Part shown: positions 1-64,000 of the stretch, in pieces
Layout: every line of letters begins with the position of its first letter
Numbering within the stretch: the first letter of the stretch is position 1
Assembly: GCA_965199825.1 (NCBI GenBank)
Contig: OZ241329.1
Span: 1,856,001-1,920,000 of the forward strand
Reading direction: 5' to 3'
DNA from: Bdellovibrionales bacterium
GTDB lineage: Bacteria > Bdellovibrionota > Bdellovibrionia > Bdellovibrionales > UBA1609
Length of the DNA stretch: 64,000 bases
Position numbers and translations under genes: made by a program
Notes under the pieces: generated by a model
What the model saw: only the letters and a program-made list of their open reading frames with translations
Database searches by the model: none
Told to the model about the DNA's origin: nothing

Positions 1-2283
1 CAATCCGCGTTTTTGATTTTGATTGAGGCTGGTATTTTGGGCGGTGATCAATTGCGCCACCACTTTTTTATTTTCAAAATTGGGTTGGGCCGCTCGACAG
101 GTTGCTGCCCAGTCTTGACCGCGATTCGAACTGTCTCTTTTAAGTTCGCGCTGGATTAAATCCTCTGAATCCTTTTGTCCTGCGCGACTTAAACGAAATA
201 CCAATAGCCAGCGCATATCTTGATCAAGTCGAAAGCTTTGTAAAGCGGCTTTGCCATCGAGCATCAGGCGCACATTATCAAGTGAGAGTTTTGTTTCGGC
301 TAAATTGGCAAAGCCTCCAAAAAAAATCAGCTGCAGGTCGCTCCCAGCTGCAGCGCTCTTTAGCCTTTTCCAAGCGGCATCTTCAATCACCGCTAACTGA
401 TCTTGGGCCTCAACTTTTTCTTGTGCCGAATCCATTGGAATATAATCGGTGACCGTTTTTGATAAAACAAAAAATAAGGTCCTTAGCAATTCGGGATCTG
501 TTTCTTTTTCTAAACCTTCGCGCACCGCCCAGTATCTGAGGGCATAGGAATTGAGTCGGCCTTTTTGAACCTCATTAAAAAGTTTGAGCCAAAGCTGTTG
601 CTTTACCGGGACCTCGTGAATGCGACTCATCATGGTCAAAAGCTGATTCGAAGTTTGGGGATAAAAAACCGCGCGCGAATAATCTTCCTCCAAAATATTT
701 GGGACAATAGCAAGAGGACACGATCCAGATGCGGCAATTTTGAGTGTGGTGTCTTTGATGTTTGCCGGAAGTGTGCGGAGTAAGCCTGAGCTCTCGATCA
801 AGGTGAGTTGCACAAAATGTTCTCTCAAAGGTTTTCCGCCCTGGAGAAGGGTGATGTTGGTGAGTCTTGAGTTCTCACAGCTAAATTGGGCATCGAGGGT
901 ATTAAACCCAGAGGTGAGAATCCAATTGGTTTTAAATGTGCTTAAATCTTGCCCTGATTTTTTAGCAATCGCACTCAAAAGGTCATCAACCGTTGAGTTG
1001 TCAAACGCGTAGCGTTTTACAAATTCAGCCAAACCTTCTCTAAAATTATTTTCACCCACCAAGCGTTCGAGGTGTTCAAACACCGCGGCACCTTTGAAGT
1101 AAGTGATGTCATCATAATGGTCACGGGCTTGCTCGGTCGTGGGCACATCGTAAACAAGTGGATGGGTGATCGATTTTTCATCCATCGCGTAGGCCCGAGC
1201 ACGATAAAGATTTTGAATATTTTTTTGGTTGAGTGCTTTGTAAGATAAAAATTCGGTCAAAGCTTCTTGCAGCGACAAATCGTTGTACCATTTCATGGTG
1301 ACAAGATTTCCTAGCCACTGATGGGCAAGTTCATGAAGCAAGAGTTGGTGGAGCATATTTTTTTGCTCAACCGTCGAATTGCCTCTCGAAAGATGGCGCT
1401 CCGAAAGTTGGGTGGCTGCTGCGGTTTCAAATGCGCCCGAAAAATGGGGAAGAATGATTTGATCGTATTTGGTAAATGGATAGGCAAGATCAAAATACTT
1501 GGTGTAAAAATCAATCCCTTCTTTTGTCACTTTAAACATGTCTTTGGTGTCGACATATTTTGCAAAAGTTTGACGACTTAAAATTCTTAAATTTTTATTT
1601 TGTTCGCTTTTGTATGGGCCTACAAAGAGGGCAAAAACCGATGGGCTGAGCTTTGGACCTGCGGCAAAATCCCAAGTTTTTTCGCCGGGAGTTTTTTGAA
1701 CGACTTCGGACTCTGGCACGTTTGAGATCACAAGATCTGAGTCATTGGTGGTGACCACCAGTCTAAATCGCCCTTTGATATCGACTTGATCAAATGAGGG
1801 AAAAAGTTTGTTGGCGTTGAAGCGTTCGAGATCGGCAGCGTAATAAACTTTTTTGTCTTCTTGATCTTCAAAGCGGCTAAATCCCAATTCATTAGTCGAA
1901 AAGGGTGCGGTGAAGTTGACCGTAATATGATTGGATCCTCTTTTTTGTGTGCTTGCTGGAATCAGAATAAAATGACCATTGTAATTTGCCGGATTGAGAA
2001 CACCATTAATAAATAATTTTTCTATATGTCCGTTAAAAAAATCGAGACGCAGATCATGGGGTGGACCAGACACTACGAATTCGATTTGGACCTCACCAGG
2101 AACTTCGGCTGGATTCTTGGACAAATCAAATTTAAGCCCATAGCGAACATCTTCAACCTGATTGTATCTTGTGACCGCCTCTTCTCGGGTTAAAACGTTT
2201 TGCTCGCTCTCAACATTCAGATTCTTTTTTGGCGTCGCACAAGATAATAGAAAAATTGCGATTAAAAAAAATGACTTTTTCAT
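1..2283 (-). CDS. pepN: M1-family aminopeptidase N-like lipoprotein (runs off left edge)
   Basis: Translated manually from ATG 2283; absent from the ORF track. MKKSFFLIAIFLLSC lipobox, PSFDQ, HELAHQWLGNLVTMKWYNDLSLQE zinc motif (HEXXH-X18-E), ITYFKGAAV, LDQDMRW. Confidence 0.88.
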   Translation of the reverse strand, partial: MKKSFFLIAIFLLSCATPKKNLNVESEQNVLTREEAVTRYNQVEDVRYGLKFDLSKNPAEVPGEVQIEFVVSGPPHDLRLDFFNGHIEKLFINGVLNPANYNGHFILIPASTQKRGSNHITVNFTAPFSTNELGFSRFEDQEDKKVYYAADLERFNANKLFPSFDQVDIKGRFRLVVTTNDSDLVISNVPESEVVQKTPGEKTWDFAAGPKLSPSVFALFVGPYKSEQNKNLRILSRQTFAKYVDTKDMFKVTKEGIDFYTKYFDLAYPFTKYDQIILPHFSGAFETAAATQLSERHLSRGNSTVEQKNMLHQLLLHELAHQWLGNLVTMKWYNDLSLQEALTEFLSYKALNQKNIQNLYRARAYAMDEKSITHPLVYDVPTTEQARDHYDDITYFKGAAVFEHLERLVGENNFREGLAEFVKRYAFDNSTVDDLLSAIAKKSGQDLSTFKTNWILTSGFNTLDAQFSCENSRLTNITLLQGGKPLREHFVQLTLIESSGLLRTLPANIKDTTLKIAASGSCPLAIVPNILEEDYSRAVFYPQTSNQLLTMMSRIHEVPVKQQLWLKLFNEVQKGRLNSYALRYWAVREGLEKETDPELLRTLFFVLSKTVTDYIPMDSAQEKVEAQDQLAVIEDAAWKRLKSAAAGSDLQLIFFGGFANLAETKLSLDNVRLMLDGKAALQSFRLDQDMRWLLVFRLSRAGQKDSEDLIQRELKRDSSNRGQDWAATCRAAQPNFENKKVVAQLITAQNTSLNQNQKRGL

Positions 2284-2819
2284 TGGGTATCTCCCTGAGC
2301 AATAGGAAATAGATATTCGGTGCGAACTCGATTTCCCTCGATATGATAAATTTCGTAGACATCCTCTTTGAGGATTAATTTTTGATCACGTGCAAATTTT
2401 TTAACGGAAGGATAAACCGTCCAGGGGCCAATGCTCGGCGAGCCTTCAAAAAATGCGACCACATAATTTCCAAAAGGAATGTGGCCGATTTTAAATTCCT
2501 CGTTTTCAAAACGACTTTCTTTTACGAAGCAGCCGCCCTCACTGCGCAGTCGTTCGGGATCGACCAAATCTGGATTATCGAGATAGTGACCAAAAGACGG
2601 TTCACAGATTTGGTTGTTGTGTTGTAAGTGCCGTTCAACATCCTCAAGGGTTGGCAAGATCTCATGATAAGGACCCAGGTGAGATTTATATAAAACAAGC
2701 TGACTTTGCTTTTGCGAAATTTTGATTTCAACAGATTTTCTAAATCCAAGAAAAAAATAAAGATAGATAACGACGGATAGCAATAAAATAAGGGTAAATA
2801 ATAAAAATTTACGAATCAA
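2280..2819 (-). CDS. GyrI-like small-molecule-binding domain protein with N-terminal TM anchor
   Basis: HLGPYHEI, FGHYLDNPDLVDPERLRSEGGC, EIY motifs; hydrophobic N-terminus. Confidence 0.75.
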   Translation of the reverse strand: MIRKFLLFTLILLLSVVIYLYFFLGFRKSVEIKISQKQSQLVLYKSHLGPYHEILPTLEDVERHLQHNNQICEPSFGHYLDNPDLVDPERLRSEGGCFVKESRFENEEFKIGHIPFGNYVVAFFEGSPSIGPWTVYPSVKKFARDQKLILKEDVYEIYHIEGNRVRTEYLFPIAQGDTQ

Positions 2820-3360
2820 GAGAAGCTTTCCATTTGATTGAGCATCCCATCGAGGGGCGTTGAGGTGGCATTGGATTTTGATGAGCTAAAATGGCCTCGA
2901 TAGCGAGCTTAAGTTCAGATTTTTGCACTTTTTTTTCATCTTTCCATGAGTCATCAAACCGGCCGCGATATTTGAGTACTTTGTTTTGATCATAGACAAA
3001 TATATCAGGAGTGCAAACTGCACCCATTTTTTTTGCAACCTCTTGGCGCTCATCAATCAAATAGGGAAAGCCATAATTCAAATCTTTCCAGCGTTGATAC
3101 AATTCTTTGGGCGAATCTTCGGGATATTCACTTGGATCGTTCGAGCAGATTCCCAGAAATTGGGCTTGAGGCAATTGTTTGACTAAGCGAATAAGGCGTT
3201 GCTCGATCGCTTGAACATAAGGGCAATGATTGCAGATAAATAACACGACCAAAACTTTTGAGACGGTGTGAGTTGAAAAATGAGACCCATCCACTGCGGT
3301 CAATTCAAATTCTGGTAAGGCAGAGCCTAAATCTTCAAGAGGTGTGTAGGTGAGTGACAT
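2809..3360 (-). CDS. AhpC/TSA-like thioredoxin family protein
   Basis: FICNHCPYV, GAVCTPDIF, YRGRFDD, PSMGCSIKWK; start re-set to MSLTYTP (ATG 3360). Confidence 0.88.
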   Translation of the reverse strand: MSLTYTPLEDLGSALPEFELTAVDGSHFSTHTVSKVLVVLFICNHCPYVQAIEQRLIRLVKQLPQAQFLGICSNDPSEYPEDSPKELYQRWKDLNYGFPYLIDERQEVAKKMGAVCTPDIFVYDQNKVLKYRGRFDDSWKDEKKVQKSELKLAIEAILAHQNPMPPQRPSMGCSIKWKASLDS

Positions 3361-4069
3361 TGGCGTTAAAATCCCTCCAGGATACCATGCCCTCAGAGGT
3401 CTCAAGCTGGCAGGTGTGAGTGAAATCCATATACGTTTTGGTTTGCAATGGAAAGGCATTCAACGCACGAAGTAGAATCTCTTTATTTTGGGGGGTGAGA
3501 TAATCCATTCCCAAATATATAATTTGGTTCATTGCTTGATAAAATAAATTTAAAAATTCAAACCAGGTGTCTTCATCAATTTGTTTTAGACCAAGAGAGC
3601 CGGCTTGCTCGATGCTTTCAGGAGCTGAAAATACATTAAGACCGAACCCCACAATCAAGCAGTACTGGTGTCCCTTAGCTACACTCTCAATGAGCAATCC
3701 ACCAACTTTTTTATCATCTAAATAAATATCATTTGGAGGCTTAATGCTTAATTTTAGGTTTTTAAATGACTGATCAAGAGCCTTGAACGCCGCCAGCCCA
3801 ATGAGGGGAGAAAAAAACGGCTGCGGGGGTTGTGTCATCAAAAACTGAAAGCTTACACAAAGATTTTGCCCGGTATCGAGCCAAGTTTTTCCCGATTGGC
3901 CCCGACCTTGAGTTTGATGTTGAGTGAGGTAACACATGCTGGTGTGAATAAATGCTTCTTGTTTAGCAAGATCATTTGTTGAGGGTAGGGTTTTAAAACT
4001 TTCGATCGGAATTCCGTAATTTTTGGCCCAGTGTTGGGTGGCCAAATATACGGACTCAAATCGATTCAT
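3335..4069 (-). CDS. birA: Biotin--protein ligase, no N-terminal HTH
   Basis: STND, QTQGRGQSGKTW, IKPPNDIY, KKVGGLLIE, IVGFGLNV. Confidence 0.9.
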   Translation of the reverse strand: MNRFESVYLATQHWAKNYGIPIESFKTLPSTNDLAKQEAFIHTSMCYLTQHQTQGRGQSGKTWLDTGQNLCVSFQFLMTQPPQPFFSPLIGLAAFKALDQSFKNLKLSIKPPNDIYLDDKKVGGLLIESVAKGHQYCLIVGFGLNVFSAPESIEQAGSLGLKQIDEDTWFEFLNLFYQAMNQIIYLGMDYLTPQNKEILLRALNAFPLQTKTYMDFTHTCQLETSEGMVSWRDFNANVTHLHTS

Positions 4070-5036
4070 GGACCTCTGCCAAAAGTTTTTTAAGCTCGCG
4101 CTCGATTATTCTCGAAGCCAGCTCGGGAACCACTTTCCATATAACCTCTTCAATCATTGCCGTCGCCTTTTCGCGAACGAGTTGATCGATGGCTTCAAGC
4201 GGAATGGTGGGCTCGGATTTTTTGATCTCTGGTTGAGGCGGAGGCGGCATTACTACTGCTGCTGCTGGAGCCTCAGGCTCGGTGTCCCAGTGAAGAATTT
4301 TAGATTGGGTTTGATCATCAACCGCACCATAAAAATTTTTAGGCGGTTCAATATCTTCTTCGTTCACAAGATAATCTAACGGAATATCAACATCGGTATC
4401 GTCGTGTTTGACTTTAAATTGTCCTAAACTTTTTTGAGTCCAGGCAGGGTCTTCATTTGTGGCTTCGATCAAATCAAGATCTTGATCGCGACTTTCTTTT
4501 GTCAGTGCCACTGGTTTAAACTGATCAATGGGATCAAAGCTTTCCATATTCCAGACACCGGTTTTATCATTTTGTTCAACCGGTGGTGGAACTTCTGCTT
4601 TTTTTGGGGCTTCATCAAATTCGGGTCGATCGGGAAATGATAAAAATCCGGAGAGTCTCTGAGTTTTTGTTTTTGAAACATGATCCTGGACGATTTTTCT
4701 TAAGGATCCCACATCAAATGGCTTTTCAAGTTTGGCGTTGGCTTTTGAAGCTTGCACCTTGTCCTGATCCAAATCCATAAATCCACTCCACATCAAAATC
4801 ACCGGGGTGTTTTGAAGTTGAGCATCATTTTTGATTTCGGAGCAGACGTCGTAGCCCGATTTTTTTTGGAGCAAGACATCGGCAAAAATAATGTCAGGCT
4901 CAAATTTTCGCGCCACTTCTAAAACGTCGAGTCCAATGTTGACGGGACGAACTTCCACAGCATAATCCTGCAGAGCCAACTGAAAAACTTTTTTAATTGT
5001 GTGACTCTCGTCAGCGAGTAAGACGCGCAATGCCAT
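4056..5036 (-). CDS. romR: RomR-like polarity response regulator (REC, acidic/Pro linker, conserved C-terminal helix)
   Basis: N-terminal REC domain; C-terminal IEEVIWKVVPELASRIIERELKKL resembles the RomR C-terminal motif. Confidence 0.75.
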   Translation of the reverse strand: MALRVLLADESHTIKKVFQLALQDYAVEVRPVNIGLDVLEVARKFEPDIIFADVLLQKKSGYDVCSEIKNDAQLQNTPVILMWSGFMDLDQDKVQASKANAKLEKPFDVGSLRKIVQDHVSKTKTQRLSGFLSFPDRPEFDEAPKKAEVPPPVEQNDKTGVWNMESFDPIDQFKPVALTKESRDQDLDLIEATNEDPAWTQKSLGQFKVKHDDTDVDIPLDYLVNEEDIEPPKNFYGAVDDQTQSKILHWDTEPEAPAAAVVMPPPPQPEIKKSEPTIPLEAIDQLVREKATAMIEEVIWKVVPELASRIIERELKKLLAEVHESI

Positions 5037-5130
5037 AAAGAAAGCTAACGATTTTTAAATGGACCAGTCAAGATCTAGCTGTTGTTACTGCGCTGCTTTT
5101 TTTACCTCTCAATCTGGAATCTAAAAGAAG

Positions 5131-6210
5131 ATGAACCGAATTGATCGCTACGTCTTGAGTTTGTTTTTTCGTTTTTTTGCTTCGGGTGTGGTGGTGTTTG
5201 TTACACTTTTTTTGATCGTCGACTTTATGGGGTTTGCGGTTCAACACAATGATTCCCCCTCCAGCGCTTTCGTCCGATTTTATTTGTACAGTATTCCCGC
5301 AGTCATTTATCAGATGGTGCCGGTGGGCTGTTTGCTCGCGGTGGTTTTTACTCTGTCGACGCTGTCGCGCAATCAAGAGCTCACCGCACTTCATAGTTTT
5401 GGGGTCGGTCTTGTTCGCATCTGCACTCCCATATTGATCGCGGTGGGAATGATTTCGGTCTTGTCGTTTTTTTTATCAGACCAGGTATTACCTAAGTTTG
5501 AGCAAAAAAAGAATTATATCAAATATGTCGAAATCGAAAATAAGCCATTTTTATATTCGACGGTCACCACCAATAAAATTTGGTACCGATCCGAAAATAC
5601 AATTTTTAATATAAAAACTCTTAATGTCAGAGAAAAACGGGCTCAAGGCCTTACACTTTATTACTTCGATGAAGTTTGGAATTTGATGCAAGTGATTACC
5701 GCCGAAGACATTAATTTGAACCCACCGAATTGGGATCTTAAAAAAGGTACGGTGACTTTGTTTACCGAGAGTTCAAGTTTTCCGCTGACTCAAGCGTTTG
5801 ATAAAAAAAGAATTACGGTACACGAGGAAATAGGAGATTTGAGCTCTTCGGCAAATTCCACCAACACCTTATCGCTCAAGCAACTCAATCGTTATATTTC
5901 AAAAAATAAAGAGGCCGGACTCGATACGGTTCGCTATGAGGTCGATTACCACTCCAAATTTGGCTTTGCATTTGCTGCCATGGTGATGTCTTTTTTGGCG
6001 ATTCCATTTGGTGTACAAAGGCAGCGCAGTGGGGGGCTCCTCCTCAACTTAGGTATGTGTTTATTTTTGGTTTTTATTTATTGGACCCTCTATAGCTCGG
6101 CATTGACACTGGGCAATTACGGAAAGATCTCGCCCCTGCTTGCAGCATGGAGTCCAAACCTAAGTATACTAGCCCTTTCTGGATTTTTTATTTGGCGTTT
6201 AAAGAGCTAG
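5131..6210 (+). CDS. lptG: LPS export ABC permease LptG/LptF family
   Basis: RIDRY start, LSRNQELTALHSFGVG, 3+3 TM layout, PLLAAWSPN. Confidence 0.85.
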   Translation: MNRIDRYVLSLFFRFFASGVVVFVTLFLIVDFMGFAVQHNDSPSSAFVRFYLYSIPAVIYQMVPVGCLLAVVFTLSTLSRNQELTALHSFGVGLVRICTPILIAVGMISVLSFFLSDQVLPKFEQKKNYIKYVEIENKPFLYSTVTTNKIWYRSENTIFNIKTLNVREKRAQGLTLYYFDEVWNLMQVITAEDINLNPPNWDLKKGTVTLFTESSSFPLTQAFDKKRITVHEEIGDLSSSANSTNTLSLKQLNRYISKNKEAGLDTVRYEVDYHSKFGFAFAAMVMSFLAIPFGVQRQRSGGLLLNLGMCLFLVFIYWTLYSSALTLGNYGKISPLLAAWSPNLSILALSGFFIWRLKS

Positions 6211-6244
6211 ATCTTCAAACCGCAAATCATGTATAAAGCTTTTT

Positions 6245-6850
6245 ATGGCGATACTAGAAATATTAAAATTCCCTGATCCACGATTAAGAAAAAAATGTGC
6301 TCCGGTCAAAGCTGTGACCGAAGATCTTAAAACTTTTGCGAGCGACATGCTCGAGACGATGTACAATTTCAAGGGCATCGGACTTGCGGCAGCTCAGGTC
6401 GATCGTCAAATTCGATTTTTGGTCACCGACACTCGCCCCAAAGAGGGTGGGCGACATAAAGCTGAGGATCAAACCGAACTTGAATCTCAAATTGCTCAGC
6501 CCTTACAAATCTTTAATCCAGTGATTACAAAAAAAACGGGTAAGACCACCTTTGACGAGGGCTGTTTAAGTATTCCGAGTTATTTTGAAACTGTGGAGCG
6601 CGCAAATTATATCGAGGTCGATGCGCTTGATCTTGAGGGAAAAAAAATAACCATCAAAACCGACGGCCTCTTGGCAATTTGTATTCAGCACGAAATTGAT
6701 CATCTCGATGGAAAACTATTTATCGATCGATTAAGTCCAATAAAAAGTGCGCGACTCAAAAGTAAAATCAAAAAATTTGGCTATCCCGATCCTAATACAT
6801 CCTCCGATGAGGATGACGATGCTGAGGATGATCACGAAGAAGCTTTGTGA
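6245..6850 (+). CDS. def: Peptide deformylase
   Basis: GIGLAAAQV, EGCLSIP, QHEIDHLDG. Confidence 0.97.
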   Translation: MAILEILKFPDPRLRKKCAPVKAVTEDLKTFASDMLETMYNFKGIGLAAAQVDRQIRFLVTDTRPKEGGRHKAEDQTELESQIAQPLQIFNPVITKKTGKTTFDEGCLSIPSYFETVERANYIEVDALDLEGKKITIKTDGLLAICIQHEIDHLDGKLFIDRLSPIKSARLKSKIKKFGYPDPNTSSDEDDDAEDDHEEAL

Positions 6851-7794
6851 GTCGCATCCGCACGGTCTTTTTGGGTACTCCAGAATTTTCGGCCTATTGT
6901 CTTAAGGGAATGCTCAAAGACGAGCATTTTGAAATCGTGGCGGTGGTCACTCAGCCCGATCAACCCCAAGGTCGCAAAATGCTTTTGACTCCAACACCGG
7001 TCAAACAAGTCGCACTCGAACATCATCTTCCGCTTATCCAAGAACAAAAATTGTGCACCGAAGAGAATCTTAAAAAATTAAGTGCACTCAATGCTGAAGC
7101 CGCGGTGGTGGTCGCCTTTGGTCAAATCTTGAGCCAAAAATTTTTGGACCTTTTTCCGCGGCGGGTGGTTAACATTCACACCAGTCTTTTGCCAAGATGG
7201 CGCGGGGCTGCACCGATTCAACGAGCGATTATGGCGGGCGATCCAAAAACGGGTGTGACCCTCCAGGTGATGAAAAAAAAATTGGATCAAGGCGATGTGC
7301 TAGCTGATCGAAAAGTTGAACTCGATGATCAAATCAATTCGCTCGAGCTGCTCGAAAAATTAAAACCGTTGAGCAGTGAGCTGCTCCATATCGAGTTGAT
7401 GGATTACTTAAGAGGAAATTTAAGTCCCCATCCTCAAGATGAATCTCAAGTGACCTATGCGCATAAGATCGAAAAATCAGAAAGCCTTCTCGATTTCAAA
7501 AAGCCAGCGCTTCAATTGTCTCGCGACATTCGGGGCCTTGCGTGGGGGCCAGGCTCTTATGCGGTTCTCCACAATAAAAGAATTAAAATTCATCAAACAC
7601 GGGCGGTTGAATCTCAATCTGTTAAATTCGGCCAGGTTTTGAAAGTCGAACGCACTTCCTTTACGGTTGCTTGCGGAGATTCTTCGGCACTTGAAGTGTT
7701 TAGAGTCCAACCTGAATCCAAGCCCCAAATGAGTGTGGAAGAATTTTTAAAAGGCTCACCCCTCAAAGTCGGAGATTCATTTTTAAATGAATAA
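6847..7794 (+). CDS. fmt: Methionyl-tRNA formyltransferase
   Basis: FLGTPEF, VVTQPD, NIHTSLLPRWRGAAPIQRAI; follows def. Confidence 0.97.
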   Translation: MSRIRTVFLGTPEFSAYCLKGMLKDEHFEIVAVVTQPDQPQGRKMLLTPTPVKQVALEHHLPLIQEQKLCTEENLKKLSALNAEAAVVVAFGQILSQKFLDLFPRRVVNIHTSLLPRWRGAAPIQRAIMAGDPKTGVTLQVMKKKLDQGDVLADRKVELDDQINSLELLEKLKPLSSELLHIELMDYLRGNLSPHPQDESQVTYAHKIEKSESLLDFKKPALQLSRDIRGLAWGPGSYAVLHNKRIKIHQTRAVESQSVKFGQVLKVERTSFTVACGDSSALEVFRVQPESKPQMSVEEFLKGSPLKVGDSFLNE

Positions 7795-8431
7795 GATTGT
7801 TGCTCCAAGTTTACTCTCTGCCGATTTTTCGCGCCTTAAAGAAGAGATCGAATCTTTAGAGCAGGCGGGGTGCGATTGGTTTCATCTCGATGTGATGGAT
7901 GGACATTTTGTTCCAAATCTCACCTTTGGCCCACCCATCATTCGGGCGTTGAGGCCTTTAACCAAAAAAACTTTTGATGTTCATCTGATGGTCGATAATC
8001 CCGAAGCCCTAATTGATTCATACATCGATGCCGGCAGCGACATATTGACCTTTCATATTGAGGCTACAAAAAATCCCAAACATTTGATTGATCATATTCG
8101 CAGAGCCAAAAAACGAGTGGGAATCACACTCAAGCCCGCCACTCCCTTAGAGGCGATCTTACCTTATTTAGAAGAGGTCGATTTGGTTTTAATTATGACG
8201 GTCAATCCTGGATTCAGTGGGCAAAAATTTATGACCGATCAAATAAACAAAGTCAGTGAGCTCAAAAAAATTGTAGTCCAAAAAAATCTGAAAGTGTTGA
8301 TCGAAGTGGATGGGGGCATTGATAAAATGACCGCGCCTCATATTTCAGAGGCGGACGTCTTTGTTGCCGGAAATTTTATTTTAAAAAATAATTATGCCGA
8401 ATCGATTGAGTTTCTAAAAACTATTTCTTAG
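7787..8431 (+). CDS. rpe: Ribulose-phosphate 3-epimerase
   Basis: APSLLSADF, HLDVMDGHFVPNLTFG, MTVNPGFSGQ, EVDGG. Confidence 0.97.
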   Translation: MNKIVAPSLLSADFSRLKEEIESLEQAGCDWFHLDVMDGHFVPNLTFGPPIIRALRPLTKKTFDVHLMVDNPEALIDSYIDAGSDILTFHIEATKNPKHLIDHIRRAKKRVGITLKPATPLEAILPYLEEVDLVLIMTVNPGFSGQKFMTDQINKVSELKKIVVQKNLKVLIEVDGGIDKMTAPHISEADVFVAGNFILKNNYAESIEFLKTIS

Positions 8432-8876
8432 CGTCTTTGAGTTCGATTAAATACAATTTGTAATCTTGGACAATTTCGGCGCAGGTATGAAATCCAATGC
8501 GTGAGCCATACAATTTGTTAATTGTTGGATTTCGATCGTTGAGATCAATAAGCGATTTTCCGAATTTAGCGCCGTTTTCAAATTTCACCAATTGCAAAGA
8601 AATATTTTCTCCCGGCTTTGAGGTAAACGCACATTCTAGATCGTTTCTAATATCTTTTTTTAATTCAGCATTGATCATAGTCACCATCGACTCACAAATG
8701 CTCGAAACATAACCCAACTCTTGTTGAGCGAGAGTGGGACTCGAGATGCTTTTGGTATAAATCAATCGTTCTTGATCCAAGGTCGATCGCTTGATAATAA
8801 CCGAATCGCTTGTTGTTTTGCAGGTCAAAGGGGCGGCAAATAAAAATGGGCTAAAAAGCATTAAAAGATATTTCAT
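8421..8876 (-). CDS. Secreted hypothetical protein
   Basis: Likely start MKYLLMLFSPFLFA (signal peptide) at ATG 8876; no recognised family. Confidence 0.6.
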   Translation of the reverse strand: MKYLLMLFSPFLFAAPLTCKTTSDSVIIKRSTLDQERLIYTKSISSPTLAQQELGYVSSICESMVTMINAELKKDIRNDLECAFTSKPGENISLQLVKFENGAKFGKSLIDLNDRNPTINKLYGSRIGFHTCAEIVQDYKLYLIELKDAKK

Positions 8877-8889
8877 AACAAAACTTGTT

Positions 8890-8905
8890 TGCAAATCGAG
8901 AGCCA
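8890..8905 (-). promoter_or_regulatory. Putative sigma54 (-24/-12) promoter
   Basis: Minus strand TGGCTCTCGATTTGCA (GG-N10-GC) just upstream of ATG 8876. Confidence 0.55.
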
Positions 8906-8972
8906 CCCGACTTTGGTCGCTATGTTGGAACACCGCTCCCTTTATTCTGCCAAATTGGTTTAAGCTTTTTGT

Positions 8973-10019
8973 GTGATCATCTATTTTCTTTTCATTAGTC
9001 ATGTGTACGCCAGTTGCAATGCGCGACTTTTACCTGCAGTGAGCTATGAGAATCTCGCTTGTAAGCCGACAACGGCCCAGTTTATCTCAACACTTCCGGT
9101 TTATAATTCAAAAATCTCTAACACTGGTACAAATAGCGAACCAGCAAAATGCCAACCCCAAAAAGTGAGTGTGCCCACAAACTGTCAAAGTTGTCAGTGT
9201 GCTGCGCAAAACTTGCAAGCTTTTGCCAAAAGTCACACCTGTGAGCAGGTGAGCGATCATATCGACAGCATCTCACCTTGGAAGAGTTTAAATGGGCAAA
9301 CTCCTGATCAAACCCGGTTTATGAGATTCCATGCATTGAGTGATTTGGCTTCTCGGCATACAGGAGCTTACGATCAAGATGCGACAAATAAGATCTATGG
9401 TGATTTTCCGCCGGATTGGCCAAAGATGAAACAAGCGATGATCGGCTGTACGGCCGCAATTGAAACCAATGCGAGCTTTGAGCCTCTGACGATTGATCAA
9501 CGAACCTGCACCAAAAAGAAAAAAAAGGTTTTGGCATCCTCGAGCGTTGGAATGTCTCAACAGATGATCACCGGGTACAACGAGGCGGTGGGTGTTGGTC
9601 ATCGTATCAATAAGGTGTTCACCCCATTTGTTAGCAAAATCAAAAGATATCAATCTGAAAATGGACAGAAGATTTTAAAAGAATTTGATACTCTGTCAAC
9701 CGATCCAGAACTCCAGATTGAATTTCTTGATTATTTTTTATCAGTAAAGGCCTCGAGCTTGCGATACCTCAATGGTGGAAAAATCAAAAGTACAAATTTT
9801 GAGATGGTGAGACAACTCGCTGAACTCTACAACGCAAGTAACACCAAAGTGTCTTACGGCAAGGGCGTGGCGGCCTGTACCGAATGCATTTACAACCTGA
9901 CCCAAAAAACTGATTACAACTCAGCCCAACTCGACAGATGTTTGGCCAAAGCTAAGACTGCACTTTGTAAAGAGGTTCAGATCGATCATCCAGCAGACAA
10001 CTTTAAGTGTGGGAGCTAA
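8973..10019 (+). CDS. Secreted Cys-rich protein with lysozyme/SLT-like catalytic domain
   Basis: Signal peptide; motifs AAIETN, SSVGMSQ, DPELQIEFLDYFL, LAELYN, SYGKGV in the order seen in lytic transglycosylases. Confidence 0.55.
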   Translation: MIIYFLFISHVYASCNARLLPAVSYENLACKPTTAQFISTLPVYNSKISNTGTNSEPAKCQPQKVSVPTNCQSCQCAAQNLQAFAKSHTCEQVSDHIDSISPWKSLNGQTPDQTRFMRFHALSDLASRHTGAYDQDATNKIYGDFPPDWPKMKQAMIGCTAAIETNASFEPLTIDQRTCTKKKKKVLASSSVGMSQQMITGYNEAVGVGHRINKVFTPFVSKIKRYQSENGQKILKEFDTLSTDPELQIEFLDYFLSVKASSLRYLNGGKIKSTNFEMVRQLAELYNASNTKVSYGKGVAACTECIYNLTQKTDYNSAQLDRCLAKAKTALCKEVQIDHPADNFKCGS

Positions 10020-10020
10020 T

Positions 10021-10461
10021 ATGATTCTATATTATTTGTTTATGACTCTCAGCTTTGCTCTTCAAACAACAGTGATCACTTCCCAAACTGATGAGAACGC
10101 AATTGTGCATCTTTCAATCAAGTGGGACGCCACCCAGCCGCCGTTTGAATACTCCGACAATACACCCAATAATTTATTTGCCCGCTCGCAAGAAATGATT
10201 TTTGGCTCAGCTAAACCGCTATTGATTACCGAATGGGAAGCGGGGAATACCCCGCTGCTAAGGATCTTTAATTTCAATTGTTTGCCCCAGCCCTTGGTGT
10301 TTAGCGAGTACATGTCGGGTGAGCCATCATTTGATAAAATGTCTCACTCGATCAAAGCCCGTTTGGCACAAAAAAAAGATGATGATTCAATTGATTTGAA
10401 AACATGTTTGATCTCGGCAGATTGCACCAAACCTTCGTGCCGTTCGGAAAATATCAAATGA
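10021..10461 (+). CDS. Small secreted hypothetical protein
   Basis: GGGAG RBS, ATG 10021, signal-peptide-like N-terminus, four Cys. Confidence 0.6.
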   Translation: MILYYLFMTLSFALQTTVITSQTDENAIVHLSIKWDATQPPFEYSDNTPNNLFARSQEMIFGSAKPLLITEWEAGNTPLLRIFNFNCLPQPLVFSEYMSGEPSFDKMSHSIKARLAQKKDDDSIDLKTCLISADCTKPSCRSENIK

Positions 10462-10527
10462 GCGAGAATGAGTTTGCATTTATATTCAAAGACTTCTTAG
10501 TCTGAGAAAGGACCAAGGAGGGACCAC

Positions 10528-10962
10528 ATGACCAAGCAGCCTGTTTCATTTTTGACTCAGTCCCGGTTTTATTCACCCGCATTCAATTCGGCGATCTTTG
10601 ATGGTCCATTTCGAATTTATTTTGCCCAATATCAGGAAGCTTTGGCGCTCAAAATTTATTTTAAACTTCAAGAACAGATGAAGGCTTTTTATGTGCAAGC
10701 CAAAGCCGAATTTAAATTGCGCGGCCGAAGTGTGTTTGTGATGCTCTATCCCTCAAGCGATACTTTTGAAAACTGTTTTTTGGCAGGCAAAAGCGCGATT
10801 CATGTGATGATGGATCATATTGGTGAAGATCCGGTGATCGGTGTCAGAGGTCCGATAAAAGATCAGGATTTTGAGCAGATCTTTTCTGAAATTGTGGCGG
10901 TGTTAGAGACCGTTCAAACTCGTCGACCAAAATCGAGCGAACGACCGCTTGATTTTATTTAG
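10528..10962 (+). CDS. Hypothetical protein
   Basis: Strong RBS (AAGGAGG), 144-aa ORF. Confidence 0.7.
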   Translation: MTKQPVSFLTQSRFYSPAFNSAIFDGPFRIYFAQYQEALALKIYFKLQEQMKAFYVQAKAEFKLRGRSVFVMLYPSSDTFENCFLAGKSAIHVMMDHIGEDPVIGVRGPIKDQDFEQIFSEIVAVLETVQTRRPKSSERPLDFI

Positions 10963-10984
10963 TCGGGCATGGCCAGTTGAGATC

Positions 10985-11494
10985 TTAAAAATCTTCGAGT
11001 TTAGGATCAGCCCAATCCATTGCACCGATACCTTCGAACACCACTTCGCCTTTTTTATTCAAAATATAATGAGTCGGAATCTCTTTGGGCTCAAACCCTT
11101 GATCAAGAACTCCATTCACCAGCTCGATATCCTCGGCTTGCCAAAACTCTAAAGAGGCTTTGATTTCTGCCGCATCCTTTGAAGCATTCAGCACAACAAC
11201 CTCAAGATCAGGCTCGCTCATTTTTTGATAAAGTCGATTCAAAACCGGGAGTTCTTTAAGACAAGGCGCACACCAATAGGCCCAAAGATCAACGATCACC
11301 ACTTTTTTGCTAAAATCATTTAAAGATTTTTTTTGTCCATCGGGACCTGACCACTTAATTTCGGGCGCTTTGTTTTTAAAAGCTTGTTCAGGTGGGCGAA
11401 AGGCTTGGAGCGCAATGGACGACTCGCCTGGTTGTTGGGTAAAATAAAATAGACCTAAAAAAAGCAGGAGCATCAGTGCTGCGGCAATTTTCAT
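10985..11494 (-). CDS. TlpA/ResA-like membrane-anchored thiol-disulfide oxidoreductase
   Basis: WAYWCAPCLKELPVL, IPTHYILNKKG; N-terminal TM; start re-set to MKIAAA. Confidence 0.88.
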   Translation of the reverse strand: MKIAAALMLLLFLGLFYFTQQPGESSIALQAFRPPEQAFKNKAPEIKWSGPDGQKKSLNDFSKKVVIVDLWAYWCAPCLKELPVLNRLYQKMSEPDLEVVVLNASKDAAEIKASLEFWQAEDIELVNGVLDQGFEPKEIPTHYILNKKGEVVFEGIGAMDWADPKLEDF

Positions 11495-11529
11495 TATTAA
11501 AAATGTGCTTCGTCGAGAGGTGGATTCGT

Positions 11530-11748
11530 TTGCTTGCATACAATTGCAACAGTAGGCGCAAAGCTCAGTCGGGTCAAATTGTGGTTGAGTATGTGTTGTT
11601 GCTCATCATTGGTGTGACCATCGCATTTTTTATTAGCACCACGATGGTTTCTCGCAGCGAATCTTCGCCTGGTTTTTTAATTCAAAAATGGAGTGCGCTG
11701 ATATCAATCATTGGCGCCGATGACGCCAATGATGTGGACCCTAATTAA
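11530..11748 (+). CDS. Flp/TadE-like small pilin (class III signal peptide)
   Basis: RRKAQSG|QIVVEYVLLLIIGVTIA: G|Q cleavage site, E+5 followed by Y, hydrophobic helix; start uncertain (TTG 11530 after GAGAGG). Confidence 0.7.
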   Translation: MLAYNCNSRRKAQSGQIVVEYVLLLIIGVTIAFFISTTMVSRSESSPGFLIQKWSALISIIGADDANDVDPN

Positions 11749-13235
11749 TTGTCCGAAATTTGATAGATCGACTCTTTAAGAAGAGGCAAAATTTCGACCG
11801 TATCTAAATTATGATCGGTGTAAAACTCAAGATGACCCAGAGCAAACAAAGCAAATTCGGCAATGATGCTGCCGTAAAATTTGCCATAATAACGACTCTG
11901 AACAATCGGTGCATTCAACACTAAGCCGGCAAAAGTGGCTTCAAAGGAATTGATACAAATACGCTGTGGATCTTGTTGTCCGTAGGGCCGGCCGCTGACT
12001 GGATCGTTCATCGCGTATCGGTATCCAGAGTCGGTGCAATTGGATCCGCAATTGTCCACTTCGGTTTGGGTGTGACCTTCGGTAGGTTCCCAATTTCCGC
12101 CGCTATCGAGATTGCGAAAGTAAGCAATCGTGTCATGGGTAGAATTCAAAGTTAGCTTTTTATAGTAGCCCGCTGAATCGGTAAGACCGGTGATTAAATC
12201 TCGATCGTGCAAAATGTCTTGGTTAAAATTAAGATTGTCCTGATAGGTGGGAGCATTACGAAGTCCAGCCGCATATTGCAGTCGATCCGACATGGTCGAC
12301 ATACCAACCATAATTGCTCGCGCACTCGAAATTTGGAGATTTGCTCCTTTCAGAGCATAGTCTCCCACATATGTTGGAGGACCTTGGATAAAAACAGATC
12401 CGGTGACATAAATGCGGCAACCCGCTTGATCCGTATCCACCTGAACGTTATTTAAAAATAAAGTGCCATCAACAAACACATCGCCACGGCAAGTAAGAGT
12501 TCCGTTGTTTGAGATATAATACTCAGTACGATTGATCGCCCCAAACTGAAGTTGAACTCCATTTAAAACTGCAGTGGGACTGCGCCACACCGCCTGAAAA
12601 TAGGGACTGACATCAACAAGTACTGCTTGCTGTAATGAAATTAAATTTCGAATCATCTGGGCGGTCGGGGCACCGATGTAGATCGATTGTTTTTCGACCA
12701 ACTTCGAAGTGATGTCGGCGCTCAAAGCATTTTGGCTCAAAAGAAAATTCTTTAAGGTCAAAGTCGAATTGTCTTTTGCCTGTAACAGTTGGGCATGTGG
12801 AATAACAAAACTGCCATCAATAGTTACCGCAGGATCGTTGAGCGTTGTAAAATAATTGGCTCCAGTAGCGTTACCTTGACCGTTAAAGGAACCGTTGTTC
12901 CATAAGCCATAGAACGTATCTTTGAATGATTGTTTTTGAATCGAATTTGTTCCGTTGCTGTTGTTTTCTTGATACTGGGTGCGACCAAAAAAGAACGGAT
13001 CTTTGTAACCAAAATCGGTCACAAGATCGCCGTGAACTTGGGCATGACACGAAATGCACGCGGGCGCGCGCACCGCAAGGGCAGGTTTAATTTCATAACT
13101 GGGCGGAATATAAGGGGTGATCGATTGCTCGGCTTGTTTAGGAATAAGCGATACATTCGAACAATTCTGAAATAACAAAATTGTAAGAGAAGCCAGAAGA
13201 AATCCCGCTAACTTATATTTCTTTAATAATGCCAT
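11745..13235 (-). CDS. Lipoprotein with single CxxCH motif and beta-rich repetitive body
   Basis: LLFQNCS lipobox; ACISCHA; C-terminal LVLNAP..GKFYGSIIA. Confidence 0.7.
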   Translation of the reverse strand: MALLKKYKLAGFLLASLTILLFQNCSNVSLIPKQAEQSITPYIPPSYEIKPALAVRAPACISCHAQVHGDLVTDFGYKDPFFFGRTQYQENNSNGTNSIQKQSFKDTFYGLWNNGSFNGQGNATGANYFTTLNDPAVTIDGSFVIPHAQLLQAKDNSTLTLKNFLLSQNALSADITSKLVEKQSIYIGAPTAQMIRNLISLQQAVLVDVSPYFQAVWRSPTAVLNGVQLQFGAINRTEYYISNNGTLTCRGDVFVDGTLFLNNVQVDTDQAGCRIYVTGSVFIQGPPTYVGDYALKGANLQISSARAIMVGMSTMSDRLQYAAGLRNAPTYQDNLNFNQDILHDRDLITGLTDSAGYYKKLTLNSTHDTIAYFRNLDSGGNWEPTEGHTQTEVDNCGSNCTDSGYRYAMNDPVSGRPYGQQDPQRICINSFEATFAGLVLNAPIVQSRYYGKFYGSIIAEFALFALGHLEFYTDHNLDTVEILPLLKESIYQISDN

Positions 13236-13241
13236 AACAAT

Positions 13242-13269
13242 TTATCGGTCGTTTTGAGACTAAGGTTGA
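13242..13269 (-). promoter_or_regulatory. Putative sigma28 (FliA)-like promoter
   Basis: Minus strand TCAA-N16-ACCGATAA a few bases upstream of ATG 13235. Confidence 0.4.
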
Positions 13270-13312
13270 GACAATTTTATGCGGACCAATACGTCTCAAT
13301 TTGAAACAGGAG

Positions 13313-14005
13313 TTATAAATAAACCGAAGTTCTTTTGCTCACGAGGTCGGTCAGAGTGGTTTGCATTTGATCCCTCAAATCTTCGCTGATCTCTTTAACA
13401 AGCTCCCGATCGTTGGCGGCTTCAGGTCCATAGGGCAGATAAATCGGTTTTAAAAACACCATTTTCCAGCGTGCGGGCAGTGGAATTATATTTAGCGGTA
13501 ATGGCGCCATTAATTTTTTGGGTAAACGCAATTGGGCAAGATTAATATGTGTTTCTTCAGCACCCACAATCAAGGTGGGTAGGATGGGGGACCCGGTGTT
13601 CAAAGCCATTCGCACAAAACCACGCTTAAATTCTTGCAGATGATACGCCTTAAGTGAGGGCTTGAAATTTCCCAACTCGCCTTCGGGAAATAACACCACC
13701 GCACCTTGATTCTCGAGCTTGTCGATTCCGTTTTGTTTTGTGGCTTCGACAAATCCAAATTTTTCGACAAGTTTTGTTGAGAGCGAGTTGGCAAACCACA
13801 GTTTATGGGTCATGACCGCCGGAATCTCACCCCGAATTTTTGTTAGATTGTGCGAGAGCATCATTGCATCCAAGGCCAAAAATCCAGAGTGATTGGGAGC
13901 GACGATTAAGGGTCCTTTGAGTGGAATATTCTCCGCTCCAATTATTTCGAGACGAAAGTATTTGGCAAACAGATCCATAAAAAAATAAGGCAGTCGATCC
14001 CACAT
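13313..14005 (-). CDS. Lysophospholipid acyltransferase (PlsC family)
   Basis: NHSGFLALD (HX4-5D), LFPEG, FKRGFVRMAL. Confidence 0.88.
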   Translation of the reverse strand: MWDRLPYFFMDLFAKYFRLEIIGAENIPLKGPLIVAPNHSGFLALDAMMLSHNLTKIRGEIPAVMTHKLWFANSLSTKLVEKFGFVEATKQNGIDKLENQGAVVLFPEGELGNFKPSLKAYHLQEFKRGFVRMALNTGSPILPTLIVGAEETHINLAQLRLPKKLMAPLPLNIIPLPARWKMVFLKPIYLPYGPEAANDRELVKEISEDLRDQMQTTLTDLVSKRTSVYL

Positions 14006-14067
14006 GAAGCTTTAGTAAAGCAACCAAAAGCATTGCAATTCAACCTTAAAGAATTCTTAAATAACTT

Positions 14068-15513
14068 ATGAGTTCTTACATATTGAGTATTGATCAGGGA
14101 ACAACCGGAAGCACTGTTGCGCTGATGTCAGACCAGGCGAAGGTCGAAGTTAAAGTGACGGTGGATTTTCCACAAATTTTTCCAAAGCCAGGATGGGTCG
14201 AGCATGATCCCGAAGAGATTTGGAAAAGTGTGCTCGAAGGAATCAAAAAAGTTTTGGCAAAAAAGCCAGAAGCCCAAATCGCTGCCATTGGAATCACGAA
14301 TCAGCGAGAAACTGTTGTGATGTGGGATCCAAAAACGGGCAAGCCTGTTTATAACGCCATCGTTTGGCAATGCCGTAGAACATCGGAGCGTTGCCAAAAA
14401 TTAAAAGCTGATCAAAAGTGGATTCGGAAAAAAACCGGACTGGTGATTGATCCCTATTTTTCATCCACAAAAATAGAATGGTTGCTTCAACACACGCCAA
14501 ATAAAAATGTGATTTGCGGCACGATCGATAGTTTTCTTTTGTGGCGTTTGACCAAAGGCAAGAGTCACAAAACCGATGTGTCCAATGCCTCGCGCACACA
14601 GTTGATGAATCTGAATCAACTCGATTGGGATCAAGAGCTTTTAAAAAAGTTTAAAGTTCCATTGGGCATACTGCCTGAGATTGTCTCTTCCAGCGGTGAG
14701 TTCGGCAAAGTTGTCGGTATCGAAGGAATTCAAGATGGCACACCCATCTGCGGGATGGCGGGCGATCAACAGGCCGCCTTGTTTGGGCAGGCCTGTTTTT
14801 CTCAAGGAGATACCAAATGCACTTTTGGAACGGGCAGTTTTTTGTTGATGAACACCGGCTCAAAACCCCAATTTTCAAAAAACGGTTTACTCACTACAGT
14901 GGCATGGCGCTTAAATAAACAAAAAGCTGTTTATGCACTTGAAGGCGGCGCATTTATTTGTGGGGCTGCGGTGCAATTTTTGAGAGATCAAATTCATTTA
15001 TTTTCAAAAAGTGCAGATATCGAAAAGTTGGCCTCTGAAGTCAAAGATTCAGGCGGAGTTGAATTCGTTCCGGCATTGACCGGTTTAAGTGCACCTTATT
15101 GGAATCCTCAGGCGCGAGGATTAATTTGTGGATTGACCCGCGGGACCACTATTCCTCATCTTGCCCGCGCAACCCTTGAGGCTATGGCTCTGCAAAATGC
15201 CGAGATTCTTTACTGTATGCAAGACGACACAAAAAAGAAAATCAAAAATTTAAGAGTCGACGGAGGTGCGGCAAGTAATAATCTATTGATGCAAATCCAA
15301 TCTGATTATTTAGGCCGTTCACTCGATCGGCCTCATGTGATCGAAACAACCGTTGCGGGTGCCGCATTTTTGGCGGGCCTTGGTGTGGGATTGTGGTCGG
15401 ATCAAAAATCAATTCAGTGGCAAAAAGACAAAACGTTTACGCCCCAAATAAATAAAAAATCGCGTGAGGAGCGAATGTTAAAATGGAAAAAAGCGGTCAG
15501 CCGATCGATTTAA
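14068..15513 (+). CDS. glpK: Glycerol kinase
   Basis: IDQGTTGS, GITNQRET, TDVSNASRT, GDQQAALFGQ, RVDGGA. Confidence 0.97.
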   Translation: MSSYILSIDQGTTGSTVALMSDQAKVEVKVTVDFPQIFPKPGWVEHDPEEIWKSVLEGIKKVLAKKPEAQIAAIGITNQRETVVMWDPKTGKPVYNAIVWQCRRTSERCQKLKADQKWIRKKTGLVIDPYFSSTKIEWLLQHTPNKNVICGTIDSFLLWRLTKGKSHKTDVSNASRTQLMNLNQLDWDQELLKKFKVPLGILPEIVSSSGEFGKVVGIEGIQDGTPICGMAGDQQAALFGQACFSQGDTKCTFGTGSFLLMNTGSKPQFSKNGLLTTVAWRLNKQKAVYALEGGAFICGAAVQFLRDQIHLFSKSADIEKLASEVKDSGGVEFVPALTGLSAPYWNPQARGLICGLTRGTTIPHLARATLEAMALQNAEILYCMQDDTKKKIKNLRVDGGAASNNLLMQIQSDYLGRSLDRPHVIETTVAGAAFLAGLGVGLWSDQKSIQWQKDKTFTPQINKKSREERMLKWKKAVSRSI

Positions 15514-15518
15514 AAATG

Positions 15519-16004
15519 TTAGTGTAAAAGCCCTTTGCTCACACAAGGATCATCAACCATTTGTTGATCAATTCGTTTTACCACTTCTGAGATCTCGGCG
15601 ACTGTGGTGGTCTCAGAAAATGCGGCAACCAACATCGCCATTCCATTGGGAGTTGTGCGCTTTGCTATCTTTTGGCTTTTAAAAAGTTGGGGATAAGCGA
15701 TCATCTCTTTTTTAATCAGAACAAAAAACGAAAGCAATTCGGGGTTATTGGCGACGATGATTTCGGTCAATTCAAATATTTCAAGCTGCTCTTTGTCCAT
15801 CGCAACGGCTAACGCAAGATGAGCATTTTTGATTTCGGGCGTGATATAAAGCCCAGAATGTTTGTAGTCCGAGACCATAATAAATTCGTTTTTGAATTGG
15901 GAGGACTTTCGAAACTCAAAAACTTGAAAGAGCCGCTCAATCGAAATTTCGGTGGAGGCAAAGCTAAAAGTGCTAACAAAAAAGCTCAAAATCAGTGCGC
16001 GCAT
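15519..16004 (-). CDS. Secreted hypothetical protein
   Basis: Signal peptide MRALILSFFVSTFSFA; ends DPCVSKGLLH. Confidence 0.6.
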   Translation of the reverse strand: MRALILSFFVSTFSFASTEISIERLFQVFEFRKSSQFKNEFIMVSDYKHSGLYITPEIKNAHLALAVAMDKEQLEIFELTEIIVANNPELLSFFVLIKKEMIAYPQLFKSQKIAKRTTPNGMAMLVAAFSETTTVAEISEVVKRIDQQMVDDPCVSKGLLH

Positions 16005-16033
16005 ACCGCAATTTAAAACAAGGGTGGTCCAAA

Positions 16034-17482
16034 TTAAAGATCAAAGTTGGTGACAGGCTTTGGCTTGGATTTTTTATTGTGTGAGTCCGGAATGAGTGCT
16101 TTTTTTAAATCATGCACCGATTTTATCCAAACACATTGCGAACCAAATTCCTTTAAGACCGATGGAGCAAGTGCTTTTTCGGCCGAGGCCGGAATCACAA
16201 ATGTTTTAAAGCCCATTTTTGCAGCTTCCTTTAATCGCTCCTCGACAAATGCGACCGCTCGGATTTCACCGGTCAGTCCCATCTCACCAAAAAAACAGGT
16301 TGAGGCCGAGAGCTCAAAATTCCAGTAAGTGCTCAATAAAGCTGCCGCGATGGCCACATCCATTGCGGGTTCTGAAAGTCTTAAGCCGCCGACCACATTG
16401 ACGAATACTTCGGAGCGAGCAAAATCAAGATTGAGATATTTATCAAGGACCGCCATCAACAAATGAACTCGGTTGATATCTAGTCCTAGAGCGGTTCGGC
16501 GGGGATTGGGCATTTCGCTTTTTGAGGTGAGGGCTTGAATTTCACACAGTAAGGGGCGACTGCCTTCAAGTGCGGCAAACACCGCCGAGCCCAAGGCTTG
16601 GGCGCCGCGCTCTTCCAAAAAAAATTGTGAGGGGTTGCTCACTTCGCGAAGTCCCTCAGAGGCCATCTGAAAAACGCCAAGTTCATTGGTTGCACCGAAT
16701 CTATTTTTTAAGGCGCGCAATAATCGAAAGTGGTAATGGGGATCGCCTTCAAAAGATAAAACAGTGTCAACCATATGCTCAAGAACACGTGGGCCCGCGA
16801 GCGAACCATCTTTGGTCACATGACCCACCAAAAAGACCGAAGCCTTTGCGGGGCCCTTTGCAAAACCCATCAGGGCAGCCGCACACTCGCGCACTTGGCT
16901 CACCGTACCGGGGGCAGAAGTCAATTCGGGCATATAAACAGTTTGTATTGAGTCAACAATTAAGACATCGGGCTTTTCGCTCTCAGCCAACGCCAAGATG
17001 GTATCCAGTCGACTTTCTGAAGCCACAAAAATATTTTTATTTACCGCATTGAGACGGGTGGCTCGCAATTTGGTTTGGTCGACACTTTCTTCGCCAGAAA
17101 GATAAAGAACTTTTTTATTTTCTTTAGCAAGACCTAAAGCCATTTGTAAAAGCAAAGTGCTTTTACCAATCCCGGGATCACCGCCCACAAGAACATAACT
17201 GCCCTGAACAAGTCCGCCACCTAAAACTCGATCAAGCTCATGAAGCCCTGTATGAATCCGGGCAAAAGATTTGAGATTGGTTTGATGTTCACTTAAGGCC
17301 ACCGCTTTTGCGGAGTCTTGTGAAGTTGATGCCCATCCGCGTGAACTCGATTTTTGTGCGGCAGGCATAACACGCTCTTCAACGAGGGTGTTCCATTCCC
17401 CACATTCACTGCAACGCCCCTCCCACCTTGGTCTTTGGGCACCACAACTCTGACAGACATATGTGACTTTGGGTTTTGCCAT
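16034..17482 (-). CDS. radA: DNA repair protein RadA/Sms
   Basis: CQSCG..CSECGEW zinc finger, GDPGIGKST, KNRFG. Confidence 0.97.
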   Translation of the reverse strand: MAKPKVTYVCQSCGAQRPRWEGRCSECGEWNTLVEERVMPAAQKSSSRGWASTSQDSAKAVALSEHQTNLKSFARIHTGLHELDRVLGGGLVQGSYVLVGGDPGIGKSTLLLQMALGLAKENKKVLYLSGEESVDQTKLRATRLNAVNKNIFVASESRLDTILALAESEKPDVLIVDSIQTVYMPELTSAPGTVSQVRECAAALMGFAKGPAKASVFLVGHVTKDGSLAGPRVLEHMVDTVLSFEGDPHYHFRLLRALKNRFGATNELGVFQMASEGLREVSNPSQFFLEERGAQALGSAVFAALEGSRPLLCEIQALTSKSEMPNPRRTALGLDINRVHLLMAVLDKYLNLDFARSEVFVNVVGGLRLSEPAMDVAIAAALLSTYWNFELSASTCFFGEMGLTGEIRAVAFVEERLKEAAKMGFKTFVIPASAEKALAPSVLKEFGSQCVWIKSVHDLKKALIPDSHNKKSKPKPVTNFDL

Positions 17483-17545
17483 GATCAGTCACAGTAACAT
17501 CGATCTTTTGATCATTCAACGCTTCCGGTAGACGATGAGAGAACA

Positions 17546-19918
17546 ATGATTTTAATTTTTTGTTTTCTACTCAATATCGCAGTGGGTGCCGATTTTTTTG
17601 AAAATATCCGGCCGCTTGTCCGCCAAAATAAAGTGGATGATGTTTTAATTAATTTAAAAGACGAATCAAAACTTCAAGGTGATGATTTAGCCCTGGGAAT
17701 CTTTTTAAAAGCCCGCATGTTTTATTTGAAAGGCCAATTGCAAGAGGCCTTACGGTTATTTGAGCGCGCCCAAGCCGATAAGAATTTTCGCCTGAATGCT
17801 TTTGCTCTCAACCATATTGGACTTATTTATGCAGCCAACAAGGATTTTCAAAAGGCCAAATCGGCATTTGACTTAGGGCTCAAATATCAACCCAATCGCG
17901 ATTTGCAAAACACGATTCGGTTTGAGCTCGCTGACCTTGCAATTGAGCAAAATAAATATGATTTAGCCCTTCAGCAATTGCGTGGTTTAGAACGCCAATG
18001 GAAAAGAGATGTGCGTTACCCAGAATTATTATTTCGCGAATTAAAAGTCGAAAACTTGAAGCATCACAATGCCAAGGTCTGTAAAATCGCACGCAAATTG
18101 TATTCTGAATTTCCGAGTCATCCGCTCGTGACCAATTGGTCGATTGATTTAAGAGAATCCAAACTCGATGACAAACCTCTTGGTTGTTTGGTGGCCTCAA
18201 AGGATCAATCGCGAAGGATCCATCGATTACAATACAGTGGATTTTCGGAACGGGCCCGAAAGGAAATTGATTTCTTAAGGGCAAAAGAAAAAACGCCTTC
18301 GCCACAACTTGATTTTATGTTGGCTCAATATTTGGTGAGCGAAGGTTTGGTCGACGAAGCTTTAAAACTTCTTTTAAAACGTTACGACACACAGAAAAAT
18401 AATTTTGCTTTTTTGGTTTTGCTGGCTCGAGCGGCAGCCCGAGCGGGGGAATATGAGACCGCGGTGGGTGCTTACTACAAGGCTTCAAAAATTGCGGGCA
18501 GTTCAAAAGCTGGCCGCGAGGCTTTATTTCAAGCCGCATTTTTGAGTTATCAATTTCAAGATTATGATGGCTCGGCTCGAAAGTTTGATGAATTTTTAAA
18601 AAAATATTCTCGATCGGGTTTAAAGCGAGATGCTCTCTGGCATTTGGCTTGGATTCGTTATTTAAAAGGCGATTACGAGGGGGCCTTGCGCGGGTTTGAT
18701 CTCGTACAAACCCAAATGCCCAAAAGCCGTAAAAGATCTGCAAACAAAAAACCGACTCAGCTTTTGCCCGATCGGATTCGGTATTGGAAGGCGATGTCGC
18801 TATTGCGGCTTGAAAGATTTAGCGAAGCCCAAGTTCTATTTCAAAACCTGGTTAACGACAGGGGTTTGAGTTTTTACTCTCAGAGTGCCGCCTATCGATT
18901 AGCCGAAATTCAGCCCAAAAATGAGCCGCAGCATTTACCAAACGAGCAGGCGCTCACTTTGCCTCAACCCCAAGTATCGCAAGAAATCGAAACCGACCAA
19001 GCCGAGGAATCTGAAGAAACTTTATCGATCACAAAAGATGATGCGATCGTGCCGCCCTCTGAGCCTGGGGATGATTCAGACCAAACTGAAGATGCCAAAC
19101 CCGAGCCCACTTTGTTTCGCAGCATGCAGCTCAACGCGGTGTTTGCTCGAGCTCAAGATTTAATTCGCTTAGGGCTTTATGACTGGGCCAGAGCCGAGCT
19201 TTATGAGATCGAAACCCGCACCCGAAATAAATCTCAACTTCAAAGTCTGATTGGGCTTTATGAAAAAATTGATTCCTTTAATCGGTCATCAACTATTGCC
19301 GATTTGGCCTTTGTCTCTGAACGTTTGCGCGACGGTATTGATAAGGGCAAAACATTGTGGGCCCAAGCTTATCCTGAGGCCTTTAAAAATATGGTGGAGG
19401 CTTCGGCCAAAAGCTATTCAATTCCTACAGAATATGTTTGGTCGATTATGCGGGCCGAAAGTCAGTACAAGTTCGACGTGGTCTCTGCGGTGGGGGCCAA
19501 AGGTTTAATGCAGCTCATGCCCAACACCGGATTTCAACTGTCAAAAATTTTGAATGAAAAAGATTTTGCCGAGGCCAGACTTTTTGACCCTGAATACAAT
19601 ATTCGCTTAGGCACCAAATACCTCTCACGACTTGGATCTAAGTTTGAAAATTCTTTGCCGCTGATTGCCGCAGCTTACAATGCGGGCCCTCATCGTGTAG
19701 AAAACTGGCTAAAGAGTTTTGGAACCCTAGATATGGATGAATTCATCGAACACATTCCCTTTGTCGAAACCCGCGATTATGCCAAAAAGGTTGTGCGCAA
19801 TTATGGCATTTACTTAAGGATTTATCGTGGTGATAGCCAAGGACTCAAATGGTTATCCAAACCGATCAACGTCAAACCGCCGAGCAAGGCGTCCTCGCGC
19901 GAATCGTGGGAGATATAA
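17546..19918 (+). CDS. slt: Soluble lytic transglycosylase with TPR repeats (Slt70-like)
   Basis: IMRAES, GAKGLMQLMPNT, AAYNAGP, IPFVETRDY; helical repeats N-terminally. Confidence 0.92.
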   Translation: MILIFCFLLNIAVGADFFENIRPLVRQNKVDDVLINLKDESKLQGDDLALGIFLKARMFYLKGQLQEALRLFERAQADKNFRLNAFALNHIGLIYAANKDFQKAKSAFDLGLKYQPNRDLQNTIRFELADLAIEQNKYDLALQQLRGLERQWKRDVRYPELLFRELKVENLKHHNAKVCKIARKLYSEFPSHPLVTNWSIDLRESKLDDKPLGCLVASKDQSRRIHRLQYSGFSERARKEIDFLRAKEKTPSPQLDFMLAQYLVSEGLVDEALKLLLKRYDTQKNNFAFLVLLARAAARAGEYETAVGAYYKASKIAGSSKAGREALFQAAFLSYQFQDYDGSARKFDEFLKKYSRSGLKRDALWHLAWIRYLKGDYEGALRGFDLVQTQMPKSRKRSANKKPTQLLPDRIRYWKAMSLLRLERFSEAQVLFQNLVNDRGLSFYSQSAAYRLAEIQPKNEPQHLPNEQALTLPQPQVSQEIETDQAEESEETLSITKDDAIVPPSEPGDDSDQTEDAKPEPTLFRSMQLNAVFARAQDLIRLGLYDWARAELYEIETRTRNKSQLQSLIGLYEKIDSFNRSSTIADLAFVSERLRDGIDKGKTLWAQAYPEAFKNMVEASAKSYSIPTEYVWSIMRAESQYKFDVVSAVGAKGLMQLMPNTGFQLSKILNEKDFAEARLFDPEYNIRLGTKYLSRLGSKFENSLPLIAAAYNAGPHRVENWLKSFGTLDMDEFIEHIPFVETRDYAKKVVRNYGIYLRIYRGDSQGLKWLSKPINVKPPSKASSRESWEI

Positions 19919-19922
19919 AGAA

Positions 19923-21491
19923 TTGAAGTTGGTTTTTTTGGTGGCCGTTGCATTCGCAATGCTGACGTGCACACGAACAACTCATGTGGTGCTCGATGAG
20001 TCCCGCACCTTAAGATTCAATGCCAATGTTGAGCCCCCCACTCTCGATTGGACCAAGTGCATTGATGTCGCCTCTGCTCTCATCATCCATAATATGATGG
20101 ATGGGCTTTTGAAATTTGATTTCTCAAAACCACAAATTGGAGTCCTACCTGGCCTTGCCGAATCATGGTCAAGTCCTGATGGACGTGTTTGGACCTTTCG
20201 TCTCAAAAAAAATATTATGTGGTCTGACAATGTTCTTCTGACACCACAGCATGTGCTCGATGGTTTTGAAAGGCTGCTCAATCCAAAGACAGCGGCTCCT
20301 TATGCTTACACACTTTATGATGTCAAAAATGCCAAAGCTTTTAACGTCGGGACTCTCAAAGATTTTTCCAAAGTGGGCGTGCGCATATTAGGGCAGGATT
20401 TGATTGTCGAACTCGAGCATCCCAAAAGTTATTTTCCGATGATGATGACGCACACATCCACCTATCCGGTAAGAAAAGATCTGATCAACAAATACGGTGA
20501 GCGATGGACTGATCCCGAACACATCGCGGTCTTAGGACCTTTTAAATTAAAAACCTGGGAGCATGACAACAGCATTTTGCTTGAGCGAAACCGCACTTAC
20601 TACGGCACAAAACCAAAACTCGAAAATATCTTATTTTATCTGATTAACGACAGTGCAACCGCGATCAATCTGTTTGATGTGGGAAAGCTTGATGGTCTTT
20701 ACCGTTTGCAATCTCGAGATGTGCTGACCTTAAAGAAAAAAAAAGAATACAAGCACGGCGGCCTGCTTAATATTTTGTATTACGGATTTAATGTCAAAGT
20801 CGTGCCTACGAATAATCTTAAAGTTCGTCGGGCGATTGCTATGAGTATCAATAAAAAACAAATCACCGATATGCTCGCCAATGGAGATATTCCGATGACG
20901 AGTTGGCTTCCACCTGGCATGCCTGGATACGAGCCCGAGGTCGGCCTAAAGTTTGACCCGGTTCAAGCCAAAGCCTTATTGGATGAGGCGGGATACAAAG
21001 ATCGCACTCAATTTCCAAAACTTTATTTAAGCTTTAATACCAATGAGGATCATCAGCGAGTGGCTGAGAATATTCAGTCGCAGCTCAAAGAAAATTTGAA
21101 TATCGAAGTCGAATTAAAAAATGAAGAATGGAAAACATATCTCAGTGGGCTAAAACACAATGCCACGCCACTTTTTCGGATGGGATGGCAGGGAGATTTT
21201 CCAGATCCCGATAATTTTTTAACTAGTCTGCTTTCTTATTCCGAAAACAATATGATGGGATGGGTGAACGTTGAGTTTGATCGTTTGATCGAATCGGCCG
21301 CAGTCGAGAGGGACCCTCAGTCTCGACTTGAACTCTATAGAAAAGCCCAAAAAATATTAACCGAGCAAGATGTGGCTCTCATTCCACTTTATTCCCAATC
21401 GGGACAATACTTGGTCAGTGAGCGGGTTAAAAACTTTCCGATCAATGCCATCGAAAATTTAAGATTTGATCAGGTTGAGTTGACCAAATGA
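19923..21491 (+). CDS. oppA: Oligopeptide ABC transporter substrate-binding lipoprotein
   Basis: EPPTLD, PGLAESW, RLLNPKTAAPYA, MGWQGDFPDPDNFL; likely TTG start at 19923 with lipobox. Confidence 0.9.
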   Translation: MKLVFLVAVAFAMLTCTRTTHVVLDESRTLRFNANVEPPTLDWTKCIDVASALIIHNMMDGLLKFDFSKPQIGVLPGLAESWSSPDGRVWTFRLKKNIMWSDNVLLTPQHVLDGFERLLNPKTAAPYAYTLYDVKNAKAFNVGTLKDFSKVGVRILGQDLIVELEHPKSYFPMMMTHTSTYPVRKDLINKYGERWTDPEHIAVLGPFKLKTWEHDNSILLERNRTYYGTKPKLENILFYLINDSATAINLFDVGKLDGLYRLQSRDVLTLKKKKEYKHGGLLNILYYGFNVKVVPTNNLKVRRAIAMSINKKQITDMLANGDIPMTSWLPPGMPGYEPEVGLKFDPVQAKALLDEAGYKDRTQFPKLYLSFNTNEDHQRVAENIQSQLKENLNIEVELKNEEWKTYLSGLKHNATPLFRMGWQGDFPDPDNFLTSLLSYSENNMMGWVNVEFDRLIESAAVERDPQSRLELYRKAQKILTEQDVALIPLYSQSGQYLVSERVKNFPINAIENLRFDQVELTK

Positions 21492-22543
21492 TTTTAGCGT
21501 TAAGCGTAAGTTGGATTTTATGTATTGTGATGCAGTTTTTCAATGTGCCTTTTCCGTTGATCTGGTGGTGGATCAATTTTGGTCTTAGTTTTTTGGGATT
21601 TTTGTATGTGTGCTTTCAACGGGGACTTGGACTTTATCTTTTTAAACGAACGATTGGCGCTCTTGTCGCGATTGCGGTGATTGCCACAATAACATTTTTG
21701 TTATTACGAATTATCCCTGGCGGGCCGTTTGATACCGATAAGGCTCTCCCACCAGAGATCAAGGCGAGTATCGAATCCCATTACCATCTTGATTTGCCTA
21801 TCTATAAACAATATTTGATTTATATCACCGGTTTGCTCCACGGAGATTTAGGCGAGAGTTATAAATATATTGGCCGCAATGTTTCAGAAATTATAGCAGA
21901 GACCTTGCCCATCTCGTTAGAGCTTGGAATTTATTCGCTGCTATTATCTTTTTCGATTGGCATTCCGCTGGGGCTTCTGGCGGCGGCGAAACATAATACT
22001 TTTACCGATCATCTGTTGATGACCTTTGCCATTTGTGGAGTGAGTCTCCCTAGTTTTTTGGTCGCACCCTTATTGATTTTGTTTTTTTGCTTTTTTCTCC
22101 ACTGGTTTGAGCCCGCATTGTGGGAGGGGCCAACCTCATATGTGTTACCGGTAGTGGTACTCGCCACGCGATCGATGGCCTTGGTGGCAAGACTCACACG
22201 TTCAACTGTGCTCGACGTGATTCGCGCAGATTATATCCGAACCGCGCGTTCAAAGGGTTTATCTGAATTTCAAATTTTATTTAAACATGTTTTAAAAAAT
22301 TCGATTTTGCCCGTGCTCACTTATAGCGGACCACTGGCCGCGGAAATATTATCGGGTGCCTTTGTGGTTGAGCAGATTTTTGCAATTCCGGGCCTTGGTA
22401 AACACATGGTGCTTTCTGTGAGCAATCGAGATTATCCGATGGTGCTCGCCACAACCCTTTTATTTTCGGTGATGCTGATCACCGCAAATCTAATAGTGGA
22501 TTTGCTCTACTCTTATTTTGATCCGCGGATTGAACTTCAATGA
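21488..22543 (+). CDS. oppB: Oligopeptide ABC permease
   Basis: PGGPF, GDLGESY, DYIRTARSKGL, NRDYP, DPRI. Confidence 0.92.
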   Translation: MILALSVSWILCIVMQFFNVPFPLIWWWINFGLSFLGFLYVCFQRGLGLYLFKRTIGALVAIAVIATITFLLLRIIPGGPFDTDKALPPEIKASIESHYHLDLPIYKQYLIYITGLLHGDLGESYKYIGRNVSEIIAETLPISLELGIYSLLLSFSIGIPLGLLAAAKHNTFTDHLLMTFAICGVSLPSFLVAPLLILFFCFFLHWFEPALWEGPTSYVLPVVVLATRSMALVARLTRSTVLDVIRADYIRTARSKGLSEFQILFKHVLKNSILPVLTYSGPLAAEILSGAFVVEQIFAIPGLGKHMVLSVSNRDYPMVLATTLLFSVMLITANLIVDLLYSYFDPRIELQ

Positions 22544-23397
22544 ATGATCCAGTTTTGAGATTTAAAAAAAATAGGCTTGCTGTTTTTTGTTTGAGCTATG
22601 TGGTGTTGATGTGTCTGATCGCCCTGTTTGCTCCGCTCTTGTCGCCCTATCCATTTGATCTTCAAAATATGGGCGAGATTTTATCTTCTCCCAATTCAAA
22701 ACATTGGCTGGGCACCGATGCCTTAGGCCGAGATATGCTGTCGCGTTTGATTTATGGCGCGCGGATGTCGATGTCTGTGGGTGTGATGACCGCCTTTCTT
22801 TCACTCCTTATCGGAACAACTTACGGGGCTTTGGCAGGCTGGTCGGGCGGGTTTATAGACAATGTGATGATGAGAATTTTGGATATTTTGATTTCAATCC
22901 CAACCCTCGTACTTTTGATCCTGGTTAAAATATTTTTTGATGCCTCAAACCTCATTCAAAATGCAGAACTCAAAGCCCTCTCAGGAATTTTACTCGCCCT
23001 TTCACTTGTGAGTTGGGTGACTTTGGCTCGTGTGGTGCGGGGTCAAGTGCTTCAAGTTAAACAAATGGCGTTTATCGAGGCTGCTCGAGCGCTCGGTGCG
23101 AGTTCTTTAACTATTGTTCTTAAACATATTTTGCCCAATATTTTAGGTCCAATGATTGTGCTTTTAACATTTCAAATTCCGGCAAATATTTTGTTTGAAA
23201 GTTTTTTGAGTTTTATCGGACTTGGGCTTCAACCCCCATATTCGAGTTGGGGAGTGCTTGCTAACGAAGGTTGGCGCAGTTTGCGCTCTTATCCTCACCT
23301 GATGATCTCTCCAGGACTTGCGCTATTTTTTGCGATGCTCGCTTTTAATTTTTTGGGCGATGGGTTGCGCGATGCCTTTGATGCTAAGATGAAGTGA
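22540..23397 (+). CDS. oppC: Oligopeptide ABC permease
   Basis: HWLGTDALGRD, FIEAARALGAS, ESFLSFIGLG, GDGLRDAFD. Confidence 0.92.
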   Translation: MNDPVLRFKKNRLAVFCLSYVVLMCLIALFAPLLSPYPFDLQNMGEILSSPNSKHWLGTDALGRDMLSRLIYGARMSMSVGVMTAFLSLLIGTTYGALAGWSGGFIDNVMMRILDILISIPTLVLLILVKIFFDASNLIQNAELKALSGILLALSLVSWVTLARVVRGQVLQVKQMAFIEAARALGASSLTIVLKHILPNILGPMIVLLTFQIPANILFESFLSFIGLGLQPPYSSWGVLANEGWRSLRSYPHLMISPGLALFFAMLAFNFLGDGLRDAFDAKMK

Positions 23398-24370
23398 GCA
23401 ATTCTTTTTGCAGTGCAAACGATAGCAAAAAAGGATCTTTGATTTGGCGTTCACCAAAATCTTCTTTTGATTTTATTCCTTTCCATCGCTGCTCAATCAA
23501 AACTTGGGCGGTCGCACCACCGAGGCTTGAACCTGGCCCCAGCATCACCAAATGATCGGGTGCAAATTCTTTAACCGCAACCTCGATCGCCTTTGAGTAA
23601 TTGTAAACTTCAACCACCTGGTGGCCAAAGGTGTACTCATAAAGATCTTGTGCTTCGGTTGAAAAGGGCTGCCAAATTTTTCCGCGTCCATCGATCAAAG
23701 GAATCTTTGGTGGAGTAAATAAATCTTGATTTAGAGTCTCAAAAGCTCTTTGAGATATGGGCGCCATCAATGGGGTGTGAAAGGCCGCGTGATTGATCAG
23801 TTGAAATGGAAATCGATCGCGACGTGGCAGCCGCTTTAAAACTTCGCTCACCGATTCGCAACCAAAAACCAAATAGCCACCAAGTTTGATCGATAGAAAT
23901 GTGTTTGGAATATCAAGTGCACTCAAGGCTTCTGCGTGGAGTGGGGGCGAGGGTGTCCAATCGTCATTGCAAATTTGGGTGATCACTTGCGAGCCTAAGA
24001 GTTTTTCTTTCATCATCGCGCCCATGGTTTGGATCACCTCAAAACCATTTTCGAAACTCACAGCTCCGGCTAGAGCTAAAGCGGTGTACCAGCCCATTGA
24101 ATTTCCGGTGATCGCCACGATCTCAAAATTTTTTAATTTTTTAAAATCTTGGACCGAGCTTGCATAAATTAAGGGCGATGCATGTTCACCCTTGGTGTGG
24201 AGCGAGTTTTGAAATGACGAAGCCTGATCCATTTCGCTTAAAGTTGGAAAACCAAGTTCACTGCGGCGTTGATCACAGTACTCAAGGAGACTTGAAGTCT
24301 CGAGCTGACCCATTGTTTCTTTGGTGTACGTGCCGCGACCAGGACACACCACCACCACTCGTTTTTTCAT
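23384..24370 (-). CDS. FabD-like (ACP S-malonyltransferase fold) acyltransferase
   Basis: CPGRG, GNSMG nucleophile motif, HAAFHTPLM, LGPG. Confidence 0.8.
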   Translation of the reverse strand: MKKRVVVVCPGRGTYTKETMGQLETSSLLEYCDQRRSELGFPTLSEMDQASSFQNSLHTKGEHASPLIYASSVQDFKKLKNFEIVAITGNSMGWYTALALAGAVSFENGFEVIQTMGAMMKEKLLGSQVITQICNDDWTPSPPLHAEALSALDIPNTFLSIKLGGYLVFGCESVSEVLKRLPRRDRFPFQLINHAAFHTPLMAPISQRAFETLNQDLFTPPKIPLIDGRGKIWQPFSTEAQDLYEYTFGHQVVEVYNYSKAIEVAVKEFAPDHLVMLGPGSSLGGATAQVLIEQRWKGIKSKEDFGERQIKDPFLLSFALQKELLTSS

Positions 24371-26526
24371 GACTCAACCAATTCTTTTGCTGCCAGAACA
24401 ATGTCGGATGTTTGTGGCAGACCCGAGACCGCAGCAGCTCCTAATGGAATAAAACAATCAAGGCCTGCCAAGACTTGTATGCGCGGTGGATTTTTTATTT
24501 TCTCGATGATCATTGCAACCAGTCCCTCGCTCAAAGATCCGGTCTGACGGCATTCATCCACAATCAAAATCGATTTGTATTTTGAAATTTCCTGAATCAA
24601 TTGCTGTTTAGGTAAAGGATGAAGCCATCGTAAATCCAAGACGGCCGCATCGATTCGATGTTGGTCCTTTAATATTTTTTGGGCTTGCAGCGAGAGATAG
24701 GTTCCATTGCCATAAGTTAAAATCAAAATAGAATCGGTCTCGCCATAAACACGAAATTCTACAAGGCGAATTTCGCCACTCAGCGGAAAACTAAAAGACC
24801 ACGCCTTATCTCCAGAGCGATGAAGGTCGCGTGTCATGTAAAGAGCGATCGGTTCGATAAAAACAATCACTCGGCCTTTTTCCCAAGCAAGCTCAGCGCA
24901 CGCGCGAAGCATTTGGACCGCATCGTCTCCTCGCGAGGGAACCGCAACAATGATTCCCGGTATATCGCGAAACACACTGAGCGAATTGTCGTTGTGAAAA
25001 TGACCACCAAAACCTTTTTGATAGGGCAATCCGGCGATTCGTAAGATCATCGGATTCACAAACTGACCTTTAGAAAAAAAAGCGAGGGTCGCAGCCTCAC
25101 CACGAATTTGATCTTCGGCATTATGGACATAAGCCAAAAACTGAATTTCTGGAATCGGCAAAAATCCATTGTGGGCTAAACCAATCGCTGTTCCCAAAAT
25201 TGACTGCTCATCGAGTGGAGAATTAAAAACCCGACGTGCCCCAAATTTTTTGTAAAGCCCATCGGTCACATTGTAAACGCCGCCTTTTTGGGCCACGTCT
25301 TCACCAAAGATCAAGCTTTGAGGATAGCGATCAAGAATTTCTGCTAAACCAAAATTTATTAATTTCGCCATATGAAGTGGCGCATGGGGCACTTCAAGGG
25401 ATTTAAAGTCAGGCGACTTTCTTGGGAAAGCACAAGCAGTGATGGTGCTTGCAACATCCATCGGATCATCCAGTGGTTCGCGCGTGAGGGCCTCGTGTGC
25501 GACCGCAATCACTCGAGCACGCACCGACTGATAAAGATCAATGATTTGGGTTTGTGATAAAAAGTTCTGTTCGACACAAATTCTGGCCGAATGGAGAAGC
25601 GGATCTTGAAATTCATTTTCTTCCATCTGCTTTAAACTCAAATAGTTTGTTTCCATATCCGAGCCGGCATGACCCATAAGCCGAACAGTTTTGATATGCA
25701 AAAAAACGGGCTGCTGTTTTTTAACCGCAAGACTGCGAGCCAATACCGATTTTTGATAAACATCAGAGAGATTGAGCCCATCACATTTCAAATAATTAAA
25801 ATGGGGACGCTGAGAAAAATTTTTTTCGATCCAATCCGAACTTGTGGGAACCGAAATCCCGATTCCATTATCCTCACACACAAACACAATCGGTAATCCA
25901 ATTTTTTGATCCGCAATCAGTGATGCGGTATTAAAAGCACCTTGAGCGGTGGAGTGATTGCTCGAAGCATCTCCAAATGAGCACACGACTACACCATCGT
26001 CTGGAATCACGGTGGTTTTAATTTTTAAATATCGGGCGCGTGAAATTGAAAATGCTGTGCCCACGGCCTTTGGCAAGTGAGACGCAATGGTCGACGTCTG
26101 CGGCGGCACGTTGAGTTCAAAACTGCCAAACACCTTGTGCCTGCCACCTGAGATCGGATCTTCGCGTGAAGCCAAAAATGAAAGCCATGTATCATAAAGT
26201 GGTGTGGTGCCAGGCAATTGTTTTGCTCGCTGAAGCATAAAGGCGCCGCTGCGATAATGCAAAAAGGCCATGTCTGTAATTTTAAAAGCTAAGCCAACCG
26301 CGGCGTTGCCCTCGTGACCCGAACTTCCGATGGTGTAGTAACACTTGTTTTCATTTTTTAAGATACGCGCATACAAATCCAGATGCCGTGATTGAATTTG
26401 GGTTTCAAACAAATCAACAAATTCAGTTTTTGTCAGTCCTGAGTATGGGCTTAAGGCCTGAGGAAAGCTTCCTTCGTTCACATGCTTTAAAAAATTCTGA
26501 TCGATCACTTCTGCGCGGTTGAACAT
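24367..26526 (-). CDS. ThDP-dependent 2-oxoacid dehydrogenase E1, fused alpha+beta
   Basis: GDAS...EDN ThDP motif, RLMGHAGSD, FGEDV..GGVY..T, PEIQF, GGHFH. Confidence 0.9.
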   Translation of the reverse strand: MFNRAEVIDQNFLKHVNEGSFPQALSPYSGLTKTEFVDLFETQIQSRHLDLYARILKNENKCYYTIGSSGHEGNAAVGLAFKITDMAFLHYRSGAFMLQRAKQLPGTTPLYDTWLSFLASREDPISGGRHKVFGSFELNVPPQTSTIASHLPKAVGTAFSISRARYLKIKTTVIPDDGVVVCSFGDASSNHSTAQGAFNTASLIADQKIGLPIVFVCEDNGIGISVPTSSDWIEKNFSQRPHFNYLKCDGLNLSDVYQKSVLARSLAVKKQQPVFLHIKTVRLMGHAGSDMETNYLSLKQMEENEFQDPLLHSARICVEQNFLSQTQIIDLYQSVRARVIAVAHEALTREPLDDPMDVASTITACAFPRKSPDFKSLEVPHAPLHMAKLINFGLAEILDRYPQSLIFGEDVAQKGGVYNVTDGLYKKFGARRVFNSPLDEQSILGTAIGLAHNGFLPIPEIQFLAYVHNAEDQIRGEAATLAFFSKGQFVNPMILRIAGLPYQKGFGGHFHNDNSLSVFRDIPGIIVAVPSRGDDAVQMLRACAELAWEKGRVIVFIEPIALYMTRDLHRSGDKAWSFSFPLSGEIRLVEFRVYGETDSILILTYGNGTYLSLQAQKILKDQHRIDAAVLDLRWLHPLPKQQLIQEISKYKSILIVDECRQTGSLSEGLVAMIIEKIKNPPRIQVLAGLDCFIPLGAAAVSGLPQTSDIVLAAKELVES

Positions 26527-26585
26527 AGATTAAAGAATGTTCTGGTGCGCTTGACCGAAAGGCAACAAAAAGGTGTGATAAAGAT

Positions 26586-27752
26586 ATGAGTCAATATGAG
26601 CATTTGAATTTTATGAATGAAGATATTCTTTTTAGCGAAGAAGAATTAATGATCCGCCAAACCGTCAGAGACTTCGTCACAAAAGAAGTTTTGCCAGTGC
26701 TTCAAGAAAGTCATCGCAAAGAGCATTTTCCATCACAGCTGATTCCGCGATTTGCCGAGATGGGTTTACTCGGATCGACCATCCAAGGTTATGGTTGTGC
26801 AGGATTAAACCATGTGGCTTATGGATTGGTGATTCAAGAGTTAGAGCGCGCCGACTCGGGCATTCGTTCCTTTTGTTCGGTTCAAGGCTCGCTTGTGATG
26901 TATCCCATTTATGCTTACGGATCCGATAAACAAAAAGAGAAGTACTTGCCCCAACTCGCTTCTGGAAAAATGATTGGATGTTTTGGCTTAACCGAACCTG
27001 ATGCCGGATCAAATCCTGGTGGCATGCTGACCAAGGCCGAAAAAGTAAAGGGTGGGTATCGCCTCAACGGAAATAAAATGTGGATCACCAATGGCTCAGT
27101 TGCCGATATCGCAATTGTTTGGGCAAAGCTTGAGGGCCGCGTGCGTGGATTTATTGTTGAAAAAGGCACAGAAGGTTTTTCGACAACACTCACAAAAGGA
27201 AAATTCTCACTTCGTGTCAGTGTGACAAGTGAACTTCATCTCAAAGATTGCATCGTGCCCGAAGAAAATATGTTGCCCAATTGCGATGGCCTCAAAGGCC
27301 CGCTCGGATGTTTGTCGCAAGCGCGATACGGTATTGCGTGGGGTGTGGTGGGTGCTGCAAACGCCTGTTATTTTGAAGCTCTCAATTACGCAAAAAATCG
27401 GGTGATCTTTGATAAGCCTTTGGCAGGATATCAGTTAGCTCAAGCGAAGTTAGTCAAGATGGTGCAAGAGATCACAAAAGGTCAGCTGCTGGCTTTGCAA
27501 ATGGGACGACTCAAAGAAAAAGGCGAACTCCAGCCTCATCATATTTCGCTCGTAAAAATGAACAACTGCCGCATGGCTTTGGATGTGGCTCGCGATGCGA
27601 GAGATCTACTCGGCGCCAATGGAATTATTGATGAGTATCCAATTATTCGTCACATGATCAATCTTGAAACTGTGAATACGTATGAAGGAACCGAAGATGT
27701 TCATCGTTTAGTTGTGGGTGGTGAGATCACGGGCTTACCGGCGTTTCGGTAG
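26586..27752 (+). CDS. gcdH: Acyl-CoA dehydrogenase, glutaryl-CoA dehydrogenase-like
   Basis: ELERADSGIRS, GCFGLTEPDAGSNPGGM, ARYGIAWG, NLETVNTYEGT, C-terminal ITGLPAF. Confidence 0.82.
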   Translation: MSQYEHLNFMNEDILFSEEELMIRQTVRDFVTKEVLPVLQESHRKEHFPSQLIPRFAEMGLLGSTIQGYGCAGLNHVAYGLVIQELERADSGIRSFCSVQGSLVMYPIYAYGSDKQKEKYLPQLASGKMIGCFGLTEPDAGSNPGGMLTKAEKVKGGYRLNGNKMWITNGSVADIAIVWAKLEGRVRGFIVEKGTEGFSTTLTKGKFSLRVSVTSELHLKDCIVPEENMLPNCDGLKGPLGCLSQARYGIAWGVVGAANACYFEALNYAKNRVIFDKPLAGYQLAQAKLVKMVQEITKGQLLALQMGRLKEKGELQPHHISLVKMNNCRMALDVARDARDLLGANGIIDEYPIIRHMINLETVNTYEGTEDVHRLVVGGEITGLPAFR

Positions 27753-27773
27753 GGTGGTGGGTTTTTTTTGTGT

Positions 27774-27863
27774 TGAGTGCGGGTGATCGTGCCCGCGATG
27801 TTTTGGAAGCTTAGGTTAGTGGGCGCGGCTGGGTGAGTGCGGATTCTCGTGCCCGCGATGTTT
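27774..27863. repeat. Two 30-bp direct repeats separated by 30 bp
   Basis: TGAGTGCGGGTGATCGTGCCCGCGATGTTT (27774-27803) and TGAGTGCGGATTCTCGTGCCCGCGATGTTT (27834-27863); internal GCGG(G)...CCCGC palindrome. Confidence 0.85.
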
Positions 27864-28136
27864 GGTTGCGGCTTTTGCTTTTCAATTTCTTACTTAAATA
27901 TCTGCCTTTATTTTTAAAGCAAATAAGAATTTAATTTGACATGTTTTTTTGCCAACTATTTTAGTTTATAGTTCAATTTGAAAGTGCCGACCTCTTTTTC
28001 ACTTTCGATACAGTCACAAGAAGGATTTAAAGCCCAAAAACCCATCAAGATAAAGGCAATATTGAGCGATTCTAACCTGCTCTAAAATTCAGTTTCCAAA
28101 ACCCATGATATCATCTGCTCTAAATAGGAGATATTT

Positions 28137-28964
28137 ATGGATCATTTAAAAATTCATTCTCAAGCAGTCAAGGCCGCGGATTCTCATCGCAAATCTGAAA
28201 TGGAATTGCTCAACGCTTTAGAAGTGGTTTGGAAAAACAAAACGTACTACCAGTTTGGTTGCGCCTCATTGTTTGAATACTCTACGAAACAACTGAAGCT
28301 TTCTGAAGAGATGGCGAGCATCGTAAATAAAATTGCCAAAAAATTTACCGAACTTCCAGAACTTAAATCAGGCATAGAGTCGGGCGAGCTCTCGCTTTCA
28401 AAAGTGAATCGCATCACTTCTGTTGTGAACAAAGACAATGTTCAACATTGGATGGATCTTGCCAAAGGCACCAAACGGAATCTCGAAAAAGAAATTGCGA
28501 AGGTCCAACCTGAAAAGGCCATACCCGAGCGGGCACGATACCAAAAAGCTGGAGATACCCTAAGAATATCGATTTCATTTTCGGTCACTCAAGAAGAATA
28601 CGCAGTGTTTGAACGCACCAGAGATTTGCTGAGCCAAAAATTAAAACGTGCCGCGACCATTGGCGAAGTTCAAGTCGCAGCCATCAACGAGCTCAATCAA
28701 AAACTCGATCCGCTCAGAAAACCGCTTCGCAAAACCCAAGCGGGCACGACAAGATTGACTGTCACGTTGAAGCGTAAAATTCACCATCAACATCACAGTC
28801 AATGCACGTATGTGGATCAAAATGGTCAACGCTGTGGTGAACGTCGCCATCTTGATATCCATCATATTATTCCAAAATCGAAAGGTGGCAGTGACGCCGA
28901 AGAAAATCTCACACTCTTGTGCACCGGGCATCATCGTGCCCACCACAAGAGTAAACATAATTAG
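28137..28964 (+). CDS. HNH endonuclease with helical N-terminal domain
   Basis: C-terminal QCTY..GQRC..LDIHHIIPKSKGGSDAEENLTLLCTGHH; N-terminal YQFGCASLFEY; AGGAG RBS. Confidence 0.9.
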   Translation: MDHLKIHSQAVKAADSHRKSEMELLNALEVVWKNKTYYQFGCASLFEYSTKQLKLSEEMASIVNKIAKKFTELPELKSGIESGELSLSKVNRITSVVNKDNVQHWMDLAKGTKRNLEKEIAKVQPEKAIPERARYQKAGDTLRISISFSVTQEEYAVFERTRDLLSQKLKRAATIGEVQVAAINELNQKLDPLRKPLRKTQAGTTRLTVTLKRKIHHQHHSQCTYVDQNGQRCGERRHLDIHHIIPKSKGGSDAEENLTLLCTGHHRAHHKSKHN

Positions 28965-29064
28965 TTTATTTTGATATAGGGTTTCGATTCCAAGCCTGTG
29001 TTTAATTGGGCAACAGCAAAAACCCCAACAATCAAAACGCATCACACCGCCCAAACCAAATGAC

Positions 29065-30597
29065 TTGACGGAATCAAAACTAAAAAGACAAAAATGGCTG
29101 ATGCTTCTCGCACTTTTTTTTAGCTTTGCAAGTTATGCGCTTGAAATTCAGGGTTTCGTTACCAAGGACTGTGCAAAGGTTGCAGGCATTATCGTCTATG
29201 CCACTGATTCTGAAATCGAAATCGTCAATCTCAAAGGACAACTTCAAAAAATTGATGTGCACGATATTTCGTCTTTGGTGGCGTTTGATGTGCTCGACAA
29301 TCCCATCGGCACATTTCAAATCGATGACAAACTAAAAGAGCGCCTTAAGCTTTTATATATTGAAGACCAAAAAGGTGTGCCGGTTTTTGCGATTCGCTTT
29401 ATCGAAGACTTACTTTTATTTATGACTTTGGACGGCAAAGTTCAGGTTCATTCCTTTTCTGATATCCAAAAGCTGAGGCCTGCAACCGAAAATGTCGAAC
29501 CACATCGGCGATTTTCAAAAAATCCCAATTTTGATTTTTCGGGAGCTTCTGCCAGCTGCAGTTTTGATTCTGATAATGGGATCAAACCCACGCGGATCAT
29601 GACCGATCAAATTAGCATCGGCGAATTTATCAATGATTTTGCCAGGGGTTATGAGGGACTTGAAAGTTTTGAAGAGCGCACCTATCTGTACTCTCGCCCA
29701 TATCTGTTCGAACGCCATGCACGTTTTGGACTCTCTGTGGTTTCCTCGCGCACCGAGCCCGCGATCGAGGCTCCGGTGTTTTTTCAATTCTCATCTGGTG
29801 AGCCCTATCGCTTTCAAAGTTTCACTGCCTTTGGAATGATCTCGCAAGAATTTTTGCCCAACTCCGAGCCCACATTTAGTCTACGGTCCGAAGTCAAATC
29901 ACATTTGTTTCACGCTTTATTTGCCGCCAATGTGCTGGGCATTCCTGCGGGCACCTCGATCTTTTTAAAACATCCAAGCGAAATGAAGCTTGAAAAGGAT
30001 GTGAACGTTCAACCCTCATTTAATTATTTGGCAATGATGGGGGCAGACTATGGTCCCTATAGTTTGTCGGTTGGACTTTATTATCCCACTTTTGGAATCA
30101 AGGTCGGCAACGAGTATCGCGAAGTGTTGGGAAGTTCGGTCTCCTATGCGGTGCGCGCGATGTATACCACTTCAATTTTGCGTCTTAGAGCGATCACCGC
30201 TTTTGTTCGCTACGATCAGAGTAAATCCTCATCGAGTGATGTGCTCTCAAAAACGGGCGAAGACGGCAACCTTGGCACTCCGACGAGTTTTCAATTTCAG
30301 AGTATATTTTTTCGTGGTGGAGCAGACTATCAGTATTCTGACCGCTTAAGATTTAGTGCTGACGCGATCATTGTTGAGGGATCATACAAAGAACAAATGA
30401 GCGGGCTGGGCAATGATATTCGATTTAATAAAGTCACCGCACAATTCACCGCCAAACAATCCTTTAGCGATTATCTTGCGGTCAGTCTTTCGGCAAATTT
30501 GCTTTATCATGATTTTAATTCGAATTTCGTCAACGTCTCGTTAAAAGACGACAAACAGGAGTCCAATTTTTTTGCATCCTTTGAATTTATTTTTTAG
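29065..30597 (+). CDS. Secreted protein, probable outer-membrane beta-barrel (paralogue 1)
   Basis: Signal peptide, amphipathic beta-strand-like C-terminal half, terminal Phe (FEFIF); start could be ATG 29101. Confidence 0.65.
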   Translation: MTESKLKRQKWLMLLALFFSFASYALEIQGFVTKDCAKVAGIIVYATDSEIEIVNLKGQLQKIDVHDISSLVAFDVLDNPIGTFQIDDKLKERLKLLYIEDQKGVPVFAIRFIEDLLLFMTLDGKVQVHSFSDIQKLRPATENVEPHRRFSKNPNFDFSGASASCSFDSDNGIKPTRIMTDQISIGEFINDFARGYEGLESFEERTYLYSRPYLFERHARFGLSVVSSRTEPAIEAPVFFQFSSGEPYRFQSFTAFGMISQEFLPNSEPTFSLRSEVKSHLFHALFAANVLGIPAGTSIFLKHPSEMKLEKDVNVQPSFNYLAMMGADYGPYSLSVGLYYPTFGIKVGNEYREVLGSSVSYAVRAMYTTSILRLRAITAFVRYDQSKSSSSDVLSKTGEDGNLGTPTSFQFQSIFFRGGADYQYSDRLRFSADAIIVEGSYKEQMSGLGNDIRFNKVTAQFTAKQSFSDYLAVSLSANLLYHDFNSNFVNVSLKDDKQESNFFASFEFIF

Positions 30598-32044
30598 TTT
30601 GATCCTCGGATTTTTGACGCTTGAGGCTCATGCCATCAACCTGCATGCGCTCTACACAGCTTCTTGTCAGCGGCATGTGGGAGTGATATTGGGCGTGACT
30701 CCGCGTCACCTTGCTTTATTAAATCTCGAAGGCAATATTGTAAATGTCGAGCGCTATGAGGTGATTTACTACGTCAATTATCCGCTCGATAAAGTTCCGA
30801 TGGCGAGTATCGAAAATCCAGAGCAAGTGCCCCAAGTGACGGTCAAGACTTTCCAAAATGGCGAGCTTGAAACTTTGGTTGTTGGTTGGCCGGTGGATTT
30901 TAGTGCCGATCGTGTTTCATTTTTGAGCCTTAAAGGATTAGAGGTTTCAATCGATCGTCGATCAATTTGGGATATTCGTTTTGACACGCGTAATGGCCGC
31001 GTGGCTTTTCCTCATGTGACAAAACAATTTGAGTTTGTGCCGCCTTATGCGTTTGCAAACTGTGCTACTGAAAAAAAGAAGTTGATCAAAGTTTTCCCCC
31101 AAGATGTGTTGAGCGATCCGGTTAAAATCAAACGCGAGTTTGATCGCTTAGAAGACAGTCACCGACGTCTTCAAAAATACGAAACCGAGGAGCACTTTTA
31201 TCCTGTGCCTGAAATCTACACCAACCAAACTCTGCTTGGATTGTGGCTGATGGCGGGCTCGCGCTATGGCGCCTCCGACAATCGCACCAATAATTTTACA
31301 CCTTTGTTAAGTAACGAATTTAGCTCGGGACCGTTTGGATTTCAGAGTGAGTTTCGCTCGGGCAGTGGGTTGCTCAACCAAACGATTCATGAAGAAACCC
31401 AAACCCAAGTGTATTACCGCATGAAAGCCGACTACTTTCATCTTTCGGCATTTTTTGATCCCAACCTCATTTTGGTGGGCGATAAATATAAGTGGGGACG
31501 AGATGATTTAAAATCCAACGACCTCCGTGCGATCGAAAGTGGATTTTTAGAAATGGGTTTTGATTGGGGCGCCTTCGCATTGGAAGTTTATATGGGCACA
31601 TCCCTCAATGTAGGCGCTCGCGAGCAAGATTATGTGAAGGAAGACACACTCTCCTTACCCCGAATTGGAATTCGCTATCAGGGCTACACCTGGATCTTAA
31701 GTGCGCAGGTGGGCTCAGGTTCCACCGACATTTTTAAGGGCAATTTTTTTCGCGCCAACTTTGAATATAAGCCTTCAAAAAACTGGCGCTATGCGGTCTC
31801 AGCGCTCAGTCGTAATCTAAAGTTTGATGGCAAAGATTCGAACACAAACACGCCTTTCCGATCTGAAAGCAAAAGCTTAACTGTAGCGGGCGATTTTCAG
31901 TTTCGATTTCATACGCGCTATTGGGCAGGATTAAATTTTGCTCTTGAACAGGTGGGTCAAACCGGATCGCTCAATGGCGGTGCTGATCAGAGCGAAAATC
32001 ATGTTTATCCAAAATTAGGAACAATGGTTTCGTTAAGTTTTTAA
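30572..32044 (+). CDS. Secreted protein, probable outer-membrane beta-barrel (paralogue 2)
   Basis: Signal peptide, same layout as upstream gene, terminal Phe (VSLSF). Confidence 0.65.
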   Translation: MHPLNLFFSLILGFLTLEAHAINLHALYTASCQRHVGVILGVTPRHLALLNLEGNIVNVERYEVIYYVNYPLDKVPMASIENPEQVPQVTVKTFQNGELETLVVGWPVDFSADRVSFLSLKGLEVSIDRRSIWDIRFDTRNGRVAFPHVTKQFEFVPPYAFANCATEKKKLIKVFPQDVLSDPVKIKREFDRLEDSHRRLQKYETEEHFYPVPEIYTNQTLLGLWLMAGSRYGASDNRTNNFTPLLSNEFSSGPFGFQSEFRSGSGLLNQTIHEETQTQVYYRMKADYFHLSAFFDPNLILVGDKYKWGRDDLKSNDLRAIESGFLEMGFDWGAFALEVYMGTSLNVGAREQDYVKEDTLSLPRIGIRYQGYTWILSAQVGSGSTDIFKGNFFRANFEYKPSKNWRYAVSALSRNLKFDGKDSNTNTPFRSESKSLTVAGDFQFRFHTRYWAGLNFALEQVGQTGSLNGGADQSENHVYPKLGTMVSLSF

Positions 32045-33141
32045 ACGTTAAATCTAAAAAATAAAACGTCGCCATCTTGTACAACGTACTCTTTGCCCTC
32101 AAGCCGGTATTTGCCCGCTTCTTTTACCGCAGATTCGCTTCCGAGTTTAAATAACTCTTCGCACGCATAAGTTTCGGCACGGATAAAACCTTTTTCGAAA
32201 TCGGTATGGATCACCCCTGCGGCTTGCGGCGCTTTATAACCTTGGCGAATGGTCCACGCTCGGACTTCTTTTTCGCCGGCGGTAAAAAAAGTCACAAGAT
32301 TGAGCAAACGATAAGATTCACGAATCAACCGAAATAATCCGGGCTCGCTCACTTTGAGCGAATCCAAAAATTCTTTTCGCTCGCTCGGTTCCAGTTGAGC
32401 GATCTCGGCCTCTAGACTGCTGCAAATACTTAAAGACAAATTATTTTCGGAAGTCGCACGCTCGTTGACCTTTTGAACAAAGGGCGAATTGCCCGAAATA
32501 AAATCTTCTTCAGAAACATTGCACACATACAAAACTGGTTTAGCAGTGAGGAGATGAAGTTCTTTATATAAGATTGCTTCGGAATCCAAAACCTCAACTG
32601 TGCGTGCAGGTTTTCCATCGCTCAAGGCATCATAAACTTTTTTGACCAATGCGTACTCGGCTTTTACTTTTGGATCTTTGGAGGTGCCTGCAAGCTTTTC
32701 GGTTTTTTTGATTCTTTTTTCCAGCGAATCGAGATCGGCCAACATCAATTCGGTATTGATCACATCGATATCTCTTAGGGGATCGACACTGCCGCTCACA
32801 TGGATCACATTCGGATCTTCAAAACATCTCACCACGTGAACGATCGCATCTGTTTGCCTAATATTGGCAAGAAATTGATTGCCCAATCCTTCGCCCTTTG
32901 AGGCGCCAGCGACCAAGCCCGCGATGTCGACAAATTCCATTGCGGTGGGAATCACGCTTTGGGGTTTAATAAAAGAGCAAATCTTATCCATCCGTTCATC
33001 GGGAACGGTGACCACGCCGACGTTTGGATCAATGGTGCAAAACGGATAGTTTGCGGCTTCGGCTTTTGCAGAGGTGAGAGCGTTAAAAAGAGTGCTTTTT
33101 CCAACATTGGGTAAGCCGACAATTCCTGCTTGCAGAGCCAT
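32041..33141 (-). CDS. ychF: Redox-regulated ATPase YchF
   Basis: GIVGLPNVGKSTLFNALT, ANYPFCTIDPN, HTDFEKGFIRAE, FRFNV. Confidence 0.98.
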   Translation of the reverse strand: MALQAGIVGLPNVGKSTLFNALTSAKAEAANYPFCTIDPNVGVVTVPDERMDKICSFIKPQSVIPTAMEFVDIAGLVAGASKGEGLGNQFLANIRQTDAIVHVVRCFEDPNVIHVSGSVDPLRDIDVINTELMLADLDSLEKRIKKTEKLAGTSKDPKVKAEYALVKKVYDALSDGKPARTVEVLDSEAILYKELHLLTAKPVLYVCNVSEEDFISGNSPFVQKVNERATSENNLSLSICSSLEAEIAQLEPSERKEFLDSLKVSEPGLFRLIRESYRLLNLVTFFTAGEKEVRAWTIRQGYKAPQAAGVIHTDFEKGFIRAETYACEELFKLGSESAVKEAGKYRLEGKEYVVQDGDVLFFRFNV

Positions 33142-33145
33142 TTGG

Positions 33146-33724
33146 TTAATCCTTTTTTATTTGTAAACTGTTATAGTACGATGCCGCACGATCATAGCCT
33201 TGGCTAAAAAAACTGCTAACAGCATCGGCGGCGGCTCCAATAAAATCGGACATCTCGGCCATTTCGCTTTTTGAAAAATTTTGTAAAACATAATCTGCCA
33301 CATCCTGACCCGGATGGCTTGGGCGGCCCACGCCCAATTTCAGTCGGGCATAGTCTGGGCCTAAATGTTGGGTCAGACTTTTTATTCCGTTGTGCCCACC
33401 AGCTCCACGGTTTTGATGAAATCGCATTTGTAAAAACGGCTGATCAATATCGTCTTGGATCACCAGTAAATCTTTGAGCTCAATATCATAAAATTTTAAA
33501 AGTGGTGCCACGCTCTCGCCCGAAAGATTCATATAGGTCTGAGGCTTAACCAAAATAACAGATTGTCCATCAATATTGATGCGCGAAGTTTGGGCGCGAT
33601 GCTCGGTTCGATAAGAGCCTGAGCCCAATTCTTGATTGATCGCATCGACCACAATAAATCCGATGTTGTGACGTTGAAGAACATATTGGGGGCCTGGATT
33701 TCCAAGCCCAACAAGACACTTCAT
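33146..33724 (-). CDS. pth: Peptidyl-tRNA hydrolase
   Basis: VGLGNPG, RHNIGF, KPQTYMNLSG, GGHNGIKS. Confidence 0.97.
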   Translation of the reverse strand: MKCLVGLGNPGPQYVLQRHNIGFIVVDAINQELGSGSYRTEHRAQTSRINIDGQSVILVKPQTYMNLSGESVAPLLKFYDIELKDLLVIQDDIDQPFLQMRFHQNRGAGGHNGIKSLTQHLGPDYARLKLGVGRPSHPGQDVADYVLQNFSKSEMAEMSDFIGAAADAVSSFFSQGYDRAASYYNSLQIKKD

Positions 33725-33734
33725 CTATTGATCG

Positions 33735-34415
33735 TCATTTTTTAGCAGCAGCATCTTTCTTAGCATCTGCTGCGGGCGCAGCAGCACCGGCTGCAGGAGT
33801 TGCACCGGGTGCAGCGGCCGCAGTGGCGTCAGCGGGAACAACGGTCGCAACTTCTTCACGAACAACTGCGACTGTCGCAATTGTTTCTTCGATCGAAGTC
33901 ACAAGTTTGAGGCCCTCTGGAATTTGAATGTCTGAAACGTGCAAGCTGCCATCAAGGCCAATGCCGGAGACATCAACAGCAATAAAATCAGGAATTTGTG
34001 TGGGTAAACATTCGACTTCGATATCTCGTCGAACAGCATTAAAGATCCCACCTTCTGTGGTTCCAATCGCTTTACCTTCAAATCGCAATTCAACACTGAC
34101 ACGAACCGATTTGGTCATATCGGGTGCAAAAAAATCGAAATGAACAGGGCGGCGTGAAACGGGATGAATCGTCACATGTTTTTTTAAAACTTTTAAGCCA
34201 TTCAAAGCTTGGTCTTGGGATTTTAAAGTAAAAATCGCATTTTCAAAACCATGTTTGTTGTAGCGGACCGCATCGCTTTCGTTGAGCGAAATAACGATGT
34301 TCTCGATTTTTGGTCCGTAAACCACAGCCGGAACAATTTTATTTTTGCGCAGCGAGCTTACTTTTTTTCCAGCTATTCTGCTATTTACTTCGATCGATAA
34401 TTCTTGCTGAGCCAT
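33735..34415 (-). CDS. rplY: 50S ribosomal protein L25/Ctc
   Basis: VPAVVYG, HPV..PVHFDF, CLPTQIPD; Ala-rich tail; GAAGGAG RBS before ATG 34415. Confidence 0.95.
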   Translation of the reverse strand: MAQQELSIEVNSRIAGKKVSSLRKNKIVPAVVYGPKIENIVISLNESDAVRYNKHGFENAIFTLKSQDQALNGLKVLKKHVTIHPVSRRPVHFDFFAPDMTKSVRVSVELRFEGKAIGTTEGGIFNAVRRDIEVECLPTQIPDFIAVDVSGIGLDGSLHVSDIQIPEGLKLVTSIEETIATVAVVREEVATVVPADATAAAAPGATPAAGAAAPAADAKKDAAAKK

Positions 34416-34429
34416 TGTCTCTCCTTCAA

Positions 34430-35377
34430 TCAAGATTCAAAAAGTGCACTCACTGAGTCGTAGGAATAAATTCTTCGTATTGCTTCGGCCACAACGGGCG
34501 CCACACTGATCACTTCAAACTTACCACTGTCAATTGCGGCTTGCTTTAAGGGAATGGTGTCGCTGACCCAAACTTTTTGAACTCCGCACTCAATTAATCG
34601 TGAAACGGCGGGACCAGAAAGAACGGGATGTGTGGCAACGGCAAACACCTCTTTTGCACCATTCCGCATTAAACTGTCAACCGCCTGAACCAATGTTCCG
34701 GCAGTATCGATCATGTCATCAAGAATCACCGCGATTTTTCCACGCACATCTCCAATGAGGTGCAGCGCCTGGGCTTCGTTAGGTCCAGTCCGACGTTTAT
34801 CAATAATAGCTAAAGCGCATTCCACTCGCTTGGCAAATGCTCTGGAGCGTTCGACCCCACCCGCATCGGGGCTAACAATAACAAATTTATCACCAAAGCC
34901 CATCCGGTCACGCCAAGCACGGGCAAATGTTGGGATCGCAAAAAGGTGATCGACCGGGCCATCAAAAAATCCCTGAATTTGTGAAGAATGAAGATCGACC
35001 ATAAGGAGTCGGTTCGCACCGGCACTCTCCAAAAGTTTTGCCACACATTTTGCAGAAATGGGTGCGCGTGGAGCAACTTTGCGATCTTGCCTTGCGTAAC
35101 CATAGTACGGCATCACCGCAGTGATATCGGCGCATGAAGCTCGCTTTAAAGCATCAAGCACCATAAACAGTTCCATATAGTTTTCGTTTACAGGTGGCGC
35201 GGTACTTTGCACCACAAACACGTTGCAACCGCGAACCGATTCATGAATTTCGACTTGCACTTCGCCATCAGCAAATCGTGAAATCGAAATTGCTCCGAGT
35301 TCGACGCCCGCCGCTTTTGCCACACGAGCCGCGAATTGGGGATTTGAATTTCCAGAAAATATTTTTAGCCCCGTCAT
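34430..35377 (-). CDS. prs: Ribose-phosphate pyrophosphokinase
   Basis: FADGE, PYYGYARQDRK, SPDAGG, DDMIDTAGT. Confidence 0.97.
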   Translation of the reverse strand: MTGLKIFSGNSNPQFAARVAKAAGVELGAISISRFADGEVQVEIHESVRGCNVFVVQSTAPPVNENYMELFMVLDALKRASCADITAVMPYYGYARQDRKVAPRAPISAKCVAKLLESAGANRLLMVDLHSSQIQGFFDGPVDHLFAIPTFARAWRDRMGFGDKFVIVSPDAGGVERSRAFAKRVECALAIIDKRRTGPNEAQALHLIGDVRGKIAVILDDMIDTAGTLVQAVDSLMRNGAKEVFAVATHPVLSGPAVSRLIECGVQKVWVSDTIPLKQAAIDSGKFEVISVAPVVAEAIRRIYSYDSVSALFES

Positions 35378-35420
35378 AAGTTTGAAAACCTTAACGGATA
35401 AAGGTTTTTAAAGCAAAGAC

Positions 35421-36011
35421 TCAGTCTTTTGCTTTGAGAATCTCAAGAAGTTGTTTCAGCGCTTTTGCTCGATGTGAGATCAAATTCTTTTTTGCAGGGT
35501 CCATCTCGCCAAGAGTTTTTGTTTCGCCCTCAGGAATAAATAAAGCATCGTAACCAAAACCACTTTGGCCTTTTAAGGTTGACCCGATTTGTCCCGAAAG
35601 CTCAGCCTCAATCGCATATTCTTTTCCTGCTGGAGAATACACCACAATTGAGCAAACAAATTTTGCTGATCGATTAGGCCCTGCGCGAAGCTGCATCATT
35701 TTTAAAAGTTTTGCGTTGTTTTCGCCATCGGAGGCTTTTTCGCCCGCATACCTTGCCGAATGAATTCCTGGTAAACCACTTAAAGCCTCAACCATCAGAC
35801 CACTGTCTTCGCCCAAAACCCACTGGTCGGATTTAAGTGCTTTAAAACTTTTAGCTTTGAGTCGAGCATTTTCTAAAAAAGTTTTACCAGTTTCCTTGGG
35901 ATAAGCATAAAACGAGAGCTCTTTGGGTGAATGAATTTGAAAGCCCGGAATCAAACTTTTAAATTCAGAAAGTTTTCCCTGATTGCTGGTTGCGATCCAT
36001 AAGTCGGTCAT
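35421..36011 (-). CDS. rdgB: Non-canonical purine NTP pyrophosphatase
   Basis: ATSNQGK, EDSGL, PGIHSARYAG, GFGYD, SHR. Confidence 0.95.
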   Translation of the reverse strand: MTDLWIATSNQGKLSEFKSLIPGFQIHSPKELSFYAYPKETGKTFLENARLKAKSFKALKSDQWVLGEDSGLMVEALSGLPGIHSARYAGEKASDGENNAKLLKMMQLRAGPNRSAKFVCSIVVYSPAGKEYAIEAELSGQIGSTLKGQSGFGYDALFIPEGETKTLGEMDPAKKNLISHRAKALKQLLEILKAKD

Positions 36012-36730
36012 AATGTGAAAAAGTCGCCGATCACACTTTGTTGAATTTTAAAAAGTTCAATACAGCCAAGCTCTGCTAAGCCCATCATGTCGAGCATTTG
36101 TTGGCGCGAAAAACTGCCTTTTTCGGCGGTGCCTTGAACCTCGATCATTTCGTTTTTATGGGTCATCACAAAATTCATATCCACCGAACACATGGCGTCT
36201 TCTTCATAATTGAGATCAAGCAGAGCCTTGCCTTGATGAAGTCCAACGCTAATTGCCGCCACGTAATGAAGAAGTGGATTTTGACTGATGACACTTTGGT
36301 TTTTTAATAAATCAAGAGCAAGTGCGAGCGCAACAAATCCTCCAGTGATCGCAGCGGTTCGAGTGCCGCCATCGGCTTGGAGAACATCGCAATCAATAGA
36401 GATTTGTCTTTCGCCTAGGGCTTTTAAATCGACCGCTGCTCTGAGGCTTCGGCCAAGGAGGCGAGAAATTTCTTGGGTTCTCCCGCCACTCATCGATTTT
36501 TCGCGCGCCATTCGGGTATGAGTCGAGCGCGGCAGCATTCCGTATTCGGCCGTGACCCAACCTTTGCCGGAACCTTGGAGCCAGCGCGGAATTTGTGACT
36601 CCACAGAAGCTGTGCACATCACACGCGTGTGTCCAAAGCGAATGTCGACACTGCCTTCGGCATATCGAGCGACGTTGGGAATAATTTCGACTTTTCTTAA
36701 AGCTTCGGGAGATCGACCATCAAAACGCAT
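36008..36730 (-). CDS. rph: Ribonuclease PH
   Basis: GWVTAEYGMLPRST, GRTQEISRL, DVLQADGGTRTAAITG. Confidence 0.97.
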   Translation of the reverse strand: MRFDGRSPEALRKVEIIPNVARYAEGSVDIRFGHTRVMCTASVESQIPRWLQGSGKGWVTAEYGMLPRSTHTRMAREKSMSGGRTQEISRLLGRSLRAAVDLKALGERQISIDCDVLQADGGTRTAAITGGFVALALALDLLKNQSVISQNPLLHYVAAISVGLHQGKALLDLNYEEDAMCSVDMNFVMTHKNEMIEVQGTAEKGSFSRQQMLDMMGLAELGCIELFKIQQSVIGDFFTL

Positions 36731-37484
36731 GAGGCGTGTTATCTATGAAATCCTTAAAATTGACAAGGCCGTGATAAATGCCTTGGGCCATTGCATTTTG
36801 GGTTGATTCTTTTTGGAGCATGTCGGCGTCGTCGGTGTTGGTGATAAAACCCATTTCGACTAGTGTTGATGGCATATCCACAAAGCTGATCATATGAAAC
36901 GGCGCTTGTTTGACCGATTGGGCTTTGACCTTTTTGGGACCTTGCCAAGCATCAAGCAAAAACGTTGTGAGCTTTGAACTGCGACGAACCCGGTCATTGC
37001 GCAAAAGATCATCCAGGATCAATTTCGTTTCTCTATTTTTACTGTAGGGAGTGGAGAGGGCACTTAAAGTCTCGTCGAGTTTCATCTCGGGCTCATCGGA
37101 TTGATTTTCTGAAGCTGCTAAAAACATCGACTCTTCATCGGGTGGCAATTGGTTTTGAAAATAAAATTCTGCACCGTGGGCTTTTTTTTGTGGTGACGAA
37201 TTGACATGAAGACTGATCGCCACCGAAACATGCTGATGCCGAGCTTGAGCTGCACGAACGGCGAGGGGAACGAAGGTATCGGTGCGGCGAGAAAGTATCG
37301 ATCTCATCCCAGGGGTCTGGTTGATTAATTTTTCTAATTTGATCCCAACCTTTAAAACGATATCGCTCTCTTCGGTTCTTTTCATACAGGCACCGCGGTC
37401 TTTTCCGCCATGTCCGGGGTCCACAAAAACCACAAAGTCTTTTGCAAAAGCACTCGTCAAAATTAAAACCAAAAAATTAAACAT
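36720..37484 (-). CDS. N-acetylmuramoyl-L-alanine amidase (Amidase_3)
   Basis: VDPGHGGKD, SLHVN, LVEMGFITN; signal peptide. Confidence 0.92.
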   Translation of the reverse strand: MFNFLVLILTSAFAKDFVVFVDPGHGGKDRGACMKRTEESDIVLKVGIKLEKLINQTPGMRSILSRRTDTFVPLAVRAAQARHQHVSVAISLHVNSSPQKKAHGAEFYFQNQLPPDEESMFLAASENQSDEPEMKLDETLSALSTPYSKNRETKLILDDLLRNDRVRRSSKLTTFLLDAWQGPKKVKAQSVKQAPFHMISFVDMPSTLVEMGFITNTDDADMLQKESTQNAMAQGIYHGLVNFKDFIDNTPHAF

Positions 37485-37556
37485 ATCTTATTGTCTTTTA
37501 AAACCAAAGGATTGGTCGAGAGGGGCAAGCTGAGTTTTGGTCCAAGGTGGAGGAAG

Positions 37557-37609
37557 AAAAAAAGCGACCTGGGAGGGTAAGTTGAGGGGGCCAGGCCGCT
37601 AAGGGGTAC
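37557..37609 (-). ncRNA. Candidate ~53-nt C-rich small RNA ending in an intrinsic terminator
   Basis: Minus strand GTACCCCTTA-GCGGCCTGG-CCCCCTCAACTTACCCTC-CCAGGTCGC-T7, about 12 nt downstream of a consensus sigma54 site. Confidence 0.55.
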
Positions 37610-37619
37610 TTCAGCATTT

Positions 37620-37636
37620 AGCAAGCAAAGTGCCAA
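37620..37636 (-). promoter_or_regulatory. sigma54 (-24/-12) promoter
   Basis: Minus strand TTGGCACTTTGCTTGCT matches TGGCAC-N5-TTGCW exactly. Confidence 0.75.
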
Positions 37637-37667
37637 TTTATTTTACAAGACCTTAGTGGGGATGCAC

Positions 37668-37696
37668 TTAACTTTAAAGACCTAAAAACCGATAAA
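37668..37696 (+). promoter_or_regulatory. Putative sigma28 (FliA)-like promoter
   Basis: TTAA-N16-ACCGATAA immediately upstream of ATG 37702. Confidence 0.4.
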
Positions 37697-37701
37697 AAAA
37701 T

Positions 37702-38685
37702 ATGAAACTAAAAATTGCTTTTATATTTTGTGTGCTCGTTTTGAACTCGACAGCCTTTGCCAAAGATATCGATGATGTGGAGTCGGGATTAGAAACCACT
37801 TTGTCCGAATCCGAAGCCGCACGGGCCGAGGCGAAATCGGCCTCACAGCGCGCCAAAGAAGAAGAGCGCAAACGCCAAGCTGCACAAATCAAACTCGAAT
37901 CAACCAAAACTAAGGCCGAAGCTCTTGAAAAAGCGGCACGCCAAAAAATCAATGAGCTTGATACAAAAACAACTCAAGCCAAAGTTGAGCGCGCAAAATT
38001 TGAGCGAGAAACAAAGCAGTTCGAATCACAAATCGAAAAATGGAATAAAAATCTCGAAGAAGCAAAAAAACAAGCAGCAGATGCGATCGAAAAAAAGCAA
38101 ACCGCAGAACAAACTCATTCGGCTCGCGCCCAAGAACTTGAGACTTTAAAAGAACAACTCAAAGATGCCAAAACCAATGCGTCATCGGCAAAAACCGAGA
38201 GTCAAAATTCTGAGTCGCGACTCAAAGCCATACAAATGAAATATGACGAGCAGTCGCAAATCAATTCTCAAGAGATCGAAAAGCTTCAAACCGAAATTAA
38301 GACTTACCGAACACAAGCCTTGGCCTCAGAATCCCAAATGCGCAAACTTCGTGGACAACAAAAAAAATCAGAAGACGAAACCGCTTTGCTAGAAGTGGAA
38401 GCCGAGGGCGCCAAAGCCAGAGCCGCCCATTCTGCTAAATACCTTGCAGATCTAAAAATGAATACCGCACAAAAACTCGAAGCTCTAAAAAATCGGGCTC
38501 AATCTGCTTCGGGTAAAGTTCAAGCTTCAAGCGAAAACGAATCTACCATTCGTCGCAATACCGCATCTGAGCAATCGACCAACAATGCGGTAAGCGCAAA
38601 AAATATGAATGATGCAATGAACGTCAAATTGATCAAGCGTCATCATAATTGCGGTGCTTCAGAGGATTGCCAACCGAGCAAGTGA
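37702..38685 (+). CDS. Secreted long coiled-coil protein
   Basis: Signal peptide ending AFA; E/K/A/Q-rich heptads throughout. Confidence 0.75.
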   Translation: MKLKIAFIFCVLVLNSTAFAKDIDDVESGLETTLSESEAARAEAKSASQRAKEEERKRQAAQIKLESTKTKAEALEKAARQKINELDTKTTQAKVERAKFERETKQFESQIEKWNKNLEEAKKQAADAIEKKQTAEQTHSARAQELETLKEQLKDAKTNASSAKTESQNSESRLKAIQMKYDEQSQINSQEIEKLQTEIKTYRTQALASESQMRKLRGQQKKSEDETALLEVEAEGAKARAAHSAKYLADLKMNTAQKLEALKNRAQSASGKVQASSENESTIRRNTASEQSTNNAVSAKNMNDAMNVKLIKRHHNCGASEDCQPSK

Positions 38686-39308
38686 ACTCGCTTTGAACTC
38701 ATTTGCCACCCAAACAGTTGCTCGTGGCTTTTTAAAAAAAAATCTTTTGTCATATGATCCACAATTTCACCTTGTGGATTTTCTTTTGCTAAAAAATCAT
38801 TAAGATCCTGATAGATCAAATGATGAGCAACCCCATTCATCGAATACACGTCGTGATAACTGAGCCAATGATGAGAATTAAAAAAGTTGAGCAGACGGGT
38901 TTTAAAAATCGCTTCGGTTCGGGGCCAATTTTTTTTGTAAACCAAGCCAAGCTGACCAAGTACATTGCAAAACAAATAGGTGCAATGAGCGGGTCGGCTT
39001 AAGAGGGCTGAGCCATCATTGAGAAAAAAATCTTCGCAGTGCCATTGAACTTGAATACCAAATCGCATTCGAAATATTTTTTTGGCCAAGGGATCAGGAT
39101 CATAAACTGATATTGTTTTAAAATTCTCAAAAAAACTGTGTTGGGGCAGGCTCCATCCCCCGCTTGGCCCCACCAAGACCAAATGATCTTTGAGATTATG
39201 CCGAGATAAATTCATCGACACCCATTCTCTTAGAGGCTGCCAACGAGAGCGGTTAAAAAGTGCGCGGGCATGGTAAAAAGGCCCGCCGGTGACTTCAAAA
39301 GATGACAT
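38643..39308 (-). CDS. Hypothetical protein, possible Rossmann/SAM-type fold
   Basis: LVLVGPSGGWSLP and VYDPDP motifs; start (ATG 39308) overlaps the stop of the upstream PLP enzyme. Confidence 0.6.
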   Translation of the reverse strand: MSSFEVTGGPFYHARALFNRSRWQPLREWVSMNLSRHNLKDHLVLVGPSGGWSLPQHSFFENFKTISVYDPDPLAKKIFRMRFGIQVQWHCEDFFLNDGSALLSRPAHCTYLFCNVLGQLGLVYKKNWPRTEAIFKTRLLNFFNSHHWLSYHDVYSMNGVAHHLIYQDLNDFLAKENPQGEIVDHMTKDFFLKSHEQLFGWQMSSKRVHLLGWQSSEAPQL

Positions 39309-40261
39309 CAGAGAAAGTGATTTTCTTTCATCCAAGTGTCCGACACAAACTTCGACATGTAGTTGCGAATGCCGTCACATAACAGCACCACACAATTTTG
39401 ATCGGGTTTTAAATCCTTTGCCGCCTCTAGTGCCGCCCAGTGCGCCGCACCAGATGAGCCTCCGCATAAAAACCCCTCTTCACGAATCAACTGCCGAGCT
39501 GTCGAAAATGAATTTTGATCATTGGTCTTAACCCAATGATCAACGAGTGAGCGATCGAGGACATCAGGAATAAAGTCATAGCCAATGCCTTCAACCTTGT
39601 AAGAAAACACCTGGCCTGGTCCTGCCAAGATCGATCCCTCGGGATCCACACCCACAATTTGAACTTTTGGATTTTTCTGTTTTAATTTTTTTGCCACACC
39701 CGAGAGTGTTCCGCCCGTACCAGTGGTCATCACCACCATGTCCACTTTGCCCTTAAGATCTTGCCAAATTTCTTCGGCGGTAGTGACAAAATGAATATTG
39801 GGATTCGCCGGATTGGCGTACTGATTTAAAATATGAGCCCGCGGAATTTCTTTTTGAAGACGTTTTGCCACTCCAAATAAACTCTCAGGCGAGTCATAAG
39901 CCGCCTCGGTGGGTGTGCGAATAATTTCTGCACCAAGGGCTTCGAGAGTCACTTGTTTTTCCATGCTCATTTTTTGGGGCATCGTGATGATCACTCGGTA
40001 ACCCTTTACAGCACCAGCGAGCGCAATCCCAATCCCGGTGTTGCCAGAGGTCGGCTCAATCAGCACGTCACCGGGACGAATGCGGCCCGCATCTTCGGCC
40101 TCTTGCACCATGCTGAATCCGATTCGATCTTTGACCGAGCCGCCCGGATTTAAAAATTCGAGCTTCGCAAAGAGCTGACATTTAAGATCCCCTTTTACTT
40201 TTTGAACTTCAACGAGGGGAGTGCGACCGATCACATCGAGAATATTTTTGTATGTTGCCAT
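39308..40261 (-). CDS. PLP-dependent cystathionine beta-synthase / cysteine synthase family
   Basis: KLEFLNPGGSVKDRIG, EPTSGNTGIG, GTGGT, YKVEGIGYDF. Confidence 0.92.
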   Translation of the reverse strand: MATYKNILDVIGRTPLVEVQKVKGDLKCQLFAKLEFLNPGGSVKDRIGFSMVQEAEDAGRIRPGDVLIEPTSGNTGIGIALAGAVKGYRVIITMPQKMSMEKQVTLEALGAEIIRTPTEAAYDSPESLFGVAKRLQKEIPRAHILNQYANPANPNIHFVTTAEEIWQDLKGKVDMVVMTTGTGGTLSGVAKKLKQKNPKVQIVGVDPEGSILAGPGQVFSYKVEGIGYDFIPDVLDRSLVDHWVKTNDQNSFSTARQLIREEGFLCGGSSGAAHWAALEAAKDLKPDQNCVVLLCDGIRNYMSKFVSDTWMKENHFL

Positions 40262-40335
40262 TCAAACTCTCATTTGTTTTTCACTTGTTGGATTGAATTG
40301 GAAATGGTGACACTCTTTGGGAAAAGAGACAAATC

Positions 40336-40596
40336 ATGTCGCAACACCTTGCTAATTTAAACATCGGATCGAGCGCCGTGATCAGAGGATACATTGGAGA
40401 TCATTCAATTCATGAACGCCTTAAAGACCTCGGATTTGTTGAGGGCGCGGTTGTCCAGGCATTGTTCAGAGCACCTCTTGGTGGCCTTTCGATATTTCGG
40501 GTGGACAACACGACCGTTGCGCTCCGCGATGAGGAGGCGAGTTGCCTACGCATCTCGTTAATCGCGAAAACCAGCGAGATCCCATCATTGCTCTAG
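40336..40596 (+). CDS. feoA: Ferrous iron transport protein A
   Basis: RLKDLGFVEG, RAPLGG, VALRDEEA; precedes feoB. Confidence 0.88.
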   Translation: MSQHLANLNIGSSAVIRGYIGDHSIHERLKDLGFVEGAVVQALFRAPLGGLSIFRVDNTTVALRDEEASCLRISLIAKTSEIPSLL

Positions 40597-42443
40597 TTGG
40601 TTCACCCAACTCTGGTAAAACATCTCTTTATAACTGGCTGACAGGATCAAAATTCAAAACGGTCAATTATCCCGGTGCAACGGTGGATTGCTTTATTGGG
40701 CCTGTGCAATCGGCATTGGGCTCAGGCCTGCGATTTATGGACACTCCAGGGACTTATAGTCTCCTCGCCAAAACTCCGGATGAAGAAGTGACCACTCAAG
40801 CTCTCTTCCACGCCAAAACCAATGACCAGATCGATGCGGTTTTGGTTGTGATTGATGCCACCCAAATCCGAAGGCAGCTTTTAATTGTTGAGCAAGTGAT
40901 TCGATCCGGATTTCGCTGTGTGGTTGCAATCACCATGATGGATTTACTGCGAAAAAAAGGGATGAGTCTCGATATCGAAAAATTAAGTCAACATCTTAAA
41001 GTTTCGGTGGTGTCGGTGGAAGCGCGTCTTGGTGGAAACGTTCAACAGCTGATCAATATTTTTAAGAATTTTGATTTTCAAAATTCGGACGCACCAAAGT
41101 TGCACATTCCCACATCGGAAGAAAATCAGATTTTAAGAAAATTAACTGAGACAATTTTAAAAGATGTTTTCAAAGAGGGTATCGAAAAGCGTGACATTTT
41201 ATCCGAAACTTTAAAGATCGATAAGATTTTGCTCCATCGAGTGTACGGACCCCTTTTGTTTTTAGCCGTAATGACACTTCTTTTTACCAGCATCTTTTTT
41301 TTGGCTGCTCCTTTGATGGATTTGATTGACCAGAGCTTTTCTGCCTTTTCGAATTCAGTTTTAGGGCTTCCTACACCAAGCCTCCTCAAAGAGTTTATTG
41401 GTGCTGGAATTTTACCAAGCTTCGGTGCGGTTCTTGTTTTTGTTCCCCAAATTTTTATTTTATTTTTAGGAATTGGAATTCTGGAAGACACGGGCTATCT
41501 CGCTCGGGCCGCAACACTGATTGATCGTCCCTTTTCAAAGATCGGTTTAAGCGGGCGCTCTTTTGTGCCGCTGCTATCGGGTTTTGCTTGTGCGGTGCCT
41601 GCAATGATGGCGACCCGAAATATTTCATCTGCCAAAGAACGTTGGATCGTTTTATTTATTCTTCCTCTGATGACCTGCTCTGCGCGCTTGCCCGTCTATG
41701 CTTTGTTGATTTCATTTTTGTTTCATGGAAAATCCTCGGCTCTTGCCGGAATGTTTTTGGCAGGAATTTATTTGGCCTCAATTTTATTGGGTTCGGTAGC
41801 GGCCGCAATCATTCATCGTGTTTTTAAAAATCGAATCAAAAGTCATTTTGCACTTGAGCTTCCGATCTACCGAGTGCCGCAGTGGCGTTTGGTTTTTCGC
41901 AGCAGTCTGATGAGAACAAAAACTTATTTGATCAATGCGGGCCCTGTGATCTTTTTTGTCGCACTCGGCTTGTGGGCAGCCTCTTCCTTTCCGAGAACAG
42001 ATATCTATACGATGCCGCCACTGTCGCAAAGTTATGCCGCTCTAGTGGGGCAGTGGATTGAGCCAGTGTTTAAACCGATGGGTCTGGATTGGAGAGTGGG
42101 AGTGGGATTGCTCTCGGCTTTTTCGGCACGAGAGGTTTTTGTGGCTTCACTTGCCTTGGTGATGAATTTTTCGGGCACATTGAGCGATGCATCTTTGCGC
42201 GAAGGCTTGATCGCCAATATGCAAAAGGCAACCTTTGGTGATGGCACACCTGTTTTTACCACCGCCTCGGTTTTAGGATTGATCGTCTTTTTTATGATCG
42301 CGGTCCAATGCATGTCGACCACCGCCACTGCGGCTCGGGAGTGGAAATCATGGAAGCTTGCCATTTTTCAACTGATTGCATTTAATCTTTTGGCCTATGC
42401 TGCGGCTTGTACCATCGTTCAAGTTGGTAGACTCTTAAGCTGA
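40542..42443 (+). CDS. feoB: Ferrous iron transport protein B
   Basis: GSPNSGKT, NYPGATVD, DTPGTYSL, LEDTGYLAR, GFACAVPA, CSARLPVY. Confidence 0.95.
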   Translation: MPTHLVNRENQRDPIIALVGSPNSGKTSLYNWLTGSKFKTVNYPGATVDCFIGPVQSALGSGLRFMDTPGTYSLLAKTPDEEVTTQALFHAKTNDQIDAVLVVIDATQIRRQLLIVEQVIRSGFRCVVAITMMDLLRKKGMSLDIEKLSQHLKVSVVSVEARLGGNVQQLINIFKNFDFQNSDAPKLHIPTSEENQILRKLTETILKDVFKEGIEKRDILSETLKIDKILLHRVYGPLLFLAVMTLLFTSIFFLAAPLMDLIDQSFSAFSNSVLGLPTPSLLKEFIGAGILPSFGAVLVFVPQIFILFLGIGILEDTGYLARAATLIDRPFSKIGLSGRSFVPLLSGFACAVPAMMATRNISSAKERWIVLFILPLMTCSARLPVYALLISFLFHGKSSALAGMFLAGIYLASILLGSVAAAIIHRVFKNRIKSHFALELPIYRVPQWRLVFRSSLMRTKTYLINAGPVIFFVALGLWAASSFPRTDIYTMPPLSQSYAALVGQWIEPVFKPMGLDWRVGVGLLSAFSAREVFVASLALVMNFSGTLSDASLREGLIANMQKATFGDGTPVFTTASVLGLIVFFMIAVQCMSTTATAAREWKSWKLAIFQLIAFNLLAYAAACTIVQVGRLLS

Positions 42444-43645
42444 TGCTGAGTCGTCTTTTTACAAAACGAATGTTGATTATTTTTTTGATGGGTTTTTCAT
42501 CAGGATTGCCGCTGCTCTTGACTGGCTCAACATTGCGCATGCGGTTGTCCGATGCAGGAATTGATCTCACCACCATTGGCGCTTTGTCATTGGTTGGTCT
42601 TCCTTACAGCCTTAAGTTTTTGTGGTCGCCGTTGCTCGATCGCTACCAACTGTTCCAACTTTTTGGCCGGCGTCGAAGTTGGTTAATTGTGGTGCAAGCC
42701 CTTTTGGGATTTGCGCTCTGTGCCCTTGCTCTCAGCGATGATTCCTTGGTGATGATCGGTGGACTTTGTTTATTGGTCGCATTCTTAAGCGCCACCCAGG
42801 ATATTTTGATCGACGCGTACCGCAGAGAAATTTTGCCCGATGAAGAATTGGGCTTGGGCTCAAGCCTTGCGGTCAATGGCTACCGAGTGGCGTTGCTGTA
42901 CTCAGGTGGAATTGCATTGGTCATGGCCGATCATATGACATGGAATCAGGTTTATTTGTTGATGGCTTTAAGTGTTGGGATCGGAATCGTGACCACTTTA
43001 TTTTGTGATGAGCCACAAGTTGTTTTGAGTCATAAAAAAAGTTTGAAGCAAGCTTTTTTGGATCCCTTTTTAGAAATGTTTAAGCGCCCGGGTGTTTGGA
43101 CACTGCTTTTGTTTATTGTTCTTTATAAAATTGGCGACAGTATGGCCTCAGATATGACCGGACTGTATTTTAAAGATCTTGGTTTTACCAAAACAGAAAT
43201 CGGCACGGTGGCAAAGCTCTTTGGATTTTGGGCGACCATCATTGGCGGATTTGTTGGGGGCTTTGCAATCATCAAATTAAAAACCTATCGAGCCCTTTGG
43301 ATATTTGGAATTCTCCAAGCAGTTTCGATTTTGAGTTTTACCGCATTGTACTTTGTCGAACACAGTGTGAGTTTTCTTGCGCTGAGTATCACCTTCGAAA
43401 ATCTGACCTCAGGAATGGGGACTGCGGCTTATGCGGGCTTTATAGCCGGATTGACCGACCGGCGTTTTACCGCAACCCAATATGCCTTACTAACATCACT
43501 CACAGGAATTCCGCGCATTTTTGCGTCGGCTCCTACCGGATATTTGGCAACCCACTTGGGCTGGCCGCTTTATTTTGTGTTTTGCACGCTCGCGGCGCTA
43601 CCGGGTTTATTTTTGATTCTAAAAATTAAAGATAATGCTTGTTAA
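42443..43645 (+). CDS. ampG: AmpG family muropeptide MFS permease
   Basis: GFSSGLP, KFLWSPLLD, GRRRSW, SATQDILIDAYR, FTATQYALL. Confidence 0.93.
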   Translation: MLSRLFTKRMLIIFLMGFSSGLPLLLTGSTLRMRLSDAGIDLTTIGALSLVGLPYSLKFLWSPLLDRYQLFQLFGRRRSWLIVVQALLGFALCALALSDDSLVMIGGLCLLVAFLSATQDILIDAYRREILPDEELGLGSSLAVNGYRVALLYSGGIALVMADHMTWNQVYLLMALSVGIGIVTTLFCDEPQVVLSHKKSLKQAFLDPFLEMFKRPGVWTLLLFIVLYKIGDSMASDMTGLYFKDLGFTKTEIGTVAKLFGFWATIIGGFVGGFAIIKLKTYRALWIFGILQAVSILSFTALYFVEHSVSFLALSITFENLTSGMGTAAYAGFIAGLTDRRFTATQYALLTSLTGIPRIFASAPTGYLATHLGWPLYFVFCTLAALPGLFLILKIKDNAC

Positions 43646-44045
43646 GAAGTGCCGATTCAATGTCGATCACATACACGTTCGACATATTAAAACGATGATA
43701 ATCAAAGCGCTTTAAATTTTCCCAGACAGTCAATGCGTCGGTGTTTTCACTGTCAATCACGTAGGATGCAAAATATCCCACCATCCTTAGGGCCCAACCA
43801 AAAGCTTGTTTGTCGGTTTTGAAATTGTAATCTCCGGTGCGCTCCAAAACCTCGGGCGTTTCTGCATCTAAGCAGACCAAGATATCATTACGCTGTTTTG
43901 AAAAACGACAGACGCTCAAAGTCAGATTCTCGGTAATGCGCAAAACCTTATTTTCGTCGTCCTTGAGCCAAAATCCCTCAATGCTGCCATCGGCTTGAGC
44001 CAACTGGGACATCACACAAAACAATATCACAACTAAAACTTTCAT
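43626..44045 (-). CDS. Secreted hypothetical protein (possibly lipocalin-like)
   Basis: GAGGAG RBS, signal peptide ending AQA, IEGFW motif. Confidence 0.6.
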   Translation of the reverse strand: MKVLVVILFCVMSQLAQADGSIEGFWLKDDENKVLRITENLTLSVCRFSKQRNDILVCLDAETPEVLERTGDYNFKTDKQAFGWALRMVGYFASYVIDSENTDALTVWENLKRFDYHRFNMSNVYVIDIESALLNKHYL

Positions 44046-44070
44046 CAAAATCTCCTCTATTCGCTATCCA

Positions 44071-44085
44071 GCAGTATTCGTGCCG
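44071..44085 (-). promoter_or_regulatory. Putative sigma54 promoter
   Basis: Minus strand CGGCACGAATACTGC (GG-N10-GC) upstream of ATG 44045. Confidence 0.5.
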
Positions 44086-44166
44086 GAGTTTCATTTAAAC
44101 AAAACTAGTCGTAGGCCAGATGCAAGCGCCCCCAACATCTTTTAAAATAATAATGGGGGGATTAAA

Positions 44167-44979
44167 ATGGGGCTGAAATTATGTTTATTTCTATTGGCAT
44201 TTGAGTGTTGGGGACAAGTCCGAAACGAGCTGAATGAGCCATATGTGTTGGATCATGGCTATAAAGTTAAAAATTCGGTTTTATTGATCCATGGTTTGAC
44301 CGATTCGCCGTACTACACTCGGGCGATTGCCGAGATTTTGTATTCCGAGGGATTTAATGTTGTAGGTATTTTACTCTCCGGCCATGGCACCCGCCCCGAA
44401 GACTTGCTCAAAACAAAATTAACCGCGTGGATTGTAGACACCCAAAAGGGTTTTCAGATCGCACAATCCTTGGGTGAGAATATTTATGTGGGCGGTCTCT
44501 CACTCGGTGGAGCATTGAGTATTCACCTCAGTCGGCACCAGCCTTTAATCAAAGGTCTTTTTTTATTTTCGCCGGCGATCTTGGTAAGGAATTGGGAAAG
44601 TGAATTGGCTTGCGGTGCTCGTTATTTTCAAAAGTGGGTGGCCGATACTCCTGAGCAAAGTCTCGTGCGATACAACAAAATGGCGGTAAACAGTGTGTGC
44701 CAAATCAATCGCTTAATTGAATTGAATCAGTACGGTGGCATTGCTCATCAAATTGCGATTCCAACATTTATAGCGATGACAGATGACGACCAAACTATCT
44801 TGCCATGGGCGATTAAAAATTTTTATTTGAACCTTCGTTCACCTCATAAAGCCTTGGTCGAATATCCGGTAACAGATCATGTGGGCCATGCGGACCTTGT
44901 AAGACCCGAGCTCAATCCAAAATTTCAAGAACTTGAAGAAAAATTAAGAGCCTTTATCAAAGAAAACACCCGAACTTAA
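44167..44979 (+). CDS. Secreted alpha/beta hydrolase (esterase/lipase)
   Basis: LIHGLTDSPY, GHGT, GLSLGG nucleophile, late Asp and His. Confidence 0.88.
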   Translation: MGLKLCLFLLAFECWGQVRNELNEPYVLDHGYKVKNSVLLIHGLTDSPYYTRAIAEILYSEGFNVVGILLSGHGTRPEDLLKTKLTAWIVDTQKGFQIAQSLGENIYVGGLSLGGALSIHLSRHQPLIKGLFLFSPAILVRNWESELACGARYFQKWVADTPEQSLVRYNKMAVNSVCQINRLIELNQYGGIAHQIAIPTFIAMTDDDQTILPWAIKNFYLNLRSPHKALVEYPVTDHVGHADLVRPELNPKFQELEEKLRAFIKENTRT

Positions 44980-44991
44980 GAGGTTCGGGTG
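44959..44991 (-). terminator. Intrinsic terminator
   Basis: CACCCGAAC/GTTCGGGTG 9-bp stem with TTTTCTTT tail on the minus strand. Confidence 0.75.
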
Positions 44992-45027
44992 CAGGAGGGA
45001 AGGGGCAGGAGGATGTGGGGGTGGGAA

Positions 45028-45186
45028 CTACCTTGAAGAGTTAGGCTTTAAGGGCTGCATCGGTTTATTCGAATCAGTCAAAACAACTTTTTTGGTGAGG
45101 GGGACCGGCGGGGTAACCGGAGGCTCTGCGCCAAATGCCGAGTTTGACATCAGCAGTGCAACGAACGGAATCACCATAACTTTCAT
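45028..45186 (-). CDS. 52-aa secreted Pro-rich small protein (absent from ORF track)
   Basis: AAAGGAG RBS; MKVMVIPFVALLMSNSAFGAEPPVTPPVPLTKKVVLTDSNKPMQPLKPNSSR. Confidence 0.65.
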   Translation of the reverse strand: MKVMVIPFVALLMSNSAFGAEPPVTPPVPLTKKVVLTDSNKPMQPLKPNSSR

Positions 45187-45275
45187 CGTTTTCTCCTTTG
45201 CTTTAGAAAGGTTGATGCGGATACAGCTAGAGATATCTCAAAAAAATGAACCACGTTTGAACAAGCTATGAAGAT

Positions 45276-47672
45276 ATGACTACAATTGACCGGCCTTTAA
45301 AAATAATTTTGCCCGTCTTAATTGTGATCCTTTTGGCGGTCAGTGCTTTTTCTTGCTGGGGAATTTACCAGCTTCTACAGACCATTCGAATCCAAAATCA
45401 CGGTTTAAATATTCAGGCAAAAATTCATGGGCTTGAGGCTTTAATCCAGCAGGCCGAGACTGCAGGCCAGTCGATCTTGTTATTAGGTGATGACGACTAT
45501 CGCGACGATTATCAGCTCAGTGTCGAAAAAATTCTGCGCCGTTTAAAAGATCTCAAACTCCTTTTTAAAAACGATCAAAAACAACTTGAGACTTTTGCCC
45601 AGGTCGAAAATCTGATTGCCCAACGCCTTGCCCATTTGGGTGAGCAAGTCGAGGGCTCGATCGAAAGTCATGAAGAGATCGAAGCGATTTTACGCTCCTA
45701 CAAAAAAGGTTTAATCCTTGGAAGCTTAATCAATAAAACTTTTCAAGAGATGGACCAGCGCGAGGCCATTGAACTCAAAAATCATGAGCTCAATGTCAAA
45801 GTCTACTCTGAATCAGCCATCGAATTTATCGCCACCGGAACCGTTTTAACTTTAGCATTGGTTTTGCTCTTTGCATTTTTGGCGCTCAGAGAAATTCGTC
45901 AGCGCAATCAATTGCTCGGTGAACTTAGCCAAGCGCGTGAAGATGCCAACGTGGCCTCAAAACTAAAATCTCAGTTTTTGGCAACCGTAAGTCATGAGAT
46001 TCGCACGCCGTTAAATGGGATTATCGGATTTAGCGAGTTGCTTTCAAGACGGATTAAAACTTCGGATGAAAAAAAGATGGTCGATCTAATCAACCAATCC
46101 GGGGTGAATCTTTTAAAAATTGTGAATGATATTTTAGATTTTTCAAAAATTGAGGCCGATAAAATTGATTTTGAAAATTCGGACTTCTCACTTTCGGACT
46201 TGATTGCAAACGCAATTGAAATGTCTTCGATCAAAGCGCTAGAAAAAAATCTGATTGTATTGAATTACATCGATCCCGATATTCCAATGATACTTCATGG
46301 AGACTCATCGCGGATTCTCCAAGTGCTCCAAAATCTTTTAAATAATGCTCTGAAATTTACCGATCGCGGTGGAGTATTCATTAAAGTGATGGGTCACAAA
46401 GATCAAAAGATCGCACGCGTGCGAATCGAAATTCAAGATACCGGACGTGGGATTGCCCAAAATGAGCAAAATCTTTTGTTTCAACCCTTTAATCAGGTGG
46501 TGCCCTCAGAAGGCACGGGGCTGGGATTGAGTATTTGTAAAACTCTGGTTGAAAAGATGAATGGCGAAATTGGGGTGCAGAGTCAAATCGGTGAGGGGTC
46601 AACGTTTTGGTTTGAGCTTCCGCTCCCTATTATAAAAGAAAATAAATCTGATCTTTTTAAGGCGACCTCTTTCAAGACACGGGTGATTACAAAAAATCAA
46701 ATTATTAAGCGCTGTTTGAAATGCTACTTTTCAGAGTGGGAGATCGACGCCGATTTTGTTGAGGAATCCACCGGGCTTCATATCCAAGACTATTTGTTAA
46801 TCAAGGATGTGTCGCAAAACAAAAATCAAGAAGATCCAATTCAACCAAACACAGTTTATTTAATTAACCTGGCGTCCGATGTGCAATATCCCGACAGTTT
46901 AAACGTTCCATTTTCGCGCGATGAGCTAAAAATAATTATTCAAAAAAGAGTGGGTCATGTTTCGGCCTCTCAGGGTCAGCCTATGATCCTGCTTGCCGAA
47001 GACAATCCGGTGAATCAAGCCTTGGTTGAAATGCATGCGGCAGAATCAAACTTACAAATTCGAACGGTCACTGACGGTCAAGCGGTCTTGGAGATTTTGC
47101 GCTCGCAAAAATTTGATATGATTCTGATGGATGTTCAGATGCCTCAGATGAATGGGCTAGAAGCCACAAAAATAATTAGACTTAATGAGCAAGACAGCGG
47201 TGAGCACATTCCTATAATCGCAATGACCGCAAATGCTTCCCAAGTAGACAAAGAGCGGTGCTTTGGCGCAGGCATGGATGATTATATCTCAAAGCCCTTT
47301 CATGCTGAGGTTCTTGAGGCTGTATTTAAAAAATACCTTTCGATAAAGCCTGTGTTGATTGATTGGGAGATTTTAAAGTCGCTTGCCAAAAAAACAAATT
47401 CTCGCACAGCAAAAAGACTGATCGAAACTTTTTTGACCACTTTGCCCGGTGCAATCATCACTCTTGAAAAAGCGGCTCTCAATCAAGACGATTCACAGTT
47501 GTCAGGGTTGGGACATAGTCTTAAGTCATCCTGCTATGCACTCGGTGCGAATTCTCTTGGCAATTTATTTGGCGAGCTCGAAACCGATCCGAACCCCTTG
47601 TTAATCGAGCGATTGATTACGATGTGCCGCGATGTTCAAAATGAATTTATAAATCACAATCAAGATTTTTGA
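45276..47672 (+). CDS. Hybrid sensor kinase (CHASE3-like, HisKA, HATPase, REC, HPt)
   Basis: Two TMs, [36 protein letters not shown]. Confidence 0.92.
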
Positions 47673-48352
47673 ATCACCAAGCGATAGCCCTCACCAATCA
47701 CGGTTTCGATTTTGGCCGAACTCTCGGCAATCTTTTTACGCAAATGTCCCACGTGGGTATCCACAGTGCGATCGGTGATGTGGGTGTCGTTACCCCAAAC
47801 TTCATTTAAGAGTTGCTCACGCGAATAGATCCGCTCGGGATTTTTACCCAATATAATAAGGAGCTTAAATTCGAGTGAAGTCAGCTCAATCAATTTTTCT
47901 TTGCCGTCTAATACAACCCACACCCGTTGTTTTGGCAGCGAGGCCAAAAGATTACCGATTCGAAAATTATCCGAACGATTTTGTTGGCGCTCCATCCGTT
48001 TGAGCTTTGCATCCACTCGCGCCGAAAGCTCAAGGGGATCAAAGGGCTTGGTAATAAAATCTTCGGCTCCAACGTTAAAGGCCAAAACTTTATTTGAGAT
48101 CTCCGATTTTGCTGTAAGAATAAAAACCGGAATCTCATCATGATTTTTGAGTTGTTTGAGGTCGGTCAAAAAACTGAGCCCATTGCCGTCGGGTAAGCCC
48201 AAATCTAAAATCACAAGATCAAAGGGCTGAGTGGTCAGCGCCGAGCGAGCGTCGGCAAGAGTGAGGGCAAACTGCAGATGGTAATGAGGCAAAGAGGCCT
48301 CAATCAGGACTCTCATTTCGGCATTATCTTCGACACACAAAATTTGACGCAA
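47660..48352 (-). CDS. OmpR/PhoB family response regulator
   Basis: [37 protein letters not shown]. Confidence 0.93.
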
Positions 48353-48479
48353 AGCCTAGACCTCCGATAAAAATATTTATTTAACGTTGGATGGCCGGAG
48401 CAGCAACACATAAAGGATTTTTCGCTTGCCCCAAAAGGCGGGCGGCTGATACTTCTTAACATCTTGTCAATTCGCTAAA

Positions 48480-48555
48480 TGGGGTGTCGCCAAGTTGGTA
48501 AGGCATCAGATTTTGATTCTGACACTCGCAGGTTCGAGTCCTGCCACCCCATCCA
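48480..48555 (+). tRNA. tRNA-Gln (anticodon UUG)
   Basis: Acceptor TGGGGTG/CACCCCA, anticodon arm TCAGA-TTTTGAT-TCTGA, T-loop GGTTCGAGTCC, encoded CCA. Confidence 0.96.
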
Positions 48556-48630
48556 ATTATTTGATCTCAACGTCGCTGTCCTCGCCGCGCTTCGCTTGCT
48601 GCGGAACGCTCCTTTTGAGATCAAAAAATT
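48555..48630. repeat. Inverted-repeat element directly after the tRNA
   Basis: AATTATTTGATCTCAA ... TTGAGATCAAAAAATT (15/16 match) enclosing a GC-rich inner hairpin CCGCGC-TTCGCTT-GCTGCGG. Confidence 0.75.
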
Positions 48631-48840
48631 TCTGTCTTTAATTCTGCAAATAAACAAATGGCTTGAAGAAGCCTTTGAGCGTTGAAGGCACTTCTCTTTG
48701 ACTACCAATCTGTCGGTGGCAGGATTCAAAGTCCGCACACAAAGCGTGTGGTTCGGGGCGGCAGGCCTGGATAGCGATTGAGCCCACAGCATCTCATGGA
48801 CGGACAGATGAACGTGGGAACACGAGGACCGAATGCAAAT

Positions 48841-49644
48841 TTAAAGGATTTCTTTGAGAGCTCCCTCACAAGCCTTGTTACTGCTTAACTGACTCAGAAA
48901 TTCTTTGTTCCCATGCTCATCAGCCAAAATAACATCTGCAACCGAATAATTTGGATTGAAGATAAATTGTCGGATTGAAAGTGGACGACCCTCGCGGTTT
49001 TTAACAACTCCAAGATCGCCACTCACAGATGCTTTACACCCATTGATTCGGTCGCAGATATTTCTATAAATTTTTGACCACGTGACCCCAACCAGACCGA
49101 TCCCAAGCGCCGCGCTCACTGCACCCTTGAGTGAAGGTTCAATCCGGTGAAACATTTCCTCTCCTAAGAAAACTGTAACAATAACAGGTACGTTAAAAAC
49201 CGCGCGGGTCAGTTTGGGCGGCACTCCAATTTTTGGATTGAGTTCGATCAAAAAGCGTTTTCGTGATGGCTGAACTTCGTTTTGCTTCACAACCAAATAC
49301 ACATGTTTATTGATAGCAAAAAACTCTTCTGCAACGAACCCATTGAGCTTTATTTCTTGAGGTTGAGCTCGATCAATCTCAAACCCGACTAATTTGACTT
49401 TTTCTTCTGTTGAACTCAATAAGGGGCGAATCCATAAACTCGAATCTTTTAAAATTAAAAATTCAAAATAGATATCGGCCCGCATCTGACCTTCAGCGGG
49501 ATTGAGCAACACAAATTTTGGAACTGTTCGTTTGATCGAAAAGTGCTTTACCACTTGATCCTCGGAATAATTGGCGGCTTGAGCTAAGTGGCCAATCAGG
49601 GCAATGCTCAAAATGCCAACAAGCATAGAAATTGTTCGTTTCAC
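48841..49644 (-). CDS. Secreted hypothetical protein
   Basis: AAGGA RBS and GTG 49644, signal peptide ending AQA, ends ACEGALKEIL. Confidence 0.65.
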   Translation of the reverse strand: MKRTISMLVGILSIALIGHLAQAANYSEDQVVKHFSIKRTVPKFVLLNPAEGQMRADIYFEFLILKDSSLWIRPLLSSTEEKVKLVGFEIDRAQPQEIKLNGFVAEEFFAINKHVYLVVKQNEVQPSRKRFLIELNPKIGVPPKLTRAVFNVPVIVTVFLGEEMFHRIEPSLKGAVSAALGIGLVGVTWSKIYRNICDRINGCKASVSGDLGVVKNREGRPLSIRQFIFNPNYSVADVILADEHGNKEFLSQLSSNKACEGALKEIL

Positions 49645-49683
49645 TACTATTTTCCTTCGGAATTGATTCGTTTCTGACTGAGA

Positions 49684-49699
49684 AGCAAGAGATACACCA
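49684..49699 (-). promoter_or_regulatory. Putative sigma54 promoter
   Basis: Minus strand TGGTGTATCTCTTGCT (GG-N10-GC) about 40 nt upstream of GTG 49644. Confidence 0.5.
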
Positions 49700-49889
49700 A
49701 GCTCGAATGCAGCACCAAACCTCAAACTATAAACCAAAATAATTCGCTGACGGCTCGAGAAGACCCTGTTTTTGCGCGAACGAAGGTAGCTATTGGGTTT
49801 TGCTTTTTTTACCAAAAGCGCCGATCCATTACTTTTATGAAATAAATTCTGGTAACTCCCAATCCTTGAACCCCTTGCTAGGAGCCAGA

Positions 49890-50630
49890 ATGAACGAAAT
49901 TTTAGTTGGATGCTTGACCTTACTTGGACTTATTCGCCCGAGCGGTTTTGAAGTTTGGCAAATTCGGGAAATCCAAAAATTAACCGCGACTCTTGAGTTT
50001 GATTCCCGTTCGACCTCTAGAGGATTAACAAAATCGAGTGTCGTGACGATGAACGAGATCAAAGCCCGTTTGGATCGCTCGGCGAGCGAAACCCCATTCA
50101 AATTTATGAAAATTTGGTTTATTGATTTTAACAAAAAACTGGTTCATCTTCCGCAAATCCATCAATGGCGCGAAGACGTCCAGGCTCGAAACAGAATTGC
50201 TGACCTCAACCGATTTTTAAATCATCCTGCACCCAAAGAATTGTGGGAAATTTCTGAAAGTGCATCAAATTCTTCACTCGAAAAACTGCGCCTTAAGGTT
50301 GCGACTAAGATTGAAAAGGCTCTTCCTTTTTTAATTGAGCACCGTAAGGTTTTAAGCCGGCAAGATTACATTTTGAATCATCAACAAAAAATAATTGGCG
50401 ACTATCCTGATCTCGCCCATGCCACCGAAGTGCTGTTGTATTCGATCGATAAACTCGAAACTGAAACCAAAACTCAAACCGTGTTAGATCTTGCACTTCA
50501 CTCAGCAGACTCAATTTGGGCCACGATTCGTCGCCGCCAAGATGGGTTGATACAAAATATTGATGAACAAATTGACCAACTTGTTAAAACTCTTGAAACC
50601 ATTCACGACGTTGTTACAAAGATTCCATGA
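49890..50630 (+). CDS. Helical hypothetical protein (paralogue 1)
   Basis: AGGAG RBS, ATG 49890; aligns by eye with the downstream ORF. Confidence 0.65.
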   Translation: MNEILVGCLTLLGLIRPSGFEVWQIREIQKLTATLEFDSRSTSRGLTKSSVVTMNEIKARLDRSASETPFKFMKIWFIDFNKKLVHLPQIHQWREDVQARNRIADLNRFLNHPAPKELWEISESASNSSLEKLRLKVATKIEKALPFLIEHRKVLSRQDYILNHQQKIIGDYPDLAHATEVLLYSIDKLETETKTQTVLDLALHSADSIWATIRRRQDGLIQNIDEQIDQLVKTLETIHDVVTKIP

Positions 50631-51433
50631 CGCCGATTTTATATACCTGCCTTTCCTTGTTAGGTTTTGTTTCTCCACCCACTGGTTTTGATCAGTGGCG
50701 TTTAAATCAAATGATCTATCTTAAGGAAAAAATCAGTCTTGATACCGAACGAATTCATAGGATTGATCGCAGGGTTTCACGCCTTAATAAAAAAAGTGTT
50801 GATGCGGTCAATATCCTTCAAGCGCGGATCGCAAGGTATCAAACCAAAAATGAAATAAGATTTTTTGCAAAGTGGTATCAAAATTTGCAAACCCAAATCG
50901 ATCAACTTCCCCAAAAAAAAGGTTGGCGAGAGTGGACTCTCAAAATTGATCAAAAAAAATATGAAGATCCCATTCGGCTTTTTGATTTGGCACTCCCAAA
51001 ACAACTTCAAGTCACATTTGATGGGCCCGATTCATCAATTGCTGACCAGCATTTTAATTCTCTTTATCAGCTGCTAAGAAAAACACTCCCTTATTTGCAA
51101 CCCAAATACCGTGCGTTTAACCGCATGAACTACCTCAACACTCATAGCCAAAAAATAATCGGAGCCTATCCACAAATTGCTTTGGAAATAGAGCATGCGA
51201 TTTATGAAATATCTGAAGATCACCGCTCGCCACAATATAGCTCGATCAGCAAATTGGGAGAGTGTCTTGATAAAATGGATTTGATTTGGGGGCAGATCGT
51301 GTTGACTCGGCCTCATCATATCGAGCTCTACATTAAAGATTTGGCGGAGCTTTTAGAAACTCTTTTCGATCATCTTAAACGTTATGATGCGACAGGTTCT
51401 TTTCCTCAGGCGGATCAACAAGCGGCTCAATAA
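50627..51433 (+). CDS. Helical hypothetical protein (paralogue 2)
   Basis: ATGA overlap; shares QKIIGxYP and LPQxxxWRE motifs with the upstream ORF. Confidence 0.65.
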   Translation: MTPILYTCLSLLGFVSPPTGFDQWRLNQMIYLKEKISLDTERIHRIDRRVSRLNKKSVDAVNILQARIARYQTKNEIRFFAKWYQNLQTQIDQLPQKKGWREWTLKIDQKKYEDPIRLFDLALPKQLQVTFDGPDSSIADQHFNSLYQLLRKTLPYLQPKYRAFNRMNYLNTHSQKIIGAYPQIALEIEHAIYEISEDHRSPQYSSISKLGECLDKMDLIWGQIVLTRPHHIELYIKDLAELLETLFDHLKRYDATGSFPQADQQAAQ

Positions 51434-52805
51434 AAATCGGCAGCGAAAATGAAAACACAGAACCTTGGCCCACCTGACTTTCAACCCAGATGTCTCCTTC
51501 ATGAGCGTGAACAATGGATTGGGCGATACTGAGGCCAAGGCCCATACCGTGTTGAGAAGTTTCACGCACTTGCCAGTACCGTTTAAAAATGTGAGGCAAC
51601 TGATCACTAGGGATGCCCGGGCCGGTATCTGTAACCGCAATAATGGCGAATTTTCCCATTATTTTTGCCTCGATTGAAACTTCGCCGCCGTTTTTTGTAA
51701 ACTTCAAAGCATTACCTAAAAGATTTGAGATCACTTGATCAATCCGAGTGATATCTAAAAACGCGACTGTTTCATTGAGAGTAATATTCTTGCTGAGCCT
51801 TATGGATTGGAGGTCTGCCAGTGGTGTGAAGCGGATAAAAATATCTTGGAGGATTGAGGCCACATTGCTCGATGTTCGATTCAACTCCAAAGATCCTGCC
51901 TCTATTTTTGCGTGATCGAGGAGGTCATTGATCAATCGCTGCATCGATTGGGCAGATCTTAAAACCACTTGCAAAGTATGTGGCATGTCCACGCCCGAAC
52001 CTTTGCGAATTTGGCGTGAAGCCATCTCTGCACTCATTACAATTCCTGAAAGCGGATTTCTTAAATCGTGCGCCACCACCTCGATTGTTTTTTTACGGGC
52101 ATCAGAAAGTTCTAATTCTTTTTTATGTAATTCAGACCTGCGAATTTCATCAGCTTTTTTTCTTCGAACGAGTTGAATTAACAAGGTTGAGACAAAGAAA
52201 AATAAAATGACCGAAGCCACAGTGGCCGCACTCAAGGTGTTGATGATGTACTTTGTATTGATTTTATTTTGTTCTCGGGTGTCGTGATAATTCTGAAGTT
52301 TTTTGGCTTCAAAATCATCGATAGCTTCGCTTACGGTTGTAGCCTGTGCTGCTGGAGCATTTGTAAAGTAGCGGTTAACCTTGGCAATACTTGCTCCATG
52401 TTTTTTCATCTCGATGCCGGGCAAAGATAAGTGGATAAGCTGTTGGTGAGCGGTGCGGATATTTTCGAGCAAGATAAGGCTTTCGGTATCCTGACTTAAT
52501 TTTTGAAGACGACTCAAGTCGTCCGAAAAACTGCGATTGGCCTCACCATTTTTTTTAAGGTGTTCATAATCACCGCTCAATACAAAAAGCGGCATCGTCG
52601 ACATTTGCTCGGCCATTCTTAATTTTAAACTCTCCACAATTTGGAGTTCTTGAACTTCGTGTTCTAAAAAGTTGTTTTGGGCTTTTGTGATTTTTAAAAT
52701 CGAAAACATTGTGGATGAAATTATTAAAAAACCAACCGCGAGCAAAAACCCCATCGCAAAAATCAGCTTAAAATAAAATCCGAATTTAGGCGCTGAATCG
52801 GGCAT
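51375..52805 (-). CDS. Membrane sensor histidine kinase
   Basis: Two TMs, AHDLRNPL, NALKFT, DTGPGI, GMGLGL. Confidence 0.92.
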   Translation of the reverse strand: MPDSAPKFGFYFKLIFAMGFLLAVGFLIISSTMFSILKITKAQNNFLEHEVQELQIVESLKLRMAEQMSTMPLFVLSGDYEHLKKNGEANRSFSDDLSRLQKLSQDTESLILLENIRTAHQQLIHLSLPGIEMKKHGASIAKVNRYFTNAPAAQATTVSEAIDDFEAKKLQNYHDTREQNKINTKYIINTLSAATVASVILFFFVSTLLIQLVRRKKADEIRRSELHKKELELSDARKKTIEVVAHDLRNPLSGIVMSAEMASRQIRKGSGVDMPHTLQVVLRSAQSMQRLINDLLDHAKIEAGSLELNRTSSNVASILQDIFIRFTPLADLQSIRLSKNITLNETVAFLDITRIDQVISNLLGNALKFTKNGGEVSIEAKIMGKFAIIAVTDTGPGIPSDQLPHIFKRYWQVRETSQHGMGLGLSIAQSIVHAHEGDIWVESQVGQGSVFSFSLPIFIEPLVDPPEEKNLSHHNV

Positions 52806-54858
52806 ACTGCAAAATAGTTTCTACAAGGTGTTTTGAATCTATCGGCTTTGGCAAAAAATCGGTGCAACCCACATCGCGGCATTTTTGCCGAACATCCGAT
52901 AAGGTGTGAGCGGTCAAAGCAATGATGGGTTGATTGAGTCCCATCGAACGTAATTTGCCGATGGCGGTGTAACCATCCATCACGGGCATCTGAAGATCCA
53001 TCAGGATCACATCATAATTTTTTGCCTGGGCTTTAATGAGTCCATCAAGACCATTCACCGCAATTTCGACCTGGGCTCCGTAACGAGTAAGGTAATTTGA
53101 GATCAGCTCTTGATTGTCGGGTGAGTCTTCGACAACCAAAATCCTCATATGATCGAGATTTAAATCTTTGGGTATTGGATGATTTTGTTTTTGTTCTTGA
53201 ACCCCACTCGCCGGGAGCAACTGATCACGGCTTTCGATTGTAAAAGAAAAACAACTGCCCTTATCAATTGCGGTTTTGACCAACTCAACATCACCACCCA
53301 TTGCTCGGGCAAGCGAGCGCGAAAGAGAAAGTCCAAGACCTGTACCGCCGTATCGTCGAGTCATTGAGTTGTCGGCTTGATTGAACATTTTAAACAATCG
53401 AGGAATTGAGATTTCGGATATCCCAACGCCGGTGTCGCTCACTTCGAATTTACAGCCTTTTTTGTTATTTTCTAAATTCGAAAGCCTGATTTCGACATAG
53501 CCTTTTTCGGTAAACTTGATTGCATTGCTCACAAGATTAATCAAAACTTGTTTGGCACGGGTCGGGTCAGTCACAATTTCTGTGGCCAAAGAGAGCTCGT
53601 TCACAAAAGTGAGACTCACATTTTTTTGTTTAGCAACAACAGTCATCAGTGCTGCAACTTCTTCGACCAGTTGAAGTGGGCTTAACTTAACGTAATCAAA
53701 ATTGACGTGACCTGTTTCAGCCTTTGAAAGATCTAAGATGTCGCTAATCAAACGCCCCAGCTGCTCGCCATTACGATGAAGGACAGAAATAAAATGGGCT
53801 CGATCTTGATCAGATAATTTGGGTTGCCCTAGCAGCTCTGCAAAACCGATCATCGCTCCCAGGGGGGTGCGAATCTCGTGCGACATATTGGCCAAAAAAG
53901 CGGTTTTTAAATTGTTGGCCCGCTCGGCTTCTTCTTTTGCTTTAACCAACTCATCTGCAGCAAGTTTGTGATCATGCACATCCGTATTTGTGCCAAACCA
54001 ACTCATCACTTGGCCTTTATTATCGGTGATTGGCAAAACGCGGGTTAAAAACCAACGAAATTGTCCATCGCGACCCTTCAGGGGCATGGTGATTTCAAGT
54101 TGTTTTTTATTCTTGAGCGACGCTTGCCACTCCTCAAGCACCCGATCAAGATGTTCGGGATCATGGACAGTTTGCCACCCCCATCCCTTCATCTGCTCAG
54201 GCGTTGATCCGGTGTAATCGTACCAACGAGAGTTGTACCAGTGAATAAATCCATCGGGCTCAGCCATAAATGCAAGTTGGGGAATGGAGTTGGCTAGCGT
54301 TTCAAAATGTTGATTGCGAACGTCTGCAATTTCAGCCTGATTAAGAAATCGGGCTAAAAAACTGCCCAAAAGTTTAAGCGAATCTTCCTCGTCTTTTGAA
54401 AAAAAATTGGTCTGAGCCGACATCACTTTGAGAACACCGACCACAGCACTTTGGGTGGTCAATGGAAGAACGATCATCGATTTAACACCAATTCTTTTGA
54501 CCGCTGTTAAATCGACGCGATCATCATTTTCGCTATCGGCGGAATAAAGAACTTTATTTTCACGCACACAAAGACCTGAAAGCGAAGATTGAAATTTTAA
54601 GCGAAGACCCAGTGAGCCCTTTGTCATTGGGCCAGAAATAGAATGGTAAACCATCTCATCTGCTTCTTGCAGTTCGATCACCGCACCCTCGGCCTGAGTC
54701 AACTCACAGGCAGAATCCACAATGGACTGCATGACTTTTTGTTGATCGAATCCGACTTCGGAGATGCGATTCAAAATTAAAATGATATGTCGCAATCGAG
54801 CCGCAGAAGCCTTTGATAAAAAGTCTTGTGTCTCGGAGGAATTAAAATCCATGAGCAT
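52786..54858 (-). CDS. Cytoplasmic hybrid histidine kinase (GAF-PAS-HisKA-HATPase-REC)
   Basis: GAF segment, PAS (NSRWYDYTG..VHDPEH..WFGTNTD), [22 protein letters not shown]. Confidence 0.92.
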   Translation of the reverse strand: MLMDFNSSETQDFLSKASAARLRHIILILNRISEVGFDQQKVMQSIVDSACELTQAEGAVIELQEADEMVYHSISGPMTKGSLGLRLKFQSSLSGLCVRENKVLYSADSENDDRVDLTAVKRIGVKSMIVLPLTTQSAVVGVLKVMSAQTNFFSKDEEDSLKLLGSFLARFLNQAEIADVRNQHFETLANSIPQLAFMAEPDGFIHWYNSRWYDYTGSTPEQMKGWGWQTVHDPEHLDRVLEEWQASLKNKKQLEITMPLKGRDGQFRWFLTRVLPITDNKGQVMSWFGTNTDVHDHKLAADELVKAKEEAERANNLKTAFLANMSHEIRTPLGAMIGFAELLGQPKLSDQDRAHFISVLHRNGEQLGRLISDILDLSKAETGHVNFDYVKLSPLQLVEEVAALMTVVAKQKNVSLTFVNELSLATEIVTDPTRAKQVLINLVSNAIKFTEKGYVEIRLSNLENNKKGCKFEVSDTGVGISEISIPRLFKMFNQADNSMTRRYGGTGLGLSLSRSLARAMGGDVELVKTAIDKGSCFSFTIESRDQLLPASGVQEQKQNHPIPKDLNLDHMRILVVEDSPDNQELISNYLTRYGAQVEIAVNGLDGLIKAQAKNYDVILMDLQMPVMDGYTAIGKLRSMGLNQPIIALTAHTLSDVRQKCRDVGCTDFLPKPIDSKHLVETILQYARFSA

Positions 54859-54935
54859 CAGCAACCCCTCGCCTCTCATATTGATGTAAAAAACCAGATA
54901 TCGAGGCAAGTATTAATTAAAAGGGATGGTGCGCG

Positions 54936-55484
54936 TCAGTGATGCTCAATGCGATAGTGAAATGGAATGGCCAACGACAACGTGGGCGGCGAGCCCTTCG
55001 GCGGGTTTGGAAAACGATTGATTTGTTTGACCGACTCTAAGGCTGCTTGATTGAGGTTTTCAAATGGCGAAGGGTTTTGAACTTTGAGATTTGAAAAAGT
55101 GCCATCTAGTGCCACATCCACCGACACCAACACATCGCCCTCTTGCTCGCGATCAATCGCACTTTTGGGATAAATCTTGTGATCTTGCAGAAGCTTCACA
55201 ACTTCCAAAATATAGATTCCAGTTTCACTGACAGTTAATTTGTGTTCGGGGATCAACGGCGAGCCAGTAGTCGGGATCATTTTTGTTGGCAAAGATTTTT
55301 TTGGCGCATGAAATGATTTTGGAATTTGAGAATTGAGCTCGGCATGGTGACCCATAGTCTCCACAAAATTTACGCTCACTGGCTCGACCTCAAGTTTTAA
55401 GTCGGGCGCTTTACTTTTTATAAAAATAAAAAGCAAAATAAAATGGATTAAAAATGAAGCAGCAACCCCAGCTTTTAAGCGCAT
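54936..55484 (-). CDS. tonB: TonB family energy transducer
   Basis: TM with SFLIH, Pro/Lys linker, YPKSAIDREQEGDV, LNQAAL; start overlaps bioA stop. Confidence 0.85.
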   Translation of the reverse strand: MRLKAGVAASFLIHFILLFIFIKSKAPDLKLEVEPVSVNFVETMGHHAELNSQIPKSFHAPKKSLPTKMIPTTGSPLIPEHKLTVSETGIYILEVVKLLQDHKIYPKSAIDREQEGDVLVSVDVALDGTFSNLKVQNPSPFENLNQAALESVKQINRFPNPPKGSPPTLSLAIPFHYRIEHH

Positions 55485-56731
55485 ATGTGATGAAGAGTTT
55501 GATTGATGGTTGACCAAAGATGCTCAATCTCATCCGGTGTGGAGCAGTAGGGTGGCATCGCATAAACGGTCGAGCCAAGAGTGCGAAGATAAATATTGTT
55601 TTTGAGCATTTCTAAATGAAAGCGGCGTGAAAAATCTCCGGCGTAATTTTGATTAAGATTTAATTCTAAAATGCCCACACTGCCAACCACCCGGGTCTCT
55701 CGAACAAAAGGAAAATCTTGGTTGAGACCTTTGAGATGTGCTTTTCGAAGACCATCGATATTTTTTAGAGTTTGGGATTGGCCAAATATTTTCAAATTGG
55801 CAAGAGCTGCAGCACAACTCAAAGCATTGCCGGTAAAACTATGACCATGAAACAGCATTTGATCGGGTGAGCTCGATAAAAAATGATCGAATACGGTTTT
55901 GGTGGTGACGGTCAATCCCATGGGGAGCACCCCAGCGGTCAATCCTTTTGAGAGACATAAAAAATCGGGGTTATGGTCGGTTTGCTCAAAAGCAAACAAG
56001 GTCCCGGTTCGCCCAAACCCGGTCATCACCTCATCAAAAATAATTTTGATATCATGCTCACGTGCAAGTGAACAAATTTTATTTAATGCTTCAATCGGCC
56101 AAGCAATCATTCCGCCGGCTCCCTGAAGAAGGGGTTCGATAATCACCGCACAAACAGTATGACCCTTTTGTTGGACTAACCGATTAAAATCATCCACCCA
56201 ATTTTCTAAGGGATCAGATAAATGCAATCCTTGCTGGGCTCTTAAAATCGGAAATTTAAGTTGTGAGTAAGCTTGGGTAAAGGTGCCGTCCGCACTCACG
56301 CTCATCGCCCCACAGGTGTCGCCGTGATAGGCCTTTTCAAAAGCGATAAACTCTTTGCGCTCAGGCTGGTGATTTTGCTTACAGCTTTGGTAAGCCATTT
56401 TCATCGCAACCTCCACAGCGGTTGAGCCATTGTCCGAAAAAAAAGCATGGTCTAACTGAGAGGGCAAAAAATTTTTAAACTCGGTCATAAATTCGTTGGC
56501 GCTATCATAGATAAAGTTGGCAAACACCACTTGCGAAAGTTTTTGAGATTGATCCGTGATGGCTTTCGTAATGCGGGGATCGGAATGCCCGTGTGTCACC
56601 AACCACCAACTTGAAATCGCATCAAAAATTTTTTTATTTTCTTTTGTGTAAAGATAAGCACCTCGAGCGTGACTGAGATGGACGGGCTCAAGTGCGGTTT
56701 GCATTTGTGTGTAGGGCCGCCAAATTTTCAA
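55475..56731 (-). CDS. bioA: DAPA aminotransferase
   Basis: IWRPYTQM, DAISSWW, DNGSTAVEVAMK, YHGDT, DEVMTGFGRTG, SKGLT, HGHSFTGN. Confidence 0.96.
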   Translation of the reverse strand: MKIWRPYTQMQTALEPVHLSHARGAYLYTKENKKIFDAISSWWLVTHGHSDPRITKAITDQSQKLSQVVFANFIYDSANEFMTEFKNFLPSQLDHAFFSDNGSTAVEVAMKMAYQSCKQNHQPERKEFIAFEKAYHGDTCGAMSVSADGTFTQAYSQLKFPILRAQQGLHLSDPLENWVDDFNRLVQQKGHTVCAVIIEPLLQGAGGMIAWPIEALNKICSLAREHDIKIIFDEVMTGFGRTGTLFAFEQTDHNPDFLCLSKGLTAGVLPMGLTVTTKTVFDHFLSSSPDQMLFHGHSFTGNALSCAAALANLKIFGQSQTLKNIDGLRKAHLKGLNQDFPFVRETRVVGSVGILELNLNQNYAGDFSRRFHLEMLKNNIYLRTLGSTVYAMPPYCSTPDEIEHLWSTINQTLHHICA

Positions 56732-57297
56732 ATTGCGGCCTCAAACGCCTGCCATGTTCGGTTGAAACAATCCTCTTCAAGCTCAATCAATTTGTTTTTA
56801 ATTTCGAGTGAAATACTTTTTAGTACTTGCTGAACTTCGCTCAAATGATTTTCTTCATCATTCAAGATAGGCTTTAATGAAAAATCAAATTGAGATTGAT
56901 CTAAGATAGATTCGTAGATTCGGTAAACCTTTAAAGCACGCTCTTCAATCAACCAAGTGACCAACTGATAAATCAGTTTTGGTTGAGCACCTAGAATTTT
57001 TGCCACTCCTAAATCTAAATCGTAAAAGTAGGCCTTGATCGCTTTTTCGCTCAGCAAATTATCGGTGTTAAAACTAGAAAATTTTTGACCACCCACCTTC
57101 ATCGCCAAACGCTTAAAATAAACCGCGTGGCGCACTTCTTCGTAAGTATGGGTCAAAGTCTCGTCGTTGATGTCTTCAGTACCCAAAGAACGGGCAATTT
57201 TTCGAAAGCCACGATACTCGAGATATGAAAAACTATTTAAAAATTTAGCATGGAGTGTGGGCGATTGAACTACGGTTTGGATCAGCTGTTGAACCAT
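56728..57297 (-). CDS. Ferritin-like di-iron protein in bio operon (BioE-like)
   Basis: E / EEVRH / IEERA / DEENH di-iron carboxylate pattern; overlaps both bioD and bioA. Confidence 0.75.
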   Translation of the reverse strand: MVQQLIQTVVQSPTLHAKFLNSFSYLEYRGFRKIARSLGTEDINDETLTHTYEEVRHAVYFKRLAMKVGGQKFSSFNTDNLLSEKAIKAYFYDLDLGVAKILGAQPKLIYQLVTWLIEERALKVYRIYESILDQSQFDFSLKPILNDEENHLSEVQQVLKSISLEIKNKLIELEEDCFNRTWQAFEAAI

Positions 57298-57884
57298 GAA
57301 AACTCCCAGTTTTTGGTGATATCGGACAATTGATGTAGAGTGATGTGTTCAAGAAAAGGAAGCTGACCAATGACTTTCACCTGTCCAAAATTTTCGATAG
57401 CCTCTTTATTTTCGAAATTGGGATCACCAACCATAATCACTCCAACGACTTCGATCTTTTTTGATTTTAATAGCTCAAGAGTCAACAAAGTATGATTGAT
57501 TGTTCCAAGGCGCGAGCGCGAAACCACCACGGTTTTACATTCAAGTGCCTTGATCAGATCAAACATAAACTGGGCAGAGTTAAGCGGAACAAAAACTCCA
57601 CCTGCACCCTCGATCATCGTCGAATCTTGAGGCTTTAGAGACACCACATGATCAAGCGAAATGGTTTGTTGGCTCAGTTGGGCTGCAAGGTGTGGACTTA
57701 ATGGGTGTTCCAAACAATAAGCCTCAACCGATGTTTTGATTCCAAAGTTTTTTATAATATCGGTATCGCGAGGTGTGCCGCATTGAATCGGCTTCCAATA
57801 ACCAAGATCAAGGTGATTGCACAGTGCAAGCGACGCGATTGTTTTCCCTACGTCGGTATCTGTTCCGGTTACAAACAGATTCAA
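57282..57884 (-). CDS. bioD: Dethiobiotin synthase
   Basis: FVTGTDTDVGKT, WKPIQCG, SPHLAA, IEGAGG, LGTINHTLL; TTG start overlapping bioF stop. Confidence 0.96.
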   Translation of the reverse strand: MNLFVTGTDTDVGKTIASLALCNHLDLGYWKPIQCGTPRDTDIIKNFGIKTSVEAYCLEHPLSPHLAAQLSQQTISLDHVVSLKPQDSTMIEGAGGVFVPLNSAQFMFDLIKALECKTVVVSRSRLGTINHTLLTLELLKSKKIEVVGVIMVGDPNFENKEAIENFGQVKVIGQLPFLEHITLHQLSDITKNWEFSWFNS

Positions 57885-58960
57885 TTGAGCTCCTCTCTTA
57901 AACACAGAGCTAAATTCTTGATGTCTTGTGGCTGATGAAAACTTTTAAAAGTAAGACGCAGTCGCTCTTCGCCCTTTGGAACTGTAGGTGAGCGGATCGC
58001 CGCAATCGCAAAACCTTTTTGTTTCATTGCAGTTTGAATCCGCAGCACACTTTCATTTGAGCCGCATATTAAATTTCCGATATGATTTCCTTTAAGATTC
58101 AAATCGAGTTTTGCAAATTCGGTTTTTGCCAATTCGACATTTTGTTTCAACCGCTCGCGAAGCTCAGGGTGGTGTGACAAATAAATTAATGTGAAGTGAA
58201 TTTGAAACAAAACAAATGGTGGGAGTGCGGTGGAATAAATAAATCCTCGGCCCCGGTTGACGATCAGATTTTTAATTTCGGTCGAGCAGGTCACAAAGGC
58301 CCCATACCCTCCAAGAGCTTTTCCGGCGGTGTGGATCACCACCGTTTTTGAATCCGAATCCACAAGCCCATTGCCACTTGGTCCACAAACACCTGTGGCA
58401 TGGGCCTCGTCGATCACGAGCAAGGTCTCAAATTCTTCAGACAGGTTTTTTAAAATTTTAAGATCGGGACCATCCCCATCCATACTAAAAATCGATTCTG
58501 TCACGATTACTTTTTTATTAAAGTTGGAGTGAGTTAATTTTTTTTTCAGATCTTGTAAATCATTGTGCTTAAAAATCGAAATTTTGGATTTTGAAAGTCT
58601 CATCCCATCAATTAGGCTTGCATGATTGTACTCATCCGAAAAAAACTCGGTCTCAAAGTCACCTAATGCCTGCATCACTGATAGATTACAAAGATAGCCT
58701 GATCCTAAAATCAACGCAGCTTGAGAATTAAAGTGCTGTGCCAAAAATTGTTCGGTCTGAACTGTCACCGGGCTATACCCTGAGATCAGCGAAGATCCGG
58801 TGGATCCTAAATCATAATGATTTATATTTTTTAAAAGGTCTTTTTTTAAATCCGCATTTTTTGTCAGACCCAGATAATCGTTCGAACAAAAATCGATTCC
58901 GCTCGAAATCTGAAGTGTGCGGTAAAGACCATCTGATTGAAGTCGATCAAGGACTTCCAT
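57881..58960 (-). CDS. bioF: 8-amino-7-oxononanoate synthase
   Basis: FCSNDYLGL, NHASLIDG, ESIFSMDGD, DEAHA, GKALG, IRSPTVP. Confidence 0.95.
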   Translation of the reverse strand: MEVLDRLQSDGLYRTLQISSGIDFCSNDYLGLTKNADLKKDLLKNINHYDLGSTGSSLISGYSPVTVQTEQFLAQHFNSQAALILGSGYLCNLSVMQALGDFETEFFSDEYNHASLIDGMRLSKSKISIFKHNDLQDLKKKLTHSNFNKKVIVTESIFSMDGDGPDLKILKNLSEEFETLLVIDEAHATGVCGPSGNGLVDSDSKTVVIHTAGKALGGYGAFVTCSTEIKNLIVNRGRGFIYSTALPPFVLFQIHFTLIYLSHHPELRERLKQNVELAKTEFAKLDLNLKGNHIGNLICGSNESVLRIQTAMKQKGFAIAAIRSPTVPKGEERLRLTFKSFHQPQDIKNLALCLREELN

Positions 58961-59894
58961 ATGCCTGCGGCAAACTGCATTCGAGGCCAAGTTTTTTAAG
59001 TAAAGTTTGATCGGTCAATGTCTCGGGATTGGGTGATGTGAGCAATTTTTCTCCTAAGAAAATTGAATTTGCCCCACATAAAAAACACAGCAATTGGGCG
59101 TCATCACTCAAGCCTTTACGTCCCGCGCTCAGACGAATCATCGACTGGGGCGCAAGGATTCTCAAGGTCGCAATCACCCTAAGCAGATCAAAGGTTTCAA
59201 CCGGTTTGGCATTTTCTAATGGAGTGCCCGCGATCGGAATCAAAAGATTAATGGTGATGCTCTCAGGCTGTGGCGTCATATTGACCAAAGTAGTAATAAA
59301 AGAAATTCTGTCATTTTCGGTTTCGCCCATACCGAGAATTCCTCCGGTGCACACTTTGATTTCGGCTGAGCGCACATGACTTAAAGTACTGAGGCGATCG
59401 TTGTAGTCACGGGTTTGGATGATCTGATCGTAGTAGGCTTCAGAAGTATCAATATTGTGATTATAAAAATCTAAGCCCGCGTTTTTGAGCCGCTCAGCTT
59501 GTGAGGGTTTAAGCATTCCGAGGGTACAGCAGACTTCTAATCCCTCATGTTTGACCGCTGTGACCAGCTCTAAAACTTTATCAAAATCGGGACCGTCTTT
59601 AATTTCTCGCCAAGCTGCTCCCATACAAAAACGGCTTGCACCTTGGGCTTTTGCAAAACGCGCGGCATCGACAACTGCGGGCACGTCCATCACCTTTGTT
59701 TTTTCAACACCGGTTTTATAATGCGCCGATTGGGGACAGTACGCACAATTCTCAGGGCATCCTCCCGTTTTGATCGACAGCAGCGAAGAGGCTTGTAGCT
59801 CACTATTTTTAAAATATTTTTGATGAACACCGACAGCCGTCGAGATCAATTTAAAAAGGGGCATACTAAAAGTTGGAGAAATTTCAATCGACAT
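58947..59894 (-). CDS. bioB: Biotin synthase
   Basis: CPENCAYC radical SAM motif, YNHNIDTS, CTGGILGMGE, IRLSAGR, GANSIFLGEKLLT. Confidence 0.97.
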   Translation of the reverse strand: MSIEISPTFSMPLFKLISTAVGVHQKYFKNSELQASSLLSIKTGGCPENCAYCPQSAHYKTGVEKTKVMDVPAVVDAARFAKAQGASRFCMGAAWREIKDGPDFDKVLELVTAVKHEGLEVCCTLGMLKPSQAERLKNAGLDFYNHNIDTSEAYYDQIIQTRDYNDRLSTLSHVRSAEIKVCTGGILGMGETENDRISFITTLVNMTPQPESITINLLIPIAGTPLENAKPVETFDLLRVIATLRILAPQSMIRLSAGRKGLSDDAQLLCFLCGANSIFLGEKLLTSPNPETLTDQTLLKKLGLECSLPQAYGSP

Positions 59895-59984
59895 GGCCAA
59901 ATTTCTTCTCAAAAGATCAAAAAAGCAAGCCGCCCAGAATTTAAGTTGAGAAATTATTTTTTAGAAAGAATCATCAACTTATCC

Positions 59985-60860
59985 ATGATTTTGTTTATTT
60001 TTTTTTGTTTTATATGCAGTGCTCAAACAGCCGAAAGTTTTAAGTATGTTCCTGTGGATTTTCGCCATTCTCCTCGCGCTTTAAAGGCCTATCAAAATTG
60101 TATTCGAATTTTAACTCCACGTGAGGATCGGCCTTTGAATTTTCCTCTCGATTTGGGTGTCCCTTTGCGTCAGCCGCATCGATGGGAGTCGATGGGTCCA
60201 AAATCGGTTGAATCCTGGAATTTGATGCTGGTGCATTGCAATGGCGAAATGAACTGTGAGTTTGATCATGGCAAATGGAGAATTATATCAGACCAATATC
60301 CCGGTGTACTTGAGCAGATACCCGAAACCGATGAGCTCAATAAATTTGGAGAAGCTTTAGGAATTCGTCGCTCGCCACTTGAAAATCGAGGATTGGCGTT
60401 ATTCAGAAATCACACGGTGGACCAACATCTTTCCGACAGCATTGACTGGTTGTCTTACCGAATCGATTTGGTTTATCAAATTCGAGTGAAAATAAAAAAT
60501 AACATGTTGCGATCGACTCTTGGATTTGAGCCCATGCCTCTTAAAGAATTTTCTGCTCAAAATGTTTTAGATATTATTCAAGCCTTGATTGACTATGAAA
60601 AGGTTGAAAGCTCTATCGATATTGATTGGATCGAGGTGGTGTCGGCCACAAATTTATTTGAACTTGATTTTCCAATGCGCCTTGGTGAAGAAGTGGTTCA
60701 AAAATACACCTATTTTAAAATCAATTCGCTCACTCTGCATTTGGCCGCTCGCTTGTCCCAATTTTTTGAACACGTTCCGGTGATCGCGCGCAGGGTGTAT
60801 TCGGCCAATTACAACACCGCTCAAATTTTTAAAGACGGTCAATCCTTATTGGATCGATGA
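59985..60860 (+). CDS. Secreted hypothetical protein
   Basis: Likely start MILFIFFCFICSAQTA at ATG 59985; no recognised family. Confidence 0.6.
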   Translation: MILFIFFCFICSAQTAESFKYVPVDFRHSPRALKAYQNCIRILTPREDRPLNFPLDLGVPLRQPHRWESMGPKSVESWNLMLVHCNGEMNCEFDHGKWRIISDQYPGVLEQIPETDELNKFGEALGIRRSPLENRGLALFRNHTVDQHLSDSIDWLSYRIDLVYQIRVKIKNNMLRSTLGFEPMPLKEFSAQNVLDIIQALIDYEKVESSIDIDWIEVVSATNLFELDFPMRLGEEVVQKYTYFKINSLTLHLAARLSQFFEHVPVIARRVYSANYNTAQIFKDGQSLLDR

Positions 60861-61945
60861 AATTCAAGATAGCGCTGGGCTTTTTCTGAATCCATAAACT
60901 TACACAATTTTTCGAACGGGATTTTTGAAATATCAACCATCAAAAGTCCATCTACGGTTTGAAAAAGAGCGTCGTGGTTAAACCCAAAAAACTTTGCACC
61001 CAAATCATGGTACTCACTATAGAGTGGTGGAAACCGAACCTTTTTTTGTGAGTTCATTTGAGTGACTCCATACCAATCTTTTAAATCTTTTATTGATTTC
61101 AGATTTTCCAAAACTATTTGAATATCATCGGGATTGAGCAAAATTTGATATTGGGGTGGATTGTGCGCCCGGACCTGCAGATGGAGAGGATGAGCATGAT
61201 GAGTCATAAAAAAGCTTTGAATAAGAAATTTGGCATGTTCGCTGATGTGATCAGGCATACTCGCACTGCCAATTAAAAATCGATATCGAGGGTGACGAGC
61301 CACAAAATCGGCAATTCCTGCCAAAAGAAATTTGAGTGTCCGACCATTCTGAAATTCTGGAGTGACAATGCTGCGGGACACTTCGACCATCTGATTTTTA
61401 AAATCCTCGGTAAACACGAATGCGGTATCAAATTGAGTGGGAGTGTAAAGTGACGTCGCGGTTCCAGGAGTTAAACGATACGCCCCCGAGATTTTTTTGC
61501 GGCTCGGTTTTTTCTGCCACGCAATCACATGAAAAGATTCACTATCTAGCACATCGTCGATGTCGCGGCTCTTTCCTGTTCCTGCCCCAATAGTTCGAAA
61601 GGTGAGTTCACGAAGTCGGCCGAGTTCTAAAAGAGTTAGCGGAATTTTTGAGCCCTTAATGACAAAAACCATCAGACCTTCATCGGGCTTGTCGGGATGT
61701 GTATCAATGTAGGGGTCGTGTTGTGCCCTGACCAGCTCATTAAAAAGATCGGGTCCAGGAATTTCGTCGGCAATCGGCTCCTCGATGCGTCGTTGGACCT
61801 CGGTCGTGATCGCAAGAGGCGGTGCACTTATTTTTTTAAACAAATCTTGGCTGATATCGACTCGACCATTTAAAAAATTAAGGCAGGGATGAAGGCTCTC
61901 AGCCCAGGCCAAACAAAAAAAGAGCAAAAGTTTTGTCATGCGCAT
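60839..61945 (-). CDS. GNAT-fold acyltransferase (OlsB / 'putative hemolysin'-like) with signal-peptide-like N-terminus
   Basis: ELGRLRELTFR..G.GTGKSRDID, GAYRL, VEVSRS, RFLIGSAS, FPPLY..Y..LGAKF, DGLLMVD. Confidence 0.8.
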   Translation of the reverse strand: MRMTKLLLFFCLAWAESLHPCLNFLNGRVDISQDLFKKISAPPLAITTEVQRRIEEPIADEIPGPDLFNELVRAQHDPYIDTHPDKPDEGLMVFVIKGSKIPLTLLELGRLRELTFRTIGAGTGKSRDIDDVLDSESFHVIAWQKKPSRKKISGAYRLTPGTATSLYTPTQFDTAFVFTEDFKNQMVEVSRSIVTPEFQNGRTLKFLLAGIADFVARHPRYRFLIGSASMPDHISEHAKFLIQSFFMTHHAHPLHLQVRAHNPPQYQILLNPDDIQIVLENLKSIKDLKDWYGVTQMNSQKKVRFPPLYSEYHDLGAKFFGFNHDALFQTVDGLLMVDISKIPFEKLCKFMDSEKAQRYLEFHRSNKD

Positions 61946-62063
61946 CTCATATTCAAGTTCATCTTAAATTCCTAGTCCGCGCCGGGTCAGACCGAAGTCC
62001 ACATTTCTCAAAAAGACTCACCTGAAGTCTTTGATAAACCGAAGAGATGACTGGAGAAACTCA

Positions 62064-64000
62064 TTGGAATTTTTGAACGCGCTTTCAAAAAACGAAAAGC
62101 GAATTTTAGCAGCGGTAGGGCTTGTCGGCCTTATCGTGCTATTTTTTTTAGCTAACGATGATCTCTTTAGCCATTTTCGTCAGACCTCCACCGAGCCCGA
62201 AGTCGGCAGAATCGTTTTTGTTAAAAACGACACTCGTCACAAAGATGTCAATTCTGTCGCTTGGGGAAATGCAAAAACAGAAGAAATCATTCGCCGCGGA
62301 GATTCGGTATTTAGCGGACAAAAGTCATCAGCCCAAGTGGAACTTAAAAAGGGCGGAGTGATCGAGATTGGCGAAAACAGCTTGATTGTTTTTCGTGAAA
62401 TGGGTGGCGATATCGTTGGAAACATCGATATGGGAAGTTTTCGAATTAAATCCGAAGGTACTTTAAAAGTTGCAGTGGGTGGACGAGTGACAACCATCGA
62501 AGGTCATCAGTCAGATATCCAGATCATTGTAGCCAAAAACAAAAAACCACAAGTGCGCCTGATCTCAGGACAAGCAAAAATAAAACAAGAAAACAACCAA
62601 ACTCTGCAGTTGGTCGAACGGGATGTGGCAAGTCTTGATGAACCCGTTGTTGAGACAAAACCAGCCGATCTTCCTGTGGCTTTGCCTTCTGAAATTCCGG
62701 CAGAAGTTGAAGCCCCGAAACCGGCTGAAAAAGTAGTCGCAGCCCCCCAAATTCCCCAATTAGCCGATGTGATTTACACGTGGCATCTTGACGATCTTTA
62801 TTTGCGCCAAGGAAATTTAATCAGCGAAGCCACACCATCAAAAACGGTAACACTGGCGCTGACTACGTCTTATCTTGAAAAAGATCAACAGTGTCAGGTT
62901 GAACTGAGCGATGAGGTCGAATTCAAACAAGCCGAGCAGGCGTCGGGCAGCGAAGGTGTGATCCACTTTGCAAAACTCTTTTTAGGAGTGAATTACTGGC
63001 GCGCCTCGTATGATAAGACCCTGTGGTCCACCGCCCAGACATTTAATGTGACCTCTCAATTTTTAGCTCCGCAACCCGAAATTCATGCGGCCCTCGATAC
63101 GGTTCCCTTTATTGGAGAAGTGGCAAAACTTCCGATGGAGATCACCGCAAAATTTGAGACCACGGGATTTGTGGTTCAAAGCTCAAAAAATATTGATTTC
63201 AAAGATTCCATAAGTTTTTGGTCACAAAATTCAAAATTTAATTTGAGCTTTTTTGAGCCCGGAGATTTTTATTACCGCGTACGAGCCGTCAATGTTCAGC
63301 AAGAGCTTACCGATTGGTCTTCGCCAGTTTTGTTCAAGGTTTATGTTCCTGAGAAAATTAAAGCGCCGATGATGTCAGTTGCACAAATTGAGGTGACCGA
63401 AGGCGAGCATGTCTCTCTCAATTGGTCACAAGTCAAACAAGCTTCACAGTATCAACTCGAAGTTTTTGATCACGATCACAAGGTCATCGAAAATTATCAG
63501 GGCCAAGACACCCAAATGATTTATCAAGCAGGTGAGCCAGGACTCTACACCACAAAACTCACCATGATTGATTCTTACGGTCGAAAGTCAGTGACACCAA
63601 ATCCCACCCGAATATTGGTGCAACCAAAACCTGTAATTGAAGTGATCAAACCTTTGGCGGTTGCAAAACCGGTGGAGGTCAAGCCGGCTGCGGTTGTCGC
63701 AGCGACTGAGCCCGTAAAGGAAGTTGAGCATTATAATGATTTAAATCGCTCACAGGTTCAGGTTGAAGGTTCTCTTACAACCATTCAATCGAGCGAGCAA
63801 GTGAACGAAGGTATAGATCCCATCACCACAGGTCGAATCGGTGTGATCGTTCGACATTGGTGGAATAAAAATGGAATACAGCTGAGTTATCATTCAGATC
63901 TTGCAGCTGTTCAGGGCACGGGTTCAATGGCCAAAGCCTTCGAAGCTCGATACCTCCGCTCGTTAAAGATATTCGATAATTTTGCGCTGCACTTTTTTGT
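62064..64000 (+). CDS. Membrane-anchored FecR-domain protein with Ig/FN3-like repeats (runs off right edge)
   Basis: Translated manually from TTG 62064 (GGAG RBS): TM helix, then GDSVFSGQKSSAQVEL..IEIGENSLI (FecR-like); later NYWR and YYRVRAVN strands. Confidence 0.72.
   Translation, partial: MEFLNALSKNEKRILAAVGLVGLIVLFFLANDDLFSHFRQTSTEPEVGRIVFVKNDTRHKDVNSVAWGNAKTEEIIRRGDSVFSGQKSSAQVELKKGGVIEIGENSLIVFREMGGDIVGNIDMGSFRIKSEGTLKVAVGGRVTTIEGHQSDIQIIVAKNKKPQVRLISGQAKIKQENNQTLQLVERDVASLDEPVVETKPADLPVALPSEIPAEVEAPKPAEKVVAAPQIPQLADVIYTWHLDDLYLRQGNLISEATPSKTVTLALTTSYLEKDQQCQVELSDEVEFKQAEQASGSEGVIHFAKLFLGVNYWRASYDKTLWSTAQTFNVTSQFLAPQPEIHAALDTVPFIGEVAKLPMEITAKFETTGFVVQSSKNIDFKDSISFWSQNSKFNLSFFEPGDFYYRVRAVNVQQELTDWSSPVLFKVYVPEKIKAPMMSVAQIEVTEGEHVSLNWSQVKQASQYQLEVFDHDHKVIENYQGQDTQMIYQAGEPGLYTTKLTMIDSYGRKSVTPNPTRILVQPKPVIEVIKPLAVAKPVEVKPAAVVAATEPVKEVEHYNDLNRSQVQVEGSLTTIQSSEQVNEGIDPITTGRIGVIVRHWWNKNGIQLSYHSDLAAVQGTGSMAKAFEARYLRSLKIFDNFALHFF

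Follow-up and report, generated by a model that had tools for sequence, protein, structure and literature searches.

What reaction is carried out by a single-chain 2-oxo acid dehydrogenase E1 whose gene overlaps that of a FabD-fold acyltransferase and diverges from a gene for glutaryl-CoA dehydrogenase? The three genes lie in the window, that is, the whole stretch of 64,000 nucleotides of Bdellovibrionales DNA that was analysed. The acyltransferase (AT), a serine enzyme of 328 aa recognised by sequence and profile as well as structure comparison, is encoded on the minus strand at 23384..24370, with its GNSMG nucleophile motif (Ser91) at 24092..24106 of the same strand. Its start overlaps the E1 stop in an ATGA (24367..24370, minus strand), which may couple the translation of the two genes. 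The E1, an alpha-beta ThDP protein of 719 aa and of the BCKDH/PDH heterotetramer type, occupies 24367..26526 on the minus strand, and a gap of 59 bp (26527..26585), possibly a control region common to both, separates its start from that of gcdH (26586..27752, plus strand; 388 aa, decarboxylating type by alignment to 1sir). The layout described in the first-pass annotation is therefore confirmed. The left flank, slt-oppA-oppB-oppC (17546..23397, plus strand), lies outside the pathway and the right flank is ychF-pth-rplY-prs (32041..35377, minus strand); both, with names read from the sequence, serve as synteny markers, the left one being seen in loci L126 and L127 and the right one in L126 and L021.

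The E1 is built from the E1_dh, Transket_pyr, and Transketolase_C domains, with the ThDP/Mg motif and the activating Glu. The cofactor motif GDA..EDN (D186, N220), Glu440, and the histidines His286 and His511 are invariant in 74/74 E1s paired with an AT and in 15/15 E1s without one. His286 aligns with human alpha-His291 and His511 with beta-His128/129 of 3duf; in the P. putida E1b, this histidine pair is described as protonating the lipoyl sulfurs (PMC8146983). All of its sequence matches are to alpha or beta chains of PDH/BCKDH, with no DHTKD1 chain among them, and the fold search gives 26-29% identity to beta chains versus 14-15% to DHTKD1. Homologues are presumably annotated as '2-oxoisovalerate dehydrogenase'-like E1. 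Where the human BCKDH loop reads GRQMPVH, the present family has an invariant GGRHK, in a region where phmmer leaves a gap and the register was set by eye. In that register Arg129-His130-Lys131 (26134..26142, minus strand), invariant in the alignments, stands opposite Gln-Met-Pro of BCKDH and is a candidate site for the distal carboxylate of the substrate.

The neighbouring gcdH product is closest to GCDH, with E values of ~1e-130 to 1sir/1siq versus 1e-78 at best for the remaining acyl-CoA oxidases and dehydrogenases. Its E87, R94, S95, S98, and E367 correspond to E87, R94, S95, S98, and E370 of the human enzyme (alignment to 1sir). With Arg94 and the catalytic Glu (E367) present, the functional roles of which we take to be those of human GCDH, the protein is predicted to be a decarboxylating glutaryl-CoA dehydrogenase.

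The AT has the alpha/beta-hydrolase plus ferredoxin-like fold of FabD, which structure comparison shows to be whole on the CoA side. Ser91 and His198 align with Ser90 and His206 of the FabD of the same genome, the dyad is found in 46/46 relatives collected by phmmer (alignment A2), and Gln251 is retained. The malonyl site is altered, since Met116 stands opposite Arg115 of the genome's own FabD, the position of the malonyl-binding Arg (Arg117 in E. coli FabD, which we take to bind the malonyl carboxylate). This position is Met in 74/74 sequences of alignment A5 and in 37/46 of A2, where T, L, A, and V are among the residues that follow in frequency. The AT further differs from FabD/MCAT and MdcH by Arg12 in place of the Gln of PGQG, an Asn before the Ser, a Trp after the second Gly, and the lack of an ACP neighbour. 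It scores 34 bits against the MdcH profile (cut-off 298) and 48 bits against FabD TIGR00128 (cut-off 261), and a true fabD is located elsewhere in the genome, in a fab cluster (C1:2395300). The motif changes noted in the first-pass annotation, GNSMG and the Arg in the PGQG motif, thus stand, and the Met, the profile score, and the separate FabD speak against an ordinary malonyl-CoA:ACP transacylase, the finding by which its proposal could have fallen. The label 'ACP S-malonyltransferase' carried by AT homologues is very likely wrong. The pattern GNS[ML]G[WF]Y was used to search GTDB genomes, where it located AT genes in at least 593 stretches; its invariance in these loci is circular, and the conservation of the motif therefore rests on A2. 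Weak AT matches in G072 and G056 (E ~1e-21) were left out of the family counts.

The fold itself, being that of ACP acyltransferases, raises the alternative that the AT loads glutaryl onto an ACP to prime a biosynthesis, for example of the pimelate moiety of biotin. The VinK_C and SAT clusters among the language-model neighbours of the AT would fit, as would a bio operon 28 kb away in the window and the priming of biotin synthesis by glutaryl thioesters via BioZ, described in PMC7645780. Against this, no ACP, ketosynthase, or bio family recurs among the commonest neighbour clusters of 80 GTDB loci, the partner is the catabolic GcdH, and PMC7645780 itself states that glutaryl-ACP is unobserved in nature. 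We regard such a role as very improbable.

The partnership of E1 and AT extends far beyond the window. The E1 gene is directly upstream of the AT gene in 79/80 GTDB loci, in all 20 AT-bearing genomes of the family of G304 (roseobacters), and in 24/25 genomes of the host phylum. Neighbours in the 80 loci include gcdH (62), piperideine-6-carboxylate dehydrogenase (12), and the saccharopine dehydrogenase family (11), and AmaB is directly downstream of the AT in 9/20 loci of the G304 family. The linkage proposed from a single locus is thus conserved, with E1, gcdH, and lysine genes and no adjoining E2. One record, P0230, carries the E1-beta half and the AT in one chain, but it is single and partial. 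P0271 was rejected as an E1-AT fusion, since its frame, read by eye, breaks off at about residue 590 and the AT then begins from a start of its own, which indicates a frameshift artefact, and the 1028-aa frame of L028 overlaps a separate E1 frame and was not counted. The search for E1 among longer proteins returned nothing, but it spanned 1260-3595 aa, beyond the ~1050 aa expected of an E1-AT fusion, and has no bearing on the matter. We found no description of the E1-AT pair in the literature searched, the coverage of which was mostly non-subscription.

The substrate is indicated by the distribution of HglS, the 2-oxoadipate dioxygenase/decarboxylase. Among 80 genomes of the host order, which are related and hence not independent, 20 have the pair, 55 have HglS, none has both, and 5 have neither, both states occurring inside three families. 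Among 301 genomes of the phylum, related likewise, the adjacent pair is present in 24, and HglS in 1/24 of these versus 101/277 of the others; HglS is also present in both of the genomes that carry only one member of the pair. Fisher tests on 79 order genomes (family f11 out) ignore kinship, and their p-values are not relied on. The gcdH gene accompanies the pair, being present in 20/20 pair genomes versus 23/55 HglS genomes of the order, and in 24/24 versus 27/102 of the phylum. In G074 and G252, hglS lies between oppC and gcdH, which is the slot of AT-E1 in the window; in these HglS proteins the His-His-Glu triad is intact, and its first His is followed four residues on by an Arg. It is therefore likely that the pair, placed beside gcdH where relatives have HglS, makes glutaryl-CoA from 2-oxoadipate. 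The HglS exclusion, the in-place swap, the dependence on gcdH, and the lysine-gene neighbours together lend support to this reaction as it was first suggested, and we consider 2-oxoadipate the probable substrate with rather high confidence.

Some observations point the other way. In G074 and G252 gcdH still adjoins hglS, though HglS yields 2-hydroxyglutarate and not glutaryl-CoA, which counts against the substrate assignment. The exclusion fails in the family of G305 (Alteromonadaceae), where AT and HglS searches of 100 genomes gave AT in 52, HglS in 96, and both in 51, the AT loci often being near astCAD; it is uninformative in the G304 family, where HglS is present in 4/119 genomes. Kynureninase was not found in the window genome, nor were recognised lysine-to-aminoadipate enzymes, and at the cut-offs used AmaB was found in 0/79 genomes of the host order and the saccharopine dehydrogenase family in 4/79, the window genome not among them. 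The genome has an Ast-like operon (C1:879464-884705), which might supply 2-aminoadipate if it accepted lysine. The Alteromonadaceae loci and the missing lysine enzymes, together with the fact that the solved alpha chains closest to the E1 are those of BCKDH, would suit an E1 acting on another acid (branched-chain, 2-oxoglutarate, 2-oxopimelate, or an arginine-pathway acid), to which the gcdH and HglS links would be indirect. Such a substrate seems unlikely, because the window genome already has another E1, encoded as E1alpha and E1beta, as well as an OGDH operon, and because the swap with hglS, the constant presence of gcdH, the AmaB neighbours, and the charged Arg-His-Lys at the place (in the by-eye register) of hydrophobic BCKDH residues all argue for 2-oxoadipate.

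How the glutaryl group would reach CoA is a separate matter. The first-pass annotation proposed an E2-independent pathway, and this part is not borne out: intact E1s occur without an AT, and they too keep both lipoyl-handling histidines. In the G304 family they are found in 14/34 E1-bearing genomes, at ~8 separate tree positions and in 5 cases with gcdH directly upstream; one more in G006 brings the total to 15. A lipoyl carrier travelling with the pair was not encountered either, no E2, E3, GcvH, or other lipoyl gene adjoining it in the 80 loci. The window genome has two E2s (one at C1:614108 and E2o at C1:2274024), two E3s, and GcvH (C1:1631585); E2 and GcvH are each present in 6/6 genomes checked, and a test of five hosts of the pair found none without an E2. 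The E1 probably uses a lipoyl carrier.

The absence of lipoyl genes from the loci could also be read as a lipoate-free, E2/E3-independent system, in which an oxidant other than the lipoyl arm (O2, a flavin, or ETF) acts on the enamine bound to the E1, and the AT moves glutaryl from acyl-ThDP to CoA. The single-chain record P0230 fits such a direct hand-over, no E2 class is common to all hosts (G301, with a single chromosome, lacks E1o and has a BCKDH-type E2 as its only E2; the E2s of G304 are beside a PDH-type E1 and E1o), and E1o and E1a oxidise the enamine with O2, though as a side reaction with <1% of the on-pathway activity according to PMC8146983. With invariant lipoyl histidines, 15 genomes that keep the E1 with no AT, E2 and GcvH in every genome checked, and no conserved oxidoreductase other than GcdH accompanying the pair in the neighbour clusters of the 80 loci, this is improbable, and of the two donors named in the first-pass annotation, ThDP is less likely than a lipoyl carrier.

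The AT-less E1s also bear on the proposal that the AT is a clean-up enzyme, stripping glutaryl by hydrolysis or slow transfer from lipoyl arms of shared PDH/BCKDH/OGDH E2s, which would stall without it, while a normal E2 makes most of the glutaryl-CoA. The scattered persistence of the E1 without AT, the occurrence of the AT almost only with E1, and the His-to-Asn change before the Ser and the loss of the malonyl Arg, which suit a transferase or a hydrolase alike, are all consistent with it. Yet the AT is beside 24/25 E1s of the phylum in overlapping or near-abutting genes, suggesting stoichiometric use, its CoA-side fold is whole, and all pair genomes have gcdH, whose substrate is a CoA ester. 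Clean-up is thus a rather unlikely main role. Eleven E1 positions are relaxed in the AT-less proteins, Ala119 most strongly, but they are confounded by lineage, and no clear AT-binding patch emerges.

From the observed genes, folds, conserved catalytic residues, linkage, and distribution we infer a substrate, a carrier, and a role for the AT, which combine in a reading with a probability of about 0.5: a BCKDH-type E1 glutarylates a borrowed lipoyl domain, and the AT moves the glutaryl to CoA. The E1 would decarboxylate 2-oxoadipate and hand glutaryl to a lipoyl domain encoded elsewhere in the genome, on a BCKDH-type E2, E2o, or GcvH. The AT would then transfer it from the lipoyl arm to Ser91 and on to CoA, and the adjacent GcdH would oxidise the glutaryl-CoA, with reoxidation of the arm left to an ordinary E3. 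Provided that the other parts hold, the AT is somewhat more probably a glutaryl-lipoyl:CoA transacylase than anything else. It would be required where the carrier lacks a catalytic domain able to accept glutaryl, and dispensable where a succinyltransferase-type E2 can serve the E1, as one serves human DHTKD1. The window genome has E2o, so the AT should be dispensable there if the E1 could use it, which counts against this reading. The idea that the AT stands in for the E2 acyltransferase domain, with GcvH perhaps as carrier, survives as the favoured mechanism. In a fully E2-free form, with the E1 glutarylating free GcvH (or, less likely, using no lipoate) and the FabD-fold serine enzyme as the CoA acyltransferase, it is doubtful.

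If the borrowed-domain reading is correct, the pair provides candidate genes for the bacterial 2-oxoadipate to glutaryl-CoA step in the GTDB stretches counted above, a FabD-fold serine transferase stands in for the catalytic domain of an E2, and a BCKDH-type E1 has reached the substrate of DHTKD1 independently. The E2-free form, if true, would supply the missing bacterial step as an energy-keeping alternative to HglS, through a FabD-fold acyltransferase unrelated to every E2 catalytic domain.

Among known systems, the E1s of BCKDH (E1b) and PDH (alpha2beta2; 1dtw, 1um9, 1w85) share the fold, the cofactor motif, the activating Glu, and both histidines with the present E1, which differs in being a single chain with ~27% identity, in having no adjoining E2 gene in the 80 loci, and, in the by-eye register, in its Arg-His-Lys instead of the hydrophobic substrate loop of E1b. 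The animal system of DHTKD1 (E1a), DLST (E2o), and DLD (E3) carries out the same proposed reaction ahead of GCDH, DHTKD1 being an orphan E1 that borrows E2 and E3 (PMC8146983). DHTKD1 is, however, an OGDH-type E1 that borrows E2o, whereas here a fused BCKDH/PDH-type E1 is combined with a FabD-fold acyltransferase, also in G301 with its BCKDH-type E2 only. HglS (DUF1338, PF07063; PP_5260 in P. putida KT2440), near-exclusive with the pair in the host order, has the same slot in relatives and would share its substrate, but is unrelated to it; PMC7286885 and 10.1101/450254 describe an Fe(II)/O2 enzyme forming D-2-hydroxyglutarate, while the E1-AT route would conserve energy in the form of a CoA ester and of NADH. 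The actinobacterial OdhA/KGD, according to PMC10415282, is a two-in-one 2-oxoglutarate dehydrogenase, an E1 with a private acyltransferase. The E1-AT pair resembles it in that the E1 has its own acyltransferase, which is here a separate FabD-fold serine enzyme working with a BCKDH-type E1. In OdhA/KGD we take the E1 to be of OGDH type and the acyltransferase fused to it to be a domain of E2 type, which uses the lipoyl arms of another E2.

The gene for the FabD-fold serine acyltransferase (AT, 328 aa) lies at 23384-24370 on the minus strand and overlaps, by ATGA, that for the fused alpha-beta ThDP E1 (E1, 719 aa; 24367-26526, minus strand), and an acyl-CoA dehydrogenase gene (gcdH, 388 aa; 26586-27752, plus strand) begins 59 bp from the E1 start. 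This is the arrangement described in the first-pass annotation, whose statement that E2, E3, ACP, and ketosynthase genes are absent from the window also holds in tblastn searches with the genome's own copies; no GcvH gene was found there either. The 2.84 Mb genome (100% complete) encodes elsewhere an E1o-E2o-E3 operon, a separate E1alpha/E1beta pair, and an E2-E3 pair flanked by lipA and lipB. It also has two genes for GcvH-like proteins, and its true fabD sits within a fab cluster. Glutaryl-ACP synthesis by the AT is considered highly improbable. The second GcvH-like protein (G000:C1:797148-797543, outside the window) is probably unable to carry lipoate, because Gln replaces the lipoylated Lys (DTDQG versus ESVKA). 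The convergent oppC and AT genes share 14 bases at their stop ends (23384-23397), and no ATPase genes adjoin the oppABC unit.

The window E1 is of the single-chain PDH/BCKDH type, not of the OGDH/DHTKD1 type. Its cofactor motif, Glu440, His286, and His511 are invariant in all 74 paired E1s, His286 aligning with the human alpha-His291 and His511 with the beta-His of 3duf. We take the P. putida and human histidine numberings to be equivalent. According to a review (PMC8146983), the P. putida counterparts donate protons to the sulfurs of the lipoyl group. Where BCKDH has GRQMPVH, the E1 family has an invariant GGRHK (register by eye), a candidate site for a distal carboxylate. The acyl-CoA dehydrogenase carries E87, R94, S95, S98, and E367 and is, by its sequence, a glutaryl-CoA dehydrogenase (GcdH).

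The AT was confirmed in at least 593 GTDB stretches, the best 80 of which were taken for locus counts; having been collected via the AT, these loci are unable to show E1 standing alone. In 79 of the 80, E1 lies upstream of the AT on the same strand (the remaining locus begins at a contig edge), and gcdH is near the pair in 62/80 (48 of the 56 with enough flank), so that the proposed linkage is conserved. Neither E2 nor GcvH genes occur in any of these best 80 loci, and a lipoate-free route is nevertheless quite improbable, both lipoyl histidines being invariant. The same 80 loci contain piperideine-6-carboxylate dehydrogenase (12), a saccharopine dehydrogenase family gene (11), and hglS (4), the last encoding an unrelated 2-oxoadipate dioxygenase/decarboxylase; their sole E3-like match is a VTT-domain oxidoreductase below the lipoamide dehydrogenase cut-off. 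A homocitrate-synthase-like gene follows the AT, usually between AT and gcdH, at L019:11002-12129 and in 8 other loci, the named ones being Marinimicrobia. One partial record (P0230) joins the E1-beta half and the AT in a single chain. At L113:9828-10748 (G204) the AT ORF, counted from its first start codon, has just 238 aa, and its match to the profile begins at position 25; this AT may be broken near its start.

AT, E1, gcdH, and HglS were each searched in the same 301 phylum genomes and found in 25, 25, 88, and 102, respectively. AT and E1 co-occur in 24, adjacent in all of them (across a contig break in G140), and HglS is present in 1 of these 24. Both half-pair genomes have HglS: in one (L110, G006:C18) an intact E1 stands amid unrelated genes without AT or gcdH, and in the other (L111, G259:C246, an assembly of 470 contigs) the AT directly follows gcdH without E1. 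In the window's order (80 genomes, families f1-f11, f11 included), 20 have the pair, 55 HglS, none both, and 5 neither, counts that include kin and hence genomes that are not independent. The 20 other genomes of the window's family divide into 10 with the pair and 10 with HglS, and both states also occur inside families f2 and f6. The window and L021 read slt-oppA-oppB-oppC-[AT, E1]-gcdH...ychF-pth-rplY-prs, and G074 reads slt-oppA-oppB-oppC-[hglS]-gcdH...ychF-pth-rplY-prs, G252 having hglS in the same slot with the same slt-to-gcdH order; AT-E1 is thus swapped in place for hglS between relatives. Within the order, gcdH accompanies the pair in 20/20 genomes versus 23/55 with HglS, a contrast that would follow from glutaryl-CoA being the product of the pair and being bypassed by HglS. 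Together with the exclusion in the order and the swap, this makes 2-oxoadipate, the substrate proposed at first pass, well supported; that E1 acts on another substrate is improbable.

The picture is different in the family of G305 (Bowmanella pacifica; we label the family Alteromonadaceae), where, of 100 genomes, 52 have the AT, 96 HglS, and 51 both. In several of these, about 8 kb at most separates gcdH-E1-AT from hglS, with astA/astD nearby, which indicates that a functional link is kept and that the routes are not simply redundant. The roseobacter family of G304 (Candidatus Rhodobacter oscarellae) has HglS in 4 of 119 genomes, none with E1, too few for an exclusion test.

In this latter family, E1 occurs in 34/119 genomes and the AT in 20/119, directly behind E1 in all 20. 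The remaining 14 E1s are intact, 5 with gcdH directly upstream; no AT was found in their fetched flanks or by genome search, nor any substitute gene that they share. A check of 20 positions, covering cofactor binding and catalysis, found all of them kept in 15/15 AT-less E1s (G006 included), which fall, besides G006, in about 8 places among the paired E1s of a FastTree tree. The AT needs E1, whereas E1 often manages without the AT. The E2-independent pathway suggested at first pass is therefore not borne out: E1 kept without the AT, together with the two lipoyl histidines, favours a conventional lipoyl cycle in which E2 and E3 are borrowed and the AT is a probable add-on.

From the observed anatomy, residues, and distribution we infer the following scheme, to which we give a probability of about 0.5. 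E1 would decarboxylate 2-oxoadipate on ThDP, and the resulting enamine would reduce and glutarylate a lipoyl arm. The AT would take the glutaryl onto Ser91, Arg12 possibly holding its distal carboxylate, and pass it to CoA, after which E3 would reoxidize the arm and GcdH would convert glutaryl-CoA to crotonyl-CoA and CO2. That the AT is instead a clean-up enzyme is a rather unlikely alternative.

Regarding the source of 2-oxoadipate, no kynureninase was found in the window's genome, AmaB reached the cut-off in none of 79 genomes of the order (this one included), and the saccharopine dehydrogenase family reached it in 4 of the 79 and not here; HglS-bearing relatives likewise have no recognized source enzymes. 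An Ast-like operon at G000:C1:879464-884705 (L167:3465-8706) encodes ArgE-like deacylase, AstA-like, AstD-like, and divergent class III aminotransferase proteins, all below cut-offs, and astB is also present in the genome. In L121-L123, astD-like genes are neighbours of hglS; in L169-L171 they are found close to the gcdH-E1-AT unit. That this operon provides a succinylated route from lysine to 2-aminoadipate is our guess.

Other genes of the window may be mentioned here. The HNH endonuclease gene inserted after gcdH (28137-28964, plus strand) seems to belong to a mobile or expanding family: contig C1 carries 27 paralogues of it at 49-85% identity, the majority of them nearly full-length. Two overlapping ORFs at 29065-32044 (plus strand; 510 and 490 aa) have signal-peptide-like starts and a C-terminal Phe, are outer-membrane-like, and have no NCBIfam match at 1e-30. 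The biotin operon bioB-bioF-bioD-X-bioA (55475-59912, minus strand) includes no bioC, bioH, or bioZ; its gene X (56728-57297, 189 aa), with no NCBIfam match at 1e-30, might, as a guess, supply the pimelate moiety.

E1-AT is a real, conserved, and previously uncharacterized module of the 2-oxoacid dehydrogenase kind. Our literature search found no published description of it, and the matched passages of a P. inhibens lysine labelling study assign no gene to the 2-oxoadipate step (PMC5653290). The HglS proteins of G074 and G252 retain His47, Arg51, His172, and Glu242, which correspond to the HHE triad and the specificity Arg of P. putida HglS; the authors who described these residues predict 2-oxoadipate as the substrate of every protein of this kind (PMC7286885). 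GcvH is present in 5/5 genomes tested and in the window's genome. Among E2s, G301 (one chromosome) lacks E1o and has a single copy, which lies in an E3-lipB-E1-E2-lipA operon, and G304 has two, one beside a PDH-type E1alpha and one beside E1o (typed by position only). Given that the hosts do not all share any one class of E2, the human model, in which DHTKD1 borrows E2o, is not universal.
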